Source: Bdellovibrionales bacterium
Lineage (GTDB): Bacteria > Bdellovibrionota > Bdellovibrionia > Bdellovibrionales > UBA1609
NCBI GenBank assembly: GCA_027317865.1
Contig: DAHVQG010000002.1
Coordinates: 249,700-313,699 of the forward strand
Direction of reading: 5' to 3'
Length of the DNA: 64,000 nucleotides
Shown here: one piece after another, positions 1 to 64,000 of the stretch
Position numbering within the stretch: position 1 is the first letter of the stretch
How the letters are laid out: the number at the start of each line of letters is the position of its first letter
The notes under the pieces: model-generated
The model's database searches: none
What the model was told of the DNA's origin: nothing
What the model saw: only the letters and a program-made list of their open reading frames with translations
Program-made: the position numbers and the translations under genes

Positions 1-786
1 GGCACTTAGGCCGTCTGAACCGGACCGTAGTTTTAAGTGAGCAAGCCGAGGGTCTTCTCTAATCCCCGATGGCGCTTCAAGGTAAACCGGCGCTTTTAAC
101 GATAATAAAAACTCCAGCGTCGCGCCTCTAGTTTGCGGCAAAAGGCCGCCAACGATGACTAGCGGTCTTTTCACATGAGAAAAAAATCGCTCAATCCGAG
201 AAGACTCGATATCGCTTAGATTATTTTCACATGGGCCGGCCACACTTTTCGCCTGGTTCAATTTTTGTCGGCCATAAGAAAAGTCCAGGGTTTCAACCGA
301 TCCGTCAATCAACGGTTCAGAGAAGCAAATATTTATGTGTGTTACACCCGCTTGCGCGATATTAAGCGTGGCAAAATCAAATGGCGCTTCGATGTCATAT
401 ACGATTTTTGTGTACGCCGAAAAAATTCCAACCTGTTCAATTGCTTGAGGAGCTGCCGAACCACGATATGCGCGTGGTCGGTCGGCTGTAATTAAAACCA
501 ACGGTTGACCTGAGTAATAAGCTTCAATAACCGCCGGTAATAATTCGGCAACAGCTGTACCGGACGTTGTAATGACGGCCGCCGCTTCGCCACTTTGCTT
601 AGCCATTCCCAACGCAAAAAAACCGGCGGATCGTTCATCAAAAAAACTTTTCTGAAATATCCCGCGGGAGTGATCCAGAACTTCTATGAGTGGGGCATTT
701 CTCGCTCCTGCACAAAAACAAAACCGACTCACGCCAATCGACACAAGTCTTTCAATTAAAACTTGCGCCATTTCAATATTTTTCAT
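1..786 (-). CDS. menD: SEPHCHC synthase MenD, N-terminal part (runs off window start; absent from ORF track)
   Basis: Manual translation from ATG at 786: MKNIEMAQVLIERLVSIGVSRFCFCAGARNAPL...FFDERSAGFFALG...VITTSGTAVAELLPAVIEA...ITADRP, the MenD motifs; adjacent to menF. Confidence 0.92.
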   Translation of the reverse strand, partial: MKNIEMAQVLIERLVSIGVSRFCFCAGARNAPLIEVLDHSRGIFQKSFFDERSAGFFALGMAKQSGEAAAVITTSGTAVAELLPAVIEAYYSGQPLVLITADRPRAYRGSAAPQAIEQVGIFSAYTKIVYDIEAPFDFATLNIAQAGVTHINICFSEPLIDGSVETLDFSYGRQKLNQAKSVAGPCENNLSDIESSRIERFFSHVKRPLVIVGGLLPQTRGATLEFLLSLKAPVYLEAPSGIREDPRLAHLKLRSGSDGLSA

Positions 787-807
787 TTGAAGCCCCAAAG
801 CATAACC

Positions 808-1905
808 TCACAGGCCCAGCAACGCGCGCACAGAATTGCGCTTAATTTCAAGTTCTTGCCACTCATTTTCAAACTGGCTTTGTTCCACCACGCCGCAGCC
901 CGTTCCCAACAAAAGCTCATCGCCACGCCACTGGATATTGCGTATAGCAACTAGCGCCTGGGAACTCCCTGCAGATTGGAGAAACCCAAACGGTGCGCCA
1001 AATCTTAAGCGATTTTCTGTTCCATCGCATTTTTTCAAAAACCGCCAATCGGCATTATTGGGTGAAACCCCGAGCGCAGCTGTGGGATGCAAAAGCGCAC
1101 ACATTTCAGTAAACGAATTTTCTGCAGTCGGCGGCCGGTCGAATTCTACGCTGATATCCGTTCGAAGGTGCGATATGGGGCCCAAATCCCAGACATAAGT
1201 GGGCGAAACTTTAAGGTCGCCAAACGGCTTTAATTTTTCTTTTAGACCTTTAATGACGAGATCGTGCTCAAACATTTCTTTCGGATCATTGACCAGCGAT
1301 TTAGTCGCCTCAAGCGCCGAAGAACGTGTGCCCGCAAGAGCCATTGTTTCGAGTACGCCTTCACGGACGTTATAGTTGAACAGTTTTTCGGGAGTTGCGC
1401 CTAAAACACCTTCTTCAGGAGTCCAGAACCCATACGGTATTGGTTTTTTCGCCTGTAAAAGCAGGCTGCGGATGGCTTTGGCGCGCATCGAGGCCGTGAG
1501 AGTCACTTTCGCGTGGGCAAATACGACTGGTACAGCTTTTCGAATTATGTTTTGCCGAATTGCATTTTGTACGAGTTCAAATTTTTCTGCAAATTCCGAA
1601 CGCCCGGGGGGCTGCCAACGAATGTCAAGCTGCGGTTGATTTGAAAATTCAGAAAGTAACGTGGCTAAGTGGTCACGACGGGTGATTGCCATATTTTCAA
1701 ACCGAGCCCACGGTTTTGCATCCTCAAGATAAAAATCGGGCACGTAAAATGCGGCATCGTTACTGTTAGGAGTGTTACTGTTTGCCAAGTTAAACCGCTC
1801 GGGTTCACCCCAAGCCACAAGACACTTTTCAAGTCCAAGCCCCAAAAGCGCTCCAAACCGTAAAAACAAGCCCGCTTCTGAAATTGTTAGGTCTCGGTTC
1901 GTCAT
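808..1905 (-). CDS. menF: Isochorismate synthase (chorismate-binding enzyme)
   Basis: GATPEKL, ETMALAGT, KEMFEH, HLRT, LHPTAALG, VAIRN, GCGVV..S..ENEWQE motifs; likely start ATG 1905 after GAGG. Confidence 0.85.
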   Translation of the reverse strand: MTNRDLTISEAGLFLRFGALLGLGLEKCLVAWGEPERFNLANSNTPNSNDAAFYVPDFYLEDAKPWARFENMAITRRDHLATLLSEFSNQPQLDIRWQPPGRSEFAEKFELVQNAIRQNIIRKAVPVVFAHAKVTLTASMRAKAIRSLLLQAKKPIPYGFWTPEEGVLGATPEKLFNYNVREGVLETMALAGTRSSALEATKSLVNDPKEMFEHDLVIKGLKEKLKPFGDLKVSPTYVWDLGPISHLRTDISVEFDRPPTAENSFTEMCALLHPTAALGVSPNNADWRFLKKCDGTENRLRFGAPFGFLQSAGSSQALVAIRNIQWRGDELLLGTGCGVVEQSQFENEWQELEIKRNSVRALLGL

Positions 1906-2003
1906 TCGATCCTCATTTGCGCGATGCGACGCACAACTTGCGGGTATTTCATAGCTGAAAAAGAATAGAGAAGTAAGAACTTTTGCGCTATCTTCCACCG
2001 AAA

Positions 2004-2807
2004 ATGAGTCAAGACACAAAACCGATCCGCGTGGGCGGAGTTGAAATTGGGGGCTCTGCCTTCGTTGTAATGGCCGGACCATGTTCCGTTGAGTCCTTGC
2101 CGCAATTTGCGCAGACAGCCGACGTTGTTAAAAAGGCGGGTGCCGTCATTTTGCGCGGCGGAATGTTCAAGTTGCGCACAAATCCCGACAGCTTTCAGGG
2201 AATGGGACAAGATGCGTTTTCGATCGTTCGTGAAGTCAAAGCGCGTACTGGGCTACAATTTGTTTCTGAAATCACAGATCCAAGACAGGTCAGCGATTTC
2301 ACGGGACTCGTTGATATGTTTCAAGTCGGGTCCCGCAACATGCATAATTACGCTCTTCTAAAGGAACTGGGACAAGTTCAAACGCCCGTCTTACTTAAAC
2401 GCGGATTTTCGGGCTTGATTAGTGAATGGTTACAATCAGCCGAATACATTATCAAATATGGCAACCCAAACGTTGTTTTGTGCGAGCGTGGTATTCGCAC
2501 TTTTGAAACCGCAACTCGTAACACGTTTGATCTCAACGCTATTGCGTATGTGAAAGAACATACGAGTTTTCCGGTCATTGCTGACCCCTCACACGCAACA
2601 GGCGCCGCATCTCTTGTCACTCCAATGGCGCTCGCGGCGGCCGCGGCCGGTGCAGACGGAATAATTGTTGAAGTGCACCCCGATCCAACAATTGCGCTAT
2701 CCGACGGATTTCAAGCGCTGACACCTGATATGTTTCGAAATTTGATGGCCCGACTTGAACGAGTTCTTGCGGCGCTCGATCGCGGCTTGGCGAAAGTGAA
2801 TTCATGA
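2004..2807 (+). CDS. aroF: DAHP synthase, class I-beta
   Basis: [48 protein letters not shown] motifs. Confidence 0.9.
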
Positions 2808-3559
2808 AAACAGAGTCTATGAACTCCGCTGGGTTCATCCGAACGGGACCGGCTTCTGACGAAATTAAAAATCTATTTTCGTCAATTGCAAGCAAGTACG
2901 ACTTGGCAAACGACATTATTACGTTTGGAATGGCCCGCCGCTGGCGCCGCAATCTAGTTCGATGGAGCAGCGAAGGTTTGTCAGCGATTCAACGCGTTCT
3001 TGATTGCGCGACTGGTACCGGAGATATCGCGTTTGAGTTTGCGCGCACTTTTCAAAACGCTGAAGTCATAGGTTGTGATTTTTGTGAACCGATGCTTAAG
3101 GTTGCAAGCAATAAAATAACCCGGAAATTTACCGACGCCGCTGAACACATTCGATTTGAGCTCGCCGATACGATGTCACTCCCTTATAGAGACGCGCAAT
3201 TTGACGTTTCGTCGATTGCCTATGGCATTCGAAATGTAAAAGATGTCCCGCAAGCCCTAGCAGAAATGGCGCGAGTCACTCGACCCGGCGGTTACGTGAT
3301 GATCCTTGAAACAGGCGTTGTCGAAAATAGATTCTTGCGCGCCTTTGTGCATTTACACTTTCAAGCCGTTGTCCCCTTTTTAGGCGGCCTCATTTCAGGG
3401 CGACAATCCGCCTACCAATACCTGCAAAAATCATCGAGTGAATTCCCATCGGGAGATACATTCTGCGATGTTCTTCGTTCTGTTAACCGGTTTTCAAAAG
3501 TGGAATATCGACCGCTTTTGGGCGGCGCAAGTTACATTTATCGCGCACAAGTTCGTTAA
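2804..3559 (+). CDS. menG: Demethylmenaquinone methyltransferase (UbiE/MenG)
   Basis: [41 protein letters not shown] motifs; men gene context. Confidence 0.88.
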
Positions 3560-4014
3560 TGCGGTCGTTCGCCGCGATTGATTGAATAACGATATTCAAT
3601 ATAGGCGCCCAATAGCTTATCTCGCGAATTTATGTTCGGAGAGTTAAGCTCTCCGTCTAGTTTCGCTAATATTTTTGCCGCGCCATTATCGAACAGCGCG
3701 AACCGAAAAAGAAGATCAACCGCGTGCTTCGATTGATCAAGACCATCTCCGATCACATTTTTTTCAGCAATTCGCGCCAGAACATTCACCATATCTTCAT
3801 CTGGAATTTGAAACTTAATGCAAAACCGCGCCTTTTTAGCCCAATCCTTGGGAATTATAATATTCGTATTCACCGGCCTTTCTTCCGGCGCATCTTCGAT
3901 TGGGATCTCACGCACCAAAGTCGCTCCGCAACCTTCGGCATAGACGGTCGTGCGTATTCCAATGAATGTCATAAGTGCAATCGCAAGAATCATCATTTTT
4001 CGATAAATTTGCAT
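3556..4014 (-). CDS. Hypothetical secreted protein
   Basis: 152-aa ORF with signal-peptide-like N-terminus; no recognised family. Confidence 0.55.
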   Translation of the reverse strand: MQIYRKMMILAIALMTFIGIRTTVYAEGCGATLVREIPIEDAPEERPVNTNIIIPKDWAKKARFCIKFQIPDEDMVNVLARIAEKNVIGDGLDQSKHAVDLLFRFALFDNGAAKILAKLDGELNSPNINSRDKLLGAYIEYRYSINRGERPH

Positions 4015-4196
4015 CGGTACAATTATAATCGGCGCATCTATTTAGAAAAAATGAAATCCGTGAATTTGAAATATTTTATTGTTTGTACAATTTCATGGCG
4101 TTAAACGACGTGTTCACAATTTTGACAGCCATGAATCTATTTCGCGTTGATCATTAAATTCTTGTGGAGAAGCCGAATTTCCTTACAATTGTCGCC

Positions 4197-4709
4197 ATGA
4201 AAAAATCAATTATTTTGAGTGCCCTACTGTTGTCTTTCACATGTTTTTCAAATTCTTCTGCGATTGCAGCCGCACCGATTGTTTCTAGTTTGCCGAGTGG
4301 TTCTATAGAAGGCGCCATCGAAAAGAGCGGATGCAATATCTCTGGTTCACCGTGTGTTTTGCCCGGTGATCGTGTGAAAAATGTAAAAATGGAGAATGGT
4401 TTTATTTCGGCGCAATTTTTAATTAACATCCCTTCGGTTGGCGGTTTTCACGATTGGTTTGCACCCGGTTATAACGAGAAAGTTTGGGCTAAAAAATATG
4501 CCGGCCAATTTATTAAAAACCTGTGCCAAGCTTTTGCCGGAGAGCCCCAAGTACCAATGATAAAAATCTTGAAAACCAATGATTGCTGCGGAAGCGGTTC
4601 GTTTTCTGTCAGCGACTACCCGATTGATCATGTTACGAGTTACAGTTCAGACTCATTTAATTTTACAATGAAAGCGGCGGTTCGGTGCTTACGCGAGAAC
4701 AGTAATTAG
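4197..4709 (+). CDS. Hypothetical secreted Cys-containing protein
   Basis: MKKSIILSALLLSF signal-like start at 4197; several Cys. Confidence 0.55.
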   Translation: MKKSIILSALLLSFTCFSNSSAIAAAPIVSSLPSGSIEGAIEKSGCNISGSPCVLPGDRVKNVKMENGFISAQFLINIPSVGGFHDWFAPGYNEKVWAKKYAGQFIKNLCQAFAGEPQVPMIKILKTNDCCGSGSFSVSDYPIDHVTSYSSDSFNFTMKAAVRCLRENSN

Positions 4710-5710
4710 TTTCGATCGAGGCGGCGCCATAAAATATGGTCGGCCAAAACGAGATGAGCCATGGCTTCGATAACGGGCAAAGCTCGGAATAAAATGCATG
4801 GATCATGACGGCCACGCTTTGCAATATCTAAAATTGATGACGTCGGCTTGAATGCGACTTTTAGCGAAATCAATTCCCCCGTTGAAATGCCCCCACGAAT
4901 ACCCCCATAAACAGACTCATCGCTGATTACGTGGACTTCTTTTCCGTGTTTTGACGCGAGTGAAAATCCGCCGCCCAATTCGACACCCGTAACGGCGCCG
5001 ATAGACATCATGGCGCCCGCTAAATCTGATTTCAGTTTATGAAAAACTGGCTGGCCAAGACCACCCGGTGCATTTTCAATCTGTAATTCAGCTATTCCAC
5101 CTACGCTGTCACCTTCTTCACGCAACTTGGTCATCATAGTTGCAACGTCATTCCACCGGCCTTCATTTATATAAAAGCGTGCGCTATCACTTAGGCATAG
5201 ATCTGAGTCTACTATCGCAATCTCACCGATTTGCCTCGGCAATGCATGAACAATCAGTTCAGGCGCCACATCGCTCAAAAACATTTGCGCAAATGCCCCA
5301 CCGATAACGCGCGCCAAAGTCTCGCGACCTGACGCACGTCCACCCCCGCGATGATCGACATAATCAAACTTCATTTTCCAAACATCGTCGGCATGCCCCC
5401 GCCGTGGCTCAGTCTTTATTTTCTCGTAATCGATTGATTTTGCATCGTGATTACGAACGATCACGACAATCGGCGTGCCTAGAGTTTTGTGGTCAAAAAC
5501 TCCGCTTAAAATCTCGAAATCATCCGATTCATTTCGCGACGAGGTAACCAAATGCTGACCGGGCCGACGGCGTTTGAGCGCACTTTGTAATATTGAAGGA
5601 TCAAACGTTACACCAGACGGACACCCTTCAATAATCGCCCCCAGCGCTGGACCGTGGCTTTCACCAAAGCTCGTAATTTGAAAAAGATGGCCGAATCGAT
5701 TTGCACTCAT
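4706..5710 (-). CDS. aroC: Chorismate synthase
   Basis: FGESHG, RGGGRASGRET, GGIRGGISTG, FKPTSSI, GRHDPC. Confidence 0.95.
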   Translation of the reverse strand: MSANRFGHLFQITSFGESHGPALGAIIEGCPSGVTFDPSILQSALKRRRPGQHLVTSSRNESDDFEILSGVFDHKTLGTPIVVIVRNHDAKSIDYEKIKTEPRRGHADDVWKMKFDYVDHRGGGRASGRETLARVIGGAFAQMFLSDVAPELIVHALPRQIGEIAIVDSDLCLSDSARFYINEGRWNDVATMMTKLREEGDSVGGIAELQIENAPGGLGQPVFHKLKSDLAGAMMSIGAVTGVELGGGFSLASKHGKEVHVISDESVYGGIRGGISTGELISLKVAFKPTSSILDIAKRGRHDPCILFRALPVIEAMAHLVLADHILWRRLDRN

Positions 5711-7518
5711 AGCTCACGCGCCCAAAATTCGCGTTGCGCTTCTGCTTGAAGCAAAAATACCTGCCGGCCGGAAAAATACCGCGCGCCAACCCGCAAAGCA
5801 TATTCGAGCCCGGGCGAATCTTCAGTGTAATTGAGGTCGTAAACAAATTGCGGTCGCCAATCATCCGGGGGCCATTGGCTTGTTGCCATTCGCGATCGGG
5901 GGACTGCCCATATCAAACTTTGCGGCGAATTCATAGTTGTCGCTGCGACTTCTTGCTCAGGAGTCATCCAAATTGGCTTGGCTTGACGTGCAGAAAAAAA
6001 TCGTGCCTGCGGAAAAAGCGCGCGAAGCACAAGCCGTGTCCCACTGCCGCCCCATACAACTGTGTCATCCGTGAGCGACAGGTTATGAAACGCACGTGCC
6101 AATCCAATTAGATCCGTATTTGTAGCGCACCACCCGGCCGAGGTTTTAACAATCGTGTTTATAGCCCCAACATCGGCGGCCTTTTTGTCTGTGTGATCGC
6201 ATACGCGTAGTGCCGCAATTTTTAACGGAGACGTTACCGCAGCGGCACGAAGCCCTATTCGCTCCAATATTCCAAGATTGAGCGACTGCAGCTCATCTTC
6301 TTCAAGCGGTATGGCCAAAGTCCCCATCGCATGTCGTTTAAAAAACTCACTCTGTTCCGCAGGGGTGCGGCTGTGGGCCACCGGTTGGCCAAGGATGGCC
6401 GCAAATGTATCGGCGTTTTTGGTGTAGCGAAGAAAATCAAACACAAGCGGTTGATCGAGAAGGCCGTCACCCTCGCGCGTGAAATTCAAATGCATTTTCG
6501 AACTTTGCGCAAGACGATACCATTGCCATCTGCCGGTTTTTGAAATGGGCAAAAACGACCGCGCCTTTTGGTTTTCGATAAAAAATCGATGGCCGACCCA
6601 AAGCTCGGTCAAATCGCGAATCAGAATCGCTAATTTATGATGATCGGCCTTTTGTGAAAGAAGACGCGCGGCCGCCTCGTCCACTGTTTCATTTTCTCGG
6701 CGCTCGTGTAGCGACACAATTGTGTTATGTAATAGCGGCGATGGGCCAAGTTCAATAGCCCAATCGGTTGCATACGGGCCGCTAAAGTCAATTAACTCTT
6801 TAGACGTCTCTTCTTTTCGAAAACTTACGAGCACTTTTTCGGCTGGGAGCATCTTGACCGCCGAACGAATTTGCTCCTCGCTTAGTAAATCATCGCGAAA
6901 TTCAAAATACCGCACCCCCAATTGCAGATGGCGGGAGAAAAACAGCTCTTGGCGTGCCGAGTTTTCTAAAACCCATGGGGTAACAGCAATCGAGGTTAGA
7001 AGATGCGCTGGAGATAACCCGATCAGCGCTGGCTCAAATTCATTTTGTTGATCCCAACCTTCGCCGAGCGTAATTTGTCGATGTGCCCACTGGCGATAAC
7101 GCGCTTCACGCTCTAAATAACGACCGCGAAATTCTTCAAGCGGATTTTTATCCGGCTCAAGCCGTGGGCGATTTAAAAATATGCGGCCACACGAATCTGA
7201 TTCCCGGCGTATCCACCACGCCTCGACGTCTTTGGGTAAGGGCCCCATAAAGCCTGCGCCTAAAGCCAAAAACAAATCTTGCGTTGCATGCCGGTACTCT
7301 CTGTATAATTCTTGAAAAACCGAAATTTCAATTTCACGAAACCGTCCTTCATTTTCGATTAGATCTTCGAGCAATCGACCCTGACGCCGGCAGATTTCTT
7401 CATCCAAATCGAGAAAAGCGGCGCGCGAATCAAGACCGCGCTCAAAAAAATAATTTTTAAGCCGCGACAAAAATAGTGTTTTACCAGTTCCACGATGGCC
7501 GACCAAAACTGTAATCAT
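5707..7518 (-). CDS. Fused shikimate kinase / type I dehydroquinase-like / shikimate dehydrogenase (AroK-AroD-AroE)
   Basis: N-terminal P-loop GHRGTGKT and DLD; middle EFRDD, IVSLH, KLAI (DHQase I-like); C-terminal GQPVAHSRTP, AVTSPLK, GAINT, NTD. Confidence 0.8.
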   Translation of the reverse strand: MITVLVGHRGTGKTLFLSRLKNYFFERGLDSRAAFLDLDEEICRRQGRLLEDLIENEGRFREIEISVFQELYREYRHATQDLFLALGAGFMGPLPKDVEAWWIRRESDSCGRIFLNRPRLEPDKNPLEEFRGRYLEREARYRQWAHRQITLGEGWDQQNEFEPALIGLSPAHLLTSIAVTPWVLENSARQELFFSRHLQLGVRYFEFRDDLLSEEQIRSAVKMLPAEKVLVSFRKEETSKELIDFSGPYATDWAIELGPSPLLHNTIVSLHERRENETVDEAAARLLSQKADHHKLAILIRDLTELWVGHRFFIENQKARSFLPISKTGRWQWYRLAQSSKMHLNFTREGDGLLDQPLVFDFLRYTKNADTFAAILGQPVAHSRTPAEQSEFFKRHAMGTLAIPLEEDELQSLNLGILERIGLRAAAVTSPLKIAALRVCDHTDKKAADVGAINTIVKTSAGWCATNTDLIGLARAFHNLSLTDDTVVWGGSGTRLVLRALFPQARFFSARQAKPIWMTPEQEVAATTMNSPQSLIWAVPRSRMATSQWPPDDWRPQFVYDLNYTEDSPGLEYALRVGARYFSGRQVFLLQAEAQREFWAREL

Positions 7519-8720
7519 TTTGATCTCGCCGCAATAAGCGCAAATTCGGGGAAGCTCTTTGACACAACTCTCATATCCCCTACTTGTATCGGAAAACCCG
7601 CCCAGCGCGCAACCTCTGCGGCCATGGCCATTCGATGATCGTGATCAGGGTCAAATACCCAGATATTTCCAGAAGTTGACCGCGTTTGATGTGGCTCAAT
7701 CAATACCGTTTCGCCATCGGGTGAATCACTGGTTGAAACTGTTGCGCCCATCCACTCGATGAGTTCGCGCGTGCGCTCGAGCCGAGATGACTCTTTGAAT
7801 TTCAGATGGCCTATCCCTGAGATCCGGCTAGGCGTGCCGGCAAGCGCGCACAAAACGCCGAGTATCGGAAACAAATCCGGGCAGTTTGAAATGTTGGTTG
7901 TTAGACCGCGAACAAGGTCCGATTGTTCGACCATGAGCGAATCGTTCTCGTATCGCAACGACCCACCCATTTGACTCAACAGTTTTACAAATATCGCATC
8001 TGGCTGCAAACTTCGTGTCGGAAAATGTTGTATTTCTGCACGGCCCGCAACGACAGCAAGAGCTGTAACCGCGAATGCCGAACTCAAATCGGGTTCACAC
8101 AAATAAGGCTCCGCACGCTGAATTTTTTGCCCGGCTGCAATTACAAATTCAGGCCCATGTCCGTACACTCGCATCCCAAAATCTCGCACCATTTGAAGGG
8201 TCATTCGAAAATAGCTCTCTGACACTATTTTTTTTGAAATCGACACCGGAAGTTGAAACGGCAATCCCCATGCACTCAAAAACACAGCCGACGCAAACTG
8301 ACTCGATCGCTGCGTGCTTATATGAAGCCCATCCCCCGATAAACGCCAACCGCTTGATCGGATTCTAAGTGAATTCTCCCGCAATTCAGCATCGACGCCG
8401 AGTTGATTGAGAATCGAAATCAACTCCGTTTGCGGTCGAGAAAAAAGCCGTTTGCTACCATTGATCTCGTGAACGCCCGGCACTCTAGCCGCGCGAAGAG
8501 CCATGAACCGCAAAACTGTACCGGCGTCCCCACATTCAATTGGCGTTCGTCTTTCAAGGTTTAGCTGAGCAAGCGCTTGACGCATAAATACCACGTCATC
8601 CGCTTGGCTTTCGCCGATTATTTTAATAGTTGGCTGAAAACTTTGGATGACAAGCGCGCGATTCAATATGGATTTTGAGCTTGCAAGTTCTCCACTAAAA
8701 TAAAACGGTTTCATTTGCAC
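7515..8720 (-). CDS. aroA: EPSP synthase
   Basis: SKSILNRA, GDAGTVLRF, SSQFASA, DLSSA, KESSRL, DHRMAMA, VSKSFPEF. Confidence 0.93.
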   Translation of the reverse strand: MQMKPFYFSGELASSKSILNRALVIQSFQPTIKIIGESQADDVVFMRQALAQLNLERRTPIECGDAGTVLRFMALRAARVPGVHEINGSKRLFSRPQTELISILNQLGVDAELRENSLRIRSSGWRLSGDGLHISTQRSSQFASAVFLSAWGLPFQLPVSISKKIVSESYFRMTLQMVRDFGMRVYGHGPEFVIAAGQKIQRAEPYLCEPDLSSAFAVTALAVVAGRAEIQHFPTRSLQPDAIFVKLLSQMGGSLRYENDSLMVEQSDLVRGLTTNISNCPDLFPILGVLCALAGTPSRISGIGHLKFKESSRLERTRELIEWMGATVSTSDSPDGETVLIEPHQTRSTSGNIWVFDPDHDHRMAMAAEVARWAGFPIQVGDMRVVSKSFPEFALIAARSK

Positions 8721-9724
8721 CAGCCAATAATCTTTGCAAATCTATAAATTTCTAATGCACGGACTTCTTTTGTTATTGGCCGCCCTGGTTTTTTAAGAAA
8801 TACAAAGCGGACACGGCCGCCGCTTGCCGCCTTTTTGTCGTTTGCCACGGCTTCTAAAAGTTCTCTTTTTGAAATTTTAGGTCGTGATGTCGCTGGATTT
8901 TTATCTAAAAATGCTAACGCTAAATTTAATTCCCTTTTGGACATTAGCCCTTTTTGTTCGCTAAACCGCATGGCAAATTCGAGCCCAATCCGAACAGCCT
9001 CCCCATGACTCAAATGTCTCGGCCCACCGCAAAGCTCAATCGCGTGACCGTAGGTATGACCCAAATTTAAAATCATACGCCGCCCTGAATTTTCATATAA
9101 ATCCATTTCAACAACGTGCATCTTTGCGCGGGCGAGCTCCGGCAAAAGACTCCAAAGAAGTTTCGCATCAAGAACAGGAGCCGAATTTATTTTATGATAT
9201 AGTGCCCCTCCCGTAAGAAGCGCCATCTTCTGTGCCTCACCAAAACCTGAAATTAAATTTTTCTCAGGCTCGCCAAAAAGCATTTCTTTAATAAAAAATA
9301 CGGCGCGCGCGGGGTAAAAGGTCCCGATTTGATTCTTAAATTTGCCGACATTCATCGCGGTTTTTCCACCGTGCGCGGAATCGACTGCAGCAAGCCACGT
9401 TGAGGGAATGTGCACAAGTCTTATACCACGTTTAATGACACTTGCTAAAAAACCAGCCCCATCACCGATCGACCCTCCGCCGACAGCAACTATTGCACAG
9501 TCGTGGCGGGAAATATTCGCTGTCATTGGCAATATAACTCCAACAAGTTTCGGCAGATTTGCCAGATCTTTAAATGACTCACCACCTTTAACGGCGAGCG
9601 TGTAACTAAAACGCTTAAGCCATTTTACAAAGTAGGGTTTATTCAAAAGTTTTCGGTCGTAGACAATGATCAGGCGCCGCGCGGAGGCGGCTGCCATGAG
9701 TTCGCTCTTCGATGGCAAATTCAA
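8711..9724 (-). CDS. aroB: 3-dehydroquinate synthase
   Basis: GGGSIGD, PSTWLAAVDSAHGGKT, KNQIGTFY, LNLGHTYGHAIE, HGEAV, DKK. Confidence 0.93.
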   Translation of the reverse strand: MNLPSKSELMAAASARRLIIVYDRKLLNKPYFVKWLKRFSYTLAVKGGESFKDLANLPKLVGVILPMTANISRHDCAIVAVGGGSIGDGAGFLASVIKRGIRLVHIPSTWLAAVDSAHGGKTAMNVGKFKNQIGTFYPARAVFFIKEMLFGEPEKNLISGFGEAQKMALLTGGALYHKINSAPVLDAKLLWSLLPELARAKMHVVEMDLYENSGRRMILNLGHTYGHAIELCGGPRHLSHGEAVRIGLEFAMRFSEQKGLMSKRELNLALAFLDKNPATSRPKISKRELLEAVANDKKAASGGRVRFVFLKKPGRPITKEVRALEIYRFAKIIGWCK

Positions 9725-9746
9725 TTTGTTTATAATACGGTATTTT

Positions 9747-11375
9747 TTATTTATAATAGACGCTCCCGAAATAGTCGACGCCGAACGGGCTAACCTGGTA
9801 TCCCCTGACGTCCTTGCGCAAAGCTTTAAAAATCGTACTATAAGCGATTGGCACCCAAGGAATTTGTTGATGAAATATCTGCTGCGCCCGCTGGTAAAAT
9901 CGGGTGCGAATTCGCACGTTCGTGGTTACTCGGGCACGATCCACTTCGAACGAAAATCGGCGGTCGCACCAGTGCGCGCGATTATCGCCGGATGAAATAC
10001 TGTCGCACGACAGAAGCGTATTGAGAAAATTATCCGGATCACCATTATCACCCGTCCACCCTTGCAAGCTGAACGGCAACTCACCGGCCCGCGATTTCTT
10101 TAAAAATGTGACCCACCCGAGAGTCTTCACGTTGACGTCGATTCCCACTTTGTCGAGATCTCGCTTAATGAGTTCGGCCATTTTTAAGGGATTCGGATTG
10201 TACGGACGCGCCACGTGCGGGCACCATAGTGTTACTTTAAATCCTTTGGGCAAGCCCAATTGCTTCAACAACTTGCGTGCTTCTTCGGGGTCGTAATGAT
10301 AGTCGCGAATTTTACGGTCGAACGACCACATAGTGGGTGGAATCGGATTTTTCGCAACCTCGGCCTGATTGTCATAAATGGCTTTAATGTATGACTCCCG
10401 ATTGAGCGCATAATAGACGGCTTTTCGAAATTTAAGCGAGGCAAACGGCATTTTTCTCACATTGAATGTTAAATAACTCAAGTTTAAACCTGGCGACGCC
10501 AGAAGTTTAAGCTTGGGGTTTCGGCGGATTATGTCGATGGCGTCAGGCGGCAAATTGCCGTCAATTTGGCAGCGGCCGGTAATTAAATCATGTAAGCGCG
10601 CGCGCGGACTTGTTACGATTCGAAAAACAAGATGTTCTATTTTGGGCTTGCCCAGAAAATAATCGGGATTTGCCGTGTACCGAATGAGGCGCCCCCTTAA
10701 ATACGATTGAAAAATAAACGGCCCCGTACCGACGGGCTTCGAATCTATGTCTGCAAGACGGTGTTGTCGAATCAATTGGTCCGCATATTGTTTAGACAAA
10801 ATGCTCGCAAAATCCATGGCGAGATCGGCAAGAAATGGCGCTTCGGGTTGAGTCAAAACAAATCTCACGGTCAAATTATTTATTTTCTCAATTCGCGCGA
10901 TTAGAGAGGGCATTTGTTCAGCTTCAAAATCGGGATACACTCCGCCCCCGACATCATGAAACGGATTCTTTGTCGAAAGCATACGATGAAAAGTAAATAT
11001 AACGTCGTCCGCGTCGAAATCACGGGTCGGGGTGAAGTAGGGGGTTTTTTGAAACTTCACTCCTTTTCGCAGGTGAAAAGTTATGACTTTACCGTCCGGA
11101 GATATTTGCCACGACTGTGCAAGACTTGGCTCAATTTGCATGGTGCTGTTATTGAGTTTAACCAATCGATTATAAATCTGCTGTGAACTTGCATTAAAGG
11201 TCGCGCCGTCAGTGGCAAGCTCCGGATTAAATGTCTGGGGACTTGCAACAGCACAGTAAACTAATGTCTGACCACGCGAGGGTGACTTTTTACCGTATGA
11301 AGCGGAAGTCCAAACACAAAAAGTAAGGATCAACCACAACAACCCAATTCCATTTCGAATATCTTGCCGTATCAT
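9747..11375 (-). CDS. dppA: Dipeptide ABC transporter substrate-binding protein (family 5)
   Basis: [43 protein letters not shown]. Confidence 0.88.
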
Positions 11376-12112
11376 GTTGTTTTTCTCCAGTCGATTGGCT
11401 CAATACCGTGCTTTTTGAGATATGCGTTGGATTTTGAAAAGTGGCGAGAACCAAAAAAGCCACGATGTGCAGAAAGAGGCGACGGATGCGGAGCCTCTAA
11501 AACCAGATGCCGCTTGCGATCAATAAGTGCGCCTTTTTTTTGCGCGAAACTTCCCCAGAGAATGAAGACGATGTGTTGACGATGCTCGTTGAGATATTGA
11601 ACCGCAAAATCAGTAAATTCCTCCCATCCTTTTTTTTGATGAGAACCCGCCTTGCCCGCTTCAACGGATAAGGTTGCATTAAGAAGAAGAACACCCTGTT
11701 TGGCCCAACCACTGAGACAGCCGTTTTTTGGCAATTCAATGCCCAAATCACTTTTCAATTCTTTAAAAATATTTTCTAGCGACGGCGGCAACGCAACACC
11801 TTCTTTGACTGAGAAACAGAGCCCGTGTGCTTGACCCGGACCATGATAGGGATCTTGCCCTAAAATGACCACTTTGACTTCATCCAACGGCGTGAGATTG
11901 AAAGCAGCGAAATACTCCGAAGGTTTAGGATAAATTCGTTTGTTGGATCGCAACTCGTTAAGCAGAAAGGCGCGCAAATCCTGCATATAAGGCTTTTGAA
12001 TTTCACCTTGGAGGGCTGCCCGCCACTGGGGTTCAAGCTTGATCCGAGCGGCCGCTTCACTCAATTGTTCGCTTACGCCAGAGCCCATCTTCACTTGCGT
12101 CCTTCCTAGCAA
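11372..12112 (-). CDS. ung: Uracil-DNA glycosylase family 1
   Basis: GQDPYH, GVLLLN, HPSPLSA. Confidence 0.96.
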
Positions 12113-12135
12113 ATGGTTTAACTTTTATTCCAACA

Positions 12136-12990
12136 ATGCGGCTTAGACAAGGTGAACGCATGACGCTTCATAAACTCACGGGTGCTGGCAATTGCTTCTT
12201 GTTGATCGACTTATTACAAACGCGATCACATAAGCGCGGTAAAAATCGCTTTGTTCCAAAGGGTAAACGAAGACAATTGGCAAAAAAACTCTGCGACCTG
12301 CACACCGGCATTGGCGCCGATGGACTCCTTTTTCTCGAATCTTCAAAGATTGCCGATCTTAAGTGGGATTTTTACAACGCTGACGGTTCAAATGCCGAAA
12401 TGTGCGGAAACGCTGCCCGTTGCGTTGGAGCATATCTGCTCCAACAATATGAACGCGTCTTATGCACAACCATTTCCACTCGAAGCGGCGTCATTGAGGT
12501 TGAACCGCTTGCTAAGAAAGGTGCGTTTCGAGTCACAATGCCGACCATTCGCGAAATTGAATTAGGCCGCGAATTCGATTTTGTAGACTCTGGAGTACCG
12601 CACGCAGTCGTTTGTATTAAATTCCGCTCGCTTTTTGAAAATGTAAAAGATCTAGAAAAAATAGTGGATAAAATTCGGAGCCTTCGGCGTTTTAAAAAGC
12701 GCGGGGTTAACGTCACATTTTACCTTGCACCACAAGGCAGGCAAAAAAAGCGCAGCACGAGCCGTAACATTAACTCGCTCACTTTTGAGCGCGGCGTTGG
12801 CGGCTTTACCCAAGCTTGCGGAACCGGCGCTGTTGCCGCCGCAACCTCATTCGCCGCTCATAGTGCTTTGACCCGAGGGAGGGTCAACGTGCGCGTGCCG
12901 GGTGGCCAACTCGTCGTTGAACTCGGCCAAACTCGCCCCATCTTGTCGGGGCCGGCATCTTATATCGCAGAAATTCACGTTAACATCTAA
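12136..12990 (+). CDS. dapF: Diaminopimelate epimerase
   Basis: GAGNCF, GIGADG, NADGS.AEMCGNAARC, FERGV..TQACGTGA. Confidence 0.93.
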   Translation: MRLRQGERMTLHKLTGAGNCFLLIDLLQTRSHKRGKNRFVPKGKRRQLAKKLCDLHTGIGADGLLFLESSKIADLKWDFYNADGSNAEMCGNAARCVGAYLLQQYERVLCTTISTRSGVIEVEPLAKKGAFRVTMPTIREIELGREFDFVDSGVPHAVVCIKFRSLFENVKDLEKIVDKIRSLRRFKKRGVNVTFYLAPQGRQKKRSTSRNINSLTFERGVGGFTQACGTGAVAAATSFAAHSALTRGRVNVRVPGGQLVVELGQTRPILSGPASYIAEIHVNI

Positions 12991-13040
12991 AACTTCTTTC
13001 ACTTTATTTTGTCGGCGAAATGGCCTATTTTGACTGAGCC

Positions 13041-14189
13041 ATGAGCCTGGATAAAACTAAACTTTGTAATCAGCTAAAAGTTGTCGAGCAGATAAAGGAG
13101 TCGTCCGACTCGGTGACGCTAGTACTTGATATTCCCGAAAAACTTCGAGACAAATTTCGCTATTCGGCCGGGCAATTTGTCACTTTCTTTCTTGATATTG
13201 ATGGCCAAGAACTTCACCGTAGCTATTCGCTTTGCACAAGCCCGGACTTTGATCAAAAATTCGCCGTCACAGTTAAACGCGTCCCGGGCGGCAGAGGCTC
13301 AACATTTCTGACTGAAAACGTTCACGTTGGCGATGAACTCTGGACCACTCCACCGGCGGGCCGTTTTACTCTCCCCGAGAAAATTGCGGAGCAAAAACTC
13401 GTATTTTTTGCGGCGGGCAGCGGCATCACCCCTATCTTTTCACTCATAAAATCGGCGCTTAAAAAGACAACTTTGCCCTGCCTTTTGTTCTATCAAAATC
13501 GTACCGAAGACGCGGTTATTTTTCGCAGTCAACTCGACGAGCTTGAGAAAACTTCGCAAGGGAGATTTACTGTAACACACGTTTTGTCGAATCCCGACTC
13601 CGAATGGAAGGGGCTTCGGGGGCGCGCACATCACAATATGATTCGCGAATTTTTGATTCGTCATCAGGTCGGCATTCGCTCTCTTTATTTTTTATGCGGC
13701 CCCACCGGTTTTATGGAAACGGTTGAAACAGCACTTAAATCGATGTCGGTAGACCCGCTAAAAATTATTAGTGAAAATTTTGCGACATCACCTTCGCCTG
13801 CAGAAGGCCCCGAGACAACGCCGCCGTCGACGGTCACCGCAGCGGCAAAAACAAACGCTCCTGATTTGACCGGAATGGTCACAATTGGCGATCCGTCAGA
13901 TGTTGGCTCGCCAGAAGTAATCGAGGTTCGTTGGGAGGGCGAAACTAAAACAGTACCGTACAAAGGCAACGCTTCGATTCTTGAAACTCTTCTTGATGCC
14001 GACCTTAACCCTCCGTATTCATGCATGGACGGAGCGTGCATGGCTTGCATGGCCAAAGTTGAGAAAGGACTCGTTTATCAAGCTGATCCTGGAATTTTGT
14101 GCGATGATAATATCGAGGCTAAAGAATGTCTGACCTGCCAATCGCGGCCGGCCTCGAAAATCGTGCGCGTCAACTACGACGCGTTTTAG
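13041..14189 (+). CDS. FAD/NAD oxidoreductase with C-terminal 2Fe-2S ferredoxin (PaaK/Hmp-like)
   Basis: RSYSL, AAGSGITP, CGP, C-terminal YSCMDGACMAC...CLTCQ. Confidence 0.88.
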   Translation: MSLDKTKLCNQLKVVEQIKESSDSVTLVLDIPEKLRDKFRYSAGQFVTFFLDIDGQELHRSYSLCTSPDFDQKFAVTVKRVPGGRGSTFLTENVHVGDELWTTPPAGRFTLPEKIAEQKLVFFAAGSGITPIFSLIKSALKKTTLPCLLFYQNRTEDAVIFRSQLDELEKTSQGRFTVTHVLSNPDSEWKGLRGRAHHNMIREFLIRHQVGIRSLYFLCGPTGFMETVETALKSMSVDPLKIISENFATSPSPAEGPETTPPSTVTAAAKTNAPDLTGMVTIGDPSDVGSPEVIEVRWEGETKTVPYKGNASILETLLDADLNPPYSCMDGACMACMAKVEKGLVYQADPGILCDDNIEAKECLTCQSRPASKIVRVNYDAF

Positions 14190-14191
14190 AT

Positions 14192-15355
14192 CTACTGGAT
14201 AATCGTTCGAAAATTGCGGGTCGGCAATGTGGCCGGGGGACCAGATCCCGTATTTTGTTGAGCCATCTCAATTATTAAACCAATGCGCCCAAGCTCGCGA
14301 CCGTGAGCAGTTTCGATTTGGACGCGCCAATCCCCTGGGCTATAGTGATCCTTGTACACGAACGTTCGAAAACCTTGTGCACGGCCGCCGGTGATCGTGC
14401 CCGCAATGCGATCTTGCGTTTGCCAACCGCGCCTCGTGTATTTGAGCCAGTGAAAAATAATCTGATCTTTAAAATTTCGTGGAGCAAATATTCGCGCATA
14501 ACAAAAAACGCGATCGCCGGGATCTGCAACAAAGGTTTGGTCGCCGTGCTGCCAAAACTTCCACCACGGCCGGTCGTATGATAAAACTAAATGCGTTTGG
14601 CCATCGGTTTTAACGGTCTGAACATTGTGAAATATCCCGACGTACTGAACGGATAACGGAATCGGCGGCAATATTCGCAAAAAGTAAAGCGCAACCAGAC
14701 TTACGGCAACTATCCCCGTCGGCAGGAGAATTGCGCGTTTAAGATACGCACCCCCTTGCCCCGCCTTAGCCGCCAAAGTTCGGTACAAAGTATAGAAAAA
14801 AAGCAAACCTATAATTAAACCGGCAAAAAACGCCGTGTAACCGATAAATTCAAGAATGAGCGCGATCATAATGAAAAGAAACGAAAAAATTGCGACCGAG
14901 TAGAGCCCGAACTTTATCTGTAGATTGCGTTTATGAAACCGGGGCGATTCGTTCAAAACTAAAAGCCCAAAAATAATAAGAATAAAAATCGCCGACGTGG
15001 CAAGCGAACTGCTTTTGAAATAAAAAAGAGTGTAAATGTTAAGAAGTGTTCCAAGAAAAAAGTTAAGCGCTTCTGAGTTATAGTGCCAATATTTCGCAAG
15101 CCGCCCGGAGGGGTGCCAGACATCCATCTCTTCAAGAGTTTTAAATTTCAATATTTGAAGCACAATAAGTAAATAGGCGAATTGTTGAATGAGCGCTTTG
15201 ACGCTGTCGATTCTCCGAAGCATGACCGCATCGAAAATAAACCCGCCAACAAAAAATGCAGGCGCCAAATAGCGGCTATGCCGCTTCTTAAATTCTAAGG
15301 CTTGGTTTTTCAGTTTTACAGCACGCTCAAAAAGGCGCGATGGAGTAAGACTCAT
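14192..15355 (-). CDS. Multi-TM membrane protein with DUF2914-like C-terminal domain
   Basis: Many TM segments; C-terminal GGRAQGFRT...PGDWRVQIET..GRELG. Confidence 0.65.
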   Translation of the reverse strand: MSLTPSRLFERAVKLKNQALEFKKRHSRYLAPAFFVGGFIFDAVMLRRIDSVKALIQQFAYLLIVLQILKFKTLEEMDVWHPSGRLAKYWHYNSEALNFFLGTLLNIYTLFYFKSSSLATSAIFILIIFGLLVLNESPRFHKRNLQIKFGLYSVAIFSFLFIMIALILEFIGYTAFFAGLIIGLLFFYTLYRTLAAKAGQGGAYLKRAILLPTGIVAVSLVALYFLRILPPIPLSVQYVGIFHNVQTVKTDGQTHLVLSYDRPWWKFWQHGDQTFVADPGDRVFCYARIFAPRNFKDQIIFHWLKYTRRGWQTQDRIAGTITGGRAQGFRTFVYKDHYSPGDWRVQIETAHGRELGRIGLIIEMAQQNTGSGPPATLPTRNFRTIIQ

Positions 15356-15398
15356 TGGTTGATTCTCACCGTGGGCAATTTGTGTTATCCTTAGCAGG

Positions 15399-16115
15399 AT
15401 GTCACAGAATCAAGCTAACCCAAAGACAATTGGTTCACTCAAGACCTTGATCGTTGAACCACGCTCCGAGCGCACCAAACCCGGTCCAGCCGTTATACTT
15501 TTTCACGGTTATGGCGCTGATGCCGCCGACCTTTTGCCACTTTCAGATTTAATGGCGCTGCGAGAAAACATTACTTGGATCTTCCCTGAAGCTCCGCTTC
15601 AAGTGATTTCGGCTCCGGGCATGTACGGTAGAGCCTGGTATTCACTCGACTCAAATCTGCTCGAGCGTTCGCTTCGTACCGGTGAGCCGGCCGATTTAAG
15701 CACCATCCTGCCAAAGGGATTGGATGCGGCCCGAACGGCTGCCCTGAGTTTATATAACGAATTAATTCCGAAGCACAGCGCGATTATTTTGGGAGGTTTC
15801 AGTCAGGGCGCGACACTTGCCACGGAACTCGCGTTAACCGCTCCGGTTAAACCTGCGGGTCTTGTGATAATGTCCGGAACCGTTATTTGCGAATCACGCT
15901 GGCGCAAACTTTCATCAACCGCACGGGGCATTCCGTTCTTTCAGTGCCACGGTAAAAACGACCCGCTTCTGGGTTATCAATTCGCGGAGAAATTATTTTC
16001 GCTTCTGCAAAGCGCCGGTCTTCATGGCGAGTTCATGCCATTTTCAGGTGGTCACGAAATTCCGCCTAAAGCGATAGAAAAGATCGCAAAATTCATCAAT
16101 CATACGCTGCGGTAA
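15399..16115 (+). CDS. Alpha/beta hydrolase (phospholipase/carboxylesterase)
   Basis: FHGYGA, GGFSQG, HGKND, GGHEI. Confidence 0.88.
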   Translation: MSQNQANPKTIGSLKTLIVEPRSERTKPGPAVILFHGYGADAADLLPLSDLMALRENITWIFPEAPLQVISAPGMYGRAWYSLDSNLLERSLRTGEPADLSTILPKGLDAARTAALSLYNELIPKHSAIILGGFSQGATLATELALTAPVKPAGLVIMSGTVICESRWRKLSSTARGIPFFQCHGKNDPLLGYQFAEKLFSLLQSAGLHGEFMPFSGGHEIPPKAIEKIAKFINHTLR

Positions 16116-16681
16116 AATTGCTCCAGGGGCGGCCTTTCGGTTTTTTGCGGAATGACTCGCGGGTACCCGATGTGAATGACGCCCGCGATTTCATGAGTAT
16201 CAGACGAAATATTTAAAAGCGAATAAAGCTCTGAAGCTTGAATGAGTTGCCCAGTTGACCATTTCATCCCCACATTTTCACTCCACAAATAAAGCGCCAT
16301 GTTTTGAAGCGCACAAGCCAGTGAAGCGTAATCTTCGCGTTCGGTCGCAACACGTTTTTTAATTCCCGCAATAAGTAGAACTGGAGCTTCGAGAATTTTC
16401 ACGCGAGCGGCCTCGGCCGCCTTTACACTCAAAGGCGATTTTTGCGACTTTAATTTCACGTAGAGATCGGCAATTTCATTTCTCGTTTTGCCTTGCACGC
16501 GAATAAAAAACCACGGCCATGTCAGGTGATGATTGGGCGCGTGAATAGCTGACTCAAGAGCCGACTGAAGAATCTCATCTGATACTTTTTTATCTGAATA
16601 TGAATGAATTGTGCGACGGCTTTTTATAATTTCAAAAACTTCCACGACCTCGACCAAAGCAGAACTAGACTTTTCAGTCAA
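16100..16681 (-). CDS. Nitroreductase family protein
   Basis: SRRTIHSY, APNHHLTWPW, QNMALYLW..G..WS, HIGYP. Confidence 0.85.
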   Translation of the reverse strand: MTEKSSSALVEVVEVFEIIKSRRTIHSYSDKKVSDEILQSALESAIHAPNHHLTWPWFFIRVQGKTRNEIADLYVKLKSQKSPLSVKAAEAARVKILEAPVLLIAGIKKRVATEREDYASLACALQNMALYLWSENVGMKWSTGQLIQASELYSLLNISSDTHEIAGVIHIGYPRVIPQKTERPPLEQFYRSV

Positions 16682-16705
16682 TTAACATCCAGCGAAAATG
16701 TAGAG

Positions 16706-17689
16706 ATGAGAAATAGCTTACAAACAGTTATGATAATCCTTGCCGCAGCCTTTCTCATCGCGGGCTGCAGCTCGAACAATAAGGGCGGCAACAACTCAAA
16801 TCGCTCCCCCGCTTCAAACGGAGGAGCACCCGTCGGGGCCGTCGCCAATTCCTCCTGTTACAACGGGCGTTGTTTGCAAACAATGCCCTTTAGTCAAATA
16901 GTCGATCCTCAAGATTACATTTACAAAAATCCAAACTCATTCCCCTACCCGTCTTTGCGCCCACAATATCAGGTGCCCACTCACATGATAGATCTTGCAT
17001 ACGTGAATGCTTCTTGGCCGCTGTCAAAAAGTTTTACCGTCGGCGACTTTATGGACTATAACCACGGCCGCTATGCTATTTTTTCACCGGCTGTCGTCAA
17101 TATCATGCAAGACATCCAAAACGACGCGAATACCCCGATTTGGATTACCAGCGGATATCGAAGCCCCACCCATAACGCACAAGTTGGAGGCGTAGCCTGG
17201 TCCCGACATCAGTACGGTGACGCAGTTGATTTTACTAGTCCTTCGCCTAATTATTCGTTTCTTCAAAGTCTTTGCCTGAAATACGACGCCAGCTTCACAC
17301 TTATATATACAAATCACATTCACTGTGATTGGCGAAAGTATCCACTTGATCCGGCGTTTTACGGCTCAAATGCGATTCATTTGAACTCTTTGGTTAAGAC
17401 CACAGTTGTACCGCCATACGGACACTACGGCACGGTAAAGGTACCCGCTCAAATCGTGCCACTTATTTCAAGAGACGGCCGATTCGTTCGATTTAGTGTC
17501 ACAATAAAAGACGTCGATCTTGAGGGCCACCTAATTTACAAGTGGCAAGTAACAACCGCACTCGAAAAAAAACTGGCATCAAGCCATTCGTCGATCGAAC
17601 TGCCGATTGCCCAAGCCCCGTACAAAATCGACGTGGTTGTTGGCGGATTCATTCATTTACAAAAAACCTGGCCGGCTCAAACAAATTAA
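16706..17689 (+). CDS. Lipoprotein with peptidase M15A (D-Ala-D-Ala carboxypeptidase-like) domain
   Basis: Lipobox LIAGC; ITSGYRS..HN..VGG..SRHQYGDAVD and HIHCD. Confidence 0.8.
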   Translation: MRNSLQTVMIILAAAFLIAGCSSNNKGGNNSNRSPASNGGAPVGAVANSSCYNGRCLQTMPFSQIVDPQDYIYKNPNSFPYPSLRPQYQVPTHMIDLAYVNASWPLSKSFTVGDFMDYNHGRYAIFSPAVVNIMQDIQNDANTPIWITSGYRSPTHNAQVGGVAWSRHQYGDAVDFTSPSPNYSFLQSLCLKYDASFTLIYTNHIHCDWRKYPLDPAFYGSNAIHLNSLVKTTVVPPYGHYGTVKVPAQIVPLISRDGRFVRFSVTIKDVDLEGHLIYKWQVTTALEKKLASSHSSIELPIAQAPYKIDVVVGGFIHLQKTWPAQTN

Positions 17690-17705
17690 TTTAGACTCGC
17701 TGAGA

Positions 17706-18137
17706 ATGTTTATTAAATTTCATAACTCCAGATATTTAATTGTTTTGGATCGCAACCAACCCCTTTTACAATCACTGACCGAACTCGCCCAGAAGCACAA
17801 TATTTTAGGGGGGTCACTGAACGGTATCGGCGCCTTGAAAAATGTCGAGCTTGGTTATTACGAACTCCACAAAAAAGAGTACGTTCGAAAATTTTTTAAC
17901 AATGAAGACTTTGAACTTCTTACGCTTAGCGGAAACGTAAGTTGGCGCGACGGGGCCCCTTATATTCATGCCCACACGGCTTTGGGCCGGTCTGACTTTT
18001 CGGTTATAGGAGGCCATTTATTTGAAGCCCAAGTCGCAGTTACGGCTGAGATCTATTTAACTCCATTTGGCGTGATGCCTGAGCGCACCCCCCAGCCCGA
18101 ATTAGGCCTGCAAACAATTACTCACTGCCGACTGTAA
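17706..18137 (+). CDS. PPC/DUF296 domain protein
   Basis: GIGAL, FELLTLSGN, HAH..LG, GGHL. Confidence 0.85.
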   Translation: MFIKFHNSRYLIVLDRNQPLLQSLTELAQKHNILGGSLNGIGALKNVELGYYELHKKEYVRKFFNNEDFELLTLSGNVSWRDGAPYIHAHTALGRSDFSVIGGHLFEAQVAVTAEIYLTPFGVMPERTPQPELGLQTITHCRL

Positions 18138-18319
18138 ACTCGATTTATAGTGGGTTTGGTTAATTTTCTGGTCCACAATCCACTTTGCAATTTTTTGTAC
18201 CTATGTTACATGATTGTTAAGTTAAATGTCCCTGTTCCGAGAGAGTTTTGCGTCTGTTTCTCTAGTTCCGAGATCACCGACCTTCTCTTGAGCCAGGTTA
18301 CCCTGAGGAGGTTTAATCA

Positions 18320-18640
18320 ATGGGTAAAAAGCTATATGTAGGGAATCTTCCCTATTCCACCGACGATGCCGTCTTACAAAACTTTTTTGAAGGCGCAGGC
18401 GCAGTTGCCTCGGCGCGCGTGATCATGGATCGCGCCACCGGCCGCTCGAAAGGTTTTGGTTTCGTCGAAATGAATTCAGACGAAGACGCACAAAAAGCCA
18501 TTAGCGAATTAGATGGCAAAGAAATCGACGGACGAAAAGTTCGCGTTTCTGAAGCTAAACCGCAAGAACCACGCGAAAATCGTGGCTTTGGCGGTGGTGG
18601 CAACCGAGGATTCAGCGGTGGCCGCGGCGGTCGCTACTAA
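18320..18640 (+). CDS. RRM RNA-binding protein with Gly-rich tail
   Basis: LYVGNL (RNP2), KGFGFVEM (RNP1); SD GAGGAGG. Confidence 0.95.
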   Translation: MGKKLYVGNLPYSTDDAVLQNFFEGAGAVASARVIMDRATGRSKGFGFVEMNSDEDAQKAISELDGKEIDGRKVRVSEAKPQEPRENRGFGGGGNRGFSGGRGGRY

Positions 18641-18686
18641 TCCAGTTATCACTACTGGCAATTAAAAGTTTTATTTTGCACTTTTG

Positions 18687-18720
18687 GGCCGTCGAAATAT
18701 AAAGCGACGGCCTTTTTGTT
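18687..18720 (+). terminator. Rho-independent terminator
   Basis: GGCCGTCG-loop-CGACGGCC followed by TTTTTGTT. Confidence 0.85.
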
Positions 18721-18731
18721 AATTTGCTACT

Positions 18732-19664
18732 TTGACTCTCAGCTGGGAGTTTTGTGAATTGAAAATACTGGTTGCTGGCGGCACGGGCTTTCTTGGCTCA
18801 AATCTCGTAAAAAAGCTAATTGAACGTCATCACGAAATCGTATTACTCACAAGAAGACCGGCCTACGGCCAGAAAACTTCTACTTATCAAGTTGTACATT
18901 GGCCCCTCACTCATGACTCCGATTTGACAATTGCCCGACAATGTCAGGCGATAGTGAACCTTGCGGGCGAATCGATCGCGGGTCACTACTGGAGCGAAAA
19001 CAGAAAAAATCTCATTCGCCTCTCGCGAATTCAGTTTACGCGCGATCTCGTCGATGCCGTTGCCACTTCGGCCGAACTGAAAATATTCTTGTCAGGGTCG
19101 GCTACCGGATTTTATGGCGACAGAAAGTCAGAATTATTAACTGAAGAATCACCCCGAGGCACCGGTTTTCTGGCTGATGTCTGTCGCGCGTGGGAGGCAG
19201 AAGCGAATGTTTTAAGAGTAAATTCAAATATTCGAGTCGTAAATCTTCGCACCGGCACTGTACTTGCGCGGGGATGCGGATTTTTAGGCGAAATAGAACG
19301 TCTTTATCGCCTGCATCTCGGCGGGCCCGCAGGTTCAGGAGATCAGTTTATAAGTTGGATTCATTTGTCGGATTGGTTAAATGCTGTTCTTTTTATTTTA
19401 GAAAATGCCACAATTTCTGGCCCCGTGAATCTGGTCGCACCCGAACCAATTACAAACGGCGCGTTTAGCCGCTTTTATCGAACAATTTTAAATAAACCCT
19501 TTCAGGTGCCGGCCCCTGAAATCGTACTGAAGCTCATCCTCGGCGAACAGTCTGCGCTTTTGCTTGAAAGTCAAAACGCACGGCCAAAAAAATTAGACGA
19601 ATACGGATTTCGTTTTGAGTATCCTTCGCTTCGAGACGCTTTAGAAGAGATATATAAATCGTAG
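18732..19664 (+). CDS. TIGR01777/YfcH-like NAD-dependent epimerase
   Basis: GGTGFLG, VNLAGESI, SATGFYG, SWIH..D, GPVN..AP. Confidence 0.88.
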   Translation: MTLSWEFCELKILVAGGTGFLGSNLVKKLIERHHEIVLLTRRPAYGQKTSTYQVVHWPLTHDSDLTIARQCQAIVNLAGESIAGHYWSENRKNLIRLSRIQFTRDLVDAVATSAELKIFLSGSATGFYGDRKSELLTEESPRGTGFLADVCRAWEAEANVLRVNSNIRVVNLRTGTVLARGCGFLGEIERLYRLHLGGPAGSGDQFISWIHLSDWLNAVLFILENATISGPVNLVAPEPITNGAFSRFYRTILNKPFQVPAPEIVLKLILGEQSALLLESQNARPKKLDEYGFRFEYPSLRDALEEIYKS

Positions 19665-19766
19665 CTTCTTTAAACCCTAGCGATGAGCGGGAGGGACGTG
19701 AATAACGTACCTTTTGACTTTCGCGAGGGGGGAGGGGGAAAGTGCCCATCGCCAGAGCTTAAGAAG
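19665..19766 (-). ncRNA. Candidate structured RNA (long stem, three-way junction, C-rich loop)
   Basis: 23-bp stem between 19665-19688 and 19744-19766; its four A/C oppositions become G-U pairs on the minus strand; two inner hairpins. Confidence 0.45.
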
Positions 19767-20021
19767 TGACCGAGCCAACGTTCTAGTTCAACCGACGAAC
19801 CACGTGAACCAGTAAAGCAAATATCTCGCCACAAAGATTACCTATCTATTACCCGCTAATTCGATATTACGGGCCTCGATTTTGAAATACGGGACGCTTG
19901 TCGTCACTCGATGCGCACAAATTGTGAACGCTTGAGGTTCACTAGTTCCGCTAAAAATACTTTCAAACAGTGTCTATTTTTTCGACAGACTATTGCCCGC
20001 ATTTTGCAACGTTATAGTTAA

Positions 20022-20318
20022 ATGCAGACCATGCTCGAGGCCATCGCTCAATTACGTCGCCAAGGTTACAAACACGATTTTACACTTGAAGAATTGCGCC
20101 AATTTGACCCCGAGCAATTTGGCCACGATTACGTTGTCGATCAAACTTACCGTTTTGATGAACTGTCTGATCCCGAAGATCAGTCGACCCTTTACGCCGT
20201 TTCTTCAAGGGACGGCCGCACCCATGGGATTTTAGTCAATGGCTATGGTTTATATTCAGATCCCGTTGTCACGGGCCTTCTTGATCACCTTGAAGCCAGA
20301 CGGAACGAGCGCAACTGA
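20022..20318 (+). CDS. Conserved-looking hypothetical protein
   Basis: 98-aa ORF with GY..DF, YRF...SDP.D....YA, G.LVNGYG.YSD pattern; function unknown. Confidence 0.65.
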   Translation: MQTMLEAIAQLRRQGYKHDFTLEELRQFDPEQFGHDYVVDQTYRFDELSDPEDQSTLYAVSSRDGRTHGILVNGYGLYSDPVVTGLLDHLEARRNERN

Positions 20319-20441
20319 GCCTGAGCCGCAAGAGTCATACAGTCGCCCTCGTGCTGACAAATACATCGCGTCGCTTTTGGCGCGCCGAAGTGGTCAACTT
20401 GGGCAATTTCTGTTAGAATGTGTCGAATATAAATGTCTCTT

Positions 20442-20794
20442 GGGGGCGTAACGGCTTCGACGTGGGTCGTGAAGCTTAAGGAGCATGCCGGGGCGATCGG
20501 ACCTCGTTAAAAACTGGTCAAACTGTTAATTGGCAACACCAATTTTCAACTTGCTGCCTAATTAGGTTCAGCACGCCGACTGTGGGAGTGGTGGCGGCTC
20601 ATAGAAGGCGTCATTTAGTCACCTCGATTGTTCGTGGCTTCTCTGCGCGAGCGGTTTAAATTTTTCAGAGGATGGCCATTTGCGAGTTTGTTTGTGGACG
20701 CGCAACTGGCAACATAAATCACAAACTAAGCATGTAGTTTGGCCTTAATGTGAATCACCTGCGGACCCGGGTTCAACTCCCGGCGCCTCCACCA
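20442..20794 (+). ncRNA. ssrA: tmRNA; tag peptide (A)GNTNFQLAA at 20532-20561
   Basis: 5' GGGGGCG pairs with 3' CGCCTCC-ACCA including the G3-U Ala determinant; T-arm CCGGGTTCAACTCCCGG; tag ends LAA-stop. Confidence 0.96.
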
Positions 20795-22528
20795 ATTTCG
20801 ACCCCTTGTCAATTCGACAAGGAGATCGAACTCTTTTCTGTAAGAAAATTCGAGACTTCCGCCTTTTAAAATCGGGTTCGATAAGACAACTTTGGCAAGT
20901 CTCGCCTTGTCGAGCAGATTTGTACCCAACTGCATGAAATCGCGCGACTTTTGCAGGAGTTCTATAACTCTCAGACTCGTAGTCAAAGTCTCCTGACTTG
21001 CTTTGGTATGGGCGACGATCTCAATGTCAATTTCGCCAAGAACTTTTCGCTTTTGATCGACGAAGCAATTGAATTCTTCTTCGGTCACAGCGCCTTTTTC
21101 GACAAGCGTTTTTATATCCTGACAGCGTTTTTCGATGGCTGCCTTTTTCGCTTCAAGCACGGAACTTTGCTCCGCCGAAAAAACACTCAATGCGCTTGCC
21201 GACGTTTTCACGTTCTCAATAAACGCGGCCGTTGTTTTCGGTGTGAATTTTGAGAATGGCTCGAAAGCTTCAACGACTCTGCTCAGGATTTCTTCCTGGC
21301 GAACGTTGATACGTCGCTCGGGGCAATCATGGCTTGCACAATGGTAATAAATATAAACTTTGCCGCTCGCTTTCTTGTGAACCTCTCCGGTAACAGAATT
21401 TCCGCAAACGCCGCACTTCATAAAATTCATAAACGGTTTTGCTATTTCATGAGAAAGCGACACTCTGGTACTCTCGGCTCGAATCGATTTCACGCGCTGA
21501 CAGCGATCAAAGAGGTCTTTTGATATAATGGGCGCGTGTTTTTCGTTCCCGGTCATAACGGTCGCACCATTTTTTGTGCGGGCTCCGTAATAAAACGGAT
21601 TGCAAATCATTTTCTCGATGCAACGATCAGTAATTGGTTGGAATTCCTTTTTTTTAGAAATCTCGCCACCCACGTCCTCGCGCACCCGTTTTAATACTAC
21701 GACGGCTTTGCCTTTAAGAAATTCGGCAAGAGCTTTGTAGGAATAATTCCCGGTGGAATACAATTCGAATGCCTCGGCGATATAGCGCGCTACTTTTTCA
21801 TCAAGTTCAATCTTGGCCCGGCCGTTATCATCGCGCACATTTTTATATCCCACTGGAGCCATACTGTTCCAATAGCCGTCTTCCCATCTTTGATCCATGC
21901 CCTTCTTAATTTCGATTCTCAAGTTGTCGATATAATGCTTGGCCAAAACCACTCCCAGATAAAATCGAAGTTTTTCGCCGGGCGACGAATCTCGATTCAC
22001 AACGAGGTTGTCTCGCGTGAAGTGAAAGCAAACGCCGGCTTCAACTAAATCTTCGATCATCACGGCGGCTCGAAGCCCGCGACAGGCACGATCAATTTTA
22101 TCAAAAATCACGTTTCTAATACCGTTCATGGACACGTATTCGAGCATTTCAAAAAACTTTTTTCGATCGAGTTCTTTAGATGCCGACTCGGTAACCGACC
22201 AGCTATTTACGCATTTGAGCCCAAGGCTCTTAATATACTCGGCTGATTTATCTCTTTGTGCTTCAAGTGAATAGCCCTCTCGTTGTCCTTCCGATGAAAC
22301 TCGGAAAAACTCAACAGCTAGATTTGGAGCTGCCGCAGTCTTTAACAGTTTGAGCACTGGCAAGGTTGGTCGCCGTTCAATTTTTTTCCGTTCATCTTTC
22401 AGAAGAATTTTTGCGATCTGCGCCCTTTCTTCGTCAGGAAGCTCTTTTGCGTTGTTCAATTGACTAACTCCTTTCATCAACAAAACTTTTGAGATCGCTC
22501 TCAAAATCAGAGAGTTTTCTAATTTCAA
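20726..22528 (-). CDS. Large serine integrase (resolvase + recombinase + Zn-ribbon domains)
   Basis: FFRVSSEGQ..GYSLEAQ (catalytic Ser), DKIDRACR, PVGY, NPFYYG, CGVCG..YYHC...C; likely start TTG 22459 after AAGGAG. Confidence 0.92.
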   Translation of the reverse strand: MKLENSLILRAISKVLLMKGVSQLNNAKELPDEERAQIAKILLKDERKKIERRPTLPVLKLLKTAAAPNLAVEFFRVSSEGQREGYSLEAQRDKSAEYIKSLGLKCVNSWSVTESASKELDRKKFFEMLEYVSMNGIRNVIFDKIDRACRGLRAAVMIEDLVEAGVCFHFTRDNLVVNRDSSPGEKLRFYLGVVLAKHYIDNLRIEIKKGMDQRWEDGYWNSMAPVGYKNVRDDNGRAKIELDEKVARYIAEAFELYSTGNYSYKALAEFLKGKAVVVLKRVREDVGGEISKKKEFQPITDRCIEKMICNPFYYGARTKNGATVMTGNEKHAPIISKDLFDRCQRVKSIRAESTRVSLSHEIAKPFMNFMKCGVCGNSVTGEVHKKASGKVYIYYHCASHDCPERRINVRQEEILSRVVEAFEPFSKFTPKTTAAFIENVKTSASALSVFSAEQSSVLEAKKAAIEKRCQDIKTLVEKGAVTEEEFNCFVDQKRKVLGEIDIEIVAHTKASQETLTTSLRVIELLQKSRDFMQLGTNLLDKARLAKVVLSNPILKGGSLEFSYRKEFDLLVELTRGRNWWRRRELNPGPQVIHIKAKLHA

Positions 22529-22823
22529 TATCCATCATCAAATCAATAAATCGTTTCAGGCTCGACAGGTTAGTTGATTTTTTGCTCCGTAAATATGTAG
22601 CTCGCGATTTGTTTCTCTTGCAGCTTTTGCAGACTGTATCCTGGCGTTTTCCCTTCGAATAAAATTCAGACGCCGGAAGACTTTGTAAGCATGTAGTACA
22701 AGATTTTTTAACTATAGTCCGCGTCGCTTCGATCGAATCGGGAGATTTCAACCCATTTTTGGTTGTGATGATAAGGCCCCTAAAAAATTGTAGGACAATA
22801 ATCCGCCCCGAGGAGCGAGGCAA
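22464..22823 (-). CDS. Small CxxC-CxxC Zn-finger protein, candidate recombination directionality factor
   Basis: CTTC...CKSC; abuts the integrase start; true start uncertain. Confidence 0.5.
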   Translation of the reverse strand: MPRSSGRIIVLQFFRGLIITTKNGLKSPDSIEATRTIVKKSCTTCLQSLPASEFYSKGKRQDTVCKSCKRNKSRATYLRSKKSTNLSSLKRFIDLMMDIEIRKLSDFESDLKSFVDERS

Positions 22824-22873
22824 ATACGCCTCGCACCTCCCGTTTGTTCACAATTAGTCGCCACTGTGAAATG

Positions 22874-23287
22874 TCATACCGACGATGGTTCAGTCGATCG
22901 CCTTGATCTCGGTTTTCTCACCTTGGATGTTTTAATGAACTCGCTAATTGAGGAGGCGAGCGCCTCGTCCGATTCAGATTTATCGATTAGCGAACGTAAA
23001 TAGGCTCGCTTGTCGAAGAATTTCTTTTCAAGCCAGGAGCGATCGTTCGCAATGTATCGATCGAAGAAACGCTCGATTATCGCATTTACAAGCTTCGACT
23101 CGTTTACCTTAAATTGACTGCCCGATTGCCGAATTCGCGCCACTTCGCTTGTCAGTTGCGAAATCAGGTCATCCGATATTGCGAGCCGCTTGGGCTCACC
23201 AGTGTTGGAAGAACTGTCGCTCACACGCGGGCTCGTTAATTTTATCGCAGTCTGTCGGCGATGATACACTGTTTGATTTTTGAGCAC
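22874..23287 (-). CDS. Hypothetical protein, possibly DNA-binding
   Basis: 137-aa ORF in the co-oriented ICE cluster. Confidence 0.55.
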   Translation of the reverse strand: MLKNQTVYHRRQTAIKLTSPRVSDSSSNTGEPKRLAISDDLISQLTSEVARIRQSGSQFKVNESKLVNAIIERFFDRYIANDRSWLEKKFFDKRAYLRSLIDKSESDEALASSISEFIKTSKVRKPRSRRSTEPSSV

Positions 23288-23453
23288 TGTTTGTATCTTT
23301 GCACTGTGGCAGGTCTAACGCCGGCACTTCATATGGATCTGGATCATAGCACGGGCTGGGTGCAAACTTTCGCAGACAAAACATCAACATTAAAAGGCCC
23401 AGCACTAACGAAGTGAACATGAAAAACAACCCCGTCCGATTATATTTATTCAC
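23196..23453 (-). CDS. Small membrane protein
   Basis: One TM helix; GTGA overlap with the upstream gene. Confidence 0.45.
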   Translation of the reverse strand: MNKYNRTGLFFMFTSLVLGLLMLMFCLRKFAPSPCYDPDPYEVPALDLPQCKDTNSAQKSNSVSSPTDCDKINEPACERQFFQHW

Positions 23454-23809
23454 TTCGAATCATCTGGGAGAAGAAAGATATTCTGTCCGTTTGCCGTCGT
23501 TGAAATCGGATCGCTACCGTAAAAGCCGGATACGCCGAACTTTTCGAGATTAAAAAGCGTGTCGCGCCGAACGTCAGCGTCTCGCTTCTCAAGCCCTTGA
23601 TAGGTTGCATAGCCGGCAATGCCGCCTATCGCGGCCGATATTAGAGCGCTTGTGAGCACGGCTTGACCCTTGTTTTGACTGTCGTGCAGGGCATTGGCGC
23701 CAATGGCACCAACAGCCGCGCCAGTTCCGATACCAAGTAGTGACGACTCCGTCACAGTGGCGCAACCTTGCAGAATACCGAAAAGTAATAGAAAACAACC
23801 CACGCACAT
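23450..23809 (-). CDS. Glycine-zipper lipoprotein
   Basis: Lipobox LQGC; GIGTGAAVGAIG and AAIGGIAG zippers; SD AAGGAGG upstream. Confidence 0.7.
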   Translation of the reverse strand: MCVGCFLLLFGILQGCATVTESSLLGIGTGAAVGAIGANALHDSQNKGQAVLTSALISAAIGGIAGYATYQGLEKRDADVRRDTLFNLEKFGVSGFYGSDPISTTANGQNIFLLPDDSK

Positions 23810-24170
23810 TCGATTAATACATCCTCCTTTTAACTCTTGATTTCACGAGAACTTTGTCTCCAACCAAAGAATAATTTTATTTATCAAAATGACTCCTAAA
23901 TTGATCGTTTCATATGATTGTTACTTCGTATAAAAGCGGCGGTTATAGATGCGCGACCGCAGCTCCATAATACCGACACTCATATCTGGATTACTTCGCT
24001 TATATTTATCAACTCAATGCTAAAGACTTGTACGCACTATCTCTTGTATGACGATTTAACGACCGTAAATATCATCATCATTAAACATACTTTCAAAAAC
24101 TCGATATTCTTCTGACTCCCCCGGAAAATCAAAAATAGTGTCCAGTAGTTTCAATTACTTGCGAAGCTCT

Positions 24171-24203
24171 GGCCCCAACTCCAGTTGGGGCCTAGTTGGG
24201 GCC
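24171..24203. repeat. Inverted plus direct repeat next to the relaxase gene (candidate oriT)
   Basis: GGCCCCAACT-CC-AGTTGGGGCC-T-AGTTGGGGCC. Confidence 0.6.
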
Positions 24204-24204
24204 G

Positions 24205-24954
24205 CTATCGGAGAAGAAATGTGGCATTTTTTCGATTTGTAAACGGCAGAGGTGATGCACCACTTCGAACAACATCCATCGTGCATGTGTAGATTTTGGG
24301 TTCAAACTGGGATTCGAATTCAGAGTCGACTCTACGGATAGATTTCTCAATTCTGGCGTCACCGCAAACATATAATGCCGCGACGATATCGTGTGAAAAG
24401 TAATACTCCGTAAGTTTTTTGCCATACCGGACGCCGCTCTTTTCAGATGCCTCAAATTCAAGGGCCAAGCGAAACGATTTTTCCTGGCCCCTCAGTACCA
24501 AGACTGCATCCGCGTTAACAGTGCCAAACGGCCCATACTCCAAAGAAGTAGTCAGTTCTCCGCAAGCTTGGAGCATATTTTCTGATATGTAATCTTCAAA
24601 CATAGCCGATTTTTCTAGCCGCGTTCGAATATCAGTCAGGGCAACGTCATGCAAATAGGAGTCGCTTTTGAAGTAAGCTTGCGTTATTTCAAATCGATAA
24701 TCTTTGCGAACTACGTTGAATCCTTTTTCGGTTAGACCATATATCAGTTCAAGTGAGCCGCCGCTAGGTATGCCGATTTTTGACAGATATCCATCCCGCA
24801 CAAGCCGCCCCAACCGGTATTGAACGGTTGGCCGTTTTGTCGACTCGAATAATCGGCACCGTATTTGGTCGTAGCTAATGGCCCGCTGCTCGAACGCAAA
24901 TTTCATAACCTTCCGGTCGCGCTCGGTAATCTGGACAGGACCCGTGCGCCGCAT
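24205..24954 (-). CDS. Replication-relaxation (Replic_Relax-like) protein, putative relaxase
   Basis: N-terminal wHTH (ITERDRKV..RLGRLVRDGYL..YGLTEKG); HDVAL, ADAVL, ALEFEAS..K PD-(D/E)xK-type motifs; next to coupling ATPase. Confidence 0.7.
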   Translation of the reverse strand: MRRTGPVQITERDRKVMKFAFEQRAISYDQIRCRLFESTKRPTVQYRLGRLVRDGYLSKIGIPSGGSLELIYGLTEKGFNVVRKDYRFEITQAYFKSDSYLHDVALTDIRTRLEKSAMFEDYISENMLQACGELTTSLEYGPFGTVNADAVLVLRGQEKSFRLALEFEASEKSGVRYGKKLTEYYFSHDIVAALYVCGDARIEKSIRRVDSEFESQFEPKIYTCTMDVVRSGASPLPFTNRKNATFLLR

Positions 24955-24955
24955 T

Positions 24956-26461
24956 TTACTTAGCCCGACCCTTCACGGTATTTTTACTGAACTCATTCGC
25001 GTCTTGAGATTTGGCTGCACTGAGTTCAAGCATTGGTTGAAAATTCCAGCTTTTGTCGTCAGAAATCGTTTTCGCTATCGCCTGAATTTTTAGCTCCAGT
25101 GCCTCTTCCGAAAGAAATGGCGCCTGAACTTCGACAAATTTGTTCCCGCCGGCCCAAACAGCGCGACCTTTGATGTCGGGTAGCGAATACGCTTTGATAT
25201 TTCCAAGCGCCGTGGTGGACCCTGCGAGCGTTGACATTTTAAACACCATTCGACCAGATAGATTTTCAAGCGTTTTGGTATCAAGCGACTCTTTAATAGG
25301 TTTTTGAGTGGCGATTACCAAATGAATTGCTGCCGCCCTTGATAATTTCGCAAGTTCATCTGTCAATTCGCGAGCGCGCGCCACGAGATCAGCTTTGGAT
25401 TTACTGACCGTCGTTTTACCGAATAAGACCGAGGCTTCATCGATTGCGACCACGATAAGATCCTTTTTATGGATCGATGGCTCAATTTTTTTGACGCCTT
25501 TTTCTTCCATAAATTGAAAACGCCTTTTCATTTCGTCTCGAACTGCGGTGAGCATTTTTACAGCGCCAACTTCGTCTTTGGCGATTCTCACGTTCGGCAA
25601 ATGGCCGAATTCTTTGAGTTCGACTCCGTGTTTTAGGTCGATCAAGTAAAACTGAATGTGCCGCCACTGACCAAGGCAAACGAGCAGCTGACATTCAAAC
25701 ACGCTTTTGCCGCCGCCGGACGTGCCGGCAATTAACAAGTGCGGTAGGTCGCGAATGTCTTGCGTTACTGTCCCGTTGACAGAAGCTCCAACCAAAAATG
25801 TAAACGGCGATTTGAGATCCTTTTCCAGGTCTTCATACAAGAACATTTTTCCGAGTTCCCGCTTGCAGAGCGAGATCTCAATAGTTCTGCGATCAGGCGA
25901 TGGTTCAATTTGTTCGACCATTTGACCAAATGCATATTCGAGATCGGATTTTTTACCTTCAAATCGATCCACCCCCACACCGATTGATCGAACAATAACT
26001 TTGCAGCGTTCGTCGTCCTTTGGTACGACCGCGAGAATTTTTGGCTGCTCACCCTTTGCGTTGCTCAAGCCAACGGAGTTGAAATTATTTTGAAGTTTTC
26101 TTCTTTCCACGAACGCTCTCAAGCCAAGTGCGCAAAGACTTGTGTATGTGACACCTGTGAGTAGTACCAAAAAGTGCGACCATTTTGGCCAGTGTTTTAG
26201 CCATGCCGTAAACTTCGCTGTAAATAGATTTGGCCAAATCCAGTGCAGTGCCTTCAAATATGCATAATCGCCATACGTCGCTGCAAATATGAGAAGAACA
26301 AGTGACGTTGAAAATATAATGAATTCGCTCGAACGAAACTTTATCCGCTTAAGACCCGCCCACGCCATTGAACCCGTCAGCGCAATGACAATGCCGACAG
26401 CGACCACAAACCGTTCAAGACTGTCGTTTTTGGCAACTATACCGTTATTCGGTGGTTTCAT
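24956..26461 (-). CDS. FtsK/SpoIIIE-family ATPase, putative coupling protein
   Basis: N-terminal TMs; PHLLIAGTSGGGKS, IDLK.GVE, EM.RR, VVAIDEA, RAAAIHLVIATQKP. Confidence 0.85.
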   Translation of the reverse strand: MKPPNNGIVAKNDSLERFVVAVGIVIALTGSMAWAGLKRIKFRSSEFIIFSTSLVLLIFAATYGDYAYLKALHWIWPNLFTAKFTAWLKHWPKWSHFLVLLTGVTYTSLCALGLRAFVERRKLQNNFNSVGLSNAKGEQPKILAVVPKDDERCKVIVRSIGVGVDRFEGKKSDLEYAFGQMVEQIEPSPDRRTIEISLCKRELGKMFLYEDLEKDLKSPFTFLVGASVNGTVTQDIRDLPHLLIAGTSGGGKSVFECQLLVCLGQWRHIQFYLIDLKHGVELKEFGHLPNVRIAKDEVGAVKMLTAVRDEMKRRFQFMEEKGVKKIEPSIHKKDLIVVAIDEASVLFGKTTVSKSKADLVARARELTDELAKLSRAAAIHLVIATQKPIKESLDTKTLENLSGRMVFKMSTLAGSTTALGNIKAYSLPDIKGRAVWAGGNKFVEVQAPFLSEEALELKIQAIAKTISDDKSWNFQPMLELSAAKSQDANEFSKNTVKGRAK

Positions 26462-27377
26462 AGTAACTACTCGATAGTGAAATGATGAGATCCGATCCGG
26501 AGTCGATCGTTACGTAGCTCGGAGTTTGGCCGAGTTTATTTGCCTGCTCATTTGCTTCCATCTGCGCCACATTCGATAGCCCATTGTAAAAGCCGTTTCT
26601 AAGATTCGCCTTTGGCGTTGGCAAGATCGACTGCCCCAGAGATTCCTTTTGTATCATGACGTCAGACATTCCGCTGATCATCGAAAGACCGATGACAGAT
26701 GCCATCCGATCGCCCGTATTGCCGTGATAATCACCAATCACGCCCGGCCGATAGTCCTTGGAGCTTAAGGCCCGCGCACTGATTTTGAATTCATTGCCGT
26801 CCGGTAAAAGCCCATGATCGAAATTGATGTAGACGCGATCGCCGTGACCGGGGTAGCTCGACTGCCCAAATAGAATAGTCTGCGGCGGAAGGCTACCGCC
26901 GCCGAATTTGTGAGCGGCGCCATATGGTAGAACAACTTGCACGCCCTCCGGGTAGCGGGTGTCAATGCCCGAAGCGAACTTCCCAATAAAATTTGATCCA
27001 ATCGGTAATTTTTCGTATGACTCGCCAGGAGTAATCACTTGTTTTGCCCGGTAGCGCAGGTGTAACGGCTGAAGCATTGTCCTAGGCGATTTAGGTGCAT
27101 GGCTCAATACGCCGCCGACTTTAGCAACTGTAGCAGCCAGTTGCGCGGCATTGGTTCCGGCGCCTTTTTGAATCAACGACACGTTACTCTGCCTAATCGC
27201 GGTCGCAACGGGTGACTTTCGAATCGAAGGCAGAAGTGAGATAACAATACCGAGAACGGTCAATGCAAACGCCGCAAGGATCGTATGTTTTCGGTTCAAT
27301 ACTTTTTTGCCGCCCTCATTCCTAAAGAAAAAATCCCGACTACGCTCACGAATATTTATTTTCAAAAATACCGCCAA
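26445..27377 (-). CDS. VirB10/TrbI-like T4SS core protein
   Basis: Single TM, then beta-rich domain (LPIGSNFIG, RVYINF..GL, GVIG) and helical tip; T4SS context. Confidence 0.65.
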   Translation of the reverse strand: MAVFLKINIRERSRDFFFRNEGGKKVLNRKHTILAAFALTVLGIVISLLPSIRKSPVATAIRQSNVSLIQKGAGTNAAQLAATVAKVGGVLSHAPKSPRTMLQPLHLRYRAKQVITPGESYEKLPIGSNFIGKFASGIDTRYPEGVQVVLPYGAAHKFGGGSLPPQTILFGQSSYPGHGDRVYINFDHGLLPDGNEFKISARALSSKDYRPGVIGDYHGNTGDRMASVIGLSMISGMSDVMIQKESLGQSILPTPKANLRNGFYNGLSNVAQMEANEQANKLGQTPSYVTIDSGSDLIISLSSSYYETTE

Positions 27378-28087
27378 GGGATACTTCGCTCCGCGAACGT
27401 ATTCATGAAGCGCAACTTGAGCGTGAGGTTCGTCCTTTGCTTTCTTGTAAACAGCAGTCGAACTCGCGCCGACTGCCCATGCTGTACGATGCCGCTTTGA
27501 ACGACAAACTCTTGAAGCGGTAACCGATTTGAGTGATAGCTGAGATCAACTTGAAGACCCGACAGCGATACCGCATTCGTCGAGATGTTCCTAACGGTGA
27601 GGTCTATGAGGTAAAAGGATCGGCCACGAAACTGCTCGATCCGATCAACCTTTACGCCGAGCAGGTGACCCACACGAAATGCGACATGGGGGTTAGAAAC
27701 TACATGAATCGGCGAAACCAAAATGGCCGGCTTCATAGGGTCCGATGAATTTTTGTCCTCCCAATACACATGGACAAGATCGTCATATCTCTCACTCGAT
27801 GGACGTAGTAAAAATCCATAAGTGTGTTTTGCACTATACACAAATAAGTTTGTTGCGACGGCACCGCGCGGTTGTACGGCGATGTCTTTGTCTGTGAACT
27901 CGATGCCGTAATAATTCGAATTACCGAGAACCACTTTTTTTGGTTTTTCTTGAAACCTCAATACGGTCGAACGGCCCATTCGTAAATAGATCGGGATCAT
28001 TTTTGACCCGTTTGCTTCGACAGTTCGCACATTACCGGCATACGCATGGCATCCGAGAAATAATGCCAACCAAATTAGCCACCGCAA
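27362..28087 (-). CDS. VirB9-like secreted T4SS protein
   Basis: Signal peptide; IYLRMGRSTVLRF..P..VVLG, TNLFV pattern; position. Confidence 0.55.
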   Translation of the reverse strand: MRWLIWLALFLGCHAYAGNVRTVEANGSKMIPIYLRMGRSTVLRFQEKPKKVVLGNSNYYGIEFTDKDIAVQPRGAVATNLFVYSAKHTYGFLLRPSSERYDDLVHVYWEDKNSSDPMKPAILVSPIHVVSNPHVAFRVGHLLGVKVDRIEQFRGRSFYLIDLTVRNISTNAVSLSGLQVDLSYHSNRLPLQEFVVQSGIVQHGQSARVRLLFTRKQRTNLTLKLRFMNTFAERSIPWRYF

Positions 28088-28684
28088 TTATTTTCCTTGG
28101 TAAACAATTTCGCCGGCTACGTAAAGACCGAGAGGATTCCACTGAGTGCGATCGCCTTGTACGAGTTGAAATGACACTTGAGTGGGGACGACAAGCGGAA
28201 CATTATCAACTCTCAATACAACATCAAACGTTGCAACCGTACTATCTTTTGTGATTTGAATGCCAAGTCCGGCCACACTTTGTTTAACCTTCTTACCCAT
28301 AAAATCCTTGTCTTTTTCTTGACTGAGTTCGGCGATTTCTTGGGCACGGAAATTATCCGTCACAAGCGGTGCAATATCTTCGCCGATGTGATTCGGGTCG
28401 AGTGTATCCCACTGGTATGCAAGTCCCACATACTCTTCAACAAAACGTTTTATGTTGTCTTCACCGAGCGGAACCGGCCGTCTAGTACCTTGAACAAATG
28501 TGTAATCGGCGCCTTGCTGAATCGCGACAATGGGATTTCGATTTGACAGCGTCAGACATAAGATAACGAGGAGCGCGCACAAACCCGCGACGACTGCGCC
28601 CCCAACTTTGTACAAAAATAAAATTCGATTGAGTGCCACCCATTGGTTAATGGGTTTGCCATTTTCAATTGCTTTGAGTAACAA
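28088..28684 (-). CDS. VirB8-like protein
   Basis: One TM; IKRFVEEYV, C-terminal NPLGLYV. Confidence 0.7.
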   Translation of the reverse strand: MLLKAIENGKPINQWVALNRILFLYKVGGAVVAGLCALLVILCLTLSNRNPIVAIQQGADYTFVQGTRRPVPLGEDNIKRFVEEYVGLAYQWDTLDPNHIGEDIAPLVTDNFRAQEIAELSQEKDKDFMGKKVKQSVAGLGIQITKDSTVATFDVVLRVDNVPLVVPTQVSFQLVQGDRTQWNPLGLYVAGEIVYQGK

Positions 28685-28685
28685 A

Positions 28686-29633
28686 TTATCTCCTTCTTTT
28701 GTTTATATTCTTAGCTTCTTGAGGTAGCCCGACTTGGGAGTACCAGTTTGAAAAATTCCTGACATGTGGCTTCATTCGGTCAGCCATGATCTGTGCGCGT
28801 CCACTGATGGGGTTAGTCAAAGGTTTAGCCGCAAAGTTCGATGCTGCAAGAGTCCCACCCACGGCCTTTCGACCCAAAACCCTTGATGAAAGCATCGCCG
28901 CCTTCGTCGCCATGAGTCCGGGTGCAGCCGCAAGGCCAGCCGCCGCCGATTGCAATCCATCGCCCAGAAGCGATTTTGCAAATAGAGGAATGAGAAGCAT
29001 CGAAACACCGATCAGTAAGTTCATCACCATCGACAAAATGTAGTCGTCAACTCCAACGACCTTTGGATTCATTGCAAGCTTTAATAAAAGTGCGCCGAGG
29101 AGGGTCCATAAAACCTTCCATGTGGCGACACTCACCAGACCCCGATATAAATTGCCCGTGATGCGAGCCGTGGACTTGGGCACGTAGCAAAGAATCATAA
29201 GCGGCGCGCACACAAACAATATTGCCCAAACAAAATTCATGAGCGTAATCGACGCGAAAAATCCGATATAAGCGATGAGGTAAGCGCCAATTGCAAAAAT
29301 ATAAATAACGCTTGCTCTAAGATCAAATAGGCTACCTGACTTACCCTGTGAGTTCGGGCCAAGGTGCTTGATTGCGGTCCATAAAGCGTGCGTGTGGTCG
29401 ATGTGTGCCGTTATTTGATCACCCAGCATACCGATCGTGTTAACTACAGTCGCAAAAGAAACGAGAAGCAGGATCGAAATAACCGTTCGCTTGAGTATAT
29501 CGTTGACGTTGGGCGAGCTTTTTAAGAATTCAAAAACTATCAAAAGCGTGACCACAGCCGGGAGCAGTATCCAATAAACTTGAACCATCTCGCCGTGGAG
29601 ACTTTTCGCATATACGAATAAATTTTCAAACAT
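28686..29633 (-). CDS. VirB6-like polytopic membrane protein
   Basis: Multiple TMs, APLMI motif, Ala/Gly-rich tail; position. Confidence 0.65.
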   Translation of the reverse strand: MFENLFVYAKSLHGEMVQVYWILLPAVVTLLIVFEFLKSSPNVNDILKRTVISILLLVSFATVVNTIGMLGDQITAHIDHTHALWTAIKHLGPNSQGKSGSLFDLRASVIYIFAIGAYLIAYIGFFASITLMNFVWAILFVCAPLMILCYVPKSTARITGNLYRGLVSVATWKVLWTLLGALLLKLAMNPKVVGVDDYILSMVMNLLIGVSMLLIPLFAKSLLGDGLQSAAAGLAAAPGLMATKAAMLSSRVLGRKAVGGTLAASNFAAKPLTNPISGRAQIMADRMKPHVRNFSNWYSQVGLPQEAKNINKRRR

Positions 29634-29635
29634 TT

Positions 29636-30322
29636 CTAAAATCTCGATAAGCTTGTATCAAGCTTGAAATTCTGAAATCCACCGTCGAGATCGCGATCCA
29701 CTTTTTGAAAATCAGTTACCTGATCCTTGTCGGCTTTGTTATTCATGGCCAGCTGTTCGCTCTCAAGTTTCAGCATTTGAGTATTGAGGCGAATAAGCTG
29801 GCTGAGACTTCGCAAAATCTCAGCACTCGTTTCTGCCTGCATCCGAGCGGCACCCTTGGGTGAAGCCTGGCGGGCTTGTACCAGTATCTTTATCGAATTT
29901 GCTTCTTGTTCCGACGAATACTGCTTAAATGAGTCGACCATGCGTAGTGACTCAGCGACACTTTGATCGTTAAGAAGCTCTAATGCCGCAGCTCTACTCT
30001 TCGGCACTCGACCATAAATCGACGAGATCATGTCAACGGCTTGTTTGAAATTTTGTAGATCAGCCAATATTCGATCATCATGCACTGGAAGAGTCGAGAG
30101 AAGTCCGATCGAATTTTCGAGACCGGAATTTATAACGTGCATGTAATCGGACATGTCACGCCCTTGCTGGACCATTGTTTCGAATTCCTGGTAGTCTTGG
30201 ATATTCTGAGCCAGTATCTTTAATAAGATCGGAATGTCACCTCCGAAGAAATCCGCCCTGGCGGGCGGACTTATGAATAATAGCGTAAACGCTGTAACTG
30301 CCGTCCAGCGAAGTATTTTAAT
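29636..30322 (-). CDS. VirB5/TrbJ-like secreted helical protein, probable ATT start
   Basis: Frame extends 49 codons upstream of ATG 30175 to ATT 30322 after SD AAAGGAGGT, giving signal peptide (M)KILRWTAVTAFTLLFISPPARA-DFFGGD. Confidence 0.6.
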   Translation of the reverse strand: MKILRWTAVTAFTLLFISPPARADFFGGDIPILLKILAQNIQDYQEFETMVQQGRDMSDYMHVINSGLENSIGLLSTLPVHDDRILADLQNFKQAVDMISSIYGRVPKSRAAALELLNDQSVAESLRMVDSFKQYSSEQEANSIKILVQARQASPKGAARMQAETSAEILRSLSQLIRLNTQMLKLESEQLAMNNKADKDQVTDFQKVDRDLDGGFQNFKLDTSLSRF

Positions 30323-30346
30323 ACGACCTCCTTTGAATCAGTTCGA

Positions 30347-32788
30347 TTAAGCGCTCTTCTTCTGTTCATCTTTTTCACTCGCCAGCTTTTTTAGAATCTC
30401 GATTTTTTTCAGCTCCGGATGCCTTCTTTCAAGCTCTTGAATTCGCGCTTTATCGCCGGCGTCGCTGGTGCAGATCCAGTATGAAAGTGGCTCGGAGGTC
30501 AACCGTAAAACGATTTGATTTTCATCCTGTAGAAAAAAGAATTCACTATACGCACCTTTTACGACTTCTAAGCTCTTTATCGCTTCAACCTGCGCGTCGG
30601 TGAAATCAAATGTTTCTTGAAAATCCTTCCAGTCAATTTTTCGTTGCTTTAGAATAATGACGCTTGTCGAGTTTGGCATAAGCGCATCGCGGATCTCGGG
30701 ATCAGCCAAAAAATCGCGATAGTTCTGGCTAATGCACCAAATACCGGCGTTGTACTTTCGCCACGTTCTGTAGCAGGTAATAACAAACTGCTTTGATAGC
30801 TCGCCGCTTTTAAAAAACCGCTCGGCCTCGTCACAAATGAGTAGATATGGTCGCGCGAGATCCGATGCCGCTGCATCCTGAATGTACGATGTCAAAAGTA
30901 ATAGCAAAATGTCTTTAAGGTCCGGATGGTTCGTGAGTCCATTTACCTCGATGGTGACAAGATCCTTTGACAAATTGATTGTACTTGGTCCATCGAGCAT
31001 TCTACCGTAAGCCGTTTCACCACACCACGAAAATAGAATCTGCGCGAATTTTTGCATTTCTGGATCGTTATGCTTTTCTAGTGCGGTTTTCAGATCCGAC
31101 AGAAATGGAACACGCGCGGCCGACCCTTTGTATACGGCAAAAATCGCTTCTTCGAGCATGGCCTTTTCACGTTTTCCTAAAGATTTTTGGTTCGGGTCTT
31201 TAAGAATAAGTTCTAAAATTGCGAGTATCAATTTAACCCGCGCCGGAGATGGCGTGGCTTCGCCGTTTGGAAGATCAAACACATTAATCCGAATGCCGCT
31301 TTCTAAGTTCAAGTCGACAAATTCGCCGTCTAATACTTCGAGCAATTTTTGCGAACTTGCGCCATTATCGATCCAAAAAAGCCGGGGCGTCGGTTTTTGA
31401 CCGTAAAACATGAGCATCAGCTGCGAGATCGTGAAGCTCTTGCCGCTGCCTGTTCCGCCGAAAATCAGACCGTTCCACGCGGGCAATTCCTGCGCAAACG
31501 GTGAAAACGAAAATAGACCGCCGTCACGGTTTGGGATGAGGCACACTGGGCTTTGGTTCCCGCGCCAGTTACCATAGAGCGGGAGAAGATGTGCAACATT
31601 ACTACTCTTCATTTTGTAGTGGCGAAGGCCGCTACACGCACCGGGTAGGGCGTCGATAAAAACGTCAAAACCTGGCAGCGTTTCTACGATCCCTTCAGAT
31701 TGACCCATCTGTCGAAACGCTTTTAGAACTTCGTCCGATTTCTCTTCGAGCTCCTCTTGCGATTTAGCCCAAATGATTACGGTAAAATCCATCGATACGA
31801 GTCGCTCACTTCCGTCGAGTAATTCACGTAGCAAGGATTCGATATCGTTTAGTTTTGACTCGCTTTCGAGGTCAGAAACATTTTCTGATCCGCCGGCCAT
31901 CGAATTGGCCACGCGACGCTTGAGTTCTAGGCGCTGCCGTTCGCGTATTTGATCCAAAATTTTTATATTCTGGCTCATCCAAAAGTGAAACGGTAACGAC
32001 AAAGTCAAATTGTTAATTATAGAGCTATATGTCGAACCTTCAGGAAGCGTTTTCAAGGTGACTGTGCGGAAAAAATAATCGCCAACTCGCAAATGACCAC
32101 GATGGACTTCAATATCTGAAAGTGTCAACTGTTCAATTATTGACGGAGCGAGTGGGTCCCCGGATTCACGCATCGACGGTAATGGGTAGTGTTCTGCGCG
32201 ATCAAGGTTTAGGTATTGAAATACAAGACTAAACCACTCCTCGGGCTCAAGTTTTGCCGGCTTTAGCCCCGAATGTATCAGCGAAGATTCAATTTGCTTT
32301 AACGCTCGATCGAATTTTTCTCTATGAGCTGTATATTCTGACTCTGCAATGGGTTCGTATTTTTTTTGCGACTCCCAAAAACGGCGCTTTTTATAAGAAT
32401 ATGGTTTGCTTCGAATAAAAAGATAGAATTCCGGCACGAAGTAATTTTTTTGCGCTTCATTTCTCTTTAGAAACGATATCCGAGCCTCGGCAATTGGCCG
32501 ATAAATCTCTGGGGCTTCACTTGAAATCGCTGCATGTTCGGTGAGCAGGGCGCTTACATTTGGGGTCACGCGATAAAAGATCTGAAGCTTGAGCCCTTCT
32601 TCCGTACCAATTAACAGATTTTCGACTTTTCTTGTAAAGGTATTGATTTCGTCGGGTGTGCGGCACGAAATATCGACTCCTGTTAGCCGAAATGCACCGC
32701 CAAGTGAGCCGTCAGAATACACCATTAAATCTTGATCGAAGTGCCAAAACGGCAGGCGATCCGCGAGACCCGCAATATTATTTTTCAT
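30347..32788 (-). CDS. virB4: VirB4/TraC-family T4SS ATPase
   Basis: Walker A GGTGSGKS, IDNGAS, Walker B LICDEA, RKYNAG..ISQ; about 810 aa. Confidence 0.9.
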   Translation of the reverse strand: MKNNIAGLADRLPFWHFDQDLMVYSDGSLGGAFRLTGVDISCRTPDEINTFTRKVENLLIGTEEGLKLQIFYRVTPNVSALLTEHAAISSEAPEIYRPIAEARISFLKRNEAQKNYFVPEFYLFIRSKPYSYKKRRFWESQKKYEPIAESEYTAHREKFDRALKQIESSLIHSGLKPAKLEPEEWFSLVFQYLNLDRAEHYPLPSMRESGDPLAPSIIEQLTLSDIEVHRGHLRVGDYFFRTVTLKTLPEGSTYSSIINNLTLSLPFHFWMSQNIKILDQIRERQRLELKRRVANSMAGGSENVSDLESESKLNDIESLLRELLDGSERLVSMDFTVIIWAKSQEELEEKSDEVLKAFRQMGQSEGIVETLPGFDVFIDALPGACSGLRHYKMKSSNVAHLLPLYGNWRGNQSPVCLIPNRDGGLFSFSPFAQELPAWNGLIFGGTGSGKSFTISQLMLMFYGQKPTPRLFWIDNGASSQKLLEVLDGEFVDLNLESGIRINVFDLPNGEATPSPARVKLILAILELILKDPNQKSLGKREKAMLEEAIFAVYKGSAARVPFLSDLKTALEKHNDPEMQKFAQILFSWCGETAYGRMLDGPSTINLSKDLVTIEVNGLTNHPDLKDILLLLLTSYIQDAAASDLARPYLLICDEAERFFKSGELSKQFVITCYRTWRKYNAGIWCISQNYRDFLADPEIRDALMPNSTSVIILKQRKIDWKDFQETFDFTDAQVEAIKSLEVVKGAYSEFFFLQDENQIVLRLTSEPLSYWICTSDAGDKARIQELERRHPELKKIEILKKLASEKDEQKKSA

Positions 32789-33083
32789 AGATATTGGTTC
32801 GTAGCCTTTCTTGAAATTCAGGTTGCGCGCCTGCGGCATAATGGCCCGGCGTTAAGTAAAATCGCAACAGGTGGAGTAAAAATCCATCAGGTTTATTGCG
32901 CTTTCCTAGATATAGTACGAGCAGCATCGCAACTGGCACACATACGACAATCGGTAAAGGTAGGTGAAGAACATTGAGAATCGAGAGAGCAATCAAAGCC
33001 GCGATGAGATCGAGGGCCTCCATGCCCCCGATCTTCACTCTAACGTCAAGCCCACGGTGAACTGCGGACCTATTCAACTCCAC
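32778..33083 (-). CDS. VirB3-like membrane protein
   Basis: Two TMs, directly upstream of and overlapping virB4. Confidence 0.65.
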   Translation of the reverse strand: MELNRSAVHRGLDVRVKIGGMEALDLIAALIALSILNVLHLPLPIVVCVPVAMLLVLYLGKRNKPDGFLLHLLRFYLTPGHYAAGAQPEFQERLRTNIYEK

Positions 33084-33413
33084 CTAATAACCTCCGCCAA
33101 CAGCACCTTGCAGCCAGTGAATTATAATCGGCGCGAGACATCCGACGATGCATGCAATGATAATTAGTATCATTCGACCTTTTGCACCCTGATCACCAGA
33201 AACCGCAAGAATAGCGGCATAGACAAGGCCCAAGATAGAAATCGCTGGCAATACGACAGTGATGAGCTTGCCTGTTAAACCTGCAACACGCCCCGACAGT
33301 TCATCGGCGCCAACGCCGCCATAGCTTTGTGCGAATGCGAAATGCGGGTAAAGAGTCATCAAAGCAAATACGCCGATCAAAACGCACGCCAATGCAATAG
33401 TTGACTTTTTCAC
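33084..33413 (-). CDS. VirB2/TrbC-like pilin
   Basis: Signal ending AFA, then two hydrophobic helices. Confidence 0.7.
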   Translation of the reverse strand: MKKSTIALACVLIGVFALMTLYPHFAFAQSYGGVGADELSGRVAGLTGKLITVVLPAISILGLVYAAILAVSGDQGAKGRMILIIIACIVGCLAPIIIHWLQGAVGGGY

Positions 33414-33766
33414 TCGGTAACGTCTGGCACAAGAACGAGTCGCTGCGGCAAATATCGGCCAATCTTCATGTACACGTGACCATTCGTCTCGCCACTTGAA
33501 TATCCATTACCTACAGGTACACGATGAGAAAATTTACCGTTAATATCAACTGGCGAATGAACGACGTAATCGATTCGATCTTCATTGGCCTCTTTCGGTC
33601 GAAGATAGAGAATGGTGCGAGGCGCATCGAGCACAAGTCGATATTCGCCAAATTCAGGGACATAAAATGCAACACCGGCATTATATTTTTCGCCGCTTTC
33701 AGGGTCTAACCAAAACAACTCTTCTTTTTTTGTTTTTTTAATTTTTTCCATTTTAGAAATCCTCAA
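33410..33766 (-). CDS. Hypothetical protein in the tra operon
   Basis: Beta-rich ORF of about 115 aa, coupled to the pilin gene. Confidence 0.6.
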   Translation of the reverse strand: MRISKMEKIKKTKKEELFWLDPESGEKYNAGVAFYVPEFGEYRLVLDAPRTILYLRPKEANEDRIDYVVHSPVDINGKFSHRVPVGNGYSSGETNGHVYMKIGRYLPQRLVLVPDVTE

Positions 33767-33810
33767 ATTATTTGTAATTGACCGACAGTAAATCCATTCC
33801 GAGATTTTAC

Positions 33811-34152
33811 TTACGCCGCGACGAGTTCCTCTCCTGAATCTTTTCTCAGGGCTGAAACCAGTTCACTTCGCAAATTATCGAGTGCATGGCTAAAAATCTT
33901 TATTGTTAAATCGATCGGCAGTTCAATTTGTGCGGCGATTGAAGAAAACGACAAGCCCTCCCAGAATCTCAAATAAACAACCAAACGTTCTTCGCGAGAC
34001 AGTTTGGCGACACGGTCGCGCACGAGTGCGGCCTGGCGGTCTTTTCGTTGGTCGTAGCGCCAATGTTTTTTTCGTTCATAATCAGCGAAAACTCTATTAT
34101 CCATCTCACGCTCAATCATTTTTGGACTCCAATATTGAAGTTTCGTGTTCAC
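33811..34152 (-). CDS. Sigma-70 region-4-like HTH protein
   Basis: LSREERLVVYLRFWEGLSFSSIAAQIELP...ALDNLR. Confidence 0.75.
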   Translation of the reverse strand: MNTKLQYWSPKMIEREMDNRVFADYERKKHWRYDQRKDRQAALVRDRVAKLSREERLVVYLRFWEGLSFSSIAAQIELPIDLTIKIFSHALDNLRSELVSALRKDSGEELVAA

Positions 34153-34280
34153 CAGAACCGTCCGTATAACCCGTATTTGATTCGAGCTTCATCGCGTGCC
34201 TTTCTTAATCGTTCCTCATCAACTTTTATTTCAAAAAGTATATAGTGGACCCGCTTAAAAATTTGGCGGAGCTTATCCAT
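34149..34280 (-). CDS. 43-aa small protein (below ORF-track cutoff)
   Basis: MDKLRQIFKRVHYILFEIKVDEERLRKARDEARIKYGLYGRFW; SD AAGAGG; overlaps both neighbours. Confidence 0.6.
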   Translation of the reverse strand: MDKLRQIFKRVHYILFEIKVDEERLRKARDEARIKYGLYGRFW

Positions 34281-34752
34281 TGGATGCCTCTTTTGAAAAT
34301 GGGATTACATTCGAGGTTTGCCTCTCGACAGTTTCATCGGGGCGCCGAAAACTAACGACGTTTTCAATGCTGACAACGCGAGCTTCTGGCTTGCCATTAC
34401 CGCCGTTTTCTAGAAATTCCTGACACTCGATACAAAAAGTGCAGTCCGGCTGTGCATCGAGACGCCTGGGATCAATTTCTTCTTCGCATCCTTCACACAC
34501 ACCGAAAATCCCCATGTCGATTCGTCTGAGTGCTCGCGCCAATTTGCCAGCTTGCCTTTCGATATGTCGAAACATACCCATTCGTTGATTGCGATCGCTC
34601 AGTTCTTTTGCTTCATCGAGTGGGTCGGGTAAAATTAATGGGTCTTCGACAATCGCGCGCAATTCGGATTCGAGACCCTCCCACATTTGGTGGAGGGCGC
34701 GCTGTCGCTCCAAGATATTGTCTTTGAATTTTTGTAGCTGTTCGTTTGTCAC
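34273..34752 (-). CDS. TraR/DksA C4 Zn-finger protein
   Basis: DPLDEA coiled-coil tip; CEGC...RRL.A.P....CIEC; likely GTG start 34752 after GAGGAGG. Confidence 0.88.
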   Translation of the reverse strand: MTNEQLQKFKDNILERQRALHQMWEGLESELRAIVEDPLILPDPLDEAKELSDRNQRMGMFRHIERQAGKLARALRRIDMGIFGVCEGCEEEIDPRRLDAQPDCTFCIECQEFLENGGNGKPEARVVSIENVVSFRRPDETVERQTSNVIPFSKEASNG

Positions 34753-34813
34753 GTTTTTCTCCTCCTCGTGGGGGGAAAAATTAGCCCCACGACTTTCTGT
34801 TACTGCAAGAGGA

Positions 34814-34830
34814 GTCAGCGATCGTGCCAA
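34814..34830 (-). promoter_or_regulatory. Putative sigma54 promoter of the tra operon
   Basis: TTGGCACGATCGCTGAC: perfect -24 element; GG-N10-GA with non-consensus -12. Confidence 0.6.
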
Positions 34831-34897
34831 CAGACGAAAAGTAATTGGATTGATTAAGAAAAAATGGATTTTGCTCGAACGTGGCCGAACTTAAAAA

Positions 34898-34973
34898 TGA
34901 ACGCAGTTACGTCCACGAATTTTGAATTTCAATGTGTTATCGCAAACATGATGAAAAGACGTATCTACGTCCA
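34898..34973. promoter_or_regulatory. Two palindromic enhancer-like sites
   Basis: TGAACGCA-GT-TACGTCCA (34898-34915) and AAGACGTA-TC-TACGTCCA (34956-34973). Confidence 0.7.
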
Positions 34974-35182
34974 TTCGATCACTCAAATTTAGTGCGGAAT
35001 AATTTGGAGAATTAGTTCACGTCGAACAGGACTCGACGCCGGCGGGCCATAATGACTGCTTCATTTCCGGCCGGCACCGGCCCGCATTGATTTAAAGTGC
35101 CTGCATTTTGGGCCGGGCTTTCCGTCGGCTGCGGCTCATATTCGCACCTTTTAATACGGCTTACGATCGTAGAGGCTACTAT

Positions 35183-37234
35183 CTAATTCGTGGGCAACTC
35201 CAAAATGTTTACGCCTATGTCAGTACCGTCAAGCGTGCCACTGCTTGAGTACGGAAGGCCGAGACCGCTTACCCCTATGCCGTGATATAAACTCAAAGGG
35301 CTCAGAGCATATCCGGTGTCTGAAGTGGCTGATCCATAATTCGTAAAACCCACTGCACTATCATTCACTGGTTTGAAATTTCCGGCTGGAACGGTGCTGT
35401 CCTTATTGCCGACAAGCACGTTGTTGACGAACACGGAGTGCGTGCATTGTGGCGGAATCGCATTTGCGAAATGAGATAACGTTGGGCCGGCACCGATGCC
35501 GTACTGGGTAGAATCAAAGATGTTATTGCTCCATACACAATTATTGAGTGCCATATTAACGGTACCAGCGCCAAACCAAATAGTTTCTGGCGCTCCACTA
35601 CTAGCCGTGTCTATGAAACTATTGTGGTCAAAAATCAAATCTCCACCATTGCCTCCCCCGTGCTCGTCGACTCCGGCGAGATTTGAGCCAATCAAGCTAA
35701 TCGCTGTACTAGTCGTTCCGTCGCTTACTGTCTGGATAAATATATTATTACGAAACAAAATACGTTCTGCGGGTTGTGTATCATGGGCGCCCATCGACGC
35801 ATTGTCTTGCATCAATACATTAAAGCCCCCGAACATTGCGTTTGTAAATACATTGTCCGATATCGTGAAATCAGCGAGGTGATACCAAGGATTCGTGCCG
35901 GCCTGATCTCGAGAGGTCAGTACAAATGCTGAGCGCGGCTGACCTGGGGCGCCAGCGTTAGTCAAATAGTTGGAGCTAAACAATACGCGCTGACCGGTTT
36001 TGAATTCAACCATGTTTTTACCTGTGGAGATTGCCGTAACATTAACTGACCCTGCGGTAGTACCAATGGCTGCAGAACTCATTTGGTAAGTTCCCGCTCC
36101 ACCAGGTGTACCCGAAAGTTGGGAAATTATTTTTACGCGTGCCGGAATGTAACTATTAGCATCTTTTGGCGCCATCGTGGGTTGGATAAATCCGTTCGTC
36201 ACTGAGTTTATCGTCAGAATCGATGAGCCGTTGACCACTGAACCTGTACCAACAAAATATGGTTTGTAATAGTCGTTATTTGTGATTGTAATGTCACTCG
36301 GCTCGCTGGGGAACGGTAACGTAGTATCCGAACCGCCAAACAGAGTGGTTTCACCACCTGCTTGTAGATAGTTGTTGTGGATTTTATATGGACCTAAGGA
36401 GTTGATAACGAGGATTGCATTATTGTCGCCGGTCGCTGGATCGAACGCCGTAATGTAGGACCCCACCACCTCCATAAAATTGCCGTCCATGTCTACCGCG
36501 TGGCGCACACCGTATGTGGGGCTTCCAGTGATGTAACATCTGTCGATCGTAATGTTAGATGCAAGCGTTGAGGGCGAAATGTCTTTATTGTTGAAATTGA
36601 TGTCGTAAAAATTTTCACTATTCATTTTCGCATTGGCATCCGTTAACTCAATATCAAGTCCCACTAACCGGTAATATGAAGCACTTATTCCTCTTTTGAT
36701 GATTGGCCCTCCGCCAGTGGATGTGGAGCGTATCGACGCCATATCAGAAACGTCTGAGGGGCTAACTCGCATTCCGGCGGTTGGTAGACCAGATCCGCCG
36801 ATCTCAGGGGCGTCGGAGGAGATAATATAGATCCATCCAGATCCTGAGCGAGTCGGCAGCGTGAAAGAACTAGATGTCGTGTACGTCGTGCCAGCCTGAA
36901 GTACGATCACATCGCCCAGGTTCCCCGTTGCCGAAGCAGCATCATTGAGCGCCTGTTGCAGCGTCATGCTAGAGTCATGTCCATAGCCAGGAGTATAATA
37001 CGAACCGCGATTTGTATTTGCTGGCAACGGCGGAGAAGAGGTTGTCGAGAATTGCTGGGGTAGTGTGGGCAACGTAGCGCCAAACCACATCTCATTAGAG
37101 GTTCCGCTTGAAGTTGAAGCAGACGTAATTGAAGAGGATGTAAAACCACTAGAGCAATTTTGAAACAGAAACAAAACCGTCAAAAAAGTTAAAACAACTA
37201 ATGAAATACGTTTTAAGCTCCATTTTTGATCCAT
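35183..37234 (-). CDS. Lipoprotein with right-handed beta-helix (pectin-lyase-like)
   Basis: FQNC lipoprotein-type signal, Ser/Thr linker, TLQQALN, repeated ITI.NN and F.NN strands. Confidence 0.7.
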   Translation of the reverse strand: MDQKWSLKRISLVVLTFLTVLFLFQNCSSGFTSSSITSASTSSGTSNEMWFGATLPTLPQQFSTTSSPPLPANTNRGSYYTPGYGHDSSMTLQQALNDAASATGNLGDVIVLQAGTTYTTSSSFTLPTRSGSGWIYIISSDAPEIGGSGLPTAGMRVSPSDVSDMASIRSTSTGGGPIIKRGISASYYRLVGLDIELTDANAKMNSENFYDINFNNKDISPSTLASNITIDRCYITGSPTYGVRHAVDMDGNFMEVVGSYITAFDPATGDNNAILVINSLGPYKIHNNYLQAGGETTLFGGSDTTLPFPSEPSDITITNNDYYKPYFVGTGSVVNGSSILTINSVTNGFIQPTMAPKDANSYIPARVKIISQLSGTPGGAGTYQMSSAAIGTTAGSVNVTAISTGKNMVEFKTGQRVLFSSNYLTNAGAPGQPRSAFVLTSRDQAGTNPWYHLADFTISDNVFTNAMFGGFNVLMQDNASMGAHDTQPAERILFRNNIFIQTVSDGTTSTAISLIGSNLAGVDEHGGGNGGDLIFDHNSFIDTASSGAPETIWFGAGTVNMALNNCVWSNNIFDSTQYGIGAGPTLSHFANAIPPQCTHSVFVNNVLVGNKDSTVPAGNFKPVNDSAVGFTNYGSATSDTGYALSPLSLYHGIGVSGLGLPYSSSGTLDGTDIGVNILELPTN

Positions 37235-37265
37235 AATATTATTACACCCGATCGACTAAAACGAC

Positions 37266-39527
37266 TTAGCCTCCGTTTGTCGGATAAGCATACATTGTTA
37301 CATTTGTCACAGTACCGTTTTGAAAAATACATGGGGCTTGCGAGAACGGGTCGCCTTCACCTTGGTAAGACCCTATATTTGGCATGTAGATGCACGCCTC
37401 GTTAGACTCGCATAATCCGTTATTATTGCCATTTGGGTTATGAACGTAATCAAAATTTATTTCCATAGCATTGGGTAAAAATATATGACCCTCTGGATCA
37501 GTAACAGCGGTATTTCCGTTTACAGCTTGCGGACAAGTGGCGCCTGGCACAAATACCTGGTTTTGGCTATCGCCATTCAAACTGGCGTTTCGAAGCACAG
37601 TATCGCTTTTCGACAAACGCCAATCCCAAATGCGACAATTCCCACTTGAACATCGTCCGTAATTTGTCGTAGAGGGGAATGCTCCGCCGTCAACCCCCCA
37701 ACCTCTCAAAATTGTTGAAAAGTCGAACCAGTCAAGCGCCGAGGTGTACGCTTCAAGCCCATTTGTATTCGTCGAATTTGAGGTGTCTGTAGTTGTAACC
37801 TTCCCGATGAACGAACTGGCCAGGGTATAAGGTGTGTAAAGGTAGGCCGTCGAAAGATTGCCGCCACCGCCCCAATTTGTCGTCGAACCACCAGACCCAT
37901 TTGTTCCGGCACCTGAACTGCCGCCGCTCGTACAAGTGGTGGTAACAAAGCCCGGAGACGCGCCCGCGCTATTTAGCGTGCAGTTTGCAGTGGAATTGTT
38001 ACCGATCAAAACGTAGTTATAAAATGCATTACCTGTGCTGCTGGCGTCCGCCTCAATTCCAGTTTGATCGTCAGTGACAGCCGAATTGTAGATCGCCGAA
38101 TTAGTCGAACCATCCAAAAAAATTCCAATTTTTGAATTCGTAGCAGCAACGTTAACGAAGGTGTTGTTGTTCGCCCCGCTTGCCGGATGAATTGCATAAA
38201 GATTAATATTTGCGAATGTACCGCCAACTAGTGTGTCGCCTGATGAGTAACTGTGCCAACCATAATCGCCCGAATTCGTCACAGTTGCCTGTACGATGAT
38301 GTTGTTATTGCCACCGCCCAGACCCGTAACAGCATCATTTGACGACTGCACGTTAACATATGTCGTGCTGGTCCCCATGCTAATGCCTGCATTCGAGTTA
38401 TTAGAACTGAAAAGGTTTTCTGCAAATCCTGAAGTTTCATTAATTCCTAATCCCGTTACATTGTTGGCAGCATATAAGTGGTCTAAAAATCCTCCAGTGC
38501 CACTATCATCGTACAAACCTGTGCTTGTGCCCCCGGTGTCATCATTATTTGTATAAATGTTTTGAAAAAAACAGCTATGACAATACCATGTCCATAATCC
38601 AGCACCCGTGGAGTTCTCGAACGTAGAATCACGTACACTCAAAAAGTATTCACTCCTAAACATCGAGGCACCACCTTGAGTACCCGAGCTTGGCATATCG
38701 TTAAATGTCCCTTCAACCCAATCGTAGTTATGATGCCCTGCCGACACCACAGAAAGTAAGTCATTACTGCCGCTGACTGAATAACCATAGTTTGAATCAA
38801 TATTATCTGTTGAACTGCCCGCCCACTGGAGAGTTACGCCGCTCATCACGACGATTGCCAATTTGTCGCCGGCAAGATTAAATCCATCGGTTGTCATCAC
38901 GCCACCCGTCGCGGAAGACGTCGGTACAGTGTAAATGGTCCCCGCAGCACCGGATAGGGAGGTGAGTCCACTACCGGCGTTACTTGTGAGAACACTGAAG
39001 GCGTTTGACCACCAAGCGGTTGAAGCTGTGGCTGCGACTTCGCAGTTGTTTTGATAAACTTCAACTGAGTTATCGAGAAAACCAGTGCCAGAGGAATTAA
39101 TAAGATTCTTGAGACCTTTATTCCATTTTAAATCTTCAGAATAAATGTAAGCTTCGCCATTTTTTACCTCGCACGTCCAATCAAACGCGCCGAGAGTGTC
39201 TTTAGCTGTGACTCCTGTACAGGTTGAAAGTGACGGCACAGGCACTTGCAATTTGTCGCCACCATCAATGCAGTCCCATTCTTGCGCTTCTGTTCCAGCA
39301 CAAGCCATGTCAGGTTGGCTAAATGGTCCAAGAGACGCATTCGAAACGTGTACCCAATCCATCCAGTTTCGTCCGTTGACTGGGTATATCGGCGACAGCG
39401 ATACTGTCTGCACGGTACTCGAACAACTCGAAGCGACAACTGCGCGAATATACGATGTGCAAGCAGTCGTTAGGCCACAAATCGCCCCACAAATGAGAAG
39501 TGTTACCGACGCCAGGGCATTTTTCAT
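37266..39527 (-). CDS. Secreted or lipoprotein beta-helix protein with Cys-rich caps
   Basis: Signal ending TTAC; NN..G repeats; C-terminal GNNNGLCESNEACIYMPNIGSYQG. Confidence 0.7.
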   Translation of the reverse strand: MKNALASVTLLICGAICGLTTACTSYIRAVVASSCSSTVQTVSLSPIYPVNGRNWMDWVHVSNASLGPFSQPDMACAGTEAQEWDCIDGGDKLQVPVPSLSTCTGVTAKDTLGAFDWTCEVKNGEAYIYSEDLKWNKGLKNLINSSGTGFLDNSVEVYQNNCEVAATASTAWWSNAFSVLTSNAGSGLTSLSGAAGTIYTVPTSSATGGVMTTDGFNLAGDKLAIVVMSGVTLQWAGSSTDNIDSNYGYSVSGSNDLLSVVSAGHHNYDWVEGTFNDMPSSGTQGGASMFRSEYFLSVRDSTFENSTGAGLWTWYCHSCFFQNIYTNNDDTGGTSTGLYDDSGTGGFLDHLYAANNVTGLGINETSGFAENLFSSNNSNAGISMGTSTTYVNVQSSNDAVTGLGGGNNNIIVQATVTNSGDYGWHSYSSGDTLVGGTFANINLYAIHPASGANNNTFVNVAATNSKIGIFLDGSTNSAIYNSAVTDDQTGIEADASSTGNAFYNYVLIGNNSTANCTLNSAGASPGFVTTTCTSGGSSGAGTNGSGGSTTNWGGGGNLSTAYLYTPYTLASSFIGKVTTTDTSNSTNTNGLEAYTSALDWFDFSTILRGWGVDGGAFPSTTNYGRCSSGNCRIWDWRLSKSDTVLRNASLNGDSQNQVFVPGATCPQAVNGNTAVTDPEGHIFLPNAMEINFDYVHNPNGNNNGLCESNEACIYMPNIGSYQGEGDPFSQAPCIFQNGTVTNVTMYAYPTNGG

Positions 39528-39654
39528 CTAAATTTCCCCTACAAAAAGTTTATCACAGTTTTAATAGCCATAAGCGTGTTTCAGATACTCTTGTGCATTT
39601 TTAGGAAAACAAGTCTCAAAATGAGGCAATGACCAGTCACAATTCTACACAGCA

Positions 39655-40821
39655 TTATGGTATTCCCATTGAAATTCCAAAATTAACAGCATTTGATTCG
39701 GATGATAAATCACCTATTTTGAAAACGTCTTGCAACATTTCGATCCCAATTGAGATGAGTCGTTTATTATTATATAAGCGTACCCATTTAATTCCTGCGG
39801 CGGACTCGTAATTTGTGAAATTTGGCGAAAATTTTGACATGTTAGGAGCATACTTAAAATAGAAATTAAACGCATTTTTGTTATCGAACGAATAGCTAAA
39901 AATTGGATATATTTCTGGCCCCCATAAGTCACCATATCCAAAGTTGAGACCAGACGGGAGCATCGTCATGTAATATAGACCAGCAGCAACACCAATTGAC
40001 CACTTATTTGAATTTAGCGGTAAGGCATAAATTTCGTCGAAATTCCCATGCCAATAGCGGGCATACATTTCATTTTGATTTGTAGAAAAGGGAATATCTC
40101 CGGCGACGTCAATGAAAGACTGCGCCATAATTGCCCACTCCTTCGTAAAGGTATGTTGATATGTAACGTCCATTGTGAACATTTTTTCATTTAAGTGATT
40201 TAGATTCGTTTGCTGGTAGGAGACTGATCGTAGCTCGAACCCAAAGTCCCATTTTGAAGCTCCCTTGAGCCTGTGAGGTTTCATATTGAATTTTAAATGT
40301 TCATGTCTTTTGAGCAACAAGAGGATTACATAAGGCTGCGCCTTTAATGGTGGCCTAGTCGCCAGAAATGGAATTTGAACATGACCGAAAGGCAAATTCA
40401 GAAGAATTTTAAATTGCCCGCTTGTGCCGACGACGATCGCTTTTTGATTTGGTTGCATTTCTTTGACGGTTAAGTTGTGCGTTTTGAAATGCGAATCGAT
40501 TGCGACTGCATCGGTTGCGAATTTAATTTTCGTGCCAGGTCGAGCTTTGCCGAAAAGTAGCACGCGAGCACGCTTACGATCAATTTGTTGATATGTCGTT
40601 TTTAGCCATTGAACTCGAACCTTATTATTGCCGTCAGGAAGCGGAGCCGTTTCAACTTTTGCAGAAAAGGTGTTTAGTGGAGTCACTTGCGCTGCAAGCG
40701 TAAACTGCGACCAAGTGGCCATAGCAAAGAGCGCTATCCAAAACATTTGAAGCCGTACGGCACCGCTCAGATATTTTATTAAGATTGTGCGGACATAAGT
40801 CATCGCAATTGTAATCGGCAA
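39655..40821 (-). CDS. Putative outer-membrane beta-barrel protein
   Basis: Signal-like segment; C-terminal half of alternating aromatic beta-strands; start uncertain. Confidence 0.55.
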   Translation of the reverse strand: MPITIAMTYVRTILIKYLSGAVRLQMFWIALFAMATWSQFTLAAQVTPLNTFSAKVETAPLPDGNNKVRVQWLKTTYQQIDRKRARVLLFGKARPGTKIKFATDAVAIDSHFKTHNLTVKEMQPNQKAIVVGTSGQFKILLNLPFGHVQIPFLATRPPLKAQPYVILLLLKRHEHLKFNMKPHRLKGASKWDFGFELRSVSYQQTNLNHLNEKMFTMDVTYQHTFTKEWAIMAQSFIDVAGDIPFSTNQNEMYARYWHGNFDEIYALPLNSNKWSIGVAAGLYYMTMLPSGLNFGYGDLWGPEIYPIFSYSFDNKNAFNFYFKYAPNMSKFSPNFTNYESAAGIKWVRLYNNKRLISIGIEMLQDVFKIGDLSSESNAVNFGISMGIP

Positions 40822-41126
40822 AAAAGATTCAAGAAATTAAACATTTAGGAGACAAAGGTCGCCAGGTTTAGCAACGTAATACGTTACCTATTAATTTTGG
40901 CCTAGACAGCAGTATAGTTGAGAATGCCCTCTATACCTAAGGTTGATAGTCTAACCGATATCGTTACAACCTTTGTTGAGACTAGAATGCGCTCGGCAAT
41001 CAGAAGAATATAAGCTGCCCCGGCGGCCCTGCCTGTATCGATATACAGGCAATTTCAAGCATTACGCCAAAGTAATCAACCGGTTGGCGCCAGCCAACGG
41101 TAGGTCCAGCTCCGAAATCGCTACCA

Positions 41127-42578
41127 TTAGGCCGACGGCAGCGATTCGTTTCCATGTCTCCCCACGCCGACGCCGACGTCATCGAGACTGACATCGTGGT
41201 CGTTCAGCTCCGAACGAAGACCGTGCCTATCAATTAAAGTGTGAAGCGTCGACGGGCTTATACCCATCCGCGCGGCAGTCTGGCGAAGCGTTGGGCCGAG
41301 GCTAATTTGATACCGAATGAATTCGCGTTCCGCGTTCTGTTGCTGCGTCTTAAATCGTTTATGGCTGGCGTCCAGTACCGGGTTCGCTTTACCGTCAAGG
41401 CTCTGCATTTTCTTGTCGAGGTGATGAAATTCAATTGTATCACTTCGAGTGTTCGTAAGGAGCGCTGACACGTACCCATCCAATTCGCCAACATTTCCGG
41501 GCCACGGATATTTTTCAAGCTGTCGCATGGCCGCTTTACGGAATTCTTTTCGCTCGCCGGTCTCCTTGAAATGTTTGTCGCAAAGATGAAGCACGATCGG
41601 CTCTATATCTTCAGTTCGCTCGCGCAAAGGTGGAATTTCGATGCAAAGAAATTTGATTCTATAATAAAGGTCGGGCAAAAATGATTTGTTGGCTACGCGA
41701 GCCTCAAGGTCAGGATGCGAAGCCACGATCAGCCTAAAATCGACATCAACCTCTTGTTGAGCGCCCACTCGTCGAACTTTCTTCTCGCGAATTACACGCA
41801 GTAGTTTCGCTTGAGCCTGCGGAGCCATGTGATGGATCTCATCCAGAAACACGGTGCCACCTCGCGCGGCTTCGAAAATTCCAACTTTCCGTGCTATAGC
41901 GCCCGTGAACGCGCCTTTCTCATGCCCAAACAGCTCTGACTCAAACAAATTGCCCTCATCCGAGACAGTACAACTGAAGGTAAAAAATTTCTCAGCAGGA
42001 CCATTATGAATCATGCGCGCAAAGATCTCTTTGCCGACCCCAGTTTCTCCGAGAAGGAGCACCGTCTTTTTGGATTGCCGGTAATCCAACGCGTTTGAGA
42101 TACCCTCTGCAAGGGCGCGCGATCTCCCAGCGAGATTTTGCCCTGTAATGATCTTGGTAGCTTCATCTACAGACAGCGTCGGTTTAACCTTTCGCACTTT
42201 TTCATATAGCTCACAGGCTTTACCCAGAGATTCTTTGAGAACGTCGTTGTTTTCGGTGCGTTCAATATAGTTTAGGGCTCCAGCCCGAATAGTGGCCACA
42301 GCGTCATCTTTCGAACCTTCGTAAGCGGTGTAAATAATAGTTATGATTTCGCCGTTTAGTTTTCTTATTTCATCCGCCGTTTGCGGGCCATTTTTTCCGG
42401 GCATACGAAAGTCAATGACCGCTACCGAATATTCTTTAGATGCTGCACGAATACAGTCGATAGCCTCCTCGCCGCTTGTGACGGTGTCGATATTATAACC
42501 CCACCGCTGAATCAAACTTCGTATATCGATTAGGTTGTCTTCGTCATCGTCTACAATGAGAATGTTATGTTTGAGCAT
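41127..42578 (-). CDS. Sigma54-dependent response regulator (REC-AAA+-HTH, NtrC/AtoC family)
   Basis: [46 protein letters not shown]-terminal HTH; start ATG 42578 after GAGG. Confidence 0.93.
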
Positions 42579-44019
42579 GCGCCACCTCGTATCGTTCGGT
42601 TCCTCGGTCGATGTTTGCCGGGCAAAACGAAATAAAAAACTCTGTTCCGCGTCCCACTTCTGACGAAAAGCTAATCGTTGCATTAAAGGAGTCACAAATA
42701 CCTTTTACGACCCCAAGGCCGATGCCGGTGCCTCGAAGAGGTTTTGTTGTAAAATCAACTTCGAAAATTCTTTCGCGATTTTCAATCGGGATACCGCATC
42801 CGCAATCTTTTACAATCATCGTCGGTCTGCCGTCCGCATTCGTAATCCGGATCTCGATTGTTTTCTCCTCGCACTCCGCCATTGCTGCAATTGAATTTTG
42901 CACAATATTTTCGAGTACCCTGTAAAACTCGATTTTGTTTATGTTCGCTGGCGGGACAATTCCGTCTTGGAAAAAATCGATTTGCACGTTATTCCGTAAA
43001 AATTCATGATCGTCGCGCAAACTCGAAATGTAATTACTGACTTCTTCCTTCAATAAAATGACGCTATCGCGACGATCACTAGACGCTCGTTTAATCAATG
43101 GGTAACGAACGAGTCGGATGATGTCACCCAATTGGCTAATAGAGCGTTTAACACGCGCGATTTCTTCGGTATCGTAGCGACCCGTTAATTCAATGGTGCT
43201 GACCATGTTCTCGACTTGCATAGCAAGACGCGAATGGGGTGTTTTTAGGTCGTGGCCAATCTCACGAAGAAGGCCGAAATGGGCCAAAGCGCGAGCTTCA
43301 TTTGCGGCAACTTCTTGAAGTCGTCTTATTTCTAAATGGAGGCCGTCTACTGCTTCTTTCATCGGCGCTAAGTCTGTAAACGGAGCAATCGACCGATTCT
43401 CAATGCGCCTACTTGGCGCATCCTTGAGATGTTTTGCCCATTCCTGAAAGAGTGAAGACAATTTTCGGGTTGCATTGCCGATTGCACTGAATATCCCGAT
43501 CGTGTTGCCGACAAATGCACCAAACAATACAAAGAGAAGGCAGAATAAAATGTTGTAATCGAGTGCGGGCTTGAGTGTAAGGTCAAGGTACCCGAATAGA
43601 TTTTTGTGTCCTGGCTCGTCAAAATATAGTGGGTATAACATGCTCACGCTACGAAAGTGCGGCGACCAACATGACACGTTGGGGCTGAAGCAGTTGGGTC
43701 GGACGGGCGACTTTGGATCAACCGAATAGATTTCTTTTAATTTTGCATTTCGAACGACTGCGGATTCTCCAGCTTTTAACCCAAGCGCTGTTTGCATTTG
43801 AATTTCGGCGTCGCGCACGTCTCCTTGTAGAATCATGGGCCGGTATGCAGTTGCAGCCGCGCGTGCAACGGTCAAAAGCTGTCGCTCCGATACATTTTTT
43901 TGAGCGTAAAATAAAATTGGAGCGGCGATTGCGGTTGCAACTACGAATGAGACAAGCGACCATCGTATCGTTTGCCGTCGAAAATATGATTCTAAAGATG
44001 TGCCTTTTTCGTCGCGCAT
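42565..44019 (-). CDS. Membrane sensor histidine kinase
   Basis: Two TMs around a periplasmic domain; GHDLKTP, NIVQNS, DCGCGI, FTTK, GTGIGL. Confidence 0.92.
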   Translation of the reverse strand: MRDEKGTSLESYFRRQTIRWSLVSFVVATAIAAPILFYAQKNVSERQLLTVARAAATAYRPMILQGDVRDAEIQMQTALGLKAGESAVVRNAKLKEIYSVDPKSPVRPNCFSPNVSCWSPHFRSVSMLYPLYFDEPGHKNLFGYLDLTLKPALDYNILFCLLFVLFGAFVGNTIGIFSAIGNATRKLSSLFQEWAKHLKDAPSRRIENRSIAPFTDLAPMKEAVDGLHLEIRRLQEVAANEARALAHFGLLREIGHDLKTPHSRLAMQVENMVSTIELTGRYDTEEIARVKRSISQLGDIIRLVRYPLIKRASSDRRDSVILLKEEVSNYISSLRDDHEFLRNNVQIDFFQDGIVPPANINKIEFYRVLENIVQNSIAAMAECEEKTIEIRITNADGRPTMIVKDCGCGIPIENRERIFEVDFTTKPLRGTGIGLGVVKGICDSFNATISFSSEVGRGTEFFISFCPANIDRGTERYEVAHAQT

Positions 44020-44024
44020 TTTTC

Positions 44025-45485
44025 CTACTTAAAACGAATTTTTGACCAAGTAACCGATTCATCCGATAGGGGCACTTTTGAAAAATCTAAGCCGTCGCGG
44101 CCGATGCCGACAGTAGAAAGATGCATCAGCGGGAGAACATATCCATCCCTCACGGCTTCGGCGACAATTCTTCTCATTGCGGCCACCCGCTGCACTGGAT
44201 CAGTCATGCGTCGAGCGGCATCAAGCAATTTTACACAGTTGATAGTCCCAGATGGAACGACTGGTGTCGTTCCTTCGAAGTAGAAAGACATAATCCCTTC
44301 GGGATCTGGATCAGCAATCCCATATGTGCCCGCATAAAGATCGAAGTTGCCGACCTCGCGCCGCTGAAAAGCTTCCTGAAGTGGTAACGATATAAAATTC
44401 GCCTCTATCCCCAATTTTTTGAGCGCTATCTCAATATTGTGTTTGAGATGAGGCGGCACTCTCGCCGGGCTCATCAAAATATCCAATTTCTTTTTGAACG
44501 ATTCACCCGCCTCACCATCTTTTGGCTGCTGATAATTTAAATCGTATAGCTGGTAGCCTTTAGGAAACAGCTGATGGGCGACTGTGAAACCTGAAAGTCC
44601 TTCGGTCAGCGTACTACGATCGAGGTGCGCATTGAGAAACTGAAGTAATGCGTAGCCCTGGCTATTTCTCATCCGCTTGCCAAGTTCAAACAGAAAGACT
44701 TTGTCGATCGGCCGCCGCCATACTTGATAACCGCTAGATTCATAGCTGTGAGATAAGTCGCGAGAGAGGAGTGACGAAGTTTCGATAAAATTTGGCCATC
44801 TGTCATTTAACAGCACTGATTGAGAATCCATGGTCAGACTTGGACGCCGAATGATCACCTCTTCAGCCACGCCGTCCGAAAAATTGTGCCAATTCGGATT
44901 GCGTTTCAATATCAACTCTTCATGAGACCCTGAAGATAAATAAAATGCGCCCGTACTTACCGAAAGATTAATTTCACCATTAGGCTGCACTTTCAAAATA
45001 CCGTAATTTGGCTCAGTGAGTTTCTGGAGAAAAGTGCTTTGAGCAGCAGGCATCTTTAAATAAAAAGTGATGGTCGTCTGATTAGGGCATTCGATTCTCT
45101 CCAGCATGTTGGCGAGGCTTCTCATGTCTTCCGGATATTTTTTTAAATCGCGCTCAAAACTTCGCTTAATTTCTTCACTAGTTATAGGAGAACCGTCAGA
45201 CCATTTGGCATTTGGGCGCAACGTGAAGCTGTAGGCATTCTCAGCCGAAATTTTCCACGTTGCAGCAAGGCCCGAGGTCAATTGCTTTGCCGGGCTCCAT
45301 TCAACCAACGTGCTGGCCAGAGCATACGAAAGATCCATATCTGGAATGATCACAATTTTTGCCGGGTCAACGGGGTAGTTAAACGGCAGGTATGTTCTGA
45401 TCTCTTTCATTGGTCTCTCCGGGGTTTTAGTGACCGCCTCACTTCGAATCGCAATAATACTCAATAGCAATATTAAAATTTTCAT
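44025..45485 (-). CDS. Family-5 (OppA/DppA-like) periplasmic binding protein with no linked permease or ATPase
   Basis: Signal peptide; GLA..W, FTLRPNAKWSDGSPITSEEI..SF, STGAFYL, L.RNPNW. Confidence 0.85.
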   Translation of the reverse strand: MKILILLLSIIAIRSEAVTKTPERPMKEIRTYLPFNYPVDPAKIVIIPDMDLSYALASTLVEWSPAKQLTSGLAATWKISAENAYSFTLRPNAKWSDGSPITSEEIKRSFERDLKKYPEDMRSLANMLERIECPNQTTITFYLKMPAAQSTFLQKLTEPNYGILKVQPNGEINLSVSTGAFYLSSGSHEELILKRNPNWHNFSDGVAEEVIIRRPSLTMDSQSVLLNDRWPNFIETSSLLSRDLSHSYESSGYQVWRRPIDKVFLFELGKRMRNSQGYALLQFLNAHLDRSTLTEGLSGFTVAHQLFPKGYQLYDLNYQQPKDGEAGESFKKKLDILMSPARVPPHLKHNIEIALKKLGIEANFISLPLQEAFQRREVGNFDLYAGTYGIADPDPEGIMSFYFEGTTPVVPSGTINCVKLLDAARRMTDPVQRVAAMRRIVAEAVRDGYVLPLMHLSTVGIGRDGLDFSKVPLSDESVTWSKIRFK

Positions 45486-45494
45486 TTATAAAAT

Positions 45495-45532
45495 GGGCTG
45501 AAGCAGTTGCGTGAAGTGCGACTGCTCCGCCC
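45495..45532 (-). terminator. Stem-loop between peptide and SBP genes (partial terminator or mRNA stabiliser)
   Basis: Minus strand GGGCGGAGCAGTCGC-ACTTCAC-GCAACTGCTTCAGCCC then ATTTT. Confidence 0.6.
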
Positions 45533-45540
45533 AACCTCGC

Positions 45541-45690
45541 TTATCCGCAAGACGCGCCAGATGCGCCAAATTGTACTATTCCGCCACAAGGCTCGGCACC
45601 TTGGGCTGACGTCATCAAGTGTCGAGCACCAAATGAAAAATAGGTGCCCGCGATTAACATCGCGAACATCAGATTTTTTAGTTTGGACAT
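45541..45690 (-). CDS. 49-aa putative RiPP precursor / signalling peptide
   Basis: SD AGGAG before ATG 45690; MSKLKNLMFAMLIAGTYFSFGARHLMTSAQGAEPCGGIVQFGASGASCG; starts 19 nt after the YcaO stop. Confidence 0.8.
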   Translation of the reverse strand: MSKLKNLMFAMLIAGTYFSFGARHLMTSAQGAEPCGGIVQFGASGASCG

Positions 45691-45709
45691 TTTTTCTCCT
45701 TCGACTCCG

Positions 45710-46765
45710 CTACGGTACACAATGAGGCAAAGAGCAGAGTCTATTTGTTTGCCGCACATTCCAAAGTCGACGCCGATTCAACAGGCCAATCCTGTCTGCA
45801 TCGGCCGTTCGACCAAAAAATAATTTTTGTACTTCATTACTTGAGCAGTATCCGACTGAAATCGGCCCTGAAATAACCTGATGAAATTCGGCGTTCCGAG
45901 TGCGCCGAGAAAACTCATTGTACTGATTACGCCACGTTTTATTAAGTTCACTATACGAAACGACCGGCCCGAATATCCACTCCGGTACTGGAATGTGATA
46001 CGCGTAGACCATTGCGTGGTCGATAGGCGTGAAGCTACTAGCGGCAATGTCGCGTGCTAGGTTTCGAGATGACTCCTTAAATTCGCCGGCCATTTCAACT
46101 TCACCAATGCGACAGGTTTCAGCCAACGCTTTATAAACGGCCTCACCCAAGGTCGCGGCGCTCGCTTGCGACATTAGACCGTGACCGTCAGACGAGAGAA
46201 GCAATGTCATTACGGCCGGCACAACGCCTTCAGTGGTCGCAAAAACACAAAGTCTCTTGAATCGAGGATGTAGTGCGAGTTCGTTGTGGCCCCAATCGCG
46301 CAACCATTCAGGAGCAGATTCTAGATCAACACTTAAAAAAGATTTTTCGCAAAGCCAGTGAGCCAAAATGGCGTCTCGCTCGTACAACTCTTCAACGGCC
46401 GATTTTTGTACCCGTACTGGGTCGACGTGTGCCGCCCAACCGTTTGACGTCAATATTTTTGGATCGCGGGCTTTCATCATTTTGTAAACTGCGCGCTCAA
46501 CGCCTTCGACGATACATTTTTGATTGGCTACGAGCTGACTTTCAGATTCTCCGTAGCCGTAACCCAAGTCGTCACCCGCTCGAACTTCGCTCACAAATGA
46601 AAATTTCGAAAATCGTAAGCCCGGCGACCTTTGAGATCTGAACAACTTTTTTACTTTTATATCGATGATCTCGCCGCTAGAAAGGGTTGCTTTGACACCG
46701 TCTAGGTACACGGCGATTTTACCGCTATTCATAATCGCTCGAATTTCTGTCCGTACACTTCTCAT
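45710..46765 (-). CDS. YcaO-family protein (stand-alone)
   Basis: EGVER, TSNGWAAH, ELYERDA, ALAE motifs; C-terminal PHCVP resembling the YcaO PxPxP tail. Confidence 0.85.
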   Translation of the reverse strand: MRSVRTEIRAIMNSGKIAVYLDGVKATLSSGEIIDIKVKKLFRSQRSPGLRFSKFSFVSEVRAGDDLGYGYGESESQLVANQKCIVEGVERAVYKMMKARDPKILTSNGWAAHVDPVRVQKSAVEELYERDAILAHWLCEKSFLSVDLESAPEWLRDWGHNELALHPRFKRLCVFATTEGVVPAVMTLLLSSDGHGLMSQASAATLGEAVYKALAETCRIGEVEMAGEFKESSRNLARDIAASSFTPIDHAMVYAYHIPVPEWIFGPVVSYSELNKTWRNQYNEFSRRTRNAEFHQVISGPISVGYCSSNEVQKLFFGRTADADRIGLLNRRRLWNVRQTNRLCSLPHCVP

Positions 46766-46815
46766 TCAAAAGCTCTCTTCATGGCGGCAAAGAAAACCGC
46801 ACAACTTTCCACCTG

Positions 46816-46832
46816 AGCATTTCGCGGGCCAA
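46816..46832 (-). promoter_or_regulatory. Putative sigma54 promoter of the ycaO-peptide-SBP-HK-RR operon
   Basis: TTGGCCCGCGAAATGCT = GG-N10-GC, about 50 nt upstream of the ycaO ATG. Confidence 0.7.
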
Positions 46833-46930
46833 TGGCACCGGACCATCAAAAATGAGGTCTAAGAACTTGAAAGTACGGGAGTTTATCACTTGCTTAAAAA
46901 TTAAGCAGCGGGAAATATTTACTATGAAGA

Positions 46931-47049
46931 TGGACGTAGTTACGTCCACCTGGCGGGTGGCAAACCGGCGATTGTAGGTACAAGTCAGCAAAAGTATTCA
47001 ACTTATCTTATTTATTTGAATTTATGAGTGGTGGACGCGTTTACGTCCA
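46931..47049. promoter_or_regulatory. Two palindromic enhancer-like sites
   Basis: TGGACGTA-GT-TACGTCCA (46931-46948, perfect) and TGGACGCG-TT-TACGTCCA (47032-47049); further half-site at 47325-47332. Confidence 0.75.
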
Positions 47050-47688
47050 CTAACCTTCATTTCGTATTTAAACGACAGCCATGGTGATCGGATTTGCGTT
47101 CGGGCGCCGAAAACCCGGCTAATTTTCACTTGGCGCCGAAGGGTTCGAACTATTATCAGGCCGTTACTCTGCCATTGCATTATTAAACGAAGCTCCGGGT
47201 TGACCGTAAAACGTGTCAAAAAAGGACATTAACAGCCGCGATTCTCGATGTGTCTTCAGCGGATGCGCCGGCGCGGGCTGAACTCTTGCCGCATACGAGT
47301 CCTCGGACTATTTATACAGCGAACTACGTCCACGCCGCGTTTGAGCGCGCCCTTGGCTGCCAGACCAGCTAATATTCTTCAGTTTGATTTACACTCCATT
47401 TAGCGTAGCCAGCGCAGTCAAACCTTACCGTAACCACAAAACAGGGTGTTGATTGTCGAGCATCGTTTGTCGCTTGAGTTTGTCAAAATGTTTATTTTAA
47501 TTTTCTTCAACTTCAAACTAAATTGATTTCACTAAATATTTAGTGCCTCAAAACGAGTGCGTCGAGGTGGAAACACATTTAAATCAATTTAATTTAATTA
47601 TGTAACACCGATCCGGTTAAAGGTTTTTTAAGAACTAGCCGATGGTCTGGTGTTCCACAAATTTGAACGTGACCGGGGGGGGAATTCT

Positions 47689-50600
47689 ATGGGGCGCAAA
47701 TGCAATGTCATTTTATCAATCGTGGCTTGTCTATTTGGCGTGTTATTTATTTGTAGATTGGCTAGCGCACAATCCACGCAAAGTATAATTGTTCAAACTC
47801 CTGGGATTTCACCAATTGACGGAGTCCAGGGATCAATACCGATTGATCCAGAAATTAATTTTGGCGAAGTGGTAATCGGTCAATCATCAACAATAGGACC
47901 ATATGGTGGTTACGTTGATTGTGGCGGCAGTTGCGGAGCCGGGGTGGACTATAGTTTTTCGGCAACCTATTCCGGCTCAAGTGATTTTACGGTTATGCAG
48001 CCAGCTTGCACAAGCGGAGATTCTGGGTATCCAGGCTGCTTAATAACCGTAACATTCAAGCCGACTTCGGTCGGCTTGGAGACTTTCACTGTCAACCTAT
48101 ACGAAACGTTAACCCAAAATGGTCAGGTAACATTTTCGGGAATATGGGCCACAATTGTCTACACTGGTACGGGCGTCAAGCCAGGGCAGCCACCGACTAA
48201 TTCCACCACCAGCTGTGGCCAATCTGCCAGTTCATCAATCAACATGGACACACTCGCGCTTTCCGAATCGATCCCACTTGTCGGCGTGCCGGTGACACTT
48301 AATTACTCTAGTGATCGGTTTCGACCGGGATTTGCGTTTTCTCCAAAATCGTTGGGGCTTGGCGGATGGTCACCAAGCATCCTGCATCACTATGATGTTA
48401 CGGACCAAATTCTTTACGATGGCGATGGCGGTTCGCGCCCGGTCCAAGCTGGCACTGATTCGAATGGGTACTATGTTGCGAGTCAAGATGCCCACAAAAT
48501 TTATTATTTCGACTTAAATGGAAATCATTTATACACGAAAGATGCGCTGACAGGCGTTACAATTTATAGTTTTTCTTATGATCCACAAGGTAGACTCAGC
48601 GCGATAACAGATCGATATGGCAACACAACAACGTTTCAGTATTCCGCAAATCAAGTGACAATGACTTCGCCTTATGGGCAGCAAACGATTATGGCTTACG
48701 ACCCAAATGGATTTTTGTCTTCAGTCACGAATCCGGATTCTGAAACCTACAGCATGACCTATGACTCAAATGGTTATTTATTGTCGTTTGAAAAACCGTC
48801 TGGTGAGACAAGTCACGCAACATACGACTCAAATGGGTATGTGCTAAGTGACCTCGGAGCTGGTGGAGATTCACTGAACTTGTCGAGTTACTTTGATCCG
48901 TCATCGCAATATCAAACCGTGAATTCGACAACGGCGCTTGGGCTAACGACATTTTATTATACGAGTGCAAACTCAAGCGGGTCCACGCACGAAGTAAGCT
49001 ATCCGACCGGTCAGTATCGATATGCTTATACTCCCAACATCGGAGCTGGCTATTTGTTTGACTCGGAGGGCATCAGCACGACATCTAACCTGGTCCCAGA
49101 TCCACGATTTGGTGCAATGTCGCCGTACGATCAGGATTTTACGTATTCGGTTGCGAACTCAAATATTGACGTTTCAACGCAAAAAAATGTAACGGCAACT
49201 CTATCGAATTCAAGTGATCCACTAAGTCTCACATCTCTTACGACAACAACTGAGCTTCAAAACGATCCATCTAGAACATCGACCGAAACTTATACGGCTG
49301 CTACAAGTATGATGACTAACGTCTCACCTCTTGGACGAGAAACAACAACTTTACTTAATTCACAAGGCGAAGTTCAGTCCGTAAAAATTGGAAATCTCGT
49401 GCCAATTGACTTTGGCTACAATGGGCATGGAAATCTCACGACATTGTCTATGGGATCAAATCGAAATATGACACTCCAATACGACAATTTAGGTAATGTA
49501 TCGTCTGTTACAAATTTTCTGGGTCAAGCTACACAATTTGAACACGACAAGGCAGGACGTGTAACCGAACAAATTGAGCCAAATGGCAACATCATAAAAT
49601 TTGGCTATGATCCAGATGGCGACCTAACATCGGTCACACCTCCTTCGCGCCCCGCGCACGAGTTTGGATACAATCTATTTGATCTCGTCTCAAGTTATTT
49701 GCCGCCTGAACTTGGAGGCTCAAGTGCTTCTACCACGTACAGTTACAATGCCGATAAACAACTCACAGCCATTAATTTACCAACAGGAGCCACGATCAGT
49801 TACAACTACGCTTCGACGACCGGACTTCTTGATTCAATTGCAATGCCAGACGGAAATTTCACTTATTCATACGTGCCGGATTCAAATCTCGTATCTCAAA
49901 TCGTCTCTCCCGATAATGAAATATTGAGCTATCAATACGCGGGCAAATTTGTCACAAGCGAGGCCTCAAGTGGACCAGTCACCTCGAATTTGTCGATCAC
50001 ATACAATGCCGATGCGACCGTTGCATCGCTTACTCCTACTGATCCATATAATGCGGGAACGACAGAAAATATCTCGTACGACAAAGACGGCCTGGTAGTT
50101 GGATCAGGTGATCTCTCGATGACGCGCAATCAAAATGGCCAAATTTCAAGCACATCGCTAAAAAATATTAACGAAAGCATCACTCATGATGCTTTCGGTG
50201 AAATGACGGCTGATCAGTTCACTTTTACATCGCCTTATGGACGGCAAAATAAATTTGAGATCTTTAATCAACAATATACACGCGACAAACTTGGCCGGGT
50301 TGTAGCTATTGGCTCGGCACGAAATGATGGCGACTGCGACAAAGATCATGGACGCTGCGACGATGACTTTGGGCAAAACGGTCACTTCGGTGGCGACGAA
50401 GGTCATCATTTTGGCCAGCAAACTGAGTACGTGTATGACAGTAGTGGCAACTTAGTTAAAGTCATGAAAGATAATCATGTTGAGCGAATATATAAGTACG
50501 ATCAAAACGAAAACCGTATCGAAGAAATCGCGGATGGTCGTATTATCCATGCCTCATACAATTCACAAGATGAACTCGTTAAGTACGGCAATATCAGCTA

Positions 50601-51663
50601 TCAATACAATAGCGACGGAGAACTTACGAAGAAAACCGTCCATATCGATGACCACGACTCATTTTGGAATTGGCTCACTGGGCGCGACCGTGGATTTGAC
50701 CATAGGAGAGGTATCGCGAGTTGGGGAGATCACCATAACGAAGGTCGGGACCTTGTTACAACTTATTCTTACGATGCAATGGGTGAACTTAAAACCGTCA
50801 AACTCCCTGATGGCCGTTTCATCAGCTACATTTACGACGGCCAAGGTCGACGCGTTGGTAAAGAAATTAATGGCAAACTTGTCGAAGGATTTGTGTATCA
50901 ATCTCAGACCCAGCTTGCGGCCATACTTGATGGTCAGGGCCACATTATGAAACAATTTGTGTATGGCTCAAAGCCAAATATTCCCGATTACATGATTATG
51001 AACGGTAAAGATTATCGAATCATTTCAAACCAAGTCGGCACACCACTTTATGTGGTAAATTCCGAAACCGGAAAAATTGTTGAACATGAGCGAATGGACG
51101 AGTTTGGATATGACGAGCACACGATTCGACGTCCAATGTTGCCATTTGGATTTGCCGGTGGTCTTGCAGATGCCGACACGGGTCTTGTTCACTTCGGTGC
51201 TCGCGACTATGACCCGCAGACGGGTCGTTGGGTGAGCCGCGATCCCATTTTGTTTAAGGGCGGCACCACGAATTTATACCAGTACAGTTTGAACGATCCC
51301 GTGAATTTCAGTGACTCAAACGGACAACAAATATCGCTAGTCGTCGGCATAGGTATGGTTGCAATAGGTTCAGCTGTTGCATCTGGTGTCGCCAGCTATA
51401 TCGCGACGGGTTCAGCATCTACTGCTCTCGGCGCTGCTGGAGCAGGGTTTGTAGCTGGTACAGTAGCCGCAGTAACTGCAATTGCTGGCGCCGGTTCAGC
51501 AGTAGCGGCAGGAGCGGCGGCGGTCGTCGATATAGGCTACGGGCTGCTATCAACGCCAAGTAATTTGCCACCAAATAGCGGGACCGATCTCATGAATGGT
51601 GTCAAATCCATTGGATCGCAAAATAGTAGCGTTGCGTGCCCAGGCTCGGCGGGCTCACAATGA
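47689..51663 (+). CDS. Secreted RHS/YD-repeat (teneurin-like) protein with C-terminal hydrophobic putative toxin domain
   Basis: Signal peptide, Ig-like domain, YD repeats, PFGFAGG..D.DTGLVHFGARDYDPQTGRW..RDP..NLYQY..NDPVNFSDSNG core end. Confidence 0.9.
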   Translation: MGRKCNVILSIVACLFGVLFICRLASAQSTQSIIVQTPGISPIDGVQGSIPIDPEINFGEVVIGQSSTIGPYGGYVDCGGSCGAGVDYSFSATYSGSSDFTVMQPACTSGDSGYPGCLITVTFKPTSVGLETFTVNLYETLTQNGQVTFSGIWATIVYTGTGVKPGQPPTNSTTSCGQSASSSINMDTLALSESIPLVGVPVTLNYSSDRFRPGFAFSPKSLGLGGWSPSILHHYDVTDQILYDGDGGSRPVQAGTDSNGYYVASQDAHKIYYFDLNGNHLYTKDALTGVTIYSFSYDPQGRLSAITDRYGNTTTFQYSANQVTMTSPYGQQTIMAYDPNGFLSSVTNPDSETYSMTYDSNGYLLSFEKPSGETSHATYDSNGYVLSDLGAGGDSLNLSSYFDPSSQYQTVNSTTALGLTTFYYTSANSSGSTHEVSYPTGQYRYAYTPNIGAGYLFDSEGISTTSNLVPDPRFGAMSPYDQDFTYSVANSNIDVSTQKNVTATLSNSSDPLSLTSLTTTTELQNDPSRTSTETYTAATSMMTNVSPLGRETTTLLNSQGEVQSVKIGNLVPIDFGYNGHGNLTTLSMGSNRNMTLQYDNLGNVSSVTNFLGQATQFEHDKAGRVTEQIEPNGNIIKFGYDPDGDLTSVTPPSRPAHEFGYNLFDLVSSYLPPELGGSSASTTYSYNADKQLTAINLPTGATISYNYASTTGLLDSIAMPDGNFTYSYVPDSNLVSQIVSPDNEILSYQYAGKFVTSEASSGPVTSNLSITYNADATVASLTPTDPYNAGTTENISYDKDGLVVGSGDLSMTRNQNGQISSTSLKNINESITHDAFGEMTADQFTFTSPYGRQNKFEIFNQQYTRDKLGRVVAIGSARNDGDCDKDHGRCDDDFGQNGHFGGDEGHHFGQQTEYVYDSSGNLVKVMKDNHVERIYKYDQNENRIEEIADGRIIHASYNSQDELVKYGNISYQYNSDGELTKKTVHIDDHDSFWNWLTGRDRGFDHRRGIASWGDHHNEGRDLVTTYSYDAMGELKTVKLPDGRFISYIYDGQGRRVGKEINGKLVEGFVYQSQTQLAAILDGQGHIMKQFVYGSKPNIPDYMIMNGKDYRIISNQVGTPLYVVNSETGKIVEHERMDEFGYDEHTIRRPMLPFGFAGGLADADTGLVHFGARDYDPQTGRWVSRDPILFKGGTTNLYQYSLNDPVNFSDSNGQQISLVVGIGMVAIGSAVASGVASYIATGSASTALGAAGAGFVAGTVAAVTAIAGAGSAVAAGAAAVVDIGYGLLSTPSNLPPNSGTDLMNGVKSIGSQNSSVACPGSAGSQ

Positions 51664-51896
51664 CGCCAGAGGATCGAGCTACTATTTTGATTCGCATATT
51701 TGGTCCGCTGTGTTTAATACTGAGCCCGATATGGCTTATTTTAATGATACCAGCTGGATTGCACGCGATGCATACACGACACCCTTTATCGGCCGGGCAA
51801 TGGATTTTTATGCTTTTTTTAGGCATCGGCGGTGTTATTTGCGGGCTTTATTGCATGATAACCCAATATGGGTGGTTTCAAAAAAAAGATGAATGA
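51660..51896 (+). CDS. Small two-TM protein, candidate RHS immunity protein
   Basis: ATGA overlap with the RHS stop; two hydrophobic helices. Confidence 0.6.
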   Translation: MTPEDRATILIRIFGPLCLILSPIWLILMIPAGLHAMHTRHPLSAGQWIFMLFLGIGGVICGLYCMITQYGWFQKKDE

Positions 51897-52182
51897 CTGC
51901 ACTTTCTTGTTAAATTAATATGTGAATCTTAGCTGGTCCCGTCGAATCGGATGACACACAGGCCGATAATCTCGGGCCGGGCCGAATAGAAGTCTGCGCA
52001 TTACGATTCAGAATCGAATATCACGCGAGCGATGGAGTCGACACCTAGATGTCAATGGTGCCGGCTGGCCGTGGCCAATATAAACCCAAAAATCGATACG
52101 CGTGTGAACAAGTGGATAATTTAGCTGACAATTTGTGCCGTCTCGACGGCAGCACCACCGAACCGCTACTCCGTTTGGTACA

Positions 52183-53661
52183 TCAATGTAGCGGCGGTGA
52201 TCGTCGCGAGCCGTCGACGTTAATATCTTTTTCAACAGATGAATCTTCGTTTGATCGTTTCTCAGGTGACTTGTCCAGACCCAATGCGGCTCGGCGGTGA
52301 TTCATAGTCGAGTGGCTCAGGCCAAGAAGTTTGGCGGCGTCGCCCCTTCTGCCGTTTGTTGCCGCGAGCGCAGCCGTTAATAAATGTCGTTGAGCTTCCA
52401 TGTAAAGTTGGTCGATATCTTTCATGGGAATAATTTTTCGAGAATCACGAATTTGTCGTAACTGCGTGATCGATTCTCCGAAAGAATCTTTGCCGATCAC
52501 GTCTTTGACATTTTTTTCGGTAATCGTGCCATTGGCGAGTGCGAATGCTTCGTTCACGGCGTTTTCAAGTTCGCGTACATTGCCAGGCCAATTGTGACTC
52601 TTAAGCGCCCTTACGGCTCCGGCAGTAATCGATTTAACTAGATTCGACTTTGCTTCCATCTTGCGCAAAAAATGATGAATTAATGGTTCAATGTCTTCTG
52701 GTCGTTCGCTGAGCGCCGGAACTTCAATTCTCATGCACTTTAGCCGAAAATATAAATCCGACAAAAACTGATCTTGTTCGGCAGCTTTAACAAGATTTCT
52801 GTTGCTCGCAGCGATCACTCGAAAATCTATTGATTTGTCGACACCGCCCACCGGTCGAATCACTTTCTCTTGTAAAACTCGAAGGATCTTTGCTTGCAGT
52901 TCAACGGGCATTTTGTCGATCTCATCGAGAAATATTGTGCCACCGCTAGCTTGCTCGAAAGCGCCGATTTTGTTCTGGTCCGCGCCGGTAAAGGAGCCCT
53001 TCATGTGCCCGAATAGTTCACTTTCAAGCAAATTTGCTGGGATCGCGCTACAGTTAATTACAATAAACGGTTTATTTTTACGTGGCGAATTGTCGTGAAT
53101 GGCTCTTGCAATTTGTTCTTTTCCCGAACCTGTCGGGCCAGTTAACAATACGTTTCCGGGAAATTGGGCGAATCGAGAGGTGAGCTCAGCAATTTTAGCT
53201 AACTCTTGAGAGCGACCAGTCATATTTAATACGCGCGCGATGACCTGTCGGTTCGCTTCTTCGTCTTGATGTACTTTGTATTCATCTTTAAAGAACATCG
53301 TTTTAATTGTATCGAGGAGTTGCTTCGGATTGCCTTTGATTAAAAAATCCTCAGCTCCAGCATCCAAGCACGCTCGACTGACTTGAGGATTTCCGCTGCC
53401 AGAGACCATAACGATTCGAACCTCAGGGCAGACTGTCTTTAGTTGGCGCGCGACCTCATCGCCGTTTATGCCGACGCCGTCTCTTTTCATTTCATAGTCG
53501 AGTAAAACAAATGGATATTTCCTCGGATCTTCTTTAAATAGGATGATACCTTGTTCACCTGATGTGGCCGTTTTGATTTCGAAGCCATCATCTTTAAACA
53601 GCGTTTCAAGCGTTGCCAATGCAAGTGGATCATTGTCGATAGCGAGGATGACAAGTTTCAT
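52183..53661 (-). CDS. Second sigma54-dependent response regulator (no adjacent kinase)
   Basis: REC domain, GPTGSGKE, ESELFGHMKGSFTGA, WPGNVRELEN, HTH. Confidence 0.92.
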   Translation of the reverse strand: MKLVILAIDNDPLALATLETLFKDDGFEIKTATSGEQGIILFKEDPRKYPFVLLDYEMKRDGVGINGDEVARQLKTVCPEVRIVMVSGSGNPQVSRACLDAGAEDFLIKGNPKQLLDTIKTMFFKDEYKVHQDEEANRQVIARVLNMTGRSQELAKIAELTSRFAQFPGNVLLTGPTGSGKEQIARAIHDNSPRKNKPFIVINCSAIPANLLESELFGHMKGSFTGADQNKIGAFEQASGGTIFLDEIDKMPVELQAKILRVLQEKVIRPVGGVDKSIDFRVIAASNRNLVKAAEQDQFLSDLYFRLKCMRIEVPALSERPEDIEPLIHHFLRKMEAKSNLVKSITAGAVRALKSHNWPGNVRELENAVNEAFALANGTITEKNVKDVIGKDSFGESITQLRQIRDSRKIIPMKDIDQLYMEAQRHLLTAALAATNGRRGDAAKLLGLSHSTMNHRRAALGLDKSPEKRSNEDSSVEKDINVDGSRRSPPLH

Positions 53662-53771
53662 ACGGCTCAAATAATACGTCTGCACGCCAATTTGCGCGCA
53701 AAGTAATATCGACTTTTATTGTTTACTTAACATTGATGAAGCATCCGGAGTCTAGGGCAAGCGATTATGGC

Positions 53772-54005
53772 TTACTTTTTAACGAATTTTAACAGTTCCC
53801 AGGGCTCTAAGTCGTACAAATCGGCGAGCTTTGTTAATGTTGCAAGCGTAATATTTCGTCCTGATTCGATTCTCTGGAGGTATTTCCAGTCATGAAAACC
53901 GTTTTCCTCCGCCGCTTCAAGACTCCAGCCTCGTTTTTCTCTAAGCCGTCTTAAGGCGGCCCCAAAATCTTTTAAATACCGACTGATTTCTCTATTTCTT
54001 GTCAC
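53772..54005 (-). CDS. Xre-family HTH regulator
   Basis: FGAALRRLREKRGWSLE...YLQRIESGRNITLATL.KLA. Confidence 0.88.
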   Translation of the reverse strand: MTRNREISRYLKDFGAALRRLREKRGWSLEAAEENGFHDWKYLQRIESGRNITLATLTKLADLYDLEPWELLKFVKK

Positions 54006-54039
54006 TCCATGAGTGTTGCAATTACGTTATAAAAGTAGT

Positions 54040-54055
54040 ACGTAATATATTACGT
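54040..54055. promoter_or_regulatory. Perfect 16-bp palindrome, candidate operator
   Basis: ACGTAATATATTACGT between divergent genes; ATTACGTTAT repeated at 54021 and 54049. Confidence 0.55.
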
Positions 54056-54060
54056 TATTT

Positions 54061-54309
54061 ATGATGAAAATGAAGACTGAAGAGGATTTGGCGATTGTTG
54101 AACAAATTGTAGGTAGACGTCTGTGGTCATTAAGACAAAAGGCTGGGGGTTCGTTTGTGGGCGGTATGCGAAAGAGAGGTCTTTCGTTTGAGCGTGTCCT
54201 ACGAATTGAGCGAAATCCGATGAGTGTGCCGTTGAGTTTATTTTCGGACGCCTTACCCATCTACGGAGTCACTGCTGAAAATCTTTCGAAGCTTATGAAC
54301 GGATATTGA
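54061..54309 (+). CDS. Small Xre/Cro-like protein
   Basis: VGRRLWSLRQK...VLRIERNP pattern; divergent from the Xre gene. Confidence 0.5.
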   Translation: MMKMKTEEDLAIVEQIVGRRLWSLRQKAGGSFVGGMRKRGLSFERVLRIERNPMSVPLSLFSDALPIYGVTAENLSKLMNGY

Positions 54310-54310
54310 A

Positions 54311-54817
54311 GTGACTGGTCATTCAAAGAAAAAATCTCTTTCAGAAGCATTGGAAGAATACTTTAAATTTAAGCTCAAATGTCAACCATCGGATTTTGGC
54401 GAGTTCGCGCGGTCGTATCGCCTTCTAATGGATATCGGCAGCGGGCACGCTGGGGCAATTTCATATCTTGAATTTCTCATTCGACTCGACGTTGCGGAGG
54501 CAGACCCCCAAACGCACCTTCAGTCGGAGTGGATTGCAAAGTTTCTGGAGTTTCTGTTGCAGCATCACGGTACTGAAAGAGCCGATGAGGCAAGCGTCGC
54601 ACTTGCGCAATTTTGGGACTGGTGCCACGAACGCCGCTACATCACGGGGCCTAGGCCTGTAGATTTCGAAACGCGATCAATACGGCCGTTCAGCATTCAT
54701 ACCAAGATAGAACAAAATCCGGCGGATAATCACATTTGGCGCGAGCCACGGCGTCCTTCTCCGCAAGGTAGACCGGCCGATGCCAAACCGTTCCCCCAAA
54801 GAGGACGCGGCCGTTAA
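54311..54817 (+). CDS. Hypothetical protein resembling a tyrosine-recombinase N-terminal core-binding domain
   Basis: EALEEYF...IAKFLEFL...ALAQFWDWCHERRYI..P; no catalytic domain. Confidence 0.45.
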   Translation: MTGHSKKKSLSEALEEYFKFKLKCQPSDFGEFARSYRLLMDIGSGHAGAISYLEFLIRLDVAEADPQTHLQSEWIAKFLEFLLQHHGTERADEASVALAQFWDWCHERRYITGPRPVDFETRSIRPFSIHTKIEQNPADNHIWREPRRPSPQGRPADAKPFPQRGRGR

Positions 54818-55557
54818 CTAACCAGACGTGGGCAAGGTCAATTATCCTATTTATAAAAGTCTGTATCGATTCTCGTACGACAAGCCGAGAAACTTTTGCG
54901 TTCAATCGTCGAATGTGGGAACTTTTAATACATTTTCAAAAACTTCAATCTCACCAAAACACGAGGTGGAGATTTTATAAAAGACAACGAACGGGAAATC
55001 TTCAAGCTCGAAAACTTGTACAATTATTGCGTGCTGGTCTTTATAAATTACCAAATCTCTATTTTTAAATTTTGCCATAGCTCTATTTTATCAACCTCAG
55101 CGGTTAAACATTTTGCGGCCATCTTGGCCGTCTTCTCTTTTAAGATTAAAACGCAAATTTAACTACTTGAAATTATTGAGTTATTTCTGATATTTTCGGC
55201 GCCGTAGTTCTAAACTAGCTTCGGCTGAAAGTTGACCCTATCACTAATGTGATAAATTTAAATTCGAACTGATACGCGACTTGTACTTCGTTCTAAGCCC
55301 AAACACGGCCAACGTGAATTTAAACCCCGCATTTTGTAACTTGGCCATCTCGTATATATCATTGGCCAGCGATCATTTGCGCGGGGTGAAACTTAGAATC
55401 GTTGGATTTTGAAGCAAAGGGTCCAATGCGCTCGTCAAAACGAACAAGTCAGCATCTCCCGCAAAGAGCTGAATACCTCTCGCGTAAATATACAAAAGGT
55501 GCTACGATTCGTTATTCGTGAATGGTGACGTGATGACTTAACCAAAACGCAGAAGGG

Positions 55558-56007
55558 GTGCCGATTTGCGAGCTAAGAGGAAACATGCCCCCGCTTCAAA
55601 AACTTACGGGTCCGGCTGCTAAGGGCATATCTGTTAAAAGTGGCATTTTAGTCATTGATGATATGCCCGATCAACTGCAACTCCAGAAAACAATTCTCGA
55701 GGTCAATAACTACGAGGTCTTCACCGCTGTGGGGGGGCGAGTAGCCCTTGAAATCCTGCGAGAGGTAACGCCTCAGCTGATCTTGCTCGATGTGCACATG
55801 CAAGACATGTCGGGCCCCGAGTTTTTAGACGAGCTCGAAGCCACGCAGCCGGAAATTTTCAATCACGTTCCTATCGTGTTTTTAACGGCGACGGATGCCG
55901 TTCCTGCGGGCAAAGTAACGGGCCTTATCCGTAAACCTCTCGATATTAACGCTTTCTTGTCAGACGTTCAGCGTTATATTGAGAAGGGAAATCTGCGCGT
56001 CACCTAA
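55558..56007 (+). CDS. Single-domain response regulator
   Basis: ILVIDD, LILLDVHM..MSG, FLTA, KP. Confidence 0.88.
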   Translation: MPICELRGNMPPLQKLTGPAAKGISVKSGILVIDDMPDQLQLQKTILEVNNYEVFTAVGGRVALEILREVTPQLILLDVHMQDMSGPEFLDELEATQPEIFNHVPIVFLTATDAVPAGKVTGLIRKPLDINAFLSDVQRYIEKGNLRVT

Positions 56008-59000
56008 GGCAATAATGAAATCAAAAAAACGTAATAAACAACAACCACCGACTATTCGAACGAAAGGCCGGACTGTTGGCAAATCAACTGGATTGTTTCC
56101 TGTTGTCGGGATCGGGGCGTCCGCCGGCGGCCTAGAGGCGATTCGAGAGCTGCTTCAAAATTTACCAGTAGACACGGGGATGGCTTTTATCATCGTCCAA
56201 CATCTGGATCCAAACCACGAAAGTTTAGCGCCGGAAATACTGTCACGAACCACGCGAATGCCTGTTCTCGAAGTCAAAAACGGGATGCGTATCGAGCCTA
56301 ATCATATTTATATGATCCCACCCAATTTTGACATGGCGATAACACATGGCGTGTTAAGTCTGCTGCCGCTGCAAACAGGAACTCGCGGCCAGCCATTGGT
56401 TATCGATTTATTTTTACAATCGCTTGCCCTAGATCAAAAACGCCGCGCTATTGGAGTCATTCTTTCCGGAGTTGCCTCTGACGGGACACAAGGGCTTCGA
56501 GCCATCAAAGCCGCCGGCGGCCTAACGATCGCTCAACACCCGCAATCCGCAAAATATTCGGGAATGCCGAAAAGCGCCATCTCTTCAGGATTTGTGGACT
56601 TAATTCTACTCCCTAAAGATATCGCCAAAGAGTTAACGCGAATATCTAAACATCCCTATGTGACCTCCGCCTACGATGCAAGGTCCGTGGGTGAAAAATT
56701 GCCGAGCTATGCTAACAGCGACAACGCCACACCCGCCGAACCAACGGCGGCGCTACAAAAAATTTTTACTTTACTCCAAACGCTTTCGCGGGTCGATTTC
56801 TCGAATTATAAGCACTTAACTATCATGAGGCGCATTCAGCGGCGAATGATGGTGAGAAGATCCAAAAACATCGACGACTACGCCAAATACCTGCTCGATC
56901 ATCCCGATGAAGTGAAGACTTTGTATGCCGATATCCTGATTCACGTCACCGAGTTCTTTCGCGACCCGAAGGCTTTCAAAATGCTTCAAGAGCGGGTGTT
57001 TCCGCAACTTATCAAAAATAGAAAATCAAATGCGCCGATTCGAATATGGGTACCCGGCTGCTCAACCGGCGAAGAAGCTTATTCAATTGCGATTGTCATG
57101 ACTGAGTTTTTGAACGGCGCCAACGCGAGATACCCGATTCAGATTTTTGCCACCGACATTAGCGAGCAGGCCATTCAAAAAGCAAGAAACGGTTTCTATT
57201 CGCTGGGGATAGAGACCGCCGTCAGCAAAGAACGGATCAAAAGATTTTTTGAAAAAGTCGACGGCGGTTATAAGATTAACAAAGCCATTCGCGATCTCTG
57301 TCTTTTTTCAAGGCACGACGTGACGGCGGACCCGCCCTTTTCAAAATTGGATCTCGTTTCATGTCGCAATGTTTTGATCTACCTGGCAAACGTTTTACAA
57401 AAACGCGTCATACCGGCATTTCACTACGCGCTTAATCCCGGTGGTTTTCTTTTTCTTGGTAGATCCGAGAGCCTTTCGGGGCACACAAAATTATTTGCTC
57501 TCATAGATAGTAAATTTAAAATTTACTTGAAAGAGAATGTGGCGACACCGCTGATCTTGCGCGCGCCCGGCGTGCACGTACCGGATCACTCTTTAATTCC
57601 GAGAACGATCCATAAAGCTAGAGCGGGATTCGATTACTTGTTAGACGCCGAGAGAGTGGCCCTTTCAAGATATGCGCCATCGTTCGTGATCATAAACTCT
57701 GAAATGGAGATCTTGCAGTTTCATGGCCGAACCGCACCCTGCCTCGAAGTTCTAACGGGAGCGCCAACCAATAGTTTGCTTAAAATGGCCCGAAAAGAGT
57801 TGGTTTATGCATTGCGCTCGACGGTACGAGCCGCAAAAGAGAAAAATTCGCCGGCAAGATTTGAGAACCTATCTTTTACCGAAGACGGTAAGCGGCGGAT
57901 TTTCAATATCGAAGTCGTCACGGTAAATCCGACAGACTCGCCCAATCAGCGCAATTATGTCGTTTTTTTCGAAGACGCGTCAACACTGCCCGGCTCAGTG
58001 GGTCCTGGCAAATCTCAATCCGGCAAGCTATCTGAAGCGACAAATGTGCCTCACCACAATCAAAGACTTGCAACAACAAAAAAACTTGAAGAAGAATTAT
58101 TCGCCCTTCAGCAGTACCAGAGGGTATTGGCTGAGCAGTTCGAAGCGGCACAAGAGGAGCTCACCTCAGCTAACGAAGAACTCCAGAGCGCGAATGAAGA
58201 ATTGCAAAGCACCAACGAAGAGCTTGAAACTTCGAAAGAAGAGCTACAATCATCCAATGAAGAGCTGACGACGGTAAATGACGAACTCCAGAATCGAAAC
58301 GCCGAATTGCTCATTCTTGGCAGCGATTTGAACAACGTATTGAATAACGTAGAAATGCCCATTGTTATCGTTGATCGCGATCAACGAATCCGCAAGTTCA
58401 CTCCCCGCGCTGAAAAAGTTTTTAATTTGATTTCAGGTGATATAGGTCGCCCGCTTAGCGATATTCGGCCTAACTTTGCAAGCGATTTAGAAAATATGGC
58501 ATCAAAGGCGATTAAGTCGTTAAGCTCGCAAGAAAGTGAAATTCAGCTCGACAAGAATTTGTGGATGCGCCTTCAGGTTCGGCCGTACAGAACCATTGAC
58601 GACAGGATTGATGGCGCCGTGATCACGCTCGTTGACATTACGGCTCTCAAACTTAATCTGACCGAAAGTCAAGTGGCGTTGAAACACGCGACATCTTTAT
58701 CCGAAGAAGCTGAAGCCGCGAACGCCACAAAAGACATCTTTCTCGCCATGTTGTCGCATGAACTGCGAACTCCATTATCGTCGATTCTGTCGTGGGCGCA
58801 GTTGATCCAGCAAGGCAAAGTCGATGCGGCAAATATCAAAATTGGACTTCAGACAATTGAGCGATCCGCCAAGACTCAAGGGCAATTGATCGACGACCTG
58901 CTGGATGTTGCAAGAATTCAATCCGGTAAATTATCAATAAATTTTGATGATGTCGACCCACGGGAGCCCGTCAAATTGGCCGTCGAAGCCGTTCGCTCTC

Positions 59001-59872
59001 TTGCCGAAAACAAGCACATATCGATTCAATCTGAAATGAAATTGGATTCTGAGATCGTATGGGGAGACGTCGATCGCCTCAAACAGGTCATTTGGAACTT
59101 ACTGACGAATGCCATAAAATTCTCTCTAGAAGGCGGTCGGATTGAAATTAAAGTCGCCCCTTCTATGGCCAGCGACAAGAAATGCGTTTCAATCAAAATC
59201 ATCGACCATGGTAAAGGGATAAAATCAGATTTTTTACCCAAAATATTTGAACGTTTTTCGCAAGCCGACAGTAGCTCGGTGAGATTTCATGGCGGATTGG
59301 GATTGGGGCTCGCGCTTGCACACGATTTGACTCGCCTCCATCACGGTACCATCACGGCAGAAAGCGAAGGTCCGGGTAAGGGCGCAACTTTTACCGTAAA
59401 TCTACCTGTCAAAGATGTCGCGACACCGGGCACTCGTAAGGGTTCGGTAAAACCGAATGGTGAAGCAGCGGCTTCTCAGCCGATTGACCTCAGCGGACTT
59501 TGCGTGATGATTGTTGAGGACAACCCTGACACGATGAATGCACTCAGTGCGACGCTGATATCTTTCGGAGCGAAGACGATTCGATGTACAAGTGCTCGCG
59601 CCGCTCTAGAATGTTTCACGGATGTGAAACCGGACATCTTGATTAGCGACATCGCGATGCCAGGCGAAGACGGTTACAGTCTTATCCAAAAGATTCGCAA
59701 AATGGGGCCTGATAAAAACGGAAACGTGCCGGCGCTGTCGCTCACCGCCTATGCAAAAGAAACGGACGTTAAACGGGCCATGGCGGCTGGCTTCAATGCC
59801 CATATGGCTAAACCGTTCGATACATTGTCGCTTGCTGCGGCGGTTTTGAAGCTTTCAAAACGACAAAAGTAA
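55979..59872 (+). CDS. CheB-CheR-PAS-histidine kinase-REC hybrid
   Basis: GASAGG (CheB); VTEFFRD, GCSTGEEAYS, CRNVLIY (CheR); NEELQS coil; SHELRTPL; GGLGLGL; C-terminal REC. Confidence 0.93.
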   Translation: MRREICASPKAIMKSKKRNKQQPPTIRTKGRTVGKSTGLFPVVGIGASAGGLEAIRELLQNLPVDTGMAFIIVQHLDPNHESLAPEILSRTTRMPVLEVKNGMRIEPNHIYMIPPNFDMAITHGVLSLLPLQTGTRGQPLVIDLFLQSLALDQKRRAIGVILSGVASDGTQGLRAIKAAGGLTIAQHPQSAKYSGMPKSAISSGFVDLILLPKDIAKELTRISKHPYVTSAYDARSVGEKLPSYANSDNATPAEPTAALQKIFTLLQTLSRVDFSNYKHLTIMRRIQRRMMVRRSKNIDDYAKYLLDHPDEVKTLYADILIHVTEFFRDPKAFKMLQERVFPQLIKNRKSNAPIRIWVPGCSTGEEAYSIAIVMTEFLNGANARYPIQIFATDISEQAIQKARNGFYSLGIETAVSKERIKRFFEKVDGGYKINKAIRDLCLFSRHDVTADPPFSKLDLVSCRNVLIYLANVLQKRVIPAFHYALNPGGFLFLGRSESLSGHTKLFALIDSKFKIYLKENVATPLILRAPGVHVPDHSLIPRTIHKARAGFDYLLDAERVALSRYAPSFVIINSEMEILQFHGRTAPCLEVLTGAPTNSLLKMARKELVYALRSTVRAAKEKNSPARFENLSFTEDGKRRIFNIEVVTVNPTDSPNQRNYVVFFEDASTLPGSVGPGKSQSGKLSEATNVPHHNQRLATTKKLEEELFALQQYQRVLAEQFEAAQEELTSANEELQSANEELQSTNEELETSKEELQSSNEELTTVNDELQNRNAELLILGSDLNNVLNNVEMPIVIVDRDQRIRKFTPRAEKVFNLISGDIGRPLSDIRPNFASDLENMASKAIKSLSSQESEIQLDKNLWMRLQVRPYRTIDDRIDGAVITLVDITALKLNLTESQVALKHATSLSEEAEAANATKDIFLAMLSHELRTPLSSILSWAQLIQQGKVDAANIKIGLQTIERSAKTQGQLIDDLLDVARIQSGKLSINFDDVDPREPVKLAVEAVRSLAENKHISIQSEMKLDSEIVWGDVDRLKQVIWNLLTNAIKFSLEGGRIEIKVAPSMASDKKCVSIKIIDHGKGIKSDFLPKIFERFSQADSSSVRFHGGLGLGLALAHDLTRLHHGTITAESEGPGKGATFTVNLPVKDVATPGTRKGSVKPNGEAAASQPIDLSGLCVMIVEDNPDTMNALSATLISFGAKTIRCTSARAALECFTDVKPDILISDIAMPGEDGYSLIQKIRKMGPDKNGNVPALSLTAYAKETDVKRAMAAGFNAHMAKPFDTLSLAAAVLKLSKRQK

Positions 59873-60001
59873 GCCACACGAATTCAGTATCGCAGTAACA
59901 TTGCGCTGCGTTCCGCGAACTTCTACACGCCCCGCTTGCAATTTCATTGCAAAGGCTTCACATTTGAAAAAAAATTCAGCCCGGTTTTTGGAGGTCATAT
60001 C

Positions 60002-61276
60002 GTGCGTCACTTTGCGTTTTTAGCAATTTTTTTTATTTTTGCCTGGCAAAACCTTTCATTAGGCGAAGAATTAACAACAACGGCCGTAACAGATGCCTCG
60101 ACCGTCGAGTCGAATGCATCGAACACGTCGAGCACCTCAAATACGAACGATAACGGCAAAGAAATGGTGATACATGTGCTGGCGCGCCGACGTTTTATTC
60201 ATAAGAACTATTCAACGAGTAGCGTGACTGTGGATAAATCAGAAATCCAAAAGTTGCCGGGCGGAGACGATCAAACGCTACCGCAGCTCATTACAACGAC
60301 GACTCCGGGGGTGATCGCCGGACCATTCGGTCAAATGTACTTTCGCGGAAATCACGCCAATATTCAGTATGAGCTCGACGGAGTTCAACTGCCGGATTCA
60401 CCCTCGAACACGTTTGGCGAAGCGTTTAGCCCGCGCAATATCGATCACATGGAAGTCATTACCGGTGGTATTCCCGCCGAATTCGGGCAGCGACTCGCCG
60501 CGGTTGTGAATATTGTGACTAAAACCGGCCCCGAAAAACCGGGCGGTACACTTGAACTCAATTATGGCTCTTACAATACGTTTTCGCCGGTTATTGAATA
60601 TGGCGGATCAAACAAAGAGGGCAACATCCATTATTATTTTTCGGCCAACTACACAAGCACCGATCGCGGGCTAGATACACCCGAGCCCAAAACCACAAGT
60701 GATTTTAATCAGGGCGGTACGGACGCGATTCACGACTACTCGCAGGGCAACGAAGAATTCGCGAAAATCGATGACGATCTCGACAACACCAATAAGTTAT
60801 CGCTTGTCATGTTTAACAATTACGACTTTTACCAGATCCCCAATTACCCCTCGCAGTTCAATACTGGGGACCCCATGTTTAGAGCTGGGTTCACCGACCC
60901 GTTCGGAAACACAAATGGCCCAGGTGCGACAGCCTACAATTTTGTTCCGTATAACACCGACGATTGGCAATCTGAGACGAACTCCTACGTACAAGCGGTG
61001 TGGAGACATACGTTCAACGATCATAGTTTTATGTATTTATCTCCGTACTATAAATATTCGGAAATTGTCGTGGGCAACGATCCCACCAATGATTTAGCAA
61101 CGGCCGCCGACGGAACAACACCCATCCCTGGGGCGACCCCATCATCCTTTGCTGAAAACCGCCACGTGAATAACTACGGCCTGAAGGGCGATTTTACTGA
61201 TCGTCCGGACAACTACAATGTGGTGAAATATGGTTTTCAATCTCAATTTTCACAAGCTGCGGGGGACGGCGAATAG
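60002..61276 (+). pseudogene. TonB-dependent receptor, 3'-truncated by an IS
   Basis: GTG after GGAGG; plug motifs PGV, RG, DGV, EVITGGIPAEFG..AAVVNIVTK; only about 425 aa, stop lies inside the IS end. Confidence 0.8.
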
Positions 61277-63240
61277 GAAGTTTTAAGCCCACTTTTGACC
61301 TGATCGCCAAGTATCGAGGTGATACCTGAAGTTTGATTTCACGTGTTTTCGAAGTGGAATGCAATGCTTTTACATTGAATTGTGCGTTTGGCTGACGAAA
61401 TTTGGCGTCTCGATAAGTCATGAGAGCGCGAATTGACATGGTCGGCGCAAAGCTCGCCGTTTCGCCGAGCGAAGTTGTTCAGCGAAGGTCGCTATTTTGG
61501 AGAGATTCTTGGCTGTACCCGAAGATATCGAGCGCGTCGGGTTCGGGCGGTCCCCTGGCTGGCAGAAGTGGTGGCGCTGATGTTTGCAGTCCCAAATGGT
61601 TGAGTATTTTTTTGACGACTTTCGGCTCTTCGATGGCGGCAATGATTCGGGTTTTGCCTGCACACTTTGGGCAAACGGAGATGTCGATGCCAAAGACGCG
61701 CTTCAAAAGTCTCGCCCAGGAGATTCGTTTATTTAGTGATGTCTGCGATCCGGCGTCTTGTGAAATGGCCGCTTCAGCCGACAGCTCCGGCGTCAATGGG
61801 TTTCGCGCCGGTTTTGGCACGATCATTTTTCGAAACTTGTAGTGGGGCCCAAGTACCCCATGAAATCTGGTGAGATGTACGCGTGGGCGTGGGACCAGAG
61901 CCGAAAGCCGCTCCATGAGCTGCATGGGTGTGAGTTTGATGGCCGTTGTGCCGTCGTCCCATGTTTTTTTGAGTTTGTAGATGACGTCCCCTCGTGCGTC
62001 GACTGTGAGTCGTGACTCAGCAACAGCGGGTCTAGCGATATAGCGGCAAATGCGTTCGAGTTTTTGTCGTTCACCGATGCCAGCCGCAACTCCGGCGTGA
62101 AGCGAGAAACCCGACTGTTTTGCTACAAGCCCCGCGCGCGAGTTGTGGTCGCTATCCGGCATGGATTTTAGGACGAGGGCTTTTTTGCCTTTAGCTGGAC
62201 CTGTGGCAAAGCGGTATGTGACAGAAGCCGCTTGAAGGCGCGAGAACGTGTCCTCTTCTGGGATTTCGAGTTGGAATGTGCCGCTGTCGTCTTTGGCGAT
62301 GATATTTTGCCGTTCTAGATAGCGTGTGAGTCGCTTGATGATCTCGGTCAGTACGGTGTCGAGCTCTTTGACTGTTGGAGTGCTTGCGAGCTTATAGCTG
62401 ATAGGCGCGCCGTCTGGGCCCAGTTCGTAGCAGCCATCGATGTAGAGTTGGTGGAAGTGCACGTTAAGGTTGAGGCTCCCGCCAAAGCGCTGAATGAGCG
62501 TGACAGCTCCGGTTTTTGAGCGCGACTTACTGAGGCCGGCTTTTTTGCGGTAGTACTTCGTTATACACGAGTGGGTGATCTCAAGCGCTCGCGCCATGAT
62601 CTTGGGACGCACCGATAGACAGAGCCTGAGCTGAAACGGAAAACTCATGACCCATTGCCGAATTGGCTTTTGTGGCAATACACAGTCCACTAGATGCGCC
62701 GCCGTCTCGCTCATGCGTCTTGCGCCACAGCTTGGGCAAAACCCCCGGCGCTTGCACGAGTACGCGACAAGGTGTTCGAAGTGACATGATTCGCACTGAA
62801 CGCGCAGAAACCCGTGGGCCAAAATTCCACAGCGGAGATACTCTTCGAACTCTTTCACGACGAAATCCGGCAGTGGGTGCCCGGTGTCGCGTATAACTTG
62901 TTCTCGAAACGACAGCCAATTGTTTTGGATGAGTTTGTAAAGTGTCGTCTCTTCGGGCGTGTGGCGCTCGTAAGTGGGAAGGTTTTGGACTGCGACCAGC
63001 GACATGGCCGCTCGTATGTGCAAAACCGTGCACCAAACGCCGCGAGTGGTTGCCTCGCTTCATGGGGATCTCAGCGTCCAGAATCCGCCGCTTATCCGAC
63101 CGGACGAGAGGGGAACTGTTACGAACCGGACGCTGTGTTCTTGGCCGCGTTGCACGCAATCGCGTGTGTTCGCATCCACCGTCCCCACGGTACTGCTCGC
63201 GTCTTGCCCGCGTTCACGGTTGTGCTGCGCCTGTTTGGCA
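61269..63240 (-). mobile_element. ISCR / IS91-family rolling-circle element
   Basis: oriIS-like end (minus strand ...AAAACTTCCTATTCGC, ending near 61269) downstream of the transposase; other end not defined. Confidence 0.7.
61479..63023 (-). CDS. IS91/ISCR-type HUH transposase
   Basis: CGILAHGF...CESC...SCKRRGFCPSCG Zn domain; NVHFH HUH motif; GFSLHA; single-Tyr CRYIARP; RFHGV. Confidence 0.92.
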   Translation of the reverse strand: MHIRAAMSLVAVQNLPTYERHTPEETTLYKLIQNNWLSFREQVIRDTGHPLPDFVVKEFEEYLRCGILAHGFLRVQCESCHFEHLVAYSCKRRGFCPSCGARRMSETAAHLVDCVLPQKPIRQWVMSFPFQLRLCLSVRPKIMARALEITHSCITKYYRKKAGLSKSRSKTGAVTLIQRFGGSLNLNVHFHQLYIDGCYELGPDGAPISYKLASTPTVKELDTVLTEIIKRLTRYLERQNIIAKDDSGTFQLEIPEEDTFSRLQAASVTYRFATGPAKGKKALVLKSMPDSDHNSRAGLVAKQSGFSLHAGVAAGIGERQKLERICRYIARPAVAESRLTVDARGDVIYKLKKTWDDGTTAIKLTPMQLMERLSALVPRPRVHLTRFHGVLGPHYKFRKMIVPKPARNPLTPELSAEAAISQDAGSQTSLNKRISWARLLKRVFGIDISVCPKCAGKTRIIAAIEEPKVVKKILNHLGLQTSAPPLLPARGPPEPDALDIFGYSQESLQNSDLR

Positions 63241-63882
63241 TTACCTTTTGAGCCGAACGTGAGTAACATCGCTAGTGTTTCGATGTTCAGTAACTTTGAA
63301 CCCGAGTTTGCAAAGATCAATACCGGCGAATAAAGCCTCGCCTCGACCTAGAATTACGGGGCTAAATGCAAGATGCATTTCGTCAATAAGACCAGCTGTA
63401 AGGTACTGGCGAATCGTAGAAACGCCGCCACCGATTTTGATATCCTTACCACCGGCAGATTTCCGCGCCTGGTCCAAGGCGGATTCGATACCATCGGTCA
63501 CGAAGTGAAAGGTTGTTCCGCCTTCCATATTTATAGTTTTCCGGGGGTAGTGCGTGAGAACGAATACGGGTCCGTGAAAGGGAGGGCTCGGCCCCCACCA
63601 GCCTTTCCAGTTGTCATCGGACCAATCACCCCGGATGGGGCCGAACATATTACGCCCCATAATCCAGGCTCCAGTGCCTTCGAGTCCCTCGGCAAAGAAG
63701 TCATTGTTTATGCCCGTTTCGCCTCCATCCGTACCCGTCATCGAGTGGAATTTTTTTGTGTTGAAAATCCACTGATGAAGGTTGAGGCCCCCGACGCCGA
63801 GAGGATTATTAATGTCCTGGTTTAGGCCAGCGCCAAATCCATCTAGAGAAACTGAAAACGAGGAGACTTTTACTTTAGACAT
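63241..63882 (-). CDS. Dihydrofolate reductase / RibD C-terminal family protein
   Basis: SVSLDGF, IMGRNMF, FVLTH, GGVSTIRQYL.AGLIDE, PVILG.G..LF. Confidence 0.88.
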   Translation of the reverse strand: MSKVKVSSFSVSLDGFGAGLNQDINNPLGVGGLNLHQWIFNTKKFHSMTGTDGGETGINNDFFAEGLEGTGAWIMGRNMFGPIRGDWSDDNWKGWWGPSPPFHGPVFVLTHYPRKTINMEGGTTFHFVTDGIESALDQARKSAGGKDIKIGGGVSTIRQYLTAGLIDEMHLAFSPVILGRGEALFAGIDLCKLGFKVTEHRNTSDVTHVRLKR

Positions 63883-64000
63883 CGGACTATTCTCCCCTTA
63901 TTTCGACCTAGTTGTAAATCAACCACTTGTTTGAGTGAGATCGCATGGCTGCGAATCTGCCGGGCAGATGGCTATTTTTATTCCGTCGAGCTGTTAGGAT

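Follow-up and report, generated by a model that had tools for sequence, protein, structure and literature searches.

How is the transfer operon of a mobile element in Bdellovibrionota switched on, and is its control common to that of a peptide operon on the same element? The question arises from a short region of the window, by which we mean the whole stretch of 64,000 nucleotides analysed in the present study, where an earlier note had placed a sigma-54 promoter ahead of the conjugation genes, together with copies of a palindrome that also stands before an operon headed by ycaO. To our knowledge, conjugation is controlled by repressor switches, the SOS response, LuxR-type quorum sensing, Rap/Phr systems or pheromones, and from sigma-70 promoters. 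Herein, we propose that an enhancer-binding protein encoded in the peptide operon, bEBP1, probably binds pairs of the shared palindrome and would activate sigma-54 promoters at the head of its own operon and of the transfer operon.

The element and the region ahead of its transfer operon

As judged from its gene content, the window carries an integrative conjugative element (ICE) that measures at least 43 kb and has entered a Bdellovibrionota genome at the tmRNA gene. A recombinase, type IV secretion genes, a coupling protein, a relaxase-like gene, an insertion and horizontal movement were all found. At the left end of the element lies a tmRNA gene (20442-20794), beside which, downstream of the transfer operon, a large serine recombinase is encoded on the minus strand; the contig ends before the right end. 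The transfer operon, also on the minus strand, begins with the gene for a DksA/TraR-type C4 zinc-finger protein (34273-34752; 159 aa, GTG start; Pfam zf-dskA_traR, 4.4e-11), which gave DksA-like NCBIfam matches but reached the cut-off of neither the DksA nor the TraR models, and continues with a gene for a 113-aa HTH protein with sigma-70 region 4 (33811-34152; Pfam Sigma70_r4, 2.5e-6). The remainder of the operon (24205-33766), assigned using Pfam, NCBIfam and synteny with 20 related loci, encodes a TrbC/VirB2-like pilin, VirB4/TraC, CagX/VirB9-like and TrbI/VirB10-like proteins, an FtsK-like coupling protein and a Replic_Relax/MobC-like protein, several of these assignments lying below the Pfam cut-offs. 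A metagenome scan with the TraR/DksA protein returned 12 distant loci (33-57% local identity), none of which adjoined type IV secretion genes, and was uninformative as to transfer promoters. Between the transfer promoter and the gene for bEBP1 lie three minus-strand genes (35183-40821) that were left without a family by Pfam and without a match in a search using PADLOC and Pfam.

The predicted sigma-54 promoter of the transfer operon, identified as a sequence match, is TTGGCACGATCGCTGAC on the minus strand (34830-34814). Its -24 element, TTGGCACG (34830-34823), carries the GG doublet (34828/34827) within a TGGCAC-like element, and its -12 element reads CTGA(C) in the canonical register, with GA at 34816/34815, so that the G is kept and the C is replaced with A; the start of transcription is predicted at 34803. 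The earlier note had put this motif approximately 60 nt before the traR/dksA start, and the measured distance bears this out, with 62 nt from the end of the motif to the GTG at 34752 (77 nt from the -24 element to the start codon). The predicted promoter is followed by a 51-nt leader, the ribosome site GAGGAGGAG and this GTG. A promoter scan detected no sigma-70-like promoter in 34600-35300, and the terminator-like flags raised by the scan in the same interval are the palindrome itself, namely its proximal copy and a T-run. No Rfam match was obtained in this interval at E values up to 1, and the folding of the upstream G+C-rich stretch and of the 5' leader was no better than that of shuffled sequences (z = -0.56 and -1.03). 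No RNA run covering 33000-37000 was found, and searches of sequence runs (three DNA and one metatranscriptome) returned only short DNA contigs off the promoter and nothing from the metatranscriptome; these results provide no evidence either way. The promoter differs from TGGCACN5TTGCW at three positions, and this consensus with at most two mismatches occurs 27 times in the window versus 31.6 times in shuffles. Thus, the core promoter alone is statistically unremarkable, because matches to the loose consensus are no commoner than in shuffled DNA.

The host genome (G000) appears equipped for sigma-54 control. A Sigma54_CBD match (7.3e-59) lies at the very start of a contig (G000:C22:3-560), where the rpoN frame runs off the end, and a profile search found no Sigma54_DBD match in the assembly. 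Because the core-binding domain is located at the very contig end and the frame runs off it, rpoN has been cut by the assembly and is not absent; the sigma-54 DNA-binding domain is present in all three congeners searched. There are 15 strong activator genes, that is, genes with a sigma-54-interaction domain, which is taken to be many for a genome of 2.65 Mb. The use of the -12 position was examined at 293 sites anchored on TGGCA[CT] in crude intergenic DNA, with the canonical register compared with other offsets. TGC was observed 30 times at the canonical register and 2-8 times at other offsets, TGA 13 versus 3-10 times, and TGT 11 versus 0-6 times. The GA at -12, which had been regarded as an oddity of the transfer promoter, is consequently less odd than supposed, since TGA is itself enriched in the proper register. 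When only the 85 sites that precede a gene were counted, the -12 tetramers were TTGC (15), TTGA (5), TTGT (5), CTGC (4) and CTGA (1), the sole CTGA being the transfer promoter. Of the spacings in TGGCA[CT]-Nk-TTGC, k = 5 alone shows enrichment: 35 sites have it, and at 19 a ribosome site and an open frame come next, as against 1-5 such sites at other values of k. One TTGA-type site directly precedes an activator gene, and a Pfam family could be given to only three of nine genes behind TTGA- or TTGT-type promoters, one of the three being an activator gene. In other words, G-A at -13/-12 is a recurrent minor variant in this genome, and C at -15 also occurs.

The palindrome at the transfer and ycaO promoters

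Upstream of the predicted transfer promoter lie two enhancer-like palindromes, without strand, a proximal copy TGAACGCAGTTACGTCCA (34898-34915, centred at approximately -104) and a distal copy AAGACGTATCTACGTCCA (34956-34973, centred at approximately -162), each with two mismatches to TGGACGTANNTACGTCCA. They occupy the positions 95-112 and 153-170 bp upstream of 34803, in agreement with the interval of roughly 95-170 bp given in the earlier note. The general form is 18 bp long and reads TGGACGTA-N2-TACGTCCA. The second pair stands before the ycaO-peptide operon, whose predicted sigma-54 promoter TGGCCCGCGAAATGCT (46831-46816, minus strand) has the canonical GG-N10-GC spacing and a predicted start near 46805; here, the perfect palindrome TGGACGTAGTTACGTCCA (46931-46948) is centred at approximately -135 and TGGACGCGTTTACGTCCA (47032-47049), with two mismatches, at approximately -236. 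The spacing within the pairs is unequal, 58 bp at the transfer promoter and 101 bp at the ycaO promoter. An A/T-rich tract (34840-34890) is also present between the proximal palindrome and the -24 element of the transfer promoter, and it could act as a looping aid.

The rarity of the palindrome was assessed at three scales. First, in the window, TGGACGTANNTACGTCCA with at most three mismatches was matched four times versus 0.14 expected, and none of 100 shuffles reached four. Second, with at most two mismatches, exactly four sites exist in the 2.65-Mb genome, two at the transfer promoter and two at the ycaO promoter, while three unrelated genomic sites match with three mismatches. Third, across 384 genomes of the order, four palindromes occur only in this genome and in that of another species of the same genus (G006), the others having 0-3, and a control using the reversed pattern gave 0-5 matches. 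A motif common throughout the genome would have spoken against the proposal of the earlier note; it is not common, and the earlier claim that the transfer and peptide operons have one palindrome between them is upheld by the same four sites. These results support the view that the transfer operon has the anatomy of a predicted sigma-54/enhancer promoter together with a genome-unique palindrome common to the ycaO-peptide operon.

The two promoters are not degraded to the same extent in all of their parts. The transfer promoter had been described as the more degenerate of the two, and this is so for its palindromes and for its -12 element, the ycaO -12 (ATGCT) being nearer to the consensus; however, the opposite applies to the -24 element, where the transfer promoter (TGGCACG) is nearer to the consensus than the ycaO promoter (TGGCCC). 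The suggestion drawn from this comparison, that the transfer operon might have a higher activation threshold, hence that autoinduction might come first and transfer later, is weakly grounded.

The operon behind the ycaO promoter, entirely on the minus strand, might contain both a signal and the means of perceiving it. Its first gene encodes a YcaO-domain protein (45710-46765; Pfam YcaO, 2.6e-8, with a TOMM SagD-family match below the cut-off), followed by a 49-aa open frame (45541-45690) with a hydrophobic N-terminus and a Cys/Gly-rich tail, a candidate precursor peptide located between ycaO and the gene for a family-5 (peptide/nickel type) solute-binding protein (SBP; 44025-45485; SBP_bac_5, 3.8e-27, with NikA/OppA-like NCBIfam matches below the cut-off). 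The last two genes encode a sensor histidine kinase (42565-44019; HATPase_c, 5.7e-20) and the response-regulator enhancer-binding protein bEBP1 (41127-42578; Response_reg 3.1e-19, Sigma54_activat 3.1e-52, AAA_lid_14 3.2e-16). The AAA+ domain of bEBP1 carries a GAFTGA loop, and its C-terminal HTH-like segment gave only sub-threshold Pfam HTH matches (E of approximately 0.02-0.05). The nearest NCBIfam models are those of ZraR, NifA and NtrC, all below their cut-offs, and no equivalog cut-off was reached. A second response regulator on the element, bEBP2 (52183-53685), has a Fis-type HTH (HTH_8, 2.4e-7).

The copy of the element in G006 helps to distinguish between these two regulators. The chromosomal flanks of the two genomes are 77-83% identical and the elements 99.1-99.98% identical, G006 carrying 20406-35146 of the window at 99.1% identity and 41003-51933 at 99.9% identity or more. 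The latter segment, which includes ycaO, is inverted in G006 and directly abuts 35146, and no counterpart was found in the G006 regions compared for 35147-41002, containing the three unassigned genes, or for 51934-63235, containing bEBP2. All four palindromes are retained, and the rearrangement has left the promoter block, approximately 390 bp ending at 35146, joined to the transfer operon. Since 34756-35146 contains a single difference between the two genomes, the comparison provides no test of selective constraint on these sites. The palindromes were also considered as recombination ends and rejected in that role, the rearrangement junction at 35146 being approximately 170 bp away.

Both response regulators had been named as candidate binders of the palindrome, and the two now part company. 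Whereas bEBP1 travels with the palindromes, bEBP2 has no orthologue in G006 (best match 38% identical) although all four sites are kept there, and it was therefore rejected as a co-binder. Because G006 keeps the four palindromes without a bEBP2 orthologue, bEBP1 is singled out and is the likely binder. It is distinctly unlikely that the sigma-54 promoter is real but fired by another activator, either bEBP2 or one of the 13 chromosomal activators, with bEBP1 serving only its own operon or the palindrome belonging to another protein. Such an arrangement would suit a genome with 15 activator genes, on an element where the HTH of bEBP2 is clear and that of bEBP1 sub-threshold; nevertheless, the loss of bEBP2 from G006 without loss of the palindromes, the location of the best palindrome at the promoter of the operon encoding bEBP1, and the activator gene adjoining the transfer promoter in related elements, as described below, all point back to bEBP1.

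Transfer promoters of related elements

A VirB4 scan of species-representative genomes yielded 20 loci, all in Bdellovibrionota, at 49-76% identity together with the G006 copy (L055). The gene order around VirB4 is conserved across the 20 loci, and a homologue of the activator lies within 7 kb upstream in half of them (10/20). Four further loci were too short for the operon head to be judged, and 16 were assessable. In 13 of these 16, a TGGCA[CT]/CGGCAT motif of the -24 type precedes the first transfer gene, and the start codon lies 42-80 nt downstream of this motif in the ten loci with a placed start (L071, L072 and L074 being excluded). No -24-type motif was found in the remaining three assessable loci, L060, L061 and L066, of which L061 and L066 have other regulators upstream. 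The chance of TGGCA[CT] in a 70-nt window is 3.4%, and for its presence in 8 of 13 lineages the binomial tail is 2e-9, a value that serves as a guide and is not a probability because the lineages are related and not independent.

The -12 elements of these loci fall into several types. TGC at the canonical spacing was observed in L058, L059, L067, L071, L072 and L073, and TGA at the canonical spacing in L068 and in L055, the latter being the G006 copy of the promoter in the window. In five loci of three lineages, TTGC is located 1-2 bp closer to the -24 element, with N3 in L056, L063 and L074 and N4 in L064 and L065. Judging by studies of nif and gln promoters, sigma-54 would not be expected to accept a shortened spacing between -24 and -12. 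As the short spacings are not enriched in G000, part of the evidence from the family is that of the -24 element by itself.

In several related loci, palindromes of different sequence are found in pairs, 80-180 bp ahead of the -24 motif. L059 contains two copies of CGTTCGGATTYCCGAACG at -97/-176, L068 two copies of AGTAGCGCTWCTAT; L063 and L074 each have AGTTTCAAAATTTTGAAACT or AGTTTGAAAATTTTCAAACT in duplicate. When L063 and L074 are aligned (85% identical), conservation is concentrated in the promoter TGGCACAGATTGCTT and the arms of the palindromes, with only about half of the positions identical in the DNA between them. The palindromes of these two loci differ by a symmetric C/G swap, present in both copies, and several residues of the C-terminal HTH, some of them in the recognition helix, are not the same in the two activators. 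L056, the closest relative with a traR-first operon, has a kinase-activator pair whose activator is 49% identical to bEBP1, and no clear palindrome was found there. A regular-expression search found neither GAFTGA nor a variant of it in the activator homologue of L073. It had been expected that the palindrome would be conserved upstream of homologous transfer operons; the architecture is indeed found in related elements, but the palindrome in its exact form was seen nowhere except in G000 and in the near-identical copy of G006.

The closest parallel to the window is provided by L064 and L065. In both, a ycaO-SBP-kinase-activator operon is divergent from the transfer operon, and all five TTCAG-N5-CTGAA palindromes of the 16-kb loci lie within the 290 bp between the ycaO and transfer promoters; the ycaO promoter has the canonical form TGGCCC-N5-TTGCT. 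As read from their sequences, these loci are an independent repetition of one predicted enhancer motif serving a peptide operon and a transfer operon.

The survey bears on two other readings of the motifs ahead of the transfer operon. We consider it unlikely that the palindromes are operators of a regulator that is not an enhancer-binding protein, such as the 113-aa sigma-70-region-4/HTH protein or a repressor, and that TGGCACG is not a working promoter. The palindromes do not overlap a core promoter but stand 95-245 bp ahead of the predicted starts, no sigma-70-like promoter was detected, a -24 motif is present in the corresponding position in 13 of 16 related loci, activator genes being found beside it, and the ycaO promoter, served by the same palindrome, has the canonical GG-N10-GC; these points stand against the fit of an 18-bp palindrome to any dimeric HTH protein, the HTH protein encoded in the transfer operon itself, and the non-consensus -12 of the transfer promoter. 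According to another reading, which appears very unlikely, the motifs at the transfer operon are fortuitous or vestigial, the operon is transcribed by read-through or from an undetected promoter, and the weak copies of the palindrome represent either duplicates in decay or hairpins. The upstream genes are indeed co-oriented in both G000 and G006, the proximal palindrome with its T-run was flagged as terminator-like, and each copy at the transfer promoter has two mismatches. However, the presence beside TGGCACG of two of only four copies in the genome makes chance very unlikely, the promoter block is retained with the operon through rearrangement, and the same design recurs in related elements. 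The preferred reading is still that of bEBP1 acting on both palindrome pairs.

The proposed circuit and known systems

For bEBP1 to control the two operons, the following steps are proposed. The adjacent kinase would phosphorylate bEBP1, which might then assemble on the paired palindromes approximately 100-240 bp upstream of the two promoters. At the ycaO-peptide-SBP-kinase-bEBP1 operon, bEBP1 would remodel the closed sigma-54 holoenzyme and thereby generate positive feedback; it would also open the sigma-54 closed complex at 34830-34814, with transcription taking in traR/dksA first, then the type IV secretion genes and finally the relaxase-like gene. The input signal may be the YcaO-associated 49-aa peptide, perceived through the solute-binding protein, as the gene neighbourhood in the window and in L064 and L065 suggests: the 49-aa frame, the SBP_bac_5 protein, the kinase and bEBP1 are encoded in one operon, and the module recurs in these two loci. 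We infer the role of bEBP1 as the binder, firing from 34803, the peptide as the signal and any order of activation. A broader proposition, which we put forward tentatively and hold to be rather less than even in likelihood, is that conjugative elements of Bdellovibrionota carry a self-contained peptide quorum-sensing circuit, in which a secreted peptide encoded beside YcaO would act through a family-5 solute-binding protein and a kinase on an enhancer-binding protein, and from one set of palindromes this protein would activate its own operon together with the sigma-54 promoter for type IV secretion, so that conjugation would be gated by the density of the element; some members may use spacings 1-2 bp shorter.

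The nearest relatives of this arrangement are the regulators of the NtrC family. NtrC at glnAp2, ZraR and AtoC combine a REC-AAA+(GAFTGA)-HTH regulator beside its kinase with paired palindromes approximately 100-200 bp upstream of a -24/-12 promoter and with autoregulation. The regulator-kinase pair, the paired upstream sites, the -24/-12 promoter and autoregulation, which is proposed for bEBP1, are all features in common, whereas here the operon under control would be one for the conjugative transfer of a mobile element, TGA stands at -12, and bEBP1 corresponds to no equivalog. Similarly, the F-plasmid TraR is a DksA-like zinc-finger protein; a DksA/TraR C4 zinc-finger gene is likewise present in the transfer operon of the window, where it heads the operon, next to the presumably regulated promoter. 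LuxO drives small RNAs and not transfer genes, and here the proposed signal is a ribosomal peptide encoded beside YcaO and sensed with the solute-binding protein. The likeness to the LuxO circuit of vibrios, as set out in the available text of PMC4878744, lies in the passage from a cell-signal input through a kinase to a sigma-54 activator. The match of bEBP1 to the LuxO model (2e-61) is far below the cut-off.

Conjugation is also under the control of signals in Ti plasmids and the enterococcal pheromone plasmids. The available text of a review of ICEs describes signal-controlled conjugation in ICEBs1 (PhrI-RapI) and ICEMlSymR7A (TraR/QseM) (PMC5812530). In all four, a signalling module encoded on the element gates the transfer genes, as is proposed here; these systems employ Rap/Phr, LuxR-type TraR or PrgX-type regulators at sigma-70 promoters, whereas sigma-54 and an enhancer-binding protein would be used in the present case. 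ICEMlSymR7A is also an ICE with sigma-54-dependent genes and regulators, but according to the available text of PMC3538637 its NifA-RpoN regulon controls cargo (nitrogen fixation) genes, and transfer is under LuxR-type quorum sensing; the target of sigma-54 is therefore cargo, not transfer. In the available text of the ICE review (PMC5812530), RpoN appears only in the title of a reference, and sigma is mentioned only for RpoS. A large survey of sigma-54 regulons (PMC3162934) contains neither "conjug" nor "type IV secretion" (0 occurrences of each). Sigma-54 control of a transfer operon was not found in the literature searched (sigma-54 with conjugation, ICE or type IV secretion; Bdellovibrio ICEs; YcaO), subscription journals being outside the scope of the search.

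Thus, the parts of the proposed system are textbook, namely an NtrC-type regulator, paired upstream sites and a -24/-12 promoter, and what is new is the target, a conjugative transfer operon. A sigma-54 promoter is not known to open without its activator, and this tightness suits a costly function such as transfer, which is kept off until signalled. With two promoters, one palindrome and one activator, the predicted regulon is compact and testable. Sigma-54 control of this operon would add to the known roles of sigma-54 and to the known ways in which mobile elements decide when to move, in a phylum, Bdellovibrionota, whose mobile elements have been little studied.

Transfer-operon leaders and promoter spacing

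The leader of the transfer operon, lying between the predicted sigma-54 promoter (34830-34814, minus strand) and the GTG start of traR/dksA at 34752, was compared with that of L056, the locus of a related element in another member of the Bdellovibrionota. The two align gap-free over the stretch that begins at TGGCACG and ends at the start codon, 77 nt in each, share TTGCA immediately ahead of the predicted +1 (34803), and both carry a GTGGGG-loop-CCCCAC hairpin ahead of the ribosome site (compared parts: window 34766-34792, minus strand, and 34805-34809; L056 4839-4880). The fold energy of the leader is unexceptional (z -1.03).

In three lineages of related elements, TTGC lies 1-2 bp nearer to the conserved TGGCA[CT] than in canonical sigma-54 spacing (L056 4818-4895; L063 5248; L074 5112; L064/L065 5269), and in L063/L074 this short-spaced motif forms a perfectly conserved island. 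In the genome carrying the window, enrichment was observed for the canonical spacing only. Canonical sigma-54-type motifs (TGGTACAGGAGTTGCT, CGGTACAGGACTTGCT) also precede metagenome DksA/TraR-like genes of about 35% identity (L079/L080 about 1860-1880; L083 about 2405-2420), and no transfer genes were seen on the short contigs of these three loci.

Surroundings of the ycaO operon

A lone palindrome half-site, TGGACGTA, was observed at 47325-47332 (minus strand), about 290 bp past the distal ycaO palindrome and within the 884-bp gap that separates ycaO from the divergent RHS-repeat gene (47650-51663). In the related locus L064, the frame between ycaO and the binding-protein gene (3395-3820, minus strand; 141 aa counted from the first ATG) encodes a signal-like segment, and its tail (…SEPSCWTAPF) contains Cys. 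This frame is longer than the 49-aa frame of the window, and similarity between the two was not evident by eye.

Element end, divergence and rearrangement

The element has at its left end a tmRNA gene (20442-20794, plus strand; tag GNTNFQLAA) that overlaps the serine recombinase frame where this frame ends; the tmRNA gene is likely the integration site. The transfer region shows 128 differences from the near-identical copy in G006, a genome of the same genus; 36 of these fall within 1 kb (28500-29500) spanning most of an unknown 315-aa gene (28686-29633), and only 2 were found in 31500-35146.

Between the two genomes, 41003-51933 is inverted, and 35147-41002 and 51934-63235 are presence/absence differences. 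Three large genes at 35183-40821 (minus strand; 683, 753 and 388 aa), which gave no Pfam, NCBIfam or PADLOC match, are carried by the genome of the window and are without counterpart in the G006 regions compared. All three junctions (35146/35147, 41002/41003 and 51933/51934) share an ATTC core beside G+C-rich stretches, reading, in one orientation and up to the break, CATATTCGCA, TATATTCTTC and AAGATTCACA. One contig in run X4 is likewise broken, at 35140. This pattern may reflect site-specific shuffling of cargo modules.

Follow-up and report, generated by a model that had tools for sequence, protein, structure and literature searches.

A cassette of five co-oriented, tightly packed genes, running on the minus strand from ycaO through a 49-aa ORF, a family-5 solute-binding protein and a histidine kinase to a sigma54-dependent response regulator, was confirmed behind a sigma54 promoter and two palindromes in the 64,000-nucleotide stretch of Bdellovibrionales DNA analysed here (the window; Table 1), and comparison with related loci indicates that conjugative elements of Bdellovibrionota carry it as a conserved module. 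The conserved gene order, the sigma54 promoter, the YcaO fold, and the signal-like N-terminus and C-terminal motif of the 49-aa product have direct support, as do the paired operators, which vary in step with the regulator's helix-turn-helix. A sequence-only reading of the same DNA had described this layout correctly: five packed genes, no permease with the binding protein (family searches gave no permease match for any of the five products), a strong Shine-Dalgarno sequence before the 49-aa ORF (a GGAG-type ribosome-binding site is present), and a GG-N10-GC promoter with two 18-bp palindromes ahead of ycaO. That reading had gone on to propose a RiPP-pheromone circuit, of which the cassette, its synteny, its ICE setting, the palindromes and the precursor-like ORF held up, but the sigma54-like element at the T4SS operon proved to have non-canonical spacing, and the pherotypes found no support. 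We favour, with moderate confidence, the interpretation that the cassette is a regulatory unit of a Bdellovibrionota ICE family and acts as a self-signalling "three-component" sensor. A literature search found no description of a YcaO-peptide-binding protein-kinase-sigma54 regulator cassette, and its predicted function would make it a seemingly undescribed variant of peptide autoinduction. If so, the mobile element of a predatory-type bacterium would make and re-sense a modified, secreted mini-peptide, activating itself and probably DNA transfer as well.

Table 1. Coordinates of the cassette, its control sites and the surrounding element in the window
Feature	Position	Strand	Remarks
Element left end and integration site	20442..22528		tmRNA gene and large serine recombinase
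tmRNA gene	20442-20794	+	Insertion site of element
Large serine recombinase	20726..22528	-	Left end of element
Conjugation operon	22874..34752	-	From DksA/TraR zinc-finger first gene (probable GTG start 34752) through Replic_Relax
Promoter-like element of conjugation operon, TTGGCAC-N15-TTGCA, conserved	34800..34830	-	Sigma54-like boxes, odd spacing
Candidate operator copy, 2 mismatches	34898..34915		Upstream of conjugation operon's first gene
Candidate operator copy, 2 mismatches	34956..34973		Upstream of conjugation operon's first gene
Sigma54-dependent response regulator	41127..42695	-	REC, Sigma54_activat, AAA lid and HTH domains
Sensor histidine kinase, two-TM	42565..44019	-	Domain matches, hydrophobic segments
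Family-5 (peptide/nickel/opine class) solute-binding protein, periplasmic, orphan	44025..45485	-	SBP_bac_5, 95.8 bits
49-aa ORF, putative precursor	45541..45690	-	ORF with RBS, Sec-type signal, Gly-rich tail, C-terminal motif
Minimal stand-alone YcaO, 351 aa	45710..46765	-	Pfam PF02624, AF2 model, Foldseek, VIA
Canonical sigma54 promoter, GG-N10-GC (TGGCCC-N5-ATGCT)	46816..46831	-	66 nt before ycaO start
Proximal 18-bp operator palindrome, perfect (0 mismatches)	46931..46948		~100 bp upstream of ycaO promoter
Distal 18-bp operator palindrome, 1 mismatch	47032..47049		~200 bp upstream of ycaO promoter

Conservation of the cassette and its mobile element

Synteny of the five genes in homologous loci, on which the sequence-only reading had staked its case, was retained, the gene order being found again in 30 further loci with YcaO identities of 25-54%. 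The set assembled from the YcaO side comprised the window and these 30 loci (YcaO match at E <= 1e-20), and left out L008, a nearly identical copy, as well as five loci with weak hits (L023, L024, L041-L043); all loci compared were MAG or metagenome contigs. Immediately behind ycaO, 25 of 28 assessable loci had a small ORF preceded by a ribosome-binding site, and the binding protein, kinase and regulator were present at 23 of 24, 18 of 20 and 17 of 19, respectively. The cassette binding protein occurred in 22 of 401 sampled Bdellovibrionota genomes, at 23 loci, with ycaO directly upstream at 20, behind a 1.5-kb insertion at one and absent from two. L017 and L019 are degraded cassettes. Distant short-YcaO modules with the same partners were seen at L050 (in the same genome as the window), L051 and L023. 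No exporter, protease or immunity gene was found in any cassette examined.

The location on an ICE proposed earlier is borne out by a tmRNA insertion site, a serine recombinase, a relaxase-like protein, a coupling protein and a T4SS, all on the element. The conjugation operon encodes a DksA/TraR zinc-finger protein, a sigma70 region-4 protein, a TrbC/VirB2 pilin, VirB4/TraC, VirB9- and VirB10-like proteins, an FtsK-type coupling protein and a Replic_Relax protein. In a second genome the element was 99.95-99.98% identical, whereas the chromosomal flank was merely 82-91% identical. The window also has an OMP-like gene next to the regulator; three paralogues of it lie on the chromosome, and just one other locus has a weak counterpart.

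The YcaO protein and the precursor-like peptide

The YcaO fold of the 351-aa protein is an established part of the case as judged from its predicted structure. Its PF02624 score was 34.0 bits (cut-off 25.7), the AF2 model had a pLDDT of 93.7, Foldseek ranks 1-40 were all YcaO entries, and VIA structure alignment returned Z scores of 20-23 over 280-303 aligned residues, so that the whole-protein fold is shared with LynD, McbD, 7u58 and archaeal thioamide-forming YcaO (6ci7, 6peu). The model aligns with the azoline-forming LynD and McbD up to the very C-terminus, and the acidic/Arg motifs are invariant in the cassette family, whose profile found no solved YcaO by sequence. Among known YcaO enzymes, however, the cassette protein is one of the smallest, and it differs from the LynD/McbD type in lacking an E1-like/RRE partner, fused or adjacent, and a dehydrogenase, and in ending in a conserved Pro-His-x-x-Pro rather than PxPxP. 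Because the score against the SagD-type cyclodehydratase model TIGR03604 was far too low (41 bits, against a cut-off of 219), no partner protein was found and the C-terminus is not of the PxPxP type, we assign its chemistry only tentatively: an azoline would be the most likely product on the peptide, because neither a dehydrogenase nor, anywhere in the genome, TfuA was found.

The 49-aa ORF starts 20 nt past the ycaO stop and matches no family in Pfam or NCBIfam. In its product a Gly-x-Ser/Thr-Cys/Gly motif lies one residue short of the C-terminus; as with substrates of known YcaO enzymes, Ser/Thr/Cys follows Gly. A basic n-region, a hydrophobic core and small-residue cleavage-type sites were present in all 23 peptides examined, the C-terminal motif was kept in 14 of 16 short-type peptides, and a related Pro-Ser/Thr-Cys/Ser motif was kept in 7 of 7 long-type peptides. 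The classical RiPP contrast of conserved leader and hypervariable core was not seen (mean pairwise identity 0.27 for leader, 0.26 for core). The small ORF is nonetheless conserved and behaves like the precursor it had been taken for, and under the favoured interpretation it would be a ribosomal precursor with an N-terminal Sec signal and a tail carrying the fixed motif, at which the cytoplasmic, ATP-dependent minimal YcaO would alter the backbone ahead of export.

Alternatively, the target of YcaO might be another protein, for instance the kinase, the binding protein or one of the host, or YcaO might, like its E. coli namesake, serve outside RiPP synthesis; the small ORF would then encode a mini-protein unrelated to it, either secreted or anchored in the membrane. 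The missing RRE or partner protein, the failure to match any solved YcaO by sequence and the position of the small ORF upstream rather than downstream of ycaO at L050 are consistent with this, but we judge it very improbable given the adjacency to ycaO at 25 of 28 assessable loci and the Ser/Thr-Cys/Gly dyad kept near the C-terminus of two otherwise unalignable peptide types.

The earlier claim of peptide export needs to be modified: a Sec-type signal peptide is most likely the route, which would account for the absent exporter, but the predicted destination is the periplasm and not necessarily the outside of the cell. Once Sec and signal peptidase have acted, the mature form in the periplasm would be 15-35 residues long. 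General porins would not pass mature peptides of 15-75 residues. The same parts could work without quorum sensing, with the modified peptide staying in its producer's periplasm as a private positive-feedback loop. Such a loop might time entry into the transfer-competent state or act as a bistable switch for it, or it might report on the status of the envelope or of Sec. That Sec-type export stops in the periplasm, that no outer-membrane exporter is conserved in the cassettes (the OMP-like gene near the regulator having chromosomal paralogues), that long-type precursors give predicted mature products of ~75 residues and that the operon would be autoregulated through a canonical sigma54 promoter all fit such a loop; a secreted, specifically modified ligand with a high-affinity binding protein, however, is elaborate for a cell-autonomous switch, and vesicles, secretins or prey contact may carry the peptide past the outer membrane. 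We consider the private loop unlikely; in the favoured sensor the signal may act between cells ("quorum sensing").

Bufferins, as described in PMC11626156, are a precedent for RiPP precursors with a Sec signal: they are MNIO-modified, being altered in the cytoplasm at Cys-containing sites, and accumulate in the periplasm, and like the peptide here they start from a Sec-signal ribosomal precursor for which that account gives no dedicated exporter. They differ in that MNIO and DUF2063 take the place of YcaO; they also bind copper as metallophores and are controlled by an ECF sigma factor (PMC11626156), whereas the peptide here belongs to a kinase/regulator cassette carried by a conjugative element.

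Binding protein, kinase and the source of the signal

The binding protein carries a hydrophobic N-terminal signal. In the kinase, residues 18-40 and 147-181 form hydrophobic segments; its periplasmic domain of ~110 aa has a conserved Pro-Ile-Tyr-Phe-Asp stretch and two Cys that are invariant. A two-TM kinase gene beside that of an orphan periplasmic binding protein, without a permease, recalls LuxP/LuxQ, TorT/TorS and AioX/AioS/AioR. The last of these, according to its published description, consists of a sensor in the periplasm, a kinase spanning the membrane and their cognate regulator. AioR is a sigma54 activator. The cassette differs from all three systems in that its presumed ligand is made by the same operon and its binding protein is of family 5 rather than of the LuxP, TorT or AioX type. 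In the proposed self-signalling sensor, the binding protein would likewise catch its ligand, here putatively the operon's own peptide, and dock on the periplasmic domain of the kinase.

The ligand might instead be an external cue: prey or possible recipients could supply a metal chelate, oligopeptides or peptides of the cell wall. The YcaO-peptide pair would then be an output of the circuit, for instance a bufferin-like periplasmic metal-binding RiPP, or a surface or exclusion factor co-made with the transfer machinery. The best family and fold matches of the binding protein include the metal-chelate binders NikA and CntA as well as OppA and MppA, many peptide tails have His, Cys and Gly close to the motif, and bufferins, in the account of PMC11626156, are an example of RiPPs that leave the cytoplasm by Sec and can serve as periplasmic metallophores. 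Not all tails contain His, however, and the window's own predicted mature peptide has none; furthermore, at L050 and L023 the genes for YcaO, precursor, binding protein and kinase remain grouped, in changed order, with neither regulator nor T4SS nearby, and the ycaO-precursor pair was seen without the binding protein solely in degraded loci or where a contig ended. An external cue thus seems to us a doubtful explanation, and the peptide remains the preferred ligand.

The expectation that peptide cores would co-vary with the sensors as pherotypes found no support, because the kinase sensor domain was as conserved as the cytoplasmic part (identity 0.35 vs 0.34) and the binding protein was the second-best conserved component (0.42) after the regulator (0.44).

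Regulator, operators and the conjugation operon

The regulator has its GAFTGA at residue 261 and probably starts at an ATG near 42575, because its homologues are 449-463 aa long. The genome holds rpoN, cut by a contig end, and 15 full PF00158 (sigma54 activator domain) matches, corresponding to 15 enhancer-binding proteins. A sigma54 promoter lay 32-75 nt before ycaO at all 28 loci whose upstream sequence reached 120 nt or more. The palindromes follow the consensus TGGACGT-N4-ACGTCCA, which at up to two mismatches had 4 matches in the window against 0.21 expected (0 of 100 shuffles reached 4) and 7 in the whole 2.65-Mb genome, including the four copies at the cassette and T4SS operons. A locus-specific palindrome (<=2 mismatches) preceded both ycaO and the T4SS operon at 12 of 16 loci holding both promoter regions; the half-sites of loci with palindromes fell into six different classes, and the recognition helix of the regulator was the same within an operator class and different between classes. 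Palindromes shared by both operons, as noted earlier for the window, are a two-site pattern that recurs with differing sequences. The phosphorylated regulator would bind the palindromes and switch on its own operon's sigma54 promoter, so that the response to the peptide would be positive feedback, and through the second palindrome pair it may also control the DksA/TraR-pilin-VirB4 conjugation operon.

The sequence-only reading had placed the same palindrome pair and a sigma54-like element before the conjugation operon. The pair is present, with two mismatches in each copy, but the element is non-canonical: both sigma54 boxes are perfect, yet they are spaced by N15 instead of N5, and in the other clade by N3, which rules it out as a canonical sigma54 promoter. 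It could also be read as a sigma70-type -35/-10 promoter. Because of this spacing, the sigma54 activator may not drive the conjugation promoter directly.

In agr (Staphylococcus) and com-type loci, one autoregulated operon encodes precursor, modifier, kinase and regulator, and the product acts on its own promoter. The cassette combines the same functions with a proposed feedback; here, however, the modifier is YcaO rather than AgrB or ComQ, a Sec signal replaces a dedicated processing/export protein, a periplasmic kinase domain with a separate binding protein replaces a polytopic peptide-sensing membrane domain, and a sigma54 activator operates in a diderm host with a conjugation operon as output. 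As with ICEBs1 RapI-PhrI, pCF10 PrgZ and the signal-controlled conjugation of Ti-plasmid TraR/AHL, the mobile element would encode its own signal and a receptor gating transfer. PrgZ, the pheromone-binding protein of pCF10 and Foldseek rank 36 for the cassette binding protein, is a family-5 protein able to recognise a peptide pheromone. ICEBs1 and pCF10 import unmodified peptides to cytoplasmic receptors, whereas we propose that the peptide here, presumably YcaO-modified, is sensed from the periplasm via the kinase.

The five-gene cassette and its conservation

The window derives from a 2.65-Mb MAG of Bdellovibrionota type that is 99.2% complete, and its cassette consists of five co-oriented genes separated by gaps of 5-55 nt, the last two of which overlap. 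The arrangement described in the sequence-only reading, five genes behind a promoter and palindromes, was borne out by gene calls, by domain matches and by the palindrome count: with up to two mismatches allowed, 4 copies occur in the window where 0.21 would be expected, and 0 of 100 shuffles reached 4; the whole genome holds 7, of which 4 are those of the window. The response regulator joins a REC domain, an AAA+ domain with GAFTGA and a C-terminal HTH that aligned with those of its relatives, which is the architecture of an NtrC-class enhancer-binding protein. None of the five cassette products matched a permease family.

Features of the cassette, its regulatory region and the surrounding element (positions in the window)
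Feature	Position	Strand	Size, match or remark
tmRNA gene	20442-20794		integration site
Large serine recombinase, Replic_Relax, FtsK-type coupling protein, VirB10-, VirB9- and VirB4-like proteins, TrbC pilin, sigma70 region-4 protein, DksA/TraR	after the tmRNA gene, in that order		
Conjugation-operon promoter features	34740-34830		
Two palindromes	34898, 34956		2 mismatches each; upstream of the DksA/TraR-type gene that opens the conjugation operon
Three genes between regulator and conjugation operon	35183-40821	minus	683 aa; 753 aa (lipoprotein-like N-terminus); 388 aa
Five-gene cassette	46765 to 41127	minus	
YcaO		minus	351 aa; PF02624, 34.0 bits (cut-off 25.7)
Candidate precursor ORF		minus	49 aa; GGAG-type ribosome-binding site
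Family-5 solute-binding protein		minus	PF00496, 95.8 bits
Histidine kinase		minus	hydrophobic segments at residues 18-40 and 147-181
Response regulator		minus	REC (PF00072); sigma54 interaction (PF00158, 177 bits); AAA-lid (PF25601); HTH; GAFTGA at residue 261
sigma54 promoter, GG-N10-GC	46831..46816	minus	upstream of ycaO
Two palindromes, TGGACGT-N4-ACGTCCA	46931, 47032		upstream of ycaO
Third operator half-site	near 47322		intergenic region shared with the RHS gene
RHS/YD-repeat protein gene	47650-51663	plus	1337 aa; divergent from ycaO
Second sigma54 response regulator	52183-53685	minus	just beyond the RHS gene
CheB-CheR-PAS-kinase-REC fusion	55558-59872	plus	large; just beyond the RHS gene

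In a collection clustered at 90%, the window YcaO has 29 relatives that are 25-54% identical to it (E <= 0.001 among 3774 candidates), and wherever a source is given for them, the label is Bdellovibrionales or Bdellovibrionota; a family profile retrieved 103 representatives of clusters at 50% identity (E <= 1e-30). Synteny was assessed in the window and 30 further loci, which remained of 17 genome and 19 metagenome loci after exclusion of five with only a weak YcaO match and of one nearly identical to the window (L008). A small ORF with a ribosome-binding site lies 3' of ycaO in 25 of the 28 loci whose sequence extends far enough beyond it; the other three are L019, which carries a truncated ycaO remnant, L028 (a 118-aa ORF) and L034 (a 29-aa ORF). 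Next in order come the binding protein (23 of 24 loci), the kinase (18 of 20) and the sigma54 regulator (17 of 19); all three are missing from L019, and the kinase and regulator from L017, both of which are degraded cassettes. Genes of the type IV secretion system (VirB4, the pilin, the gene after the pilin, or DksA/TraR) occur in the same locus in 14 of the 31 loci, many of which are short contigs. Their placement is of two kinds, divergent and upstream of ycaO or immediately 3' of the regulator.

The same picture was obtained from the side of the binding protein, which was found at 23 loci in 22 genomes when 401 genomes of the phylum were sampled; 20 of these loci have ycaO directly upstream. 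In L075 (G251:C5) ycaO lies behind a 1.5-kb insertion, probably an opposite-strand IS, and L076 and the distant L077 are without ycaO. Among distant loci with a short YcaO, L051 contains VirB4, YcaO, binding protein, kinase and sigma54 regulator, and L023 holds two copies of the module. A second and very diverged module lies at a contig end in the genome of the window itself (L050 7129-11274, on G000:C11), where a 120-aa signal-bearing ORF with a Gly/Thr-rich C-terminus is followed by a 317-aa YcaO-like gene (only 16.5 bits in Pfam), a family-5 binding protein and a histidine kinase; a resolvase is nearby, and no regulator gene was found in this module. That the cassette is a conserved genetic module is well supported, whereas the chemistry and the signalling discussed below are unproven proposals.

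Operators and promoters of the two operons

A sigma54 promoter (TGG-N9-TGC) is present 32-75 nt before ycaO in all 28 loci with at least 120 nt of upstream sequence, and in 27 of them it reads TTGCT. The genome encodes 15 full sigma54 activators and an rpoN gene with a core-binding domain (199 bits, C22:3-560, L049); the DNA-binding domain of RpoN was not found in the genome because the gene is truncated at the beginning of its contig, which is also the contig of the window.

Several palindromes stand upstream of the ycaO promoter in every locus, and their half-site differs between loci, falling into the classes TGGACGT (the window), TCGACGA or TGACGA, TGCGCGA, CATTCAA, ATTCAG-N5-CTGAAT and CCACAG-N5-CTGTGG. 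Both the ycaO upstream region and the promoter of the conjugation operon could be inspected in 16 loci, and in 12 of these the same locus-specific palindrome (<=2 mismatches) occurs in the two regions and is nearly absent from the rest of the locus. For the remaining four (L010, L012, L027 and L051), similar half-sites were seen by eye only. Regulators that share an operator class also share the recognition helix of the C-terminal HTH, while those of different classes differ, and L015, whose helix matches that of the TGCGCGA class, has GTGCGC-type palindromes. The case for a regulator that binds these sites and controls both operons rests most strongly on this co-variation of operator and helix. 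We consider autoregulation of the cassette very probable, and binding of the regulator before the conjugation operon nearly as probable. In L018 the operator occurs a third time, 3' of the regulator and next to a resolvase gene (15360-15529).

The promoter of the conjugation operon is itself very conserved, with TTGGCAC followed by TTGCA(A)T; further on come a conserved word resembling GTGAGAGG and a hairpin that precedes the ribosome-binding site. These features were also noted in L011, L013, L014, L018, L030, L033, L051 and others. The sequence-only reading had placed a sigma54-like element here. Its -24 and -12 boxes are indeed perfect, but they stand N15 apart and the canonical N5 spacing is absent. 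The N15 spacing (N14 in one case) holds in 10 loci including the window, the boxes are N3 apart in 6 loci of another clade, and the N5 spacing of the ycaO promoters was never found between the boxes of the conjugation-operon promoter in the same loci. With this non-canonical spacing, the promoter may not be one that the sigma54 holoenzyme uses. The element can also be read from its sequence as a sigma70-type TTGGCA-17-TGCAAT, and the region-4 and DksA/TraR proteins that the mobile element itself encodes may play a part there.

The YcaO enzyme and its candidate substrate

The Pfam match of the window YcaO covers only profile positions 113-261 of 325 of PF02624, and with the family profile no solved YcaO structure was matched by sequence. 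The AF2 model (pLDDT 93.7) nevertheless returned YcaO entries throughout ranks 1-40 of the 41 Foldseek matches at E <= 0.001, and in VIA-align 14 YcaO entries gave Z values of 17-23, with the next unrelated row at Z 6.3. LynD, the 7u58 enzyme, two archaeal thioamide-forming YcaOs and McbD all aligned at Z 20-23 and rmsd 3.4-3.8 over 280-303 residues, the LynD and McbD alignments reaching the very C-terminus and only the YcaO half of LynD being aligned; since these Z values lie within about 2 of one another, the fold does not resolve the YcaO subclass. Nine residues (E73, K83, E87, E90, R91, E126, E129, R130 and D131) are invariant in 27 sequences and may correspond to the published ATP-binding residues. 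Together with a conserved C-terminus of Pro-His-x-x-Pro type, the invariant Glu/Arg/Asp motifs suggest an active enzyme.

The window YcaO scored 41.4 bits against TIGR03604 (SagD/McbD type), far under the cut-off of 219.25, and its relatives in L022 and L051 scored 48.9 and 43.7 bits; a curated family is lacking both for this subfamily and for the precursors. Neither an E1-like/RRE partner (fused or adjacent) nor an FMN dehydrogenase was found among the five cassette genes or the neighbours in six other loci, and TfuA (PF07812) was not found in the genome of the window. Azoline formation at Ser/Thr or Cys of the peptide motif is the favoured chemistry. The best fold matches include archaeal YcaOs that work independently of TfuA, so that thioamidation is a conceivable alternative, as is YcaO-dependent removal of the last residues.

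The candidate precursors are of two types. Sixteen short-type peptides of 45-60 aa, including that of the window, begin with 1-3 Lys/Arg and continue with a hydrophobic stretch, a small-residue motif that precedes a basic residue and Leu, small-x-small cleavage-type sites and a Gly-rich hydrophilic tail, and 14 of the 16 carry Gly-[Ala/Gly/Ser]-[Ser/Thr]-[Cys/Gly] 1-4 residues from the C-terminus. The seven long-type peptides (97-103 aa), whose partner YcaOs are only 25-29% identical to that of the window, show a clear signal peptide in which Ala-x-Ala sites occur, share a conserved domain of ~60 residues, and in all 7 cases carry [Ser/Asn]-Pro-[Ser/Thr]-[Cys/Ser]-hydrophobic near the end. Two otherwise unalignable peptide families have thus both kept, next to YcaO, a Ser/Thr-Cys/Ser/Gly dyad near the C-terminus. 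A short ORF beside a modifying enzyme, with an export or recognition part and a modifiable core, is the general form of a RiPP precursor, and the small ORFs have this form. Leader and core are nearly equal in mean pairwise identity (0.27 and 0.26), so the leader is not the more conserved part, and it is the pattern rather than the residues that is conserved. None of the peptides matched a Pfam or NCBIfam family. The small ORF is probably the substrate of YcaO; the opposing reading, in which the enzyme acts on something else, has to be set against the pairing of ORF and ycaO in most loci and the dyad kept in both families, and we regard it as very improbable.

All 23 peptides have the build of a Sec signal: in each, 1-3 Lys/Arg precede a hydrophobic 11-mer (Kyte-Doolittle mean 1.8-3.3), and there are small-x-small sites that could serve for cleavage (-3/-1). 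These features were found with a simple scan of our own rather than a trained predictor; the hydrophobic core of the window peptide is the weakest of all (1.81). The Sec reading would explain that no exporter, leader protease or immunity gene is found in any cassette. The authors of the bufferin paper (PMC11626156) describe Sec signal peptides as rare among the RiPP precursors of bacteria and demonstrate accumulation in the periplasm, and by analogy the bufferins are a published precedent for the Sec export predicted here.

Proposed sensing and self-signalling, and the mobile element

The model of the binding protein (pLDDT 88) matches the peptide/nickel/opine class, with AapF, bound to a signalling molecule, at the top, followed by OppA, NikA and CntA, and with the pheromone-binding PrgZ at Foldseek rank 36. 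Encoded next to the kinase and lacking a permease, this orphan periplasmic binding protein fits the pattern of a binding-protein-dependent, three-component sensor. The periplasmic domain of the kinase holds two invariant Cys and a Pro-Ile-Tyr-Phe-Asp stretch in 16 of 16 aligned sequences. The sensor looks built for a conserved partner, the binding protein, rather than for a variable peptide, and the binding protein may read chiefly the conserved, modified C-terminal motif. No signature of divergence into pherotypes was found: mean pairwise identity is 0.35 in the kinase sensor and 0.34 in the cytoplasmic part of the kinase, so that the sensor does not evolve faster than the rest of that protein; the binding protein stands at 0.42, YcaO at 0.35 and the regulator HTH at 0.31. 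In a YcaO tree of 22 loci, which is poorly resolved with support for 5 of its 19 inner branches, Cys-type tails are scattered among Gly-type ones.

In the mechanism that we propose, YcaO would modify the precursor in the cytoplasm, Sec would export the product and signal peptidase would trim it, after which the periplasmic binding protein would bind the peptide and, once loaded, modulate the kinase; the regulator would then autoinduce the cassette from the sigma54 promoter and, by way of the second operator pair, control the conjugation operon as well. Taken as a whole, this self-signalling scheme is slightly favoured. Whether the peptide is the ligand of the binding protein is evenly balanced. 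The match to a peptide/nickel/opine class would also suit a protein that takes an external ligand, with the YcaO-modified peptide as an output of the system, for instance a periplasmic metal-binding peptide; this reading seems unlikely.

The sequence suggests export of the precursor to the periplasm only, and signalling from cell to cell is a tentative and rather doubtful proposal. A private periplasmic loop that involves no other cell would agree with such export, and we hold it to be improbable. Somewhat less improbable, and still doubtful, is a peptide pheromone of a diderm, in which an azoline-containing or otherwise backbone-modified peptide would be exported by Sec, released and read by the relay of binding protein, kinase and sigma54 regulator, so that the element counts donors or recipients before it builds its transfer apparatus. 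Under this pheromone reading, ~100 clusters with differing peptide tails and operator/HTH pairs would constitute natural orthogonal channels.

Gating of a mobile element by peptide autoinduction through a two-component relay is of a known kind; here the YcaO enzyme, the Sec route, and a family-5 binding protein with kinase and sigma54 activator in a diderm are new. Across titles and abstract openings outside the subscription journals, no description was found of a YcaO linked to a binding protein, kinase and sigma54 regulator or to the control of conjugation. If the proposed mechanism is true, it would provide the first signalling role for a YcaO-modified peptide together with a new RiPP class, and a diderm autoinduction loop that dispenses with a dedicated exporter by using Sec and a periplasmic binding protein as co-receptor; it would also explain how transfer is gated in widespread conjugative elements of predatory bacteria. 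The operator/recognition-helix pairs and the short precursor make each step testable in a heterologous host.

The element has the gene content of an ICE: a single block at the tmRNA site holds an integrase, a relaxase-type protein, a coupling protein, a VirB4-type ATPase and a pilin. In a second genome of the same genus (G006), the tmRNA flank is 82-91% identical while the element at the same site is 99.95-99.98% identical over 3.8 and 10.9 kb, and a near-identical element beside a diverged flank indicates recent transfer. The segment 41003-51927, containing the cassette and the RHS gene, is inverted in G006, where it abuts the conjugation-operon promoter and is joined to 35146, and the three genes between regulator and conjugation operon are missing. 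A word resembling ATATTC is present at all three junctions (35146/35147, 41002/41003 and 51927/51928); the rearrangement may be due to site-specific recombination or to an assembly difference between the two MAGs. The right end of the element was not found: the tmRNA 3' end is repeated nowhere in the window over more than 12 nt, and the interval from 19500 to 53000 holds no long repeats in either direct or inverted orientation.

The proteins encoded by the three genes between regulator and conjugation operon are all without a Pfam match. That of 388 aa has three paralogues elsewhere in the genome (40-46% identity), and a weak relative lies 3' of the regulator in L015. The C-terminal ~120 residues of the RHS protein, beyond its RHS core, are Gly/Ala-rich and hydrophobic, and no sigma54-type promoter was seen for its gene. 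A complete cassette with a type IV secretion system is present on a contig of 908,788 bp labelled Lysobacteraceae (Pseudomonadota; L018), which reflects either cross-phylum transfer or a mislabelled MAG. In L025, the regulator and the DksA/TraR gene of the conjugation operon flank a cargo, a CBASS-like pair of SMODS nucleotidyltransferase and Cap15 receptor (13657-15209).

Follow-up and report, generated by a model that had tools for sequence, protein, structure and literature searches.

A short open reading frame (ORF) follows a stand-alone ycaO gene in the 64,000-nt stretch of Bdellovibrionales DNA analyzed here (the window), which raises the question of whether it encodes a substrate of this enzyme and what such a modified peptide would be made for. 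An earlier note on this DNA had described the ORF as a precursor with a signal-like leader beside YcaO. The minus-strand translation of positions 45541-45759 reproduces the sequence quoted there, and the translation, a strong ribosome-binding site and homologous ORFs confirm the description. The start is the ATG at 45690, which is backed by the homologues and gives 49 aa, while a 72-codon version from the ATG at 45759 overlaps ycaO, finds no support among the homologues and was rejected. The ycaO stop codon (TAG, 45710-45712) is separated from the peptide ATG by 19 nt. The check suggested in the note, a search for an equivalent short ORF after homologous ycaO genes, was run and revealed a small ORF of the same build that starts 10-30 nt past ycaO in 27 of the 28 loci examined; in the 28th (L028), ycaO is frameshifted and the partner ORF is ambiguous. 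These 27 ORFs comprise 16 complete short forms (45-60 aa), eight long forms (97-118 aa) and three that are cut by contig ends. Searches of Pfam and NCBIfam with the peptide and seven other small partner proteins yielded no meaningful family and two chance-level matches (E 0.004-0.007). By sequence comparison, the 49-codon ORF is a real gene and a conserved partner of YcaO.

The peptides share a modifiable C-terminus. In all forms, a Gly-rich stretch contains a Ser or Thr, mostly with a Cys after it, among the last 2-9 residues. In the short forms this element is a Gly-rich G-x-[S/T]-[C/G] dyad (16/16), which reads [S/T]-C in nine peptides and [S/T]-G or [S/T]-[S/V] in the seven that miss the Cys at the dyad, and the C-terminus of the distant long forms reads ...P-[S/T]-[C/S]-[W/F/I].... 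The last 18 residues of the window's peptide contain two Cys (C35 and C48) and two Ser. The 'Cys-bracketed' core highlighted in the earlier note is not conserved, as only 4/16 short forms have another Cys beyond the signal region, and a disulfide ring as the defining feature of the family was rejected on the same count.

The surroundings of the gene are also conserved (Table 1). All-against-all clustering of the flanking ORFs retained only YcaO (30 loci), a binding protein (21), a kinase (17) and a regulator (16), in the same order. On this comparison, the ORF takes second place in a conserved cassette of five genes, consisting of YcaO, the peptide, a family-5 periplasmic binding protein, a sensor kinase and a sigma-54 response regulator. 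The clustering also bears out the observation that no exporter or protease is encoded nearby, since neither is conserved across loci. The binding protein, kinase and sigma-54 regulator, the sigma-54 autoregulatory promoter and the conjugative element were absent from the earlier note. The regulator carries a Sigma54_activat domain (E 3e-52) and probably begins farther downstream than the listed GTG, from which the frame would overlap the kinase gene. By our own reading of sequences and folds (eight loci folded), a hairpin follows the peptide gene in about 10 of 15 short-form loci. The hairpin in the window is a possible attenuator or stabilizer; a simple sigma-70/terminator scan around this locus stayed at shuffle level and did not flag it.

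Table 1. Features of the ycaO locus and of the neighboring conjugation genes, in positions of the window.
Feature	Position	Strand	Description
Conjugative-element genes	20726..34752	-	Serine recombinase, Replic_Relax, FtsK/SpoIIIE-type ATPase, TrbI, CagX, TraC/VirB4, TrbC/VirB2-like pilin, sigma70_r4-like protein, DksA/TraR zinc-finger protein
Promoter-like element TTGGCAC-N15-CTTGCA	34804..34830	-	Precedes the first gene of the T4SS operon, which is of the DksA/TraR type; spacing not that of sigma-54
Third palindrome copy	34898..34915	.	One mismatch; upstream of the conjugation/T4SS operon
Fourth palindrome copy, weaker	34956..34973	.	Two mismatches, TGGACG-N6-CGTCTT; upstream of the T4SS operon; read from the sequence
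NtrC-type sigma-54-dependent response regulator	41127..42695	-	GAFTGA motif read in the translation; domains
Sensor histidine kinase	42565..44019	-	484 aa; hydrophobic segments 18-40 and 147-181, predicted periplasmic loop of ~105 aa
Family-5 periplasmic solute-binding protein	44025..45485	-	486 aa; N-terminal signal-like segment; domains, topology, fold
Stable RNA hairpin	45495..45532	-	Between peptide stop and binding-protein start; -23.6 kcal/mol, z -3.3; followed by AUUUUAU
Precursor peptide gene	45541..45690	-	49 aa + stop; signal-like N-terminus, middle L-x3-A-x2-A region, Gly-rich C-terminus ending G-A-S-C-G; sequence and homologues
Ribosome-binding site AAGGAG	45696..45701	-	5 nt before the peptide ATG; read from the sequence
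Stand-alone YcaO	45710..46765	-	351 aa; no N-terminal hydrophobic segment; Pfam, fold, alignment, topology
Sigma-54 -24/-12 promoter-like element TGGCCCGCGAAATGCT	46816..46831	-	~50 nt upstream of the ycaO start; two mismatches to consensus
Perfect palindrome TGGACG-N6-CGTCCA	46931..46948	.	Proximal putative activator site; sequence, comparison
Second perfect palindrome TGGACG-N6-CGTCCA	47032..47049	.	101 nt from the first

The enzyme is the single YcaO of its genome and matches Pfam PF02624 over residues 104-253 only (34 bits, cut-off 25.7, E 2.6e-8). Because the family profile found no match at E<=0.01 among the sequences of solved structures, a fold search was used. Foldseek with the AlphaFold2 model (pLDDT 93.7) matched 41 chains of solved structures at E<=0.001, those listed being without exception YcaO enzymes (TM 0.4-0.56), among them methanogen thioamide YcaOs, LynD, McbD, E. 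coli YcaO and TruD; the closest are thioamide-forming enzymes. Residues E73, K83, E87, E90, R91, E126, E129, R130, D131 and E216 and the C-terminal P347-H348 are invariant in 27 YcaO sequences, which display Glu/Arg-rich motifs. No recognizable partner or recognition domain (E1-like, Ocin-ThiF, TfuA) was detected among the conserved flanking families or in the YcaO model, no PF07812 (TfuA) match exists in the genome, which is 99.2% complete, and no FMN-dependent dehydrogenase is conserved in the cassette among the flanking families compared. TfuA-independent YcaOs exist. The lack of a partner and of a recognition domain weighs against the reading proposed below, in which substrate recognition and chemistry are putative. 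The methanogen enzymes responsible for the thioglycine of McrA (PDB 6peu, 6cib) are the best structural matches and are likewise small and free of a fused domain, but TM values are ~0.5 and identities 10-14%, and their substrate is a large enzyme instead of a small secreted peptide. The conserved Ser/Thr-Cys dyad favors cyclodehydration over thioamidation of Gly.

Transcription of the cassette appears to be under dedicated control. The pattern TGGCnn-N5-TTGCT is located 32-73 nt upstream of the ycaO start in 24/24 loci and has only 50 other matches in 470,194 nt, both strands included. The window's own -12 element is weaker than that of the other loci (ATGC versus TTGC), and a window-wide search for a sigma-54 pattern with two mismatches found 62 sites against 62 expected by chance; this site is credible only because its position is conserved across loci. 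Farther upstream, at about -150 to -350 from ycaO, palindromes are arranged in arrays with a spacing of 89-101 nt. The exact 18-mer of the window occurs in the 2.65-Mb genome only as the two copies upstream of ycaO, and the half-sites vary by locus (TGGACG, CGACGA, TGCGCG, TGCGCA, CCACAG). Combined with an rpoN gene, which is present in the genome and cut by a contig end, the -24/-12 elements and paired palindromes resemble a sigma-54 promoter with upstream putative activator sites. Copies of the locus-specific palindromes are also present ahead of the T4SS operon, both in the window and in four other loci (L027, L012, L005 and L008), and TraC is encoded on the contig of YcaO, 1.7-14 kb away, in 12/21 loci (20 genomes). 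Candidates for the palindrome binder are the regulator or, alternatively, HTH proteins of the T4SS operon.

Gene order, peptide architecture and promoter with palindromes, all directly seen to be conserved, the YcaO fold and the link to the T4SS operon form the basis from which we infer chemistry, export and binding. With moderate confidence, it is proposed that the peptide is modified by YcaO in the cytoplasm, exported through Sec and sensed by the binding protein and the kinase, thereby feeding back on its own operon and probably controlling the conjugative element. The precursor would be made in the cytoplasm, where the ATP-dependent stand-alone YcaO may activate the backbone amide at the C-terminal G-x-[S/T]-[C/G] dyad (here S47-C48). 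The most likely product would be an oxazoline and/or a thiazoline (-18 Da each), a thioamide being the main chemical alternative. Next, the signal-like N-terminus would carry the modified peptide through Sec, and signal peptidase I may cut after residue 21 (S-F-G↓A) or, closer to the C-terminus, at T-S-A↓Q or Q-G-A↓E, releasing a peptide of approximately 17-28 residues into the periplasm or the medium. As a 2-3 kDa peptide is concerned and no outer-membrane route is evident, the signal may stay periplasmic; a Pfam-less protein of 388 aa (39655-40821), considered as a candidate exit route, has no homologue in the other loci. The family-5 protein would capture the peptide and present it to the periplasmic loop of the kinase, which in turn would control the NtrC-type regulator. 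Positioned on the paired palindromes, the regulator would activate the sigma-54 promoter before ycaO, resulting in positive feedback, and via the further palindrome copies it probably also controls the neighboring T4SS/conjugation operon.

Parts of this scheme have precedents. In LuxP-LuxQ, TorT-TorS and AioX-AioS-AioR, the gene for a periplasmic binding protein accompanies that for a kinase with a periplasmic loop, and the regulator of AioXSR is sigma-54-dependent; their ligands are small molecules that are made elsewhere or environmental. The same architecture is recognized here from domains, topology and gene order in 16-21 loci, but the putative ligand is a ribosomal peptide from the same operon. 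PrgZ, a family-5 binding protein of enterococcal conjugative plasmids, captures a peptide pheromone that controls conjugation, and Phr is a small signaling peptide that is exported through Sec. Both kinds of peptide, found in Gram-positives, remain unmodified and are imported by Opp to reach cytoplasmic receptors. The analogy to Phr drawn in the earlier note is useful for export but does not extend to sensing, which would be extracytoplasmic here: no cytoplasmic TPR receptor or Opp import genes are conserved in the cassette, the binding protein is accompanied by a kinase instead of a permease or ATPase, and the role of receptor would fall to a membrane kinase of a diderm.

It could instead be argued that the product is a periplasmic metal-binding peptide of the bufferin or methanobactin kind, in which the azoline or thioamide and an upstream His or Cys chelate a metal, the binding protein binds the complex and metal status is read out by the kinase. 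Among the top fold matches of the binding protein are NikA bound to a metal chelator and CntA bound to staphylopine-metal, alongside the peptide and pheromone binders OppA, PrgZ and AapF, and its weak NCBIfam matches are nickel- and opine-metal-binding proteins. By hand count on the alignment, a His precedes the C-terminal dyad by 4-17 residues in about 10/16 short peptides and a Cys does so in others. Bufferins and other RiPPs modified by MNIO enzymes have an N-terminal Sec signal, are exported after cytoplasmic modification and act as periplasmic products with Cys-derived heterocycles (PMC11626156). The Sec-signal precursor and the general export after cytoplasmic modification are thus shared with the present system, but that report describes an MNIO (DUF692) with a DUF2063 partner in place of YcaO, and metallophores under sigma/anti-sigma control with no binding-protein/kinase sensor or conjugation link (PMC11626156). 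Nevertheless, a metal-related function is unlikely. The window's peptide is devoid of His over its last 25 residues, the ORF clustering shows no conserved association of the cassette with a metal transporter, an ABC permease or a metal-resistance gene, and metal homeostasis would leave unexplained why the conjugation/T4SS operon is the steady partner. Moreover, the ranking of family-5 folds does not discriminate between ligands, and the fold of the binding protein does not settle its ligand. A complex prediction of binding protein residues 18-486 with peptide residues 20-49 scored 0.00; run without controls, it is evidence neither way.

The export of a free peptide, as favored here, depends on the nature of its N-terminus. 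A simple rule check was passed by 16/16 short forms, which begin with 1-3 Lys/Arg, contain 13-26 uncharged residues in a row and present a small -3/-1 site between residues 19 and 22, and every homologue has an N-terminus of Sec-signal-like character. YcaO possesses no signal sequence, and modification would therefore precede export, while binding protein and kinase show periplasm-facing features in the topology check. The earlier proposal that the leader serves as a Sec export signal after cytoplasmic YcaO action is strengthened to this extent, by comparison only. Small kinase-modulating membrane proteins such as MgrB are of similar size, with a single N-terminal hydrophobic segment and a Cys-containing periplasmic tail, and by analogy the peptide may be an uncleaved regulator whose N-terminus is a signal anchor and whose modified tail modulates the kinase or the binding protein in cis. 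The -3/-1 sites of the short forms are rule-based, with several candidates in each peptide, and the lack of an evident outer-membrane route would suit a tethered molecule. Yet the distant long forms possess canonical cleavage sites (A-H-A↓N/S, A-L-A↓S/N), a tethered modulator needs no dedicated high-affinity binding protein, and the proposed hairpin-boosted, feedback-driven pattern of expression fits a diffusible signal, making an anchored regulator decidedly unlikely.

Azol(in)e pathways, namely microcin B17 (McbBCD), cyanobactin LynD/TruD and TOMM/LAP systems, likewise combine an ATP-dependent enzyme of the YcaO fold with a small Gly-rich precursor containing Ser, Thr and Cys, and the TOMM-type core, rich in Cys/Ser/Thr after Gly, is recovered in the dyad of all 16 short forms, with 1-2 sites each. 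The peptide could accordingly be viewed as an antimicrobial weapon whose production is merely regulated by the sensor genes: the G-S-C-G core recalls, by analogy, the heterocyclization sites of microcin B17, the hosts are predatory-type bacteria, and YcaO weakly matches the NCBIfam SagD/TOMM cyclodehydratase model (41 bits, far below the cut-off of 219, E 8.5e-11). In contrast to TOMM/LAP clusters, the cassette includes no E1-like/Ocin-ThiF partner, fused recognition domain, FMN dehydrogenase, exporter, leader protease or, in the ORF clustering, conserved immunity gene; a Sec-type signal replaces the classical leader and each peptide offers just one or two modifiable residues. In addition, the variable region of the peptide is hypervariable whereas the sensor genes are always present, and an antimicrobial role is regarded as improbable.

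Similarly improbable is the view that the small secreted protein is no substrate at all, with YcaO modifying the binding protein, the kinase or a ribosomal target, or acting as an ATP-dependent accessory of the kinase, and the ORF encoding an independent secreted ligand or chaperone. In its favor are more distant Bdellovibrionota loci, in which YcaO lies between binding protein and kinase and the small secreted protein is two genes away, and no leader-recognition domain was seen. Within the present clade, however, the peptide gene is closely coupled to ycaO, and the sole feature common to all peptide forms is the Ser/Thr-Cys dyad in a Gly- or Pro-rich context, a site of the YcaO type. Finally, a chance open frame in an intergenic spacer, conceivable for an ORF this short and without family matches, is extremely improbable, the same architecture and ribosome-binding site recurring in 27/28 loci at YcaO identities of 25-55%, which refutes it as far as comparison goes.

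The signaling reading thus stands as the preferred one, and the cassette is most likely a self-signaling module of an undescribed kind, carried along with genes for DNA transfer in predatory-type bacteria. A literature search, with subscription journals outside its scope, returned no paper on a YcaO with a Sec-signal precursor or on this sensor cassette. To our knowledge, peptide pheromones are textbook matter in Gram-positives and rare in diderms, and YcaO products are known as antibiotics, cofactor-like modifications and toxins, not as signals. If the proposal is true, five genes that make, export and sense their own modified peptide represent a new signaling logic, and the cassette provides both a new minimal YcaO, whose lack of a partner protein makes it useful for enzymology, and, next to the MNIOs, a second class of enzymes working on precursors with a Sec signal. 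A more far-reaching version, which we put forward only tentatively and consider doubtful, sees here a cell-cell signal of a new class in Gram-negatives: a ribosomal peptide, heterocyclized by a minimal partner-less YcaO, exported through Sec and sensed outside the cytoplasm by a dedicated binding protein and kinase, would be the pheromone that switches an integrative conjugative element. In this view, a strain-specific modified peptide would set transfer-gene expression in Bdellovibrionota and, by transfer, in other phyla, and its specificity would be shared between the peptide with its hypervariability, the binding protein and operator palindromes that co-vary. The cassette could also offer a handle on the regulation of conjugative elements in predatory bacteria. 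The promoter-like elements ahead of the T4SS operons display an N14-15 spacing, which is not that of sigma-54, and the DksA/TraR zinc-finger gene that opens the operon in the window has a probable GTG start at 34752.

The ycaO gene, the peptide ORF behind it and three downstream genes form a cassette that probably represents a form of RiPP-type peptide signalling not described before, a reading with good comparative support. The peptide ORF reported in the earlier note is confirmed, its translation being identical to the one quoted there. Support favours the ATG at 45690 as start codon, with AAGGAG 5 nt before it and the ycaO stop codon 19 nt away; a longer reading from the ATG at 45759, present in a mechanical ORF list, overlaps ycaO, has no counterpart in homologues and was rejected. 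For comparison, 17 genome and 19 metagenome loci were fetched. The equivalent ORF that the earlier note expected after homologous ycaO genes is present, with a ribosome-binding site and 10-30 nt 3' of ycaO, in 27 of the 28 loci retaining sequence beyond that gene; in the remaining locus, L028, ycaO is frameshifted and there is just a 29-codon frame; it was counted as ambiguous. These ORFs comprise 16 complete short forms (45-60 aa, including L002, the window's own record), eight long forms (97-118 aa) and three cut by contig ends. The short-form alignment consists of three zones: M-S-x-x-K-K, a hydrophobic run and S-G-S; a middle L-x3-A-x2-A-[Q/E]; and a hypervariable Gly/Ser/His-rich tail ending in G-x-[S/T]-[C/G] plus 1-5 residues. 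The proposal that the peptide is a YcaO substrate bearing a Sec-type signal appears right in outline: by rule check, all 16 short forms present 1-3 basic residues, a 13-26-residue uncharged stretch and, at residues 19-22, a -3/-1 site with small amino acids, with second candidate cleavage sites inside the A-x-x-A zone. In the long forms the signal peptides are of textbook type (…P-A-H-A↓N/S-E), and the C-termini read …S-P-S-C-W-T-E-P-I, …N-P-T-C-W-T-K or …P-S-S-[F/I]…. The proposed Cys-bracketed core did not hold, as a second Cys past the signal region occurs in only 4/16 short forms. By these comparisons, a Ser/Thr-Cys (or Ser/Thr-Gly) dyad close to the C-terminus is the conserved feature of the predicted core.

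The cassette YcaO is the sole YcaO of its genome, and TfuA was not found in this 99.2%-complete assembly. The enzyme matches the SagD/TOMM model weakly. AlphaFold2 models it with confidence (pLDDT 93.7), and the best solved fold matches of this model are all YcaO enzymes at TM-scores of about 0.5, first the small thioamide-forming methanogen enzymes and after them LynD, McbD, E. coli YcaO and TruD. Because the family sequence profile matches no solved structure, the cassette YcaO is placed on a divergent branch. Searched against 1.84 billion representatives, the profile retrieved 765 sequences at E<=1e-10, of which 103 reach E<=1e-30; the 29 close relatives in a clustered protein collection (335-414 aa) are named only 'YcaO-like family protein' or 'hypothetical' in their sources. 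With Gly in front of it, the Ser/Thr-Cys dyad is reminiscent of azoline sites, yet the nearest folds are thioamide formers and a partner protein is lacking; azoline and thioamide are both candidate products.

Coordinates of features in the window or, where named, in another locus or genome
Feature	Position	Strand	Remarks
Second family-5 binding protein	9747-11375	(-)	canonical; full-length SBP_bac_5 match, E 1e-91
Conjugation genes	20726-34830		serine recombinase, Replic_Relax protein, FtsK/SpoIIIE-type ATPase, TrbI, CagX, TraC, TrbC/VirB2-like pilin, sigma70_r4-like protein, DksA/TraR zinc-finger protein
Promoter-like element	34804-34830	(-)	TTGGCAC-N14/15-CTTGCA
Palindrome copy	34898-34915		upstream of T4SS operon; 1 mismatch
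Palindrome copy	34956-34973		upstream of T4SS operon; 2 mismatches
Three Pfam-less genes	35183-40821	(-)	388, 753 and 683 aa
Peptide ORF	45541-45690	(-)	
YcaO	45710-46765	(-)	351 aa; PF02624 above cut-off over residues 104-253 only
Palindrome TGGACG-N6-CGTCCA	46931-46948		upstream of ycaO; exact
Palindrome TGGACG-N6-CGTCCA	47032-47049		upstream of ycaO; exact
RHS/YD-repeat protein	47650-51663	(+)	1337 aa; RHS_repeat, TEN_YD-shell
Second NtrC-type sigma-54 regulator	52183-53685	(-)	Fis-type HTH_8 domain
Promoter-like element, L008	9388-9414		TTGGCAC-N14/15-CTTGCA
Truncated ycaO, L013	6001-6570		189 codons
ORF after regulator gene, L012	11530-12270	(-)	
Palindromes, L012	12360-12546		three further copies of locus-specific type
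rpoN, own genome	G000:C22:3-878		outside window; cut by contig end

The earlier interpretation stands in outline, although its context was incomplete in that three same-strand genes downstream were missed: a family-5 solute-binding protein whose N-terminus again resembles a signal, a histidine kinase in which two hydrophobic segments enclose a loop of about 105 residues, and an NtrC-type sigma-54-dependent response regulator. Their order is constant wherever contigs are long enough. All-against-all clustering of flanking ORFs, from which L002 (a duplicate of the window) and five distant loci were excluded, yielded only four protein families conserved across cassette loci: YcaO (30 loci), binding protein (21), kinase (17) and regulator (16). 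Conserved genes for an exporter, a protease, a dehydrogenase, an E1-like partner or immunity are lacking among these ORFs, in agreement with the absence of a dedicated exporter noted before. In L013, a truncated ycaO is followed by no peptide, binding-protein or kinase genes and is probably a decayed cassette copy. Between the peptide and binding-protein genes of the window lies a stable hairpin of -23.6 kcal/mol (0/200 shuffles fold as well); about 10 of 15 short-form loci possess a hairpin, as read from sequences and folds (eight loci computationally folded). In RiPP and pheromone operons, a hairpin so placed lifts the precursor transcript above the downstream genes. Comparable fits (TM 0.73-0.81) were obtained for the binding-protein model (pLDDT 89.5) with NikA, AapF bound to a signalling molecule, OppA, CntA and PrgZ, a pheromone receptor, so that a metal-peptide ligand is possible. 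The window encodes a second family-5 binding protein amid housekeeping aromatic amino-acid biosynthesis genes; unlike it, the cassette protein has a Pfam match restricted to its N-terminal part. A second NtrC-type regulator lies 5 kb off the cassette, with no kinase noticed adjoining it.

Upstream of ycaO, a -24/-12 element (TGGCnn-N5-TTGCT) is found 32-73 nt 5' of the start in 24/24 loci, with just 50 other matches in 470,194 nt on both strands; the window's copy, TGGCCC-N5-ATGCT, is the weakest and, alone, at chance level. Of the 434 model positions of rpoN, the own-genome assembly includes just the N-terminal 259, and because of this truncation a search of that genome for the sigma-54 DNA-binding domain gave no match. 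Farther upstream of the -24/-12 element lie perfect palindromes 89-101 nt apart. The window's two exact copies are the only ones in the 2.65 Mb own genome; at corresponding distances, other loci carry different half-sites (CGACGA, TGCGCG, TGCGCA, CCACAG, TGACGA). Such locus-to-locus co-variation of putative operators at a fixed distance from a predicted sigma-54 promoter is as expected from an operon-encoded enhancer-binding regulator; we infer that the regulator binds the palindromes, and the cassette most likely activates itself. An 880-nt intergenic region separates the ycaO operon from the divergent RHS/YD-repeat gene.

A fifth gene family, TraC/VirB4, is common to seven cassette loci. Among the 20 genomes with the best YcaO matches (E<=1e-36) from a 401-genome phylum sample, TraC lies 1.7-14 kb from YcaO on the same contig at 12 of 21 YcaO loci and on other contigs for six of the remaining nine (G377, G263, G332, G122, G364, G266; assemblies of 120-490 contigs), and was not found in three genomes (G226, G215, G295). 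Palindromes also precede T4SS operons: in L027, three of its own CCACAG type stand 2.3 kb from ycaO, immediately 5' of the operon, an arrangement repeated in L012 and L005, and L008 has a three-palindrome array between the regulator gene and a DksA/TraR-type ORF. A reversed-pattern control gave about three one-mismatch matches per genome, and the weight of the window's imperfect copies rests on position. By TraC linkage and palindromes, the cassette appears to be the unit that regulates a mobile T4SS element, which fits both its patchy distribution (any YcaO match at E<=1e-10 in 69/401 Bdellovibrionota genomes) and its presence in a MAG labelled Lysobacteraceae (L012). In that locus, the ORF after the regulator gene has a serine recombinase/resolvase-like N-terminus. 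A promoter-like element, TTGGCAC-N14/15-CTTGCA, occurs 25-65 nt 5' of the first T4SS-operon gene in the window, L005, L008, L009 and L024; it resembles sigma-54 -24/-12 boxes with a spacing too wide by one helical turn, and an alternative reading is a -35 box, TTGGCA, paired with TGCAnT as a weak -10 box. The L027 version has a 3-nt spacer only. The lack of sigma-54 spacing in the TTGGCAC-N14/15-CTTGCA element counts as an argument against a sigma-54 activator acting there. Between cassette and T4SS operon, the window holds three Pfam-less genes without counterpart in the other loci, of which the 753- and 683-aa ones are Ser/Thr/Gly/Asn-rich with lipoprotein- or signal-like N-termini; in L008, the operon directly follows the regulator gene.

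The most economical reading is a four-step scheme: YcaO would modify the precursor's C-terminal dyad in the cytoplasm; Sec would export the peptide, with cleavage by signal peptidase; the binding protein would capture it and the kinase would signal; and sigma-54-dependent positive feedback would follow, together with control of the T4SS operon. RiPP precursors with a Sec signal, described as rare in PMC11626156, have precedents with MNIO enzymes, namely bufferins and, by citation there, chryseobasin and oxazolin; in the cassette, a YcaO would take the place of the MNIO enzyme. A literature search, with most subscription journals outside its coverage, found no paper in which a YcaO is joined either to a precursor bearing a Sec signal or to the present sensor cassette. 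More distant Bdellovibrionota YcaOs (313-350 aa) also have family-5 binding-protein and kinase genes alongside, in the order regulator, small secreted protein, binding protein, YcaO, kinase. Five such loci (L042, L044, L046, L051, L053) encode a 75-96-aa secreted protein and a 313-331-aa YcaO. Neither Pfam nor NCBIfam has a family matching the distant small proteins, which possess signal peptides and, at the C-terminal end, a motif with Cys (…G-G-S-I-C-W, …S-G-I-R-C-G-G…, …G-S-S-T-C-G…, …G-T-S-T-C-L…), and the recurrence of the same parts in altered order hints at a family of sensor modules linked to YcaO that extends across the phylum.

Follow-up and report, generated by a model that had tools for sequence, protein, structure and literature searches.

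Introduction

Promoters for σ54 follow the consensus TGGCAC-N5-TTGCW, with the GG and GC doublets 10 nt apart, and require an activator bound upstream. Activators of this kind can only activate. In the autoregulated operons of the NtrC family, such as glnAp2-glnALG (with NtrB and NtrC), ZraSR and AtoSC, a GG-N10-GC promoter is preceded by dyads 100–250 bp upstream. The operon encodes an activator with a receiver, an AAA+ domain (GAFTGA) and a Fis-type helix-turn-helix. Sites for NtrC-type proteins are usually adjacent, and two-component operons commonly activate their own expression.

Several signalling systems have related logic. The staphylococcal agr system (agrBDCA; divergent promoters P2 and P3) groups the genes for a modifying enzyme, precursor peptide, kinase and regulator in a single operon that activates itself. 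In Vibrio, the periplasmic solute-binding protein LuxP and a membrane kinase, LuxQ, act through LuxU on LuxO, a σ54 activator. On mobile elements, the PrgZ/PrgX pheromone system of pCF10, TraI/TraR of Ti plasmids and RapI-PhrI of ICEBs1 are element-encoded signalling systems that license transfer. The YcaO enzymes of RiPP pathways (McbD, LynD/TruD and the archaeal thioamide-forming enzymes) share a fold and E-x2-E-R motifs, and have a small ORF rich in Ser, Thr and Cys next to them.

Here, we describe a gene cassette in a 64,000-nucleotide stretch of Bdellovibrionales DNA (hereafter, the window). The conserved gene order is ycaO-like gene, small secreted ORF, orphan family-5 solute-binding protein (SBP), histidine kinase and σ54 activator. 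An initial annotation had proposed that the operon encoding the activator is itself activated by it, and that such feedback is typical of quorum sensing. We have compared the locus with its relatives and weighed both proposals.

Results

The cassette encodes a YcaO-like protein and a candidate precursor peptide

The host is a Bdellovibrio-like bacterium, and the cassette lies within an integrative conjugative element. Its features are listed in Table 1. Structure prediction places the first gene product in the YcaO superfamily with a confident fold. Thus, the AF2 model has a pLDDT of 96.7, and all 41 matches at E ≤ 0.001 in a Foldseek search of the PDB are YcaO enzymes (TM 0.38–0.56). Residues E87, E90, R91, E126, E129, R130 and H348 are invariant across 83 YcaO-like sequences. 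The paired E-x2-E-R motifs among them are presumably the known acidic ATP/Mg-binding motifs of YcaO proteins. A PDB sequence search with a profile of nine YcaO-like sequences gave no match at E ≤ 0.01. Assignment as a TOMM cyclodehydratase of the SagD type (TIGR03604) was rejected; the match is 41 bits against a cut-off of 219 and the partner genes are absent from the cassette. Similarly, the cassette contains no gene for a dehydrogenase, an E1-like or TfuA partner, a dedicated exporter, a protease or immunity.

Wherever the interval is available, in 12 lineages, a small secreted ORF occupies the same place. It appears to have an AAGGAG-type ribosome-binding site, placed from the translation rather than from a reading of the DNA. 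The ratio pN/pS is 0.12–0.21 in one clade, and the comparison supports a coding ORF under purifying selection. Signal peptides were judged by eye. Across lineages, Ser, Thr and Cys are abundant in the C-terminal motifs of the small ORFs. The 49-aa ORF of the window fails to align with the 96–113-aa type of other lineages, and six small ORFs matched no Pfam family at E ≤ 0.01.

We call the SBP an orphan because the cassette is without permease and ATPase genes of a transporter, both in the window and in relatives. The protein is probably a co-sensor. Among NCBIfam models it comes nearest to NikA, OppA and opine-metal binders, scoring far under the cut-off of each. A modelled complex of SBP and peptide scored 0.00, which is evidence in neither direction. 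The probable true start of the response regulator is near 42578. This protein matches PF00158 at 177 bits; Pfam HTH_8 is unreported for the window protein and reported for that of lineage L020. In NCBIfam the regulator is closest to ZraR, NtrC and AtoC (ZraR, 254 against a cut-off of 760). The LuxO and LuxN models are among the weak matches (208 against a cut-off of 800). The recognition helix reads PSTLHT.

An RHS-repeat protein gene adjoins the cassette. The same genome has a second, paralogous cassette without an activator. Among sequencing runs, no RNA run containing the locus was listed; one DNA run contains every sampled word and may be its source.

Table 1. Features of the cassette, its control region and the neighbouring conjugation genes (window positions).
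Feature	Position	Strand	Remarks
σ54-type −24/−12 element TTGGCCCGCGAAATGCT, GG-N10-GC	46816..46832	-	From sequence and score; precedes ycaO-like gene
IHF-like match TATCACTTGCTTA	46884..46896	+	1 mismatch; chance level
Perfect AT-rich palindrome TGCTTAA-AAA-TTAAGCA	46891..46907	.	Between proximal site and promoter; overlaps IHF-like match
Proximal candidate activator site TGGACGTA-GT-TACGTCCA	46931..46948	.	Perfect palindrome; start about −118 from T of TGGC
Distal candidate activator site TGGACGCG-TT-TACGTCCA	47032..47049	.	2 mismatches; start about −219
Isolated half-site TACGTCCA	47325..47332	.	About 500 bp upstream of promoter
Third palindrome copy	34898..34915	.	2 mismatches; before dksA/traR-like gene
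Fourth palindrome copy	34956..34973	.	2 mismatches; 58 bp from third copy
ycaO-like gene	45710..46765	-	First of operon; 351 aa; Pfam YcaO 34 bits, cut-off 25.7
Small ORF, candidate precursor peptide	45541..45690	-	49 aa; signal-peptide-like N-terminus; Gly/Ser/Cys-rich C-terminus
Orphan periplasmic SBP, family 5 (peptide/nickel type)	44025..45485	-	Pfam SBP_bac_5 95.8 bits
Sensor histidine kinase	42565..44019	-	HATPase_c 72 bits; two membrane segments, periplasmic loop of about 115 aa (by eye)
σ54-dependent response regulator	41127..42695	-	Receiver, AAA+ with GAFTGA, C-terminal Fis-type helix-turn-helix
dksA/traR-type zinc-finger gene, head of T4SS cluster	34273..34830	-	Likely start GTG 34752 after GGAGGAG site
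TGGCACG, perfect −24-like	34823..34829	-	No GC at −12; possible atypical T4SS operon promoter
TraC/VirB4-type ATPase, F-type T4SS	30347..32839	-	TIGR02746 302 bits, below cut-off

A GG-N10-GC element precedes the ycaO-like gene in related loci

The initial annotation had reported a GG-N10-GC element upstream of the ycaO-like gene. The element is present, and TTGGCCCGCGAAATGCT is the reverse complement of the forward-strand sequence; hence, it lies on the minus strand, a point the annotation left unsaid. The C of the GC doublet (46817) is 52 nt upstream of the ycaO-like ATG (46765). Candidate sites were given a 7-point consensus score, with the GG and GC doublets exactly 10 nt apart and flanks resembling TGGCAC-N5-TTGCW. 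The window element reads TGGCCC-GCGAA-ATGCT and scores 5 of 7, being off consensus at TGGCCC and ATGCT. Sites scoring at least 5 number 851 genome-wide (0.16 per kb per strand). The TGGC-N8-TGC core is not enriched in the window, with 6 occurrences against 8.3 expected. Taken alone, the window element would be weak evidence for a promoter. Within the 884-bp intergenic region, with both strands considered, no other GG-N10-GC site scores at least 4.

The related loci come from 11 lineages, in Bdellovibrionales MAGs and metagenomes, and 22 of them have upstream sequence. A GG-N10-GC element directly precedes the ycaO-like gene in 21 of the 22, always scoring at least 5 and lying 9–66 nt before the extrapolated start. 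The single miss, L038, has only ~73 nt available before that start. Among lineages the N5 spacer varies while the flanking TGGC and TTGCT are retained. The element is far above chance because it is conserved in relatives, and on these comparisons we regard it as very probably a σ54 promoter.

The rpoN gene of the window's assembly (G000) covers profile positions 1–259 of 434 and lies at a contig end, and the DNA-binding domain was not found in this assembly; G006, G035 and G047 carry the gene at full length. For a σ54 promoter facing the RHS gene, the best score in the intergenic region was 3. Between positions 34000 and 48000 there are 13 σ70-like promoters, against 21.7 expected, with none on the minus strand of the control region. 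A scan of positions 46600–47750 with Rfam at E ≤ 1 gave no matches.

Palindromes recur upstream with lineage-specific sequences

The perfect palindrome, the near-perfect one and the half-site of the initial annotation are all found upstream of the element; the near-perfect copy has two mismatches. The proximal and distal sites are identical at 14 of 17 positions, which none of 300 shuffles reached, and their centres are 101 bp apart. In G006, where the copy of the region is 99.96% identical, the distal site taken as a 20-mer has perfect 7-nt arms. When up to three mismatches are allowed, the window contains four copies of the 18-bp palindrome against 0.14 expected, and no shuffle of 100 reached four. 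With up to two mismatches there are four sites in the whole 2.65 Mb genome, every one inside the window; the reversed control pattern has none genome-wide. The third and fourth copies sit 12 kb from the ycaO-side pair. The half-site 8-mer TACGTCCA is found 7 times in the window (1.17 expected; 0/100 shuffles). The genome has 40 copies, of which 6 fall within the two control regions. Beside the isolated half-site, the left half matches at 3 of 8 positions, as read from the sequence. This half-site is possibly the remnant of further sites.

The other lineages were compared using two windows, −140 to −90 and −240 to −185. In 9 of the 11 lineages these share a motif at 13 or more of 17 positions. 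At most 11 of 300 shuffles reached this in the nine lineages, and none did so in six of them. The test was failed by L023 (28/300 shuffles) and L027 (217/300). Thus, the motif recurs near −120 and −215 and is lineage-specific in sequence, with the paired sites 86–101 bp apart. This test replaced an automatic best-palindrome finder (8-nt arms), which agreed with expectation in 7 of 11 lineages and chose other AT-rich dyads in L034, L043, L027 and L030.

Two further features lie between the proximal site and the promoter. The AT-rich palindrome is the sole perfect copy in the genome; two more copies have one mismatch, and the control pattern occurs once per strand. An IHF-like site had also been noted between enhancer and promoter. 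The match exists, but a role for it is unsupported. Matches to WATCAANNNNTTR with up to one mismatch occur at 1.48 per kb on the contig, so that ~0.15 are expected in the 98-bp gap, and an IHF-like match lies between upstream site and promoter in only 2 of 11 lineages. We therefore dropped an IHF-assisted σ54 promoter. The genome has three HU/IHF-family genes.

The operon's own activator probably binds the palindromes

In the six related lineages for which both are available, the recognition helix of the regulator differs where the operator differs. The other nearby activator gene (52183–53685; helix HSTMNH) has no orthologue in G006 (best identity 38%), where the sites are identical; hence, its product is disfavoured as the binder. 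From these patterns we infer, with good confidence, that the operon's own activator binds the palindromes; from there it would activate the operon. The proposal of autoactivation is partly supported overall, drawing on the conserved promoter, the positioned lineage-specific palindromes and the co-differing helix. On this comparative evidence, positive autoregulation of the operon is well supported as a prediction; the feedback would be positive because σ54 activators can only activate.

The palindrome is shared with the conjugation genes

In 11 related loci, TraC is upstream of, adjacent to and divergent from the cassette. Locus L033 has the cassette, with TraC absent within 7 kb upstream, and retains promoter and palindrome. 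No repeats were found at the ends of the rearrangement between G000 and G006. On the T4SS side of the window (34700–35182) there is no GG-N10-GC site scoring 3 or more; relatives carry a GG-N8-GC element on this side. In L023 and L042, the T4SS side likewise has lineage-specific palindromes. The shared palindromes and the adjacent TraC lean towards co-regulation of the T4SS operon with the cassette, which we rate as marginally probable; the lack of a canonical σ54 promoter on that side of the window, and L033, count against it.

Discussion

Our model, which we hold with moderate confidence as a whole, is as follows. RNA polymerase with σ54 would bind the −24/−12 element (46832..46816, minus strand), and dimers of the response regulator would bind the palindromes at about −118 and −219. 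Phosphorylation of the regulator by the operon's kinase would then lead to promoter opening. The same regulator would probably act on the two palindromes ahead of the dksA/traR-like gene as well, and would thereby link the T4SS operon to the cassette. As input, the cassette's own product is most likely, namely the small ORF peptide, exported by Sec and modified by the YcaO-like enzyme. The orphan SBP would recognise the modified peptide in the periplasm and the signal would be relayed to the kinase. Such a circuit would be the staphylococcal agr logic rebuilt with Gram-negative parts.

The step from feedback to quorum sensing, as made in the initial annotation, is weak because many two-component operons autoregulate. 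The quorum-sensing reading itself is plausible because of gene content and location: a conserved small secreted ORF, an orphan SBP of the peptide type and a conjugative element, all unnoticed in the initial annotation. A candidate precursor gene and a modifying enzyme are encoded with the kinase and regulator, as in agr, com and nisin-type systems. A self-made peptide signal is hence a realistic reading of the gene content, to which we give slightly less than even weight. More tentatively, the cassettes may form a new Gram-negative class in conjugative elements of Bdellovibrionota. Here, a YcaO-modified, Sec-exported pheromone would act through SBP and kinase on a σ54 activator of its own cassette and the T4SS. 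Lineage-specific pairs of operator and helix (and peptide) would make insulated 'pherotypes', preventing cross-talk between co-resident elements. Both the role of the peptide as ligand and that of the circuit in transfer control are inferred.

The same autoactivated σ54 control could instead serve a circuit other than cell-to-cell signalling. What the SBP and kinase detect might come from outside, for example a peptide or metal complex of prey or recipient cells. Alternatively, the modified peptide might mainly be an antimicrobial or other effector, made under control of the system, as in lantibiotic operons. Family-5 binding proteins take many ligands, and the nearest models here include NikA, OppA and opine-metal binders, each far under its cut-off; autoregulation is, again, common among two-component operons. 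Known YcaO products are mostly antibiotics or toxins. An azole peptide is reported to enter target cells via the YejABEF peptide importer (PMC10128002). The adjoining RHS-repeat gene, and the paralogous cassette that lacks an activator, also count in favour of such circuits. Against this, the small ORF is within the sensing operon in every lineage with the interval, the cassette has no immunity or export genes, and it is tied to conjugation genes instead of a biosynthetic cluster. We thus consider these circuits rather unlikely as the whole explanation; signal and effector roles are in any case compatible, as with nisin.

Much less probable is that the palindromes bind another protein and that the regulator acts elsewhere. 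Candidates are other regulators encoded by the element (the zinc-finger dksA/traR-like protein, the small σ70-region-4 protein or a repressor) or the 52183–53685 activator. The helix HSTMNH shares its S-T start with PSTLHT, T4SS-side genes are conserved with the cassette too and could co-vary, and a spacing of 86–101 bp is atypical of an activator array. However, a σ54 promoter requires an upstream activator, and across the loci no activator gene is conserved other than that of the cassette regulator. The 17–20 bp dyads at about −120 and −215 are in the usual activator range, G006 keeps identical sites in the absence of an orthologue of the second activator, and L033 keeps promoter and palindrome with no T4SS nearby. 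It is highly improbable that the motifs arose by chance or are terminators, and so lack any part in regulation. In favour of this, the window shows no enrichment of the bare GG/GC core, and one palindrome is terminator-like on the plus strand. Conversely, there are four genome-unique copies, with positions kept in 9 of 11 lineages and the promoter in 21 of 22 loci. Terminator-like matches number 18, against 15.0 (sd 3.9) in shuffles, and no plus-strand gene end precedes the site; terminators were dropped accordingly. Binding by the cassette's own regulator remains our preferred reading.

The literature searched comprised listings and abstracts, with subscription journals outside its scope. In that material we found neither a cassette of YcaO, SBP, kinase and σ54 activator, nor σ54 control of conjugation by such a module. 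If the model is true, YcaO peptide chemistry, SBP-kinase sensing and σ54 autoactivation, which are not known together, would be joined on a mobile element. The cassette would be a likely switch for DNA transfer, and its autoinduction by a peptide would be a rarity among Gram-negative lineages. For a YcaO product, this would be the first signalling role within the literature searched. The natural orthogonal pairs of activator and operator, whose positions are known, would be a model for the evolution of DNA specificity in enhancer-binding proteins. All parts of the cassette are small enough for transfer to E. coli, where reporter work could be done.

Comparison with known systems

The cassette has the GG-N10-GC element and upstream dyads of the NtrC-family operons, and encodes an activator of the same domain structure in the operon that it would activate. 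Unlike those operons, it has sites 86–101 bp apart, a peptide-modifying enzyme, a small secreted ORF, an SBP and a location on a mobile element. The regulator falls far below equivalog cut-offs, and is thus the orthologue of no named regulator. With LuxP-LuxQ-LuxU-LuxO the cassette would share a path from periplasmic SBP and membrane kinase to a σ54 activator. However, LuxP comes from a different SBP family and has AI-2 as its ligand. LuxQ, a hybrid kinase, requires LuxU; LuxO needs no signal for its activity and drives small RNAs rather than its own operon. The YcaO-like protein resembles RiPP enzymes in its fold, its E-x2-E-R motifs and the adjacent small ORF rich in Ser, Thr and Cys. It differs in being short (about 320–360 aa) and stand-alone, with a precursor that has an export signal.

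In agr, as proposed here, the regulator has its sites between divergent promoters, the second of which drives the output; agr also has specificity groups, and the situation in the cassettes is similar. Whereas agr uses AgrB and a LytTR regulator, the cassette has YcaO, a Sec-type signal peptide, an added periplasmic SBP and a σ54 activator, and its proposed output is a T4SS operon. Finally, the licensing of transfer by element-encoded signalling, as in pCF10, Ti and ICEBs1, is also what we propose here. Those systems take the peptide up to a cytoplasmic receptor or use acyl-homoserine lactones, and none is known to have YcaO, a membrane kinase or σ54. PrgZ of pCF10 is an OppA-type family-5 SBP encoded on the element, like the SBP of the cassette.

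Layout of the cassette and its control region

The control region lies inside an 884-bp intergenic region between the minus-strand ycaO-like operon and a plus-strand RHS/YD-repeat gene. The host genome (G000) is 2.65 Mb with 47% G+C, and the window corresponds to G000:C22:249700-313699. Within the cassette, gaps measure 55 nt and 5 nt, with an overlap of the final two genes; hence, co-transcription is likely. Terminator-like matches across 34000-48000 were no more frequent than in shuffled sequence. The 5' leader contains a six-codon mini-ORF, MKRAFE then stop, whose TGA overlaps the ycaO-like ATG (ATGA). This could reflect translational coupling or chance. Within the signal-peptide coding part of the small ORF, a hairpin of 10 pairs with a T-rich run after it could act as an attenuator of read-through out of the ycaO-like gene, or be fortuitous. 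The true start of the RHS/YD-repeat protein is likely the ATG at 47689, which would provide a signal peptide. An IS91-type transposase gene is located close to the window end.

Coordinates of features in the window
Feature	Position	Strand	Details
Conjugative-element genes	20726-34830		
TGGCACG, T4SS side	34823-34829	-	no GC at -12
Palindrome, copy three	34898-34915		before dksA/traR-type gene
Palindrome, copy four	34956-34973		before dksA/traR-type gene
Sigma54-dependent response regulator	41127-42695	-	receiver, AAA+ with GAFTGA, Fis-type C-terminus
Sensor histidine kinase	42565-44019	-	
Family-5 solute-binding protein	44025-45485	-	signal peptide
Small ORF	45541-45690	-	49 aa
Hairpin and T-rich run	45645-45668	-	
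ycaO-like gene	45710-46765	-	351 aa
Intergenic region	46766-47649		
Leader mini-ORF	46766-46790	-	
Candidate sigma54 promoter	46816-46832	-	
AT-rich palindrome	46891-46907		
Proximal palindrome	46931-46948		about -118
Distal palindrome	47032-47049		about -219
Half-site	47325		
RHS/YD-repeat gene	47650-51663	+	1337 aa; divergent from ycaO-like operon
Second sigma54-dependent response regulator	52183-53685		
Large fusion protein	55979-59872		CheB, CheR, PAS, histidine kinase, receiver
IS91-type transposase gene	61479-63023		

Palindromes, but not the IHF-like site, exceed chance

A sequence check located every motif that the initial annotation had listed: a GG-N10-GC promoter, two palindromes, a half-site and an IHF-like site. 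The -24/-12 element reads on the minus strand, a detail missing from that annotation. Taken alone, this element is unremarkable; it scores 5 of 7, the background is 0.16 per kb per strand, and the window has 6 sigma54 core patterns versus 8.3 expected. The palindromes are far above chance, with 4 in the window versus 0.14 expected and none of 100 shuffles reaching 4. Across the whole genome, at up to 2 mismatches, these 4 sites are the only copies, and a reversed control pattern gave none. The half-site has 40 genome copies, 6 of them in the two control regions, and is moderately unlikely to have arisen by chance. The IHF-like site did not hold up: such matches occur at chance level (1.48 per kb at up to 1 mismatch), and it is found in only 2 of 11 lineages. 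Overlapping it, in the interval from the promoter to the proximal activator site, is a perfect AT-rich palindrome, TGCTTAA-AAA-TTAAGCA, the sole perfect copy genome-wide.

The promoter and paired dyads recur in related loci

A search of 61 genomes, together with scans of genome contigs (11 loci) and metagenome contigs (18 loci), gave a total of 29 loci. The genome-contig records are Bdellovibrionales and Bdellovibrionia MAGs, and a sequencing-run search placed the stretch in one mine-drainage metagenome run. Three distant loci without the cassette (L032, L049 and L050) were excluded from counts. The remaining 26 share the gene order ycaO-like, small ORF, SBP5, kinase, activator, as far as contigs extend. 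Sequence upstream of the ycaO-like gene was available for 22 loci. In 21 of these, a GG-N10-GC element scoring at least 5 lies 9-66 nt before the extrapolated ycaO-like start; the sole exception, L038, has only ~73 nt available upstream. On the basis of their promoters and operators, we assigned the window and the 21 promoter-bearing loci to 11 lineages. Across these, TGGC and TTGCT stay constant and the N5 spacer varies, the pattern expected of a functional sigma54 promoter.

In a promoter-anchored comparison, every lineage had its own dyad near -120, repeated near -215. We also applied a motif-free test, in which the best 17-mer common to windows -140..-90 and -240..-185 was compared, per lineage, with 300 shuffles. 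For 9 of 11 lineages, 13-16 of 17 positions matched and no more than 11 of 300 shuffles did as well (none in six lineages, 1 in L030, 2 in L043 and 11 in L047). The test failed in L023 (28/300) and L027 (217/300). The copy in G006, a genome of the same genus, gives no footprinting power because the locus, though rearranged, is 99.96% identical in DNA. Within the large clade, the four sites and promoter are retained while 27-38% of small-ORF synonymous sites differ among members, and nearly 60% versus L047. Hence, on this sequence comparison, their retention is a real footprint.

Dyads and activator recognition helices by lineage
Lineage	Recognition helix	Operator	Dyad
Window	PSTLHT	GACG-type	TGGACGTA-N2-TACGTCCA
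L033	RTTLKS	GACG-type	ATGACGA-N4-TCGTCAT
Clade c	PNRLHY	ATTCA-type	
L047	PNGLRY	ATTCA-type	ATTCAAA-N3-TTTGAAT
Large clade			ATTCAAA-N3-TTTGAAT
L023	PSHLQY	ATTCA-type	ATTCAGA-N3-TCTGAAT
L042	PNHLRH	CCACAGA	CCACAGA-N3-TCTGTGG
L040			CCACAGA-N3-TCTGTGG
L034, L043			TGCGCAA-N4-TTGCGCA
L036			ATTCAGG-N3-CCTGAAT
L041			ATACAGA-N3-TCTGTAT

The cassette activator is the candidate binder

Sigma54 holoenzyme requires an upstream-bound activator, and such activators solely activate. The host genome has 15 full activator genes, and the cassette activator is the sole enhancer-binding protein gene conserved in related loci. Lineages with different operators also differ in the recognition helix of this activator. 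As the six lineages compared are not independent, this covariation is only suggestive of its binding sites. The second response regulator, encoded near a large fusion protein, is disfavoured as the binder: its orthologue is absent from G006 (best 38% identity) despite identical sites there. The proposal in the initial annotation that the operon is activated by its own activator is well supported by comparison of loci; binding of the sites by this regulator is the step that we infer. If the cassette regulator does bind them, feedback would be positive, since sigma54 activators only activate. In the host assembly, rpoN is truncated at a contig end (G000:C22:3-878) and its DNA-binding domain was not found, with the genome scored 99% complete. 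The gene is complete in three other genomes (G006, G035 and G047).

Association with conjugative transfer

The T4SS-side cluster is headed by the dksA/traR-type gene and encodes a TrbC-type pilin, TraC, CagX-like, TrbI-like and FtsK/SpoIIIE-type ATPase proteins, Replic_Relax and a serine recombinase. A small sigma70-region-4 protein and the dksA/traR-type zinc finger are also among the conjugative-element genes. Of six further genomes from the genus, just one has the ycaO-like gene, which fits a mobile element. TraC is upstream of and divergent from the cassette in 11 related loci, and likewise in G006 with the RHS gene intervening; L033 has no TraC within 7 kb of upstream sequence. Lineage-specific palindromes also occur on the T4SS side, with three extra sites in L042, one (one mismatch) in L023 and two in the window. 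Relatives have a conserved TGGCAY-N3-TTGCAATTT there (about 2620-2633 in L023, 8404-8417 in L030 and 6337-6358 in L042). Both sigma54-type hexamers are perfect, spaced GG-N8-GC rather than N10, and lie 50-70 nt upstream of the small zinc-finger gene at the head of the transfer operon. In the window, TGGCACG occurs on this side, lacking a GC at -12.

Window segments 30001-35146 and 41003-51933 are present in G006:C4 (L019, L022) at 99.7-99.96% identity, the latter inverted and joined to 35146. The intervening 35147-41002, which codes for a pair of large secreted proteins and a 388-aa ORF, has no counterpart there. No repeats were found at the rearrangement junctions; the arrangement could be a true rearrangement or an assembly difference.

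A putative peptide-signalling unit

The ycaO-like protein was modelled confidently (pLDDT 96.7). A fold search of the PDB gave 41 matches at E <= 0.001, every one a YcaO enzyme; among them are Methanopyrus and Methanocaldococcus YcaO, LynD, McbD, E. coli YcaO and TruD. A PDB sequence search gave no match. The family comprises ~100 clusters at E <= 1e-30, and a C-terminal His and a pair of E-x2-E-R motifs show no variation across 83 members. In 12 of 12 lineages with this interval sequenced, the ycaO-like gene is followed by a small ORF whose start resembles a signal peptide on visual inspection. Long-type ORFs (96-113 aa) have P-[ST]-[SC]-hydrophobic-G near the end. Short-type ORFs have terminal Gly/Ser runs and a penultimate Cys (window, L033 and L035) or a Gly/Ser-rich end without Cys (L034). 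No Pfam family matched the small ORFs; their pN/pS values within the large clade are 0.12-0.21. No transporter genes were found beside the binding protein in the window or related loci.

The same genome carries a paralogous module (G000:C11; L051 2180-6277) comprising a small secreted ORF (103 aa), a ycaO-like gene (317 aa; Pfam YcaO just 16.5 bits), SBP_bac_5 and a histidine kinase. It has no adjoining sigma54 activator, and a resolvase gene is nearby. This module supports peptide, enzyme, binding protein and kinase as one functional unit. The small-ORF peptide would be modified, exported and bound by the binding protein, which may then signal through the kinase.

YejA, a component of the YejABEF peptide importer, is a family-5 binding protein. 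Entry of an azole-modified peptide into cells via YejABEF is described in PMC10128002. By analogy, the proposed recognition of a modified peptide by the cassette binding protein would be chemically plausible.

Comparison with known systems

All scores against named orthologue groups were far under the equivalog cut-offs, and literature listings and abstracts yielded no description of such a cassette. The control region is predicted to work as autoregulated NtrC-type operons do. In gene logic the cassette would match agr or com, the chain of binding protein, kinase and sigma54 activator resembles LuxPQ-LuxO, and the setting resembles pheromone- or AHL-controlled conjugation. A quorum-sensing interpretation is plausible, though unproven, and we regard the cassette as known signalling logic in a new form.
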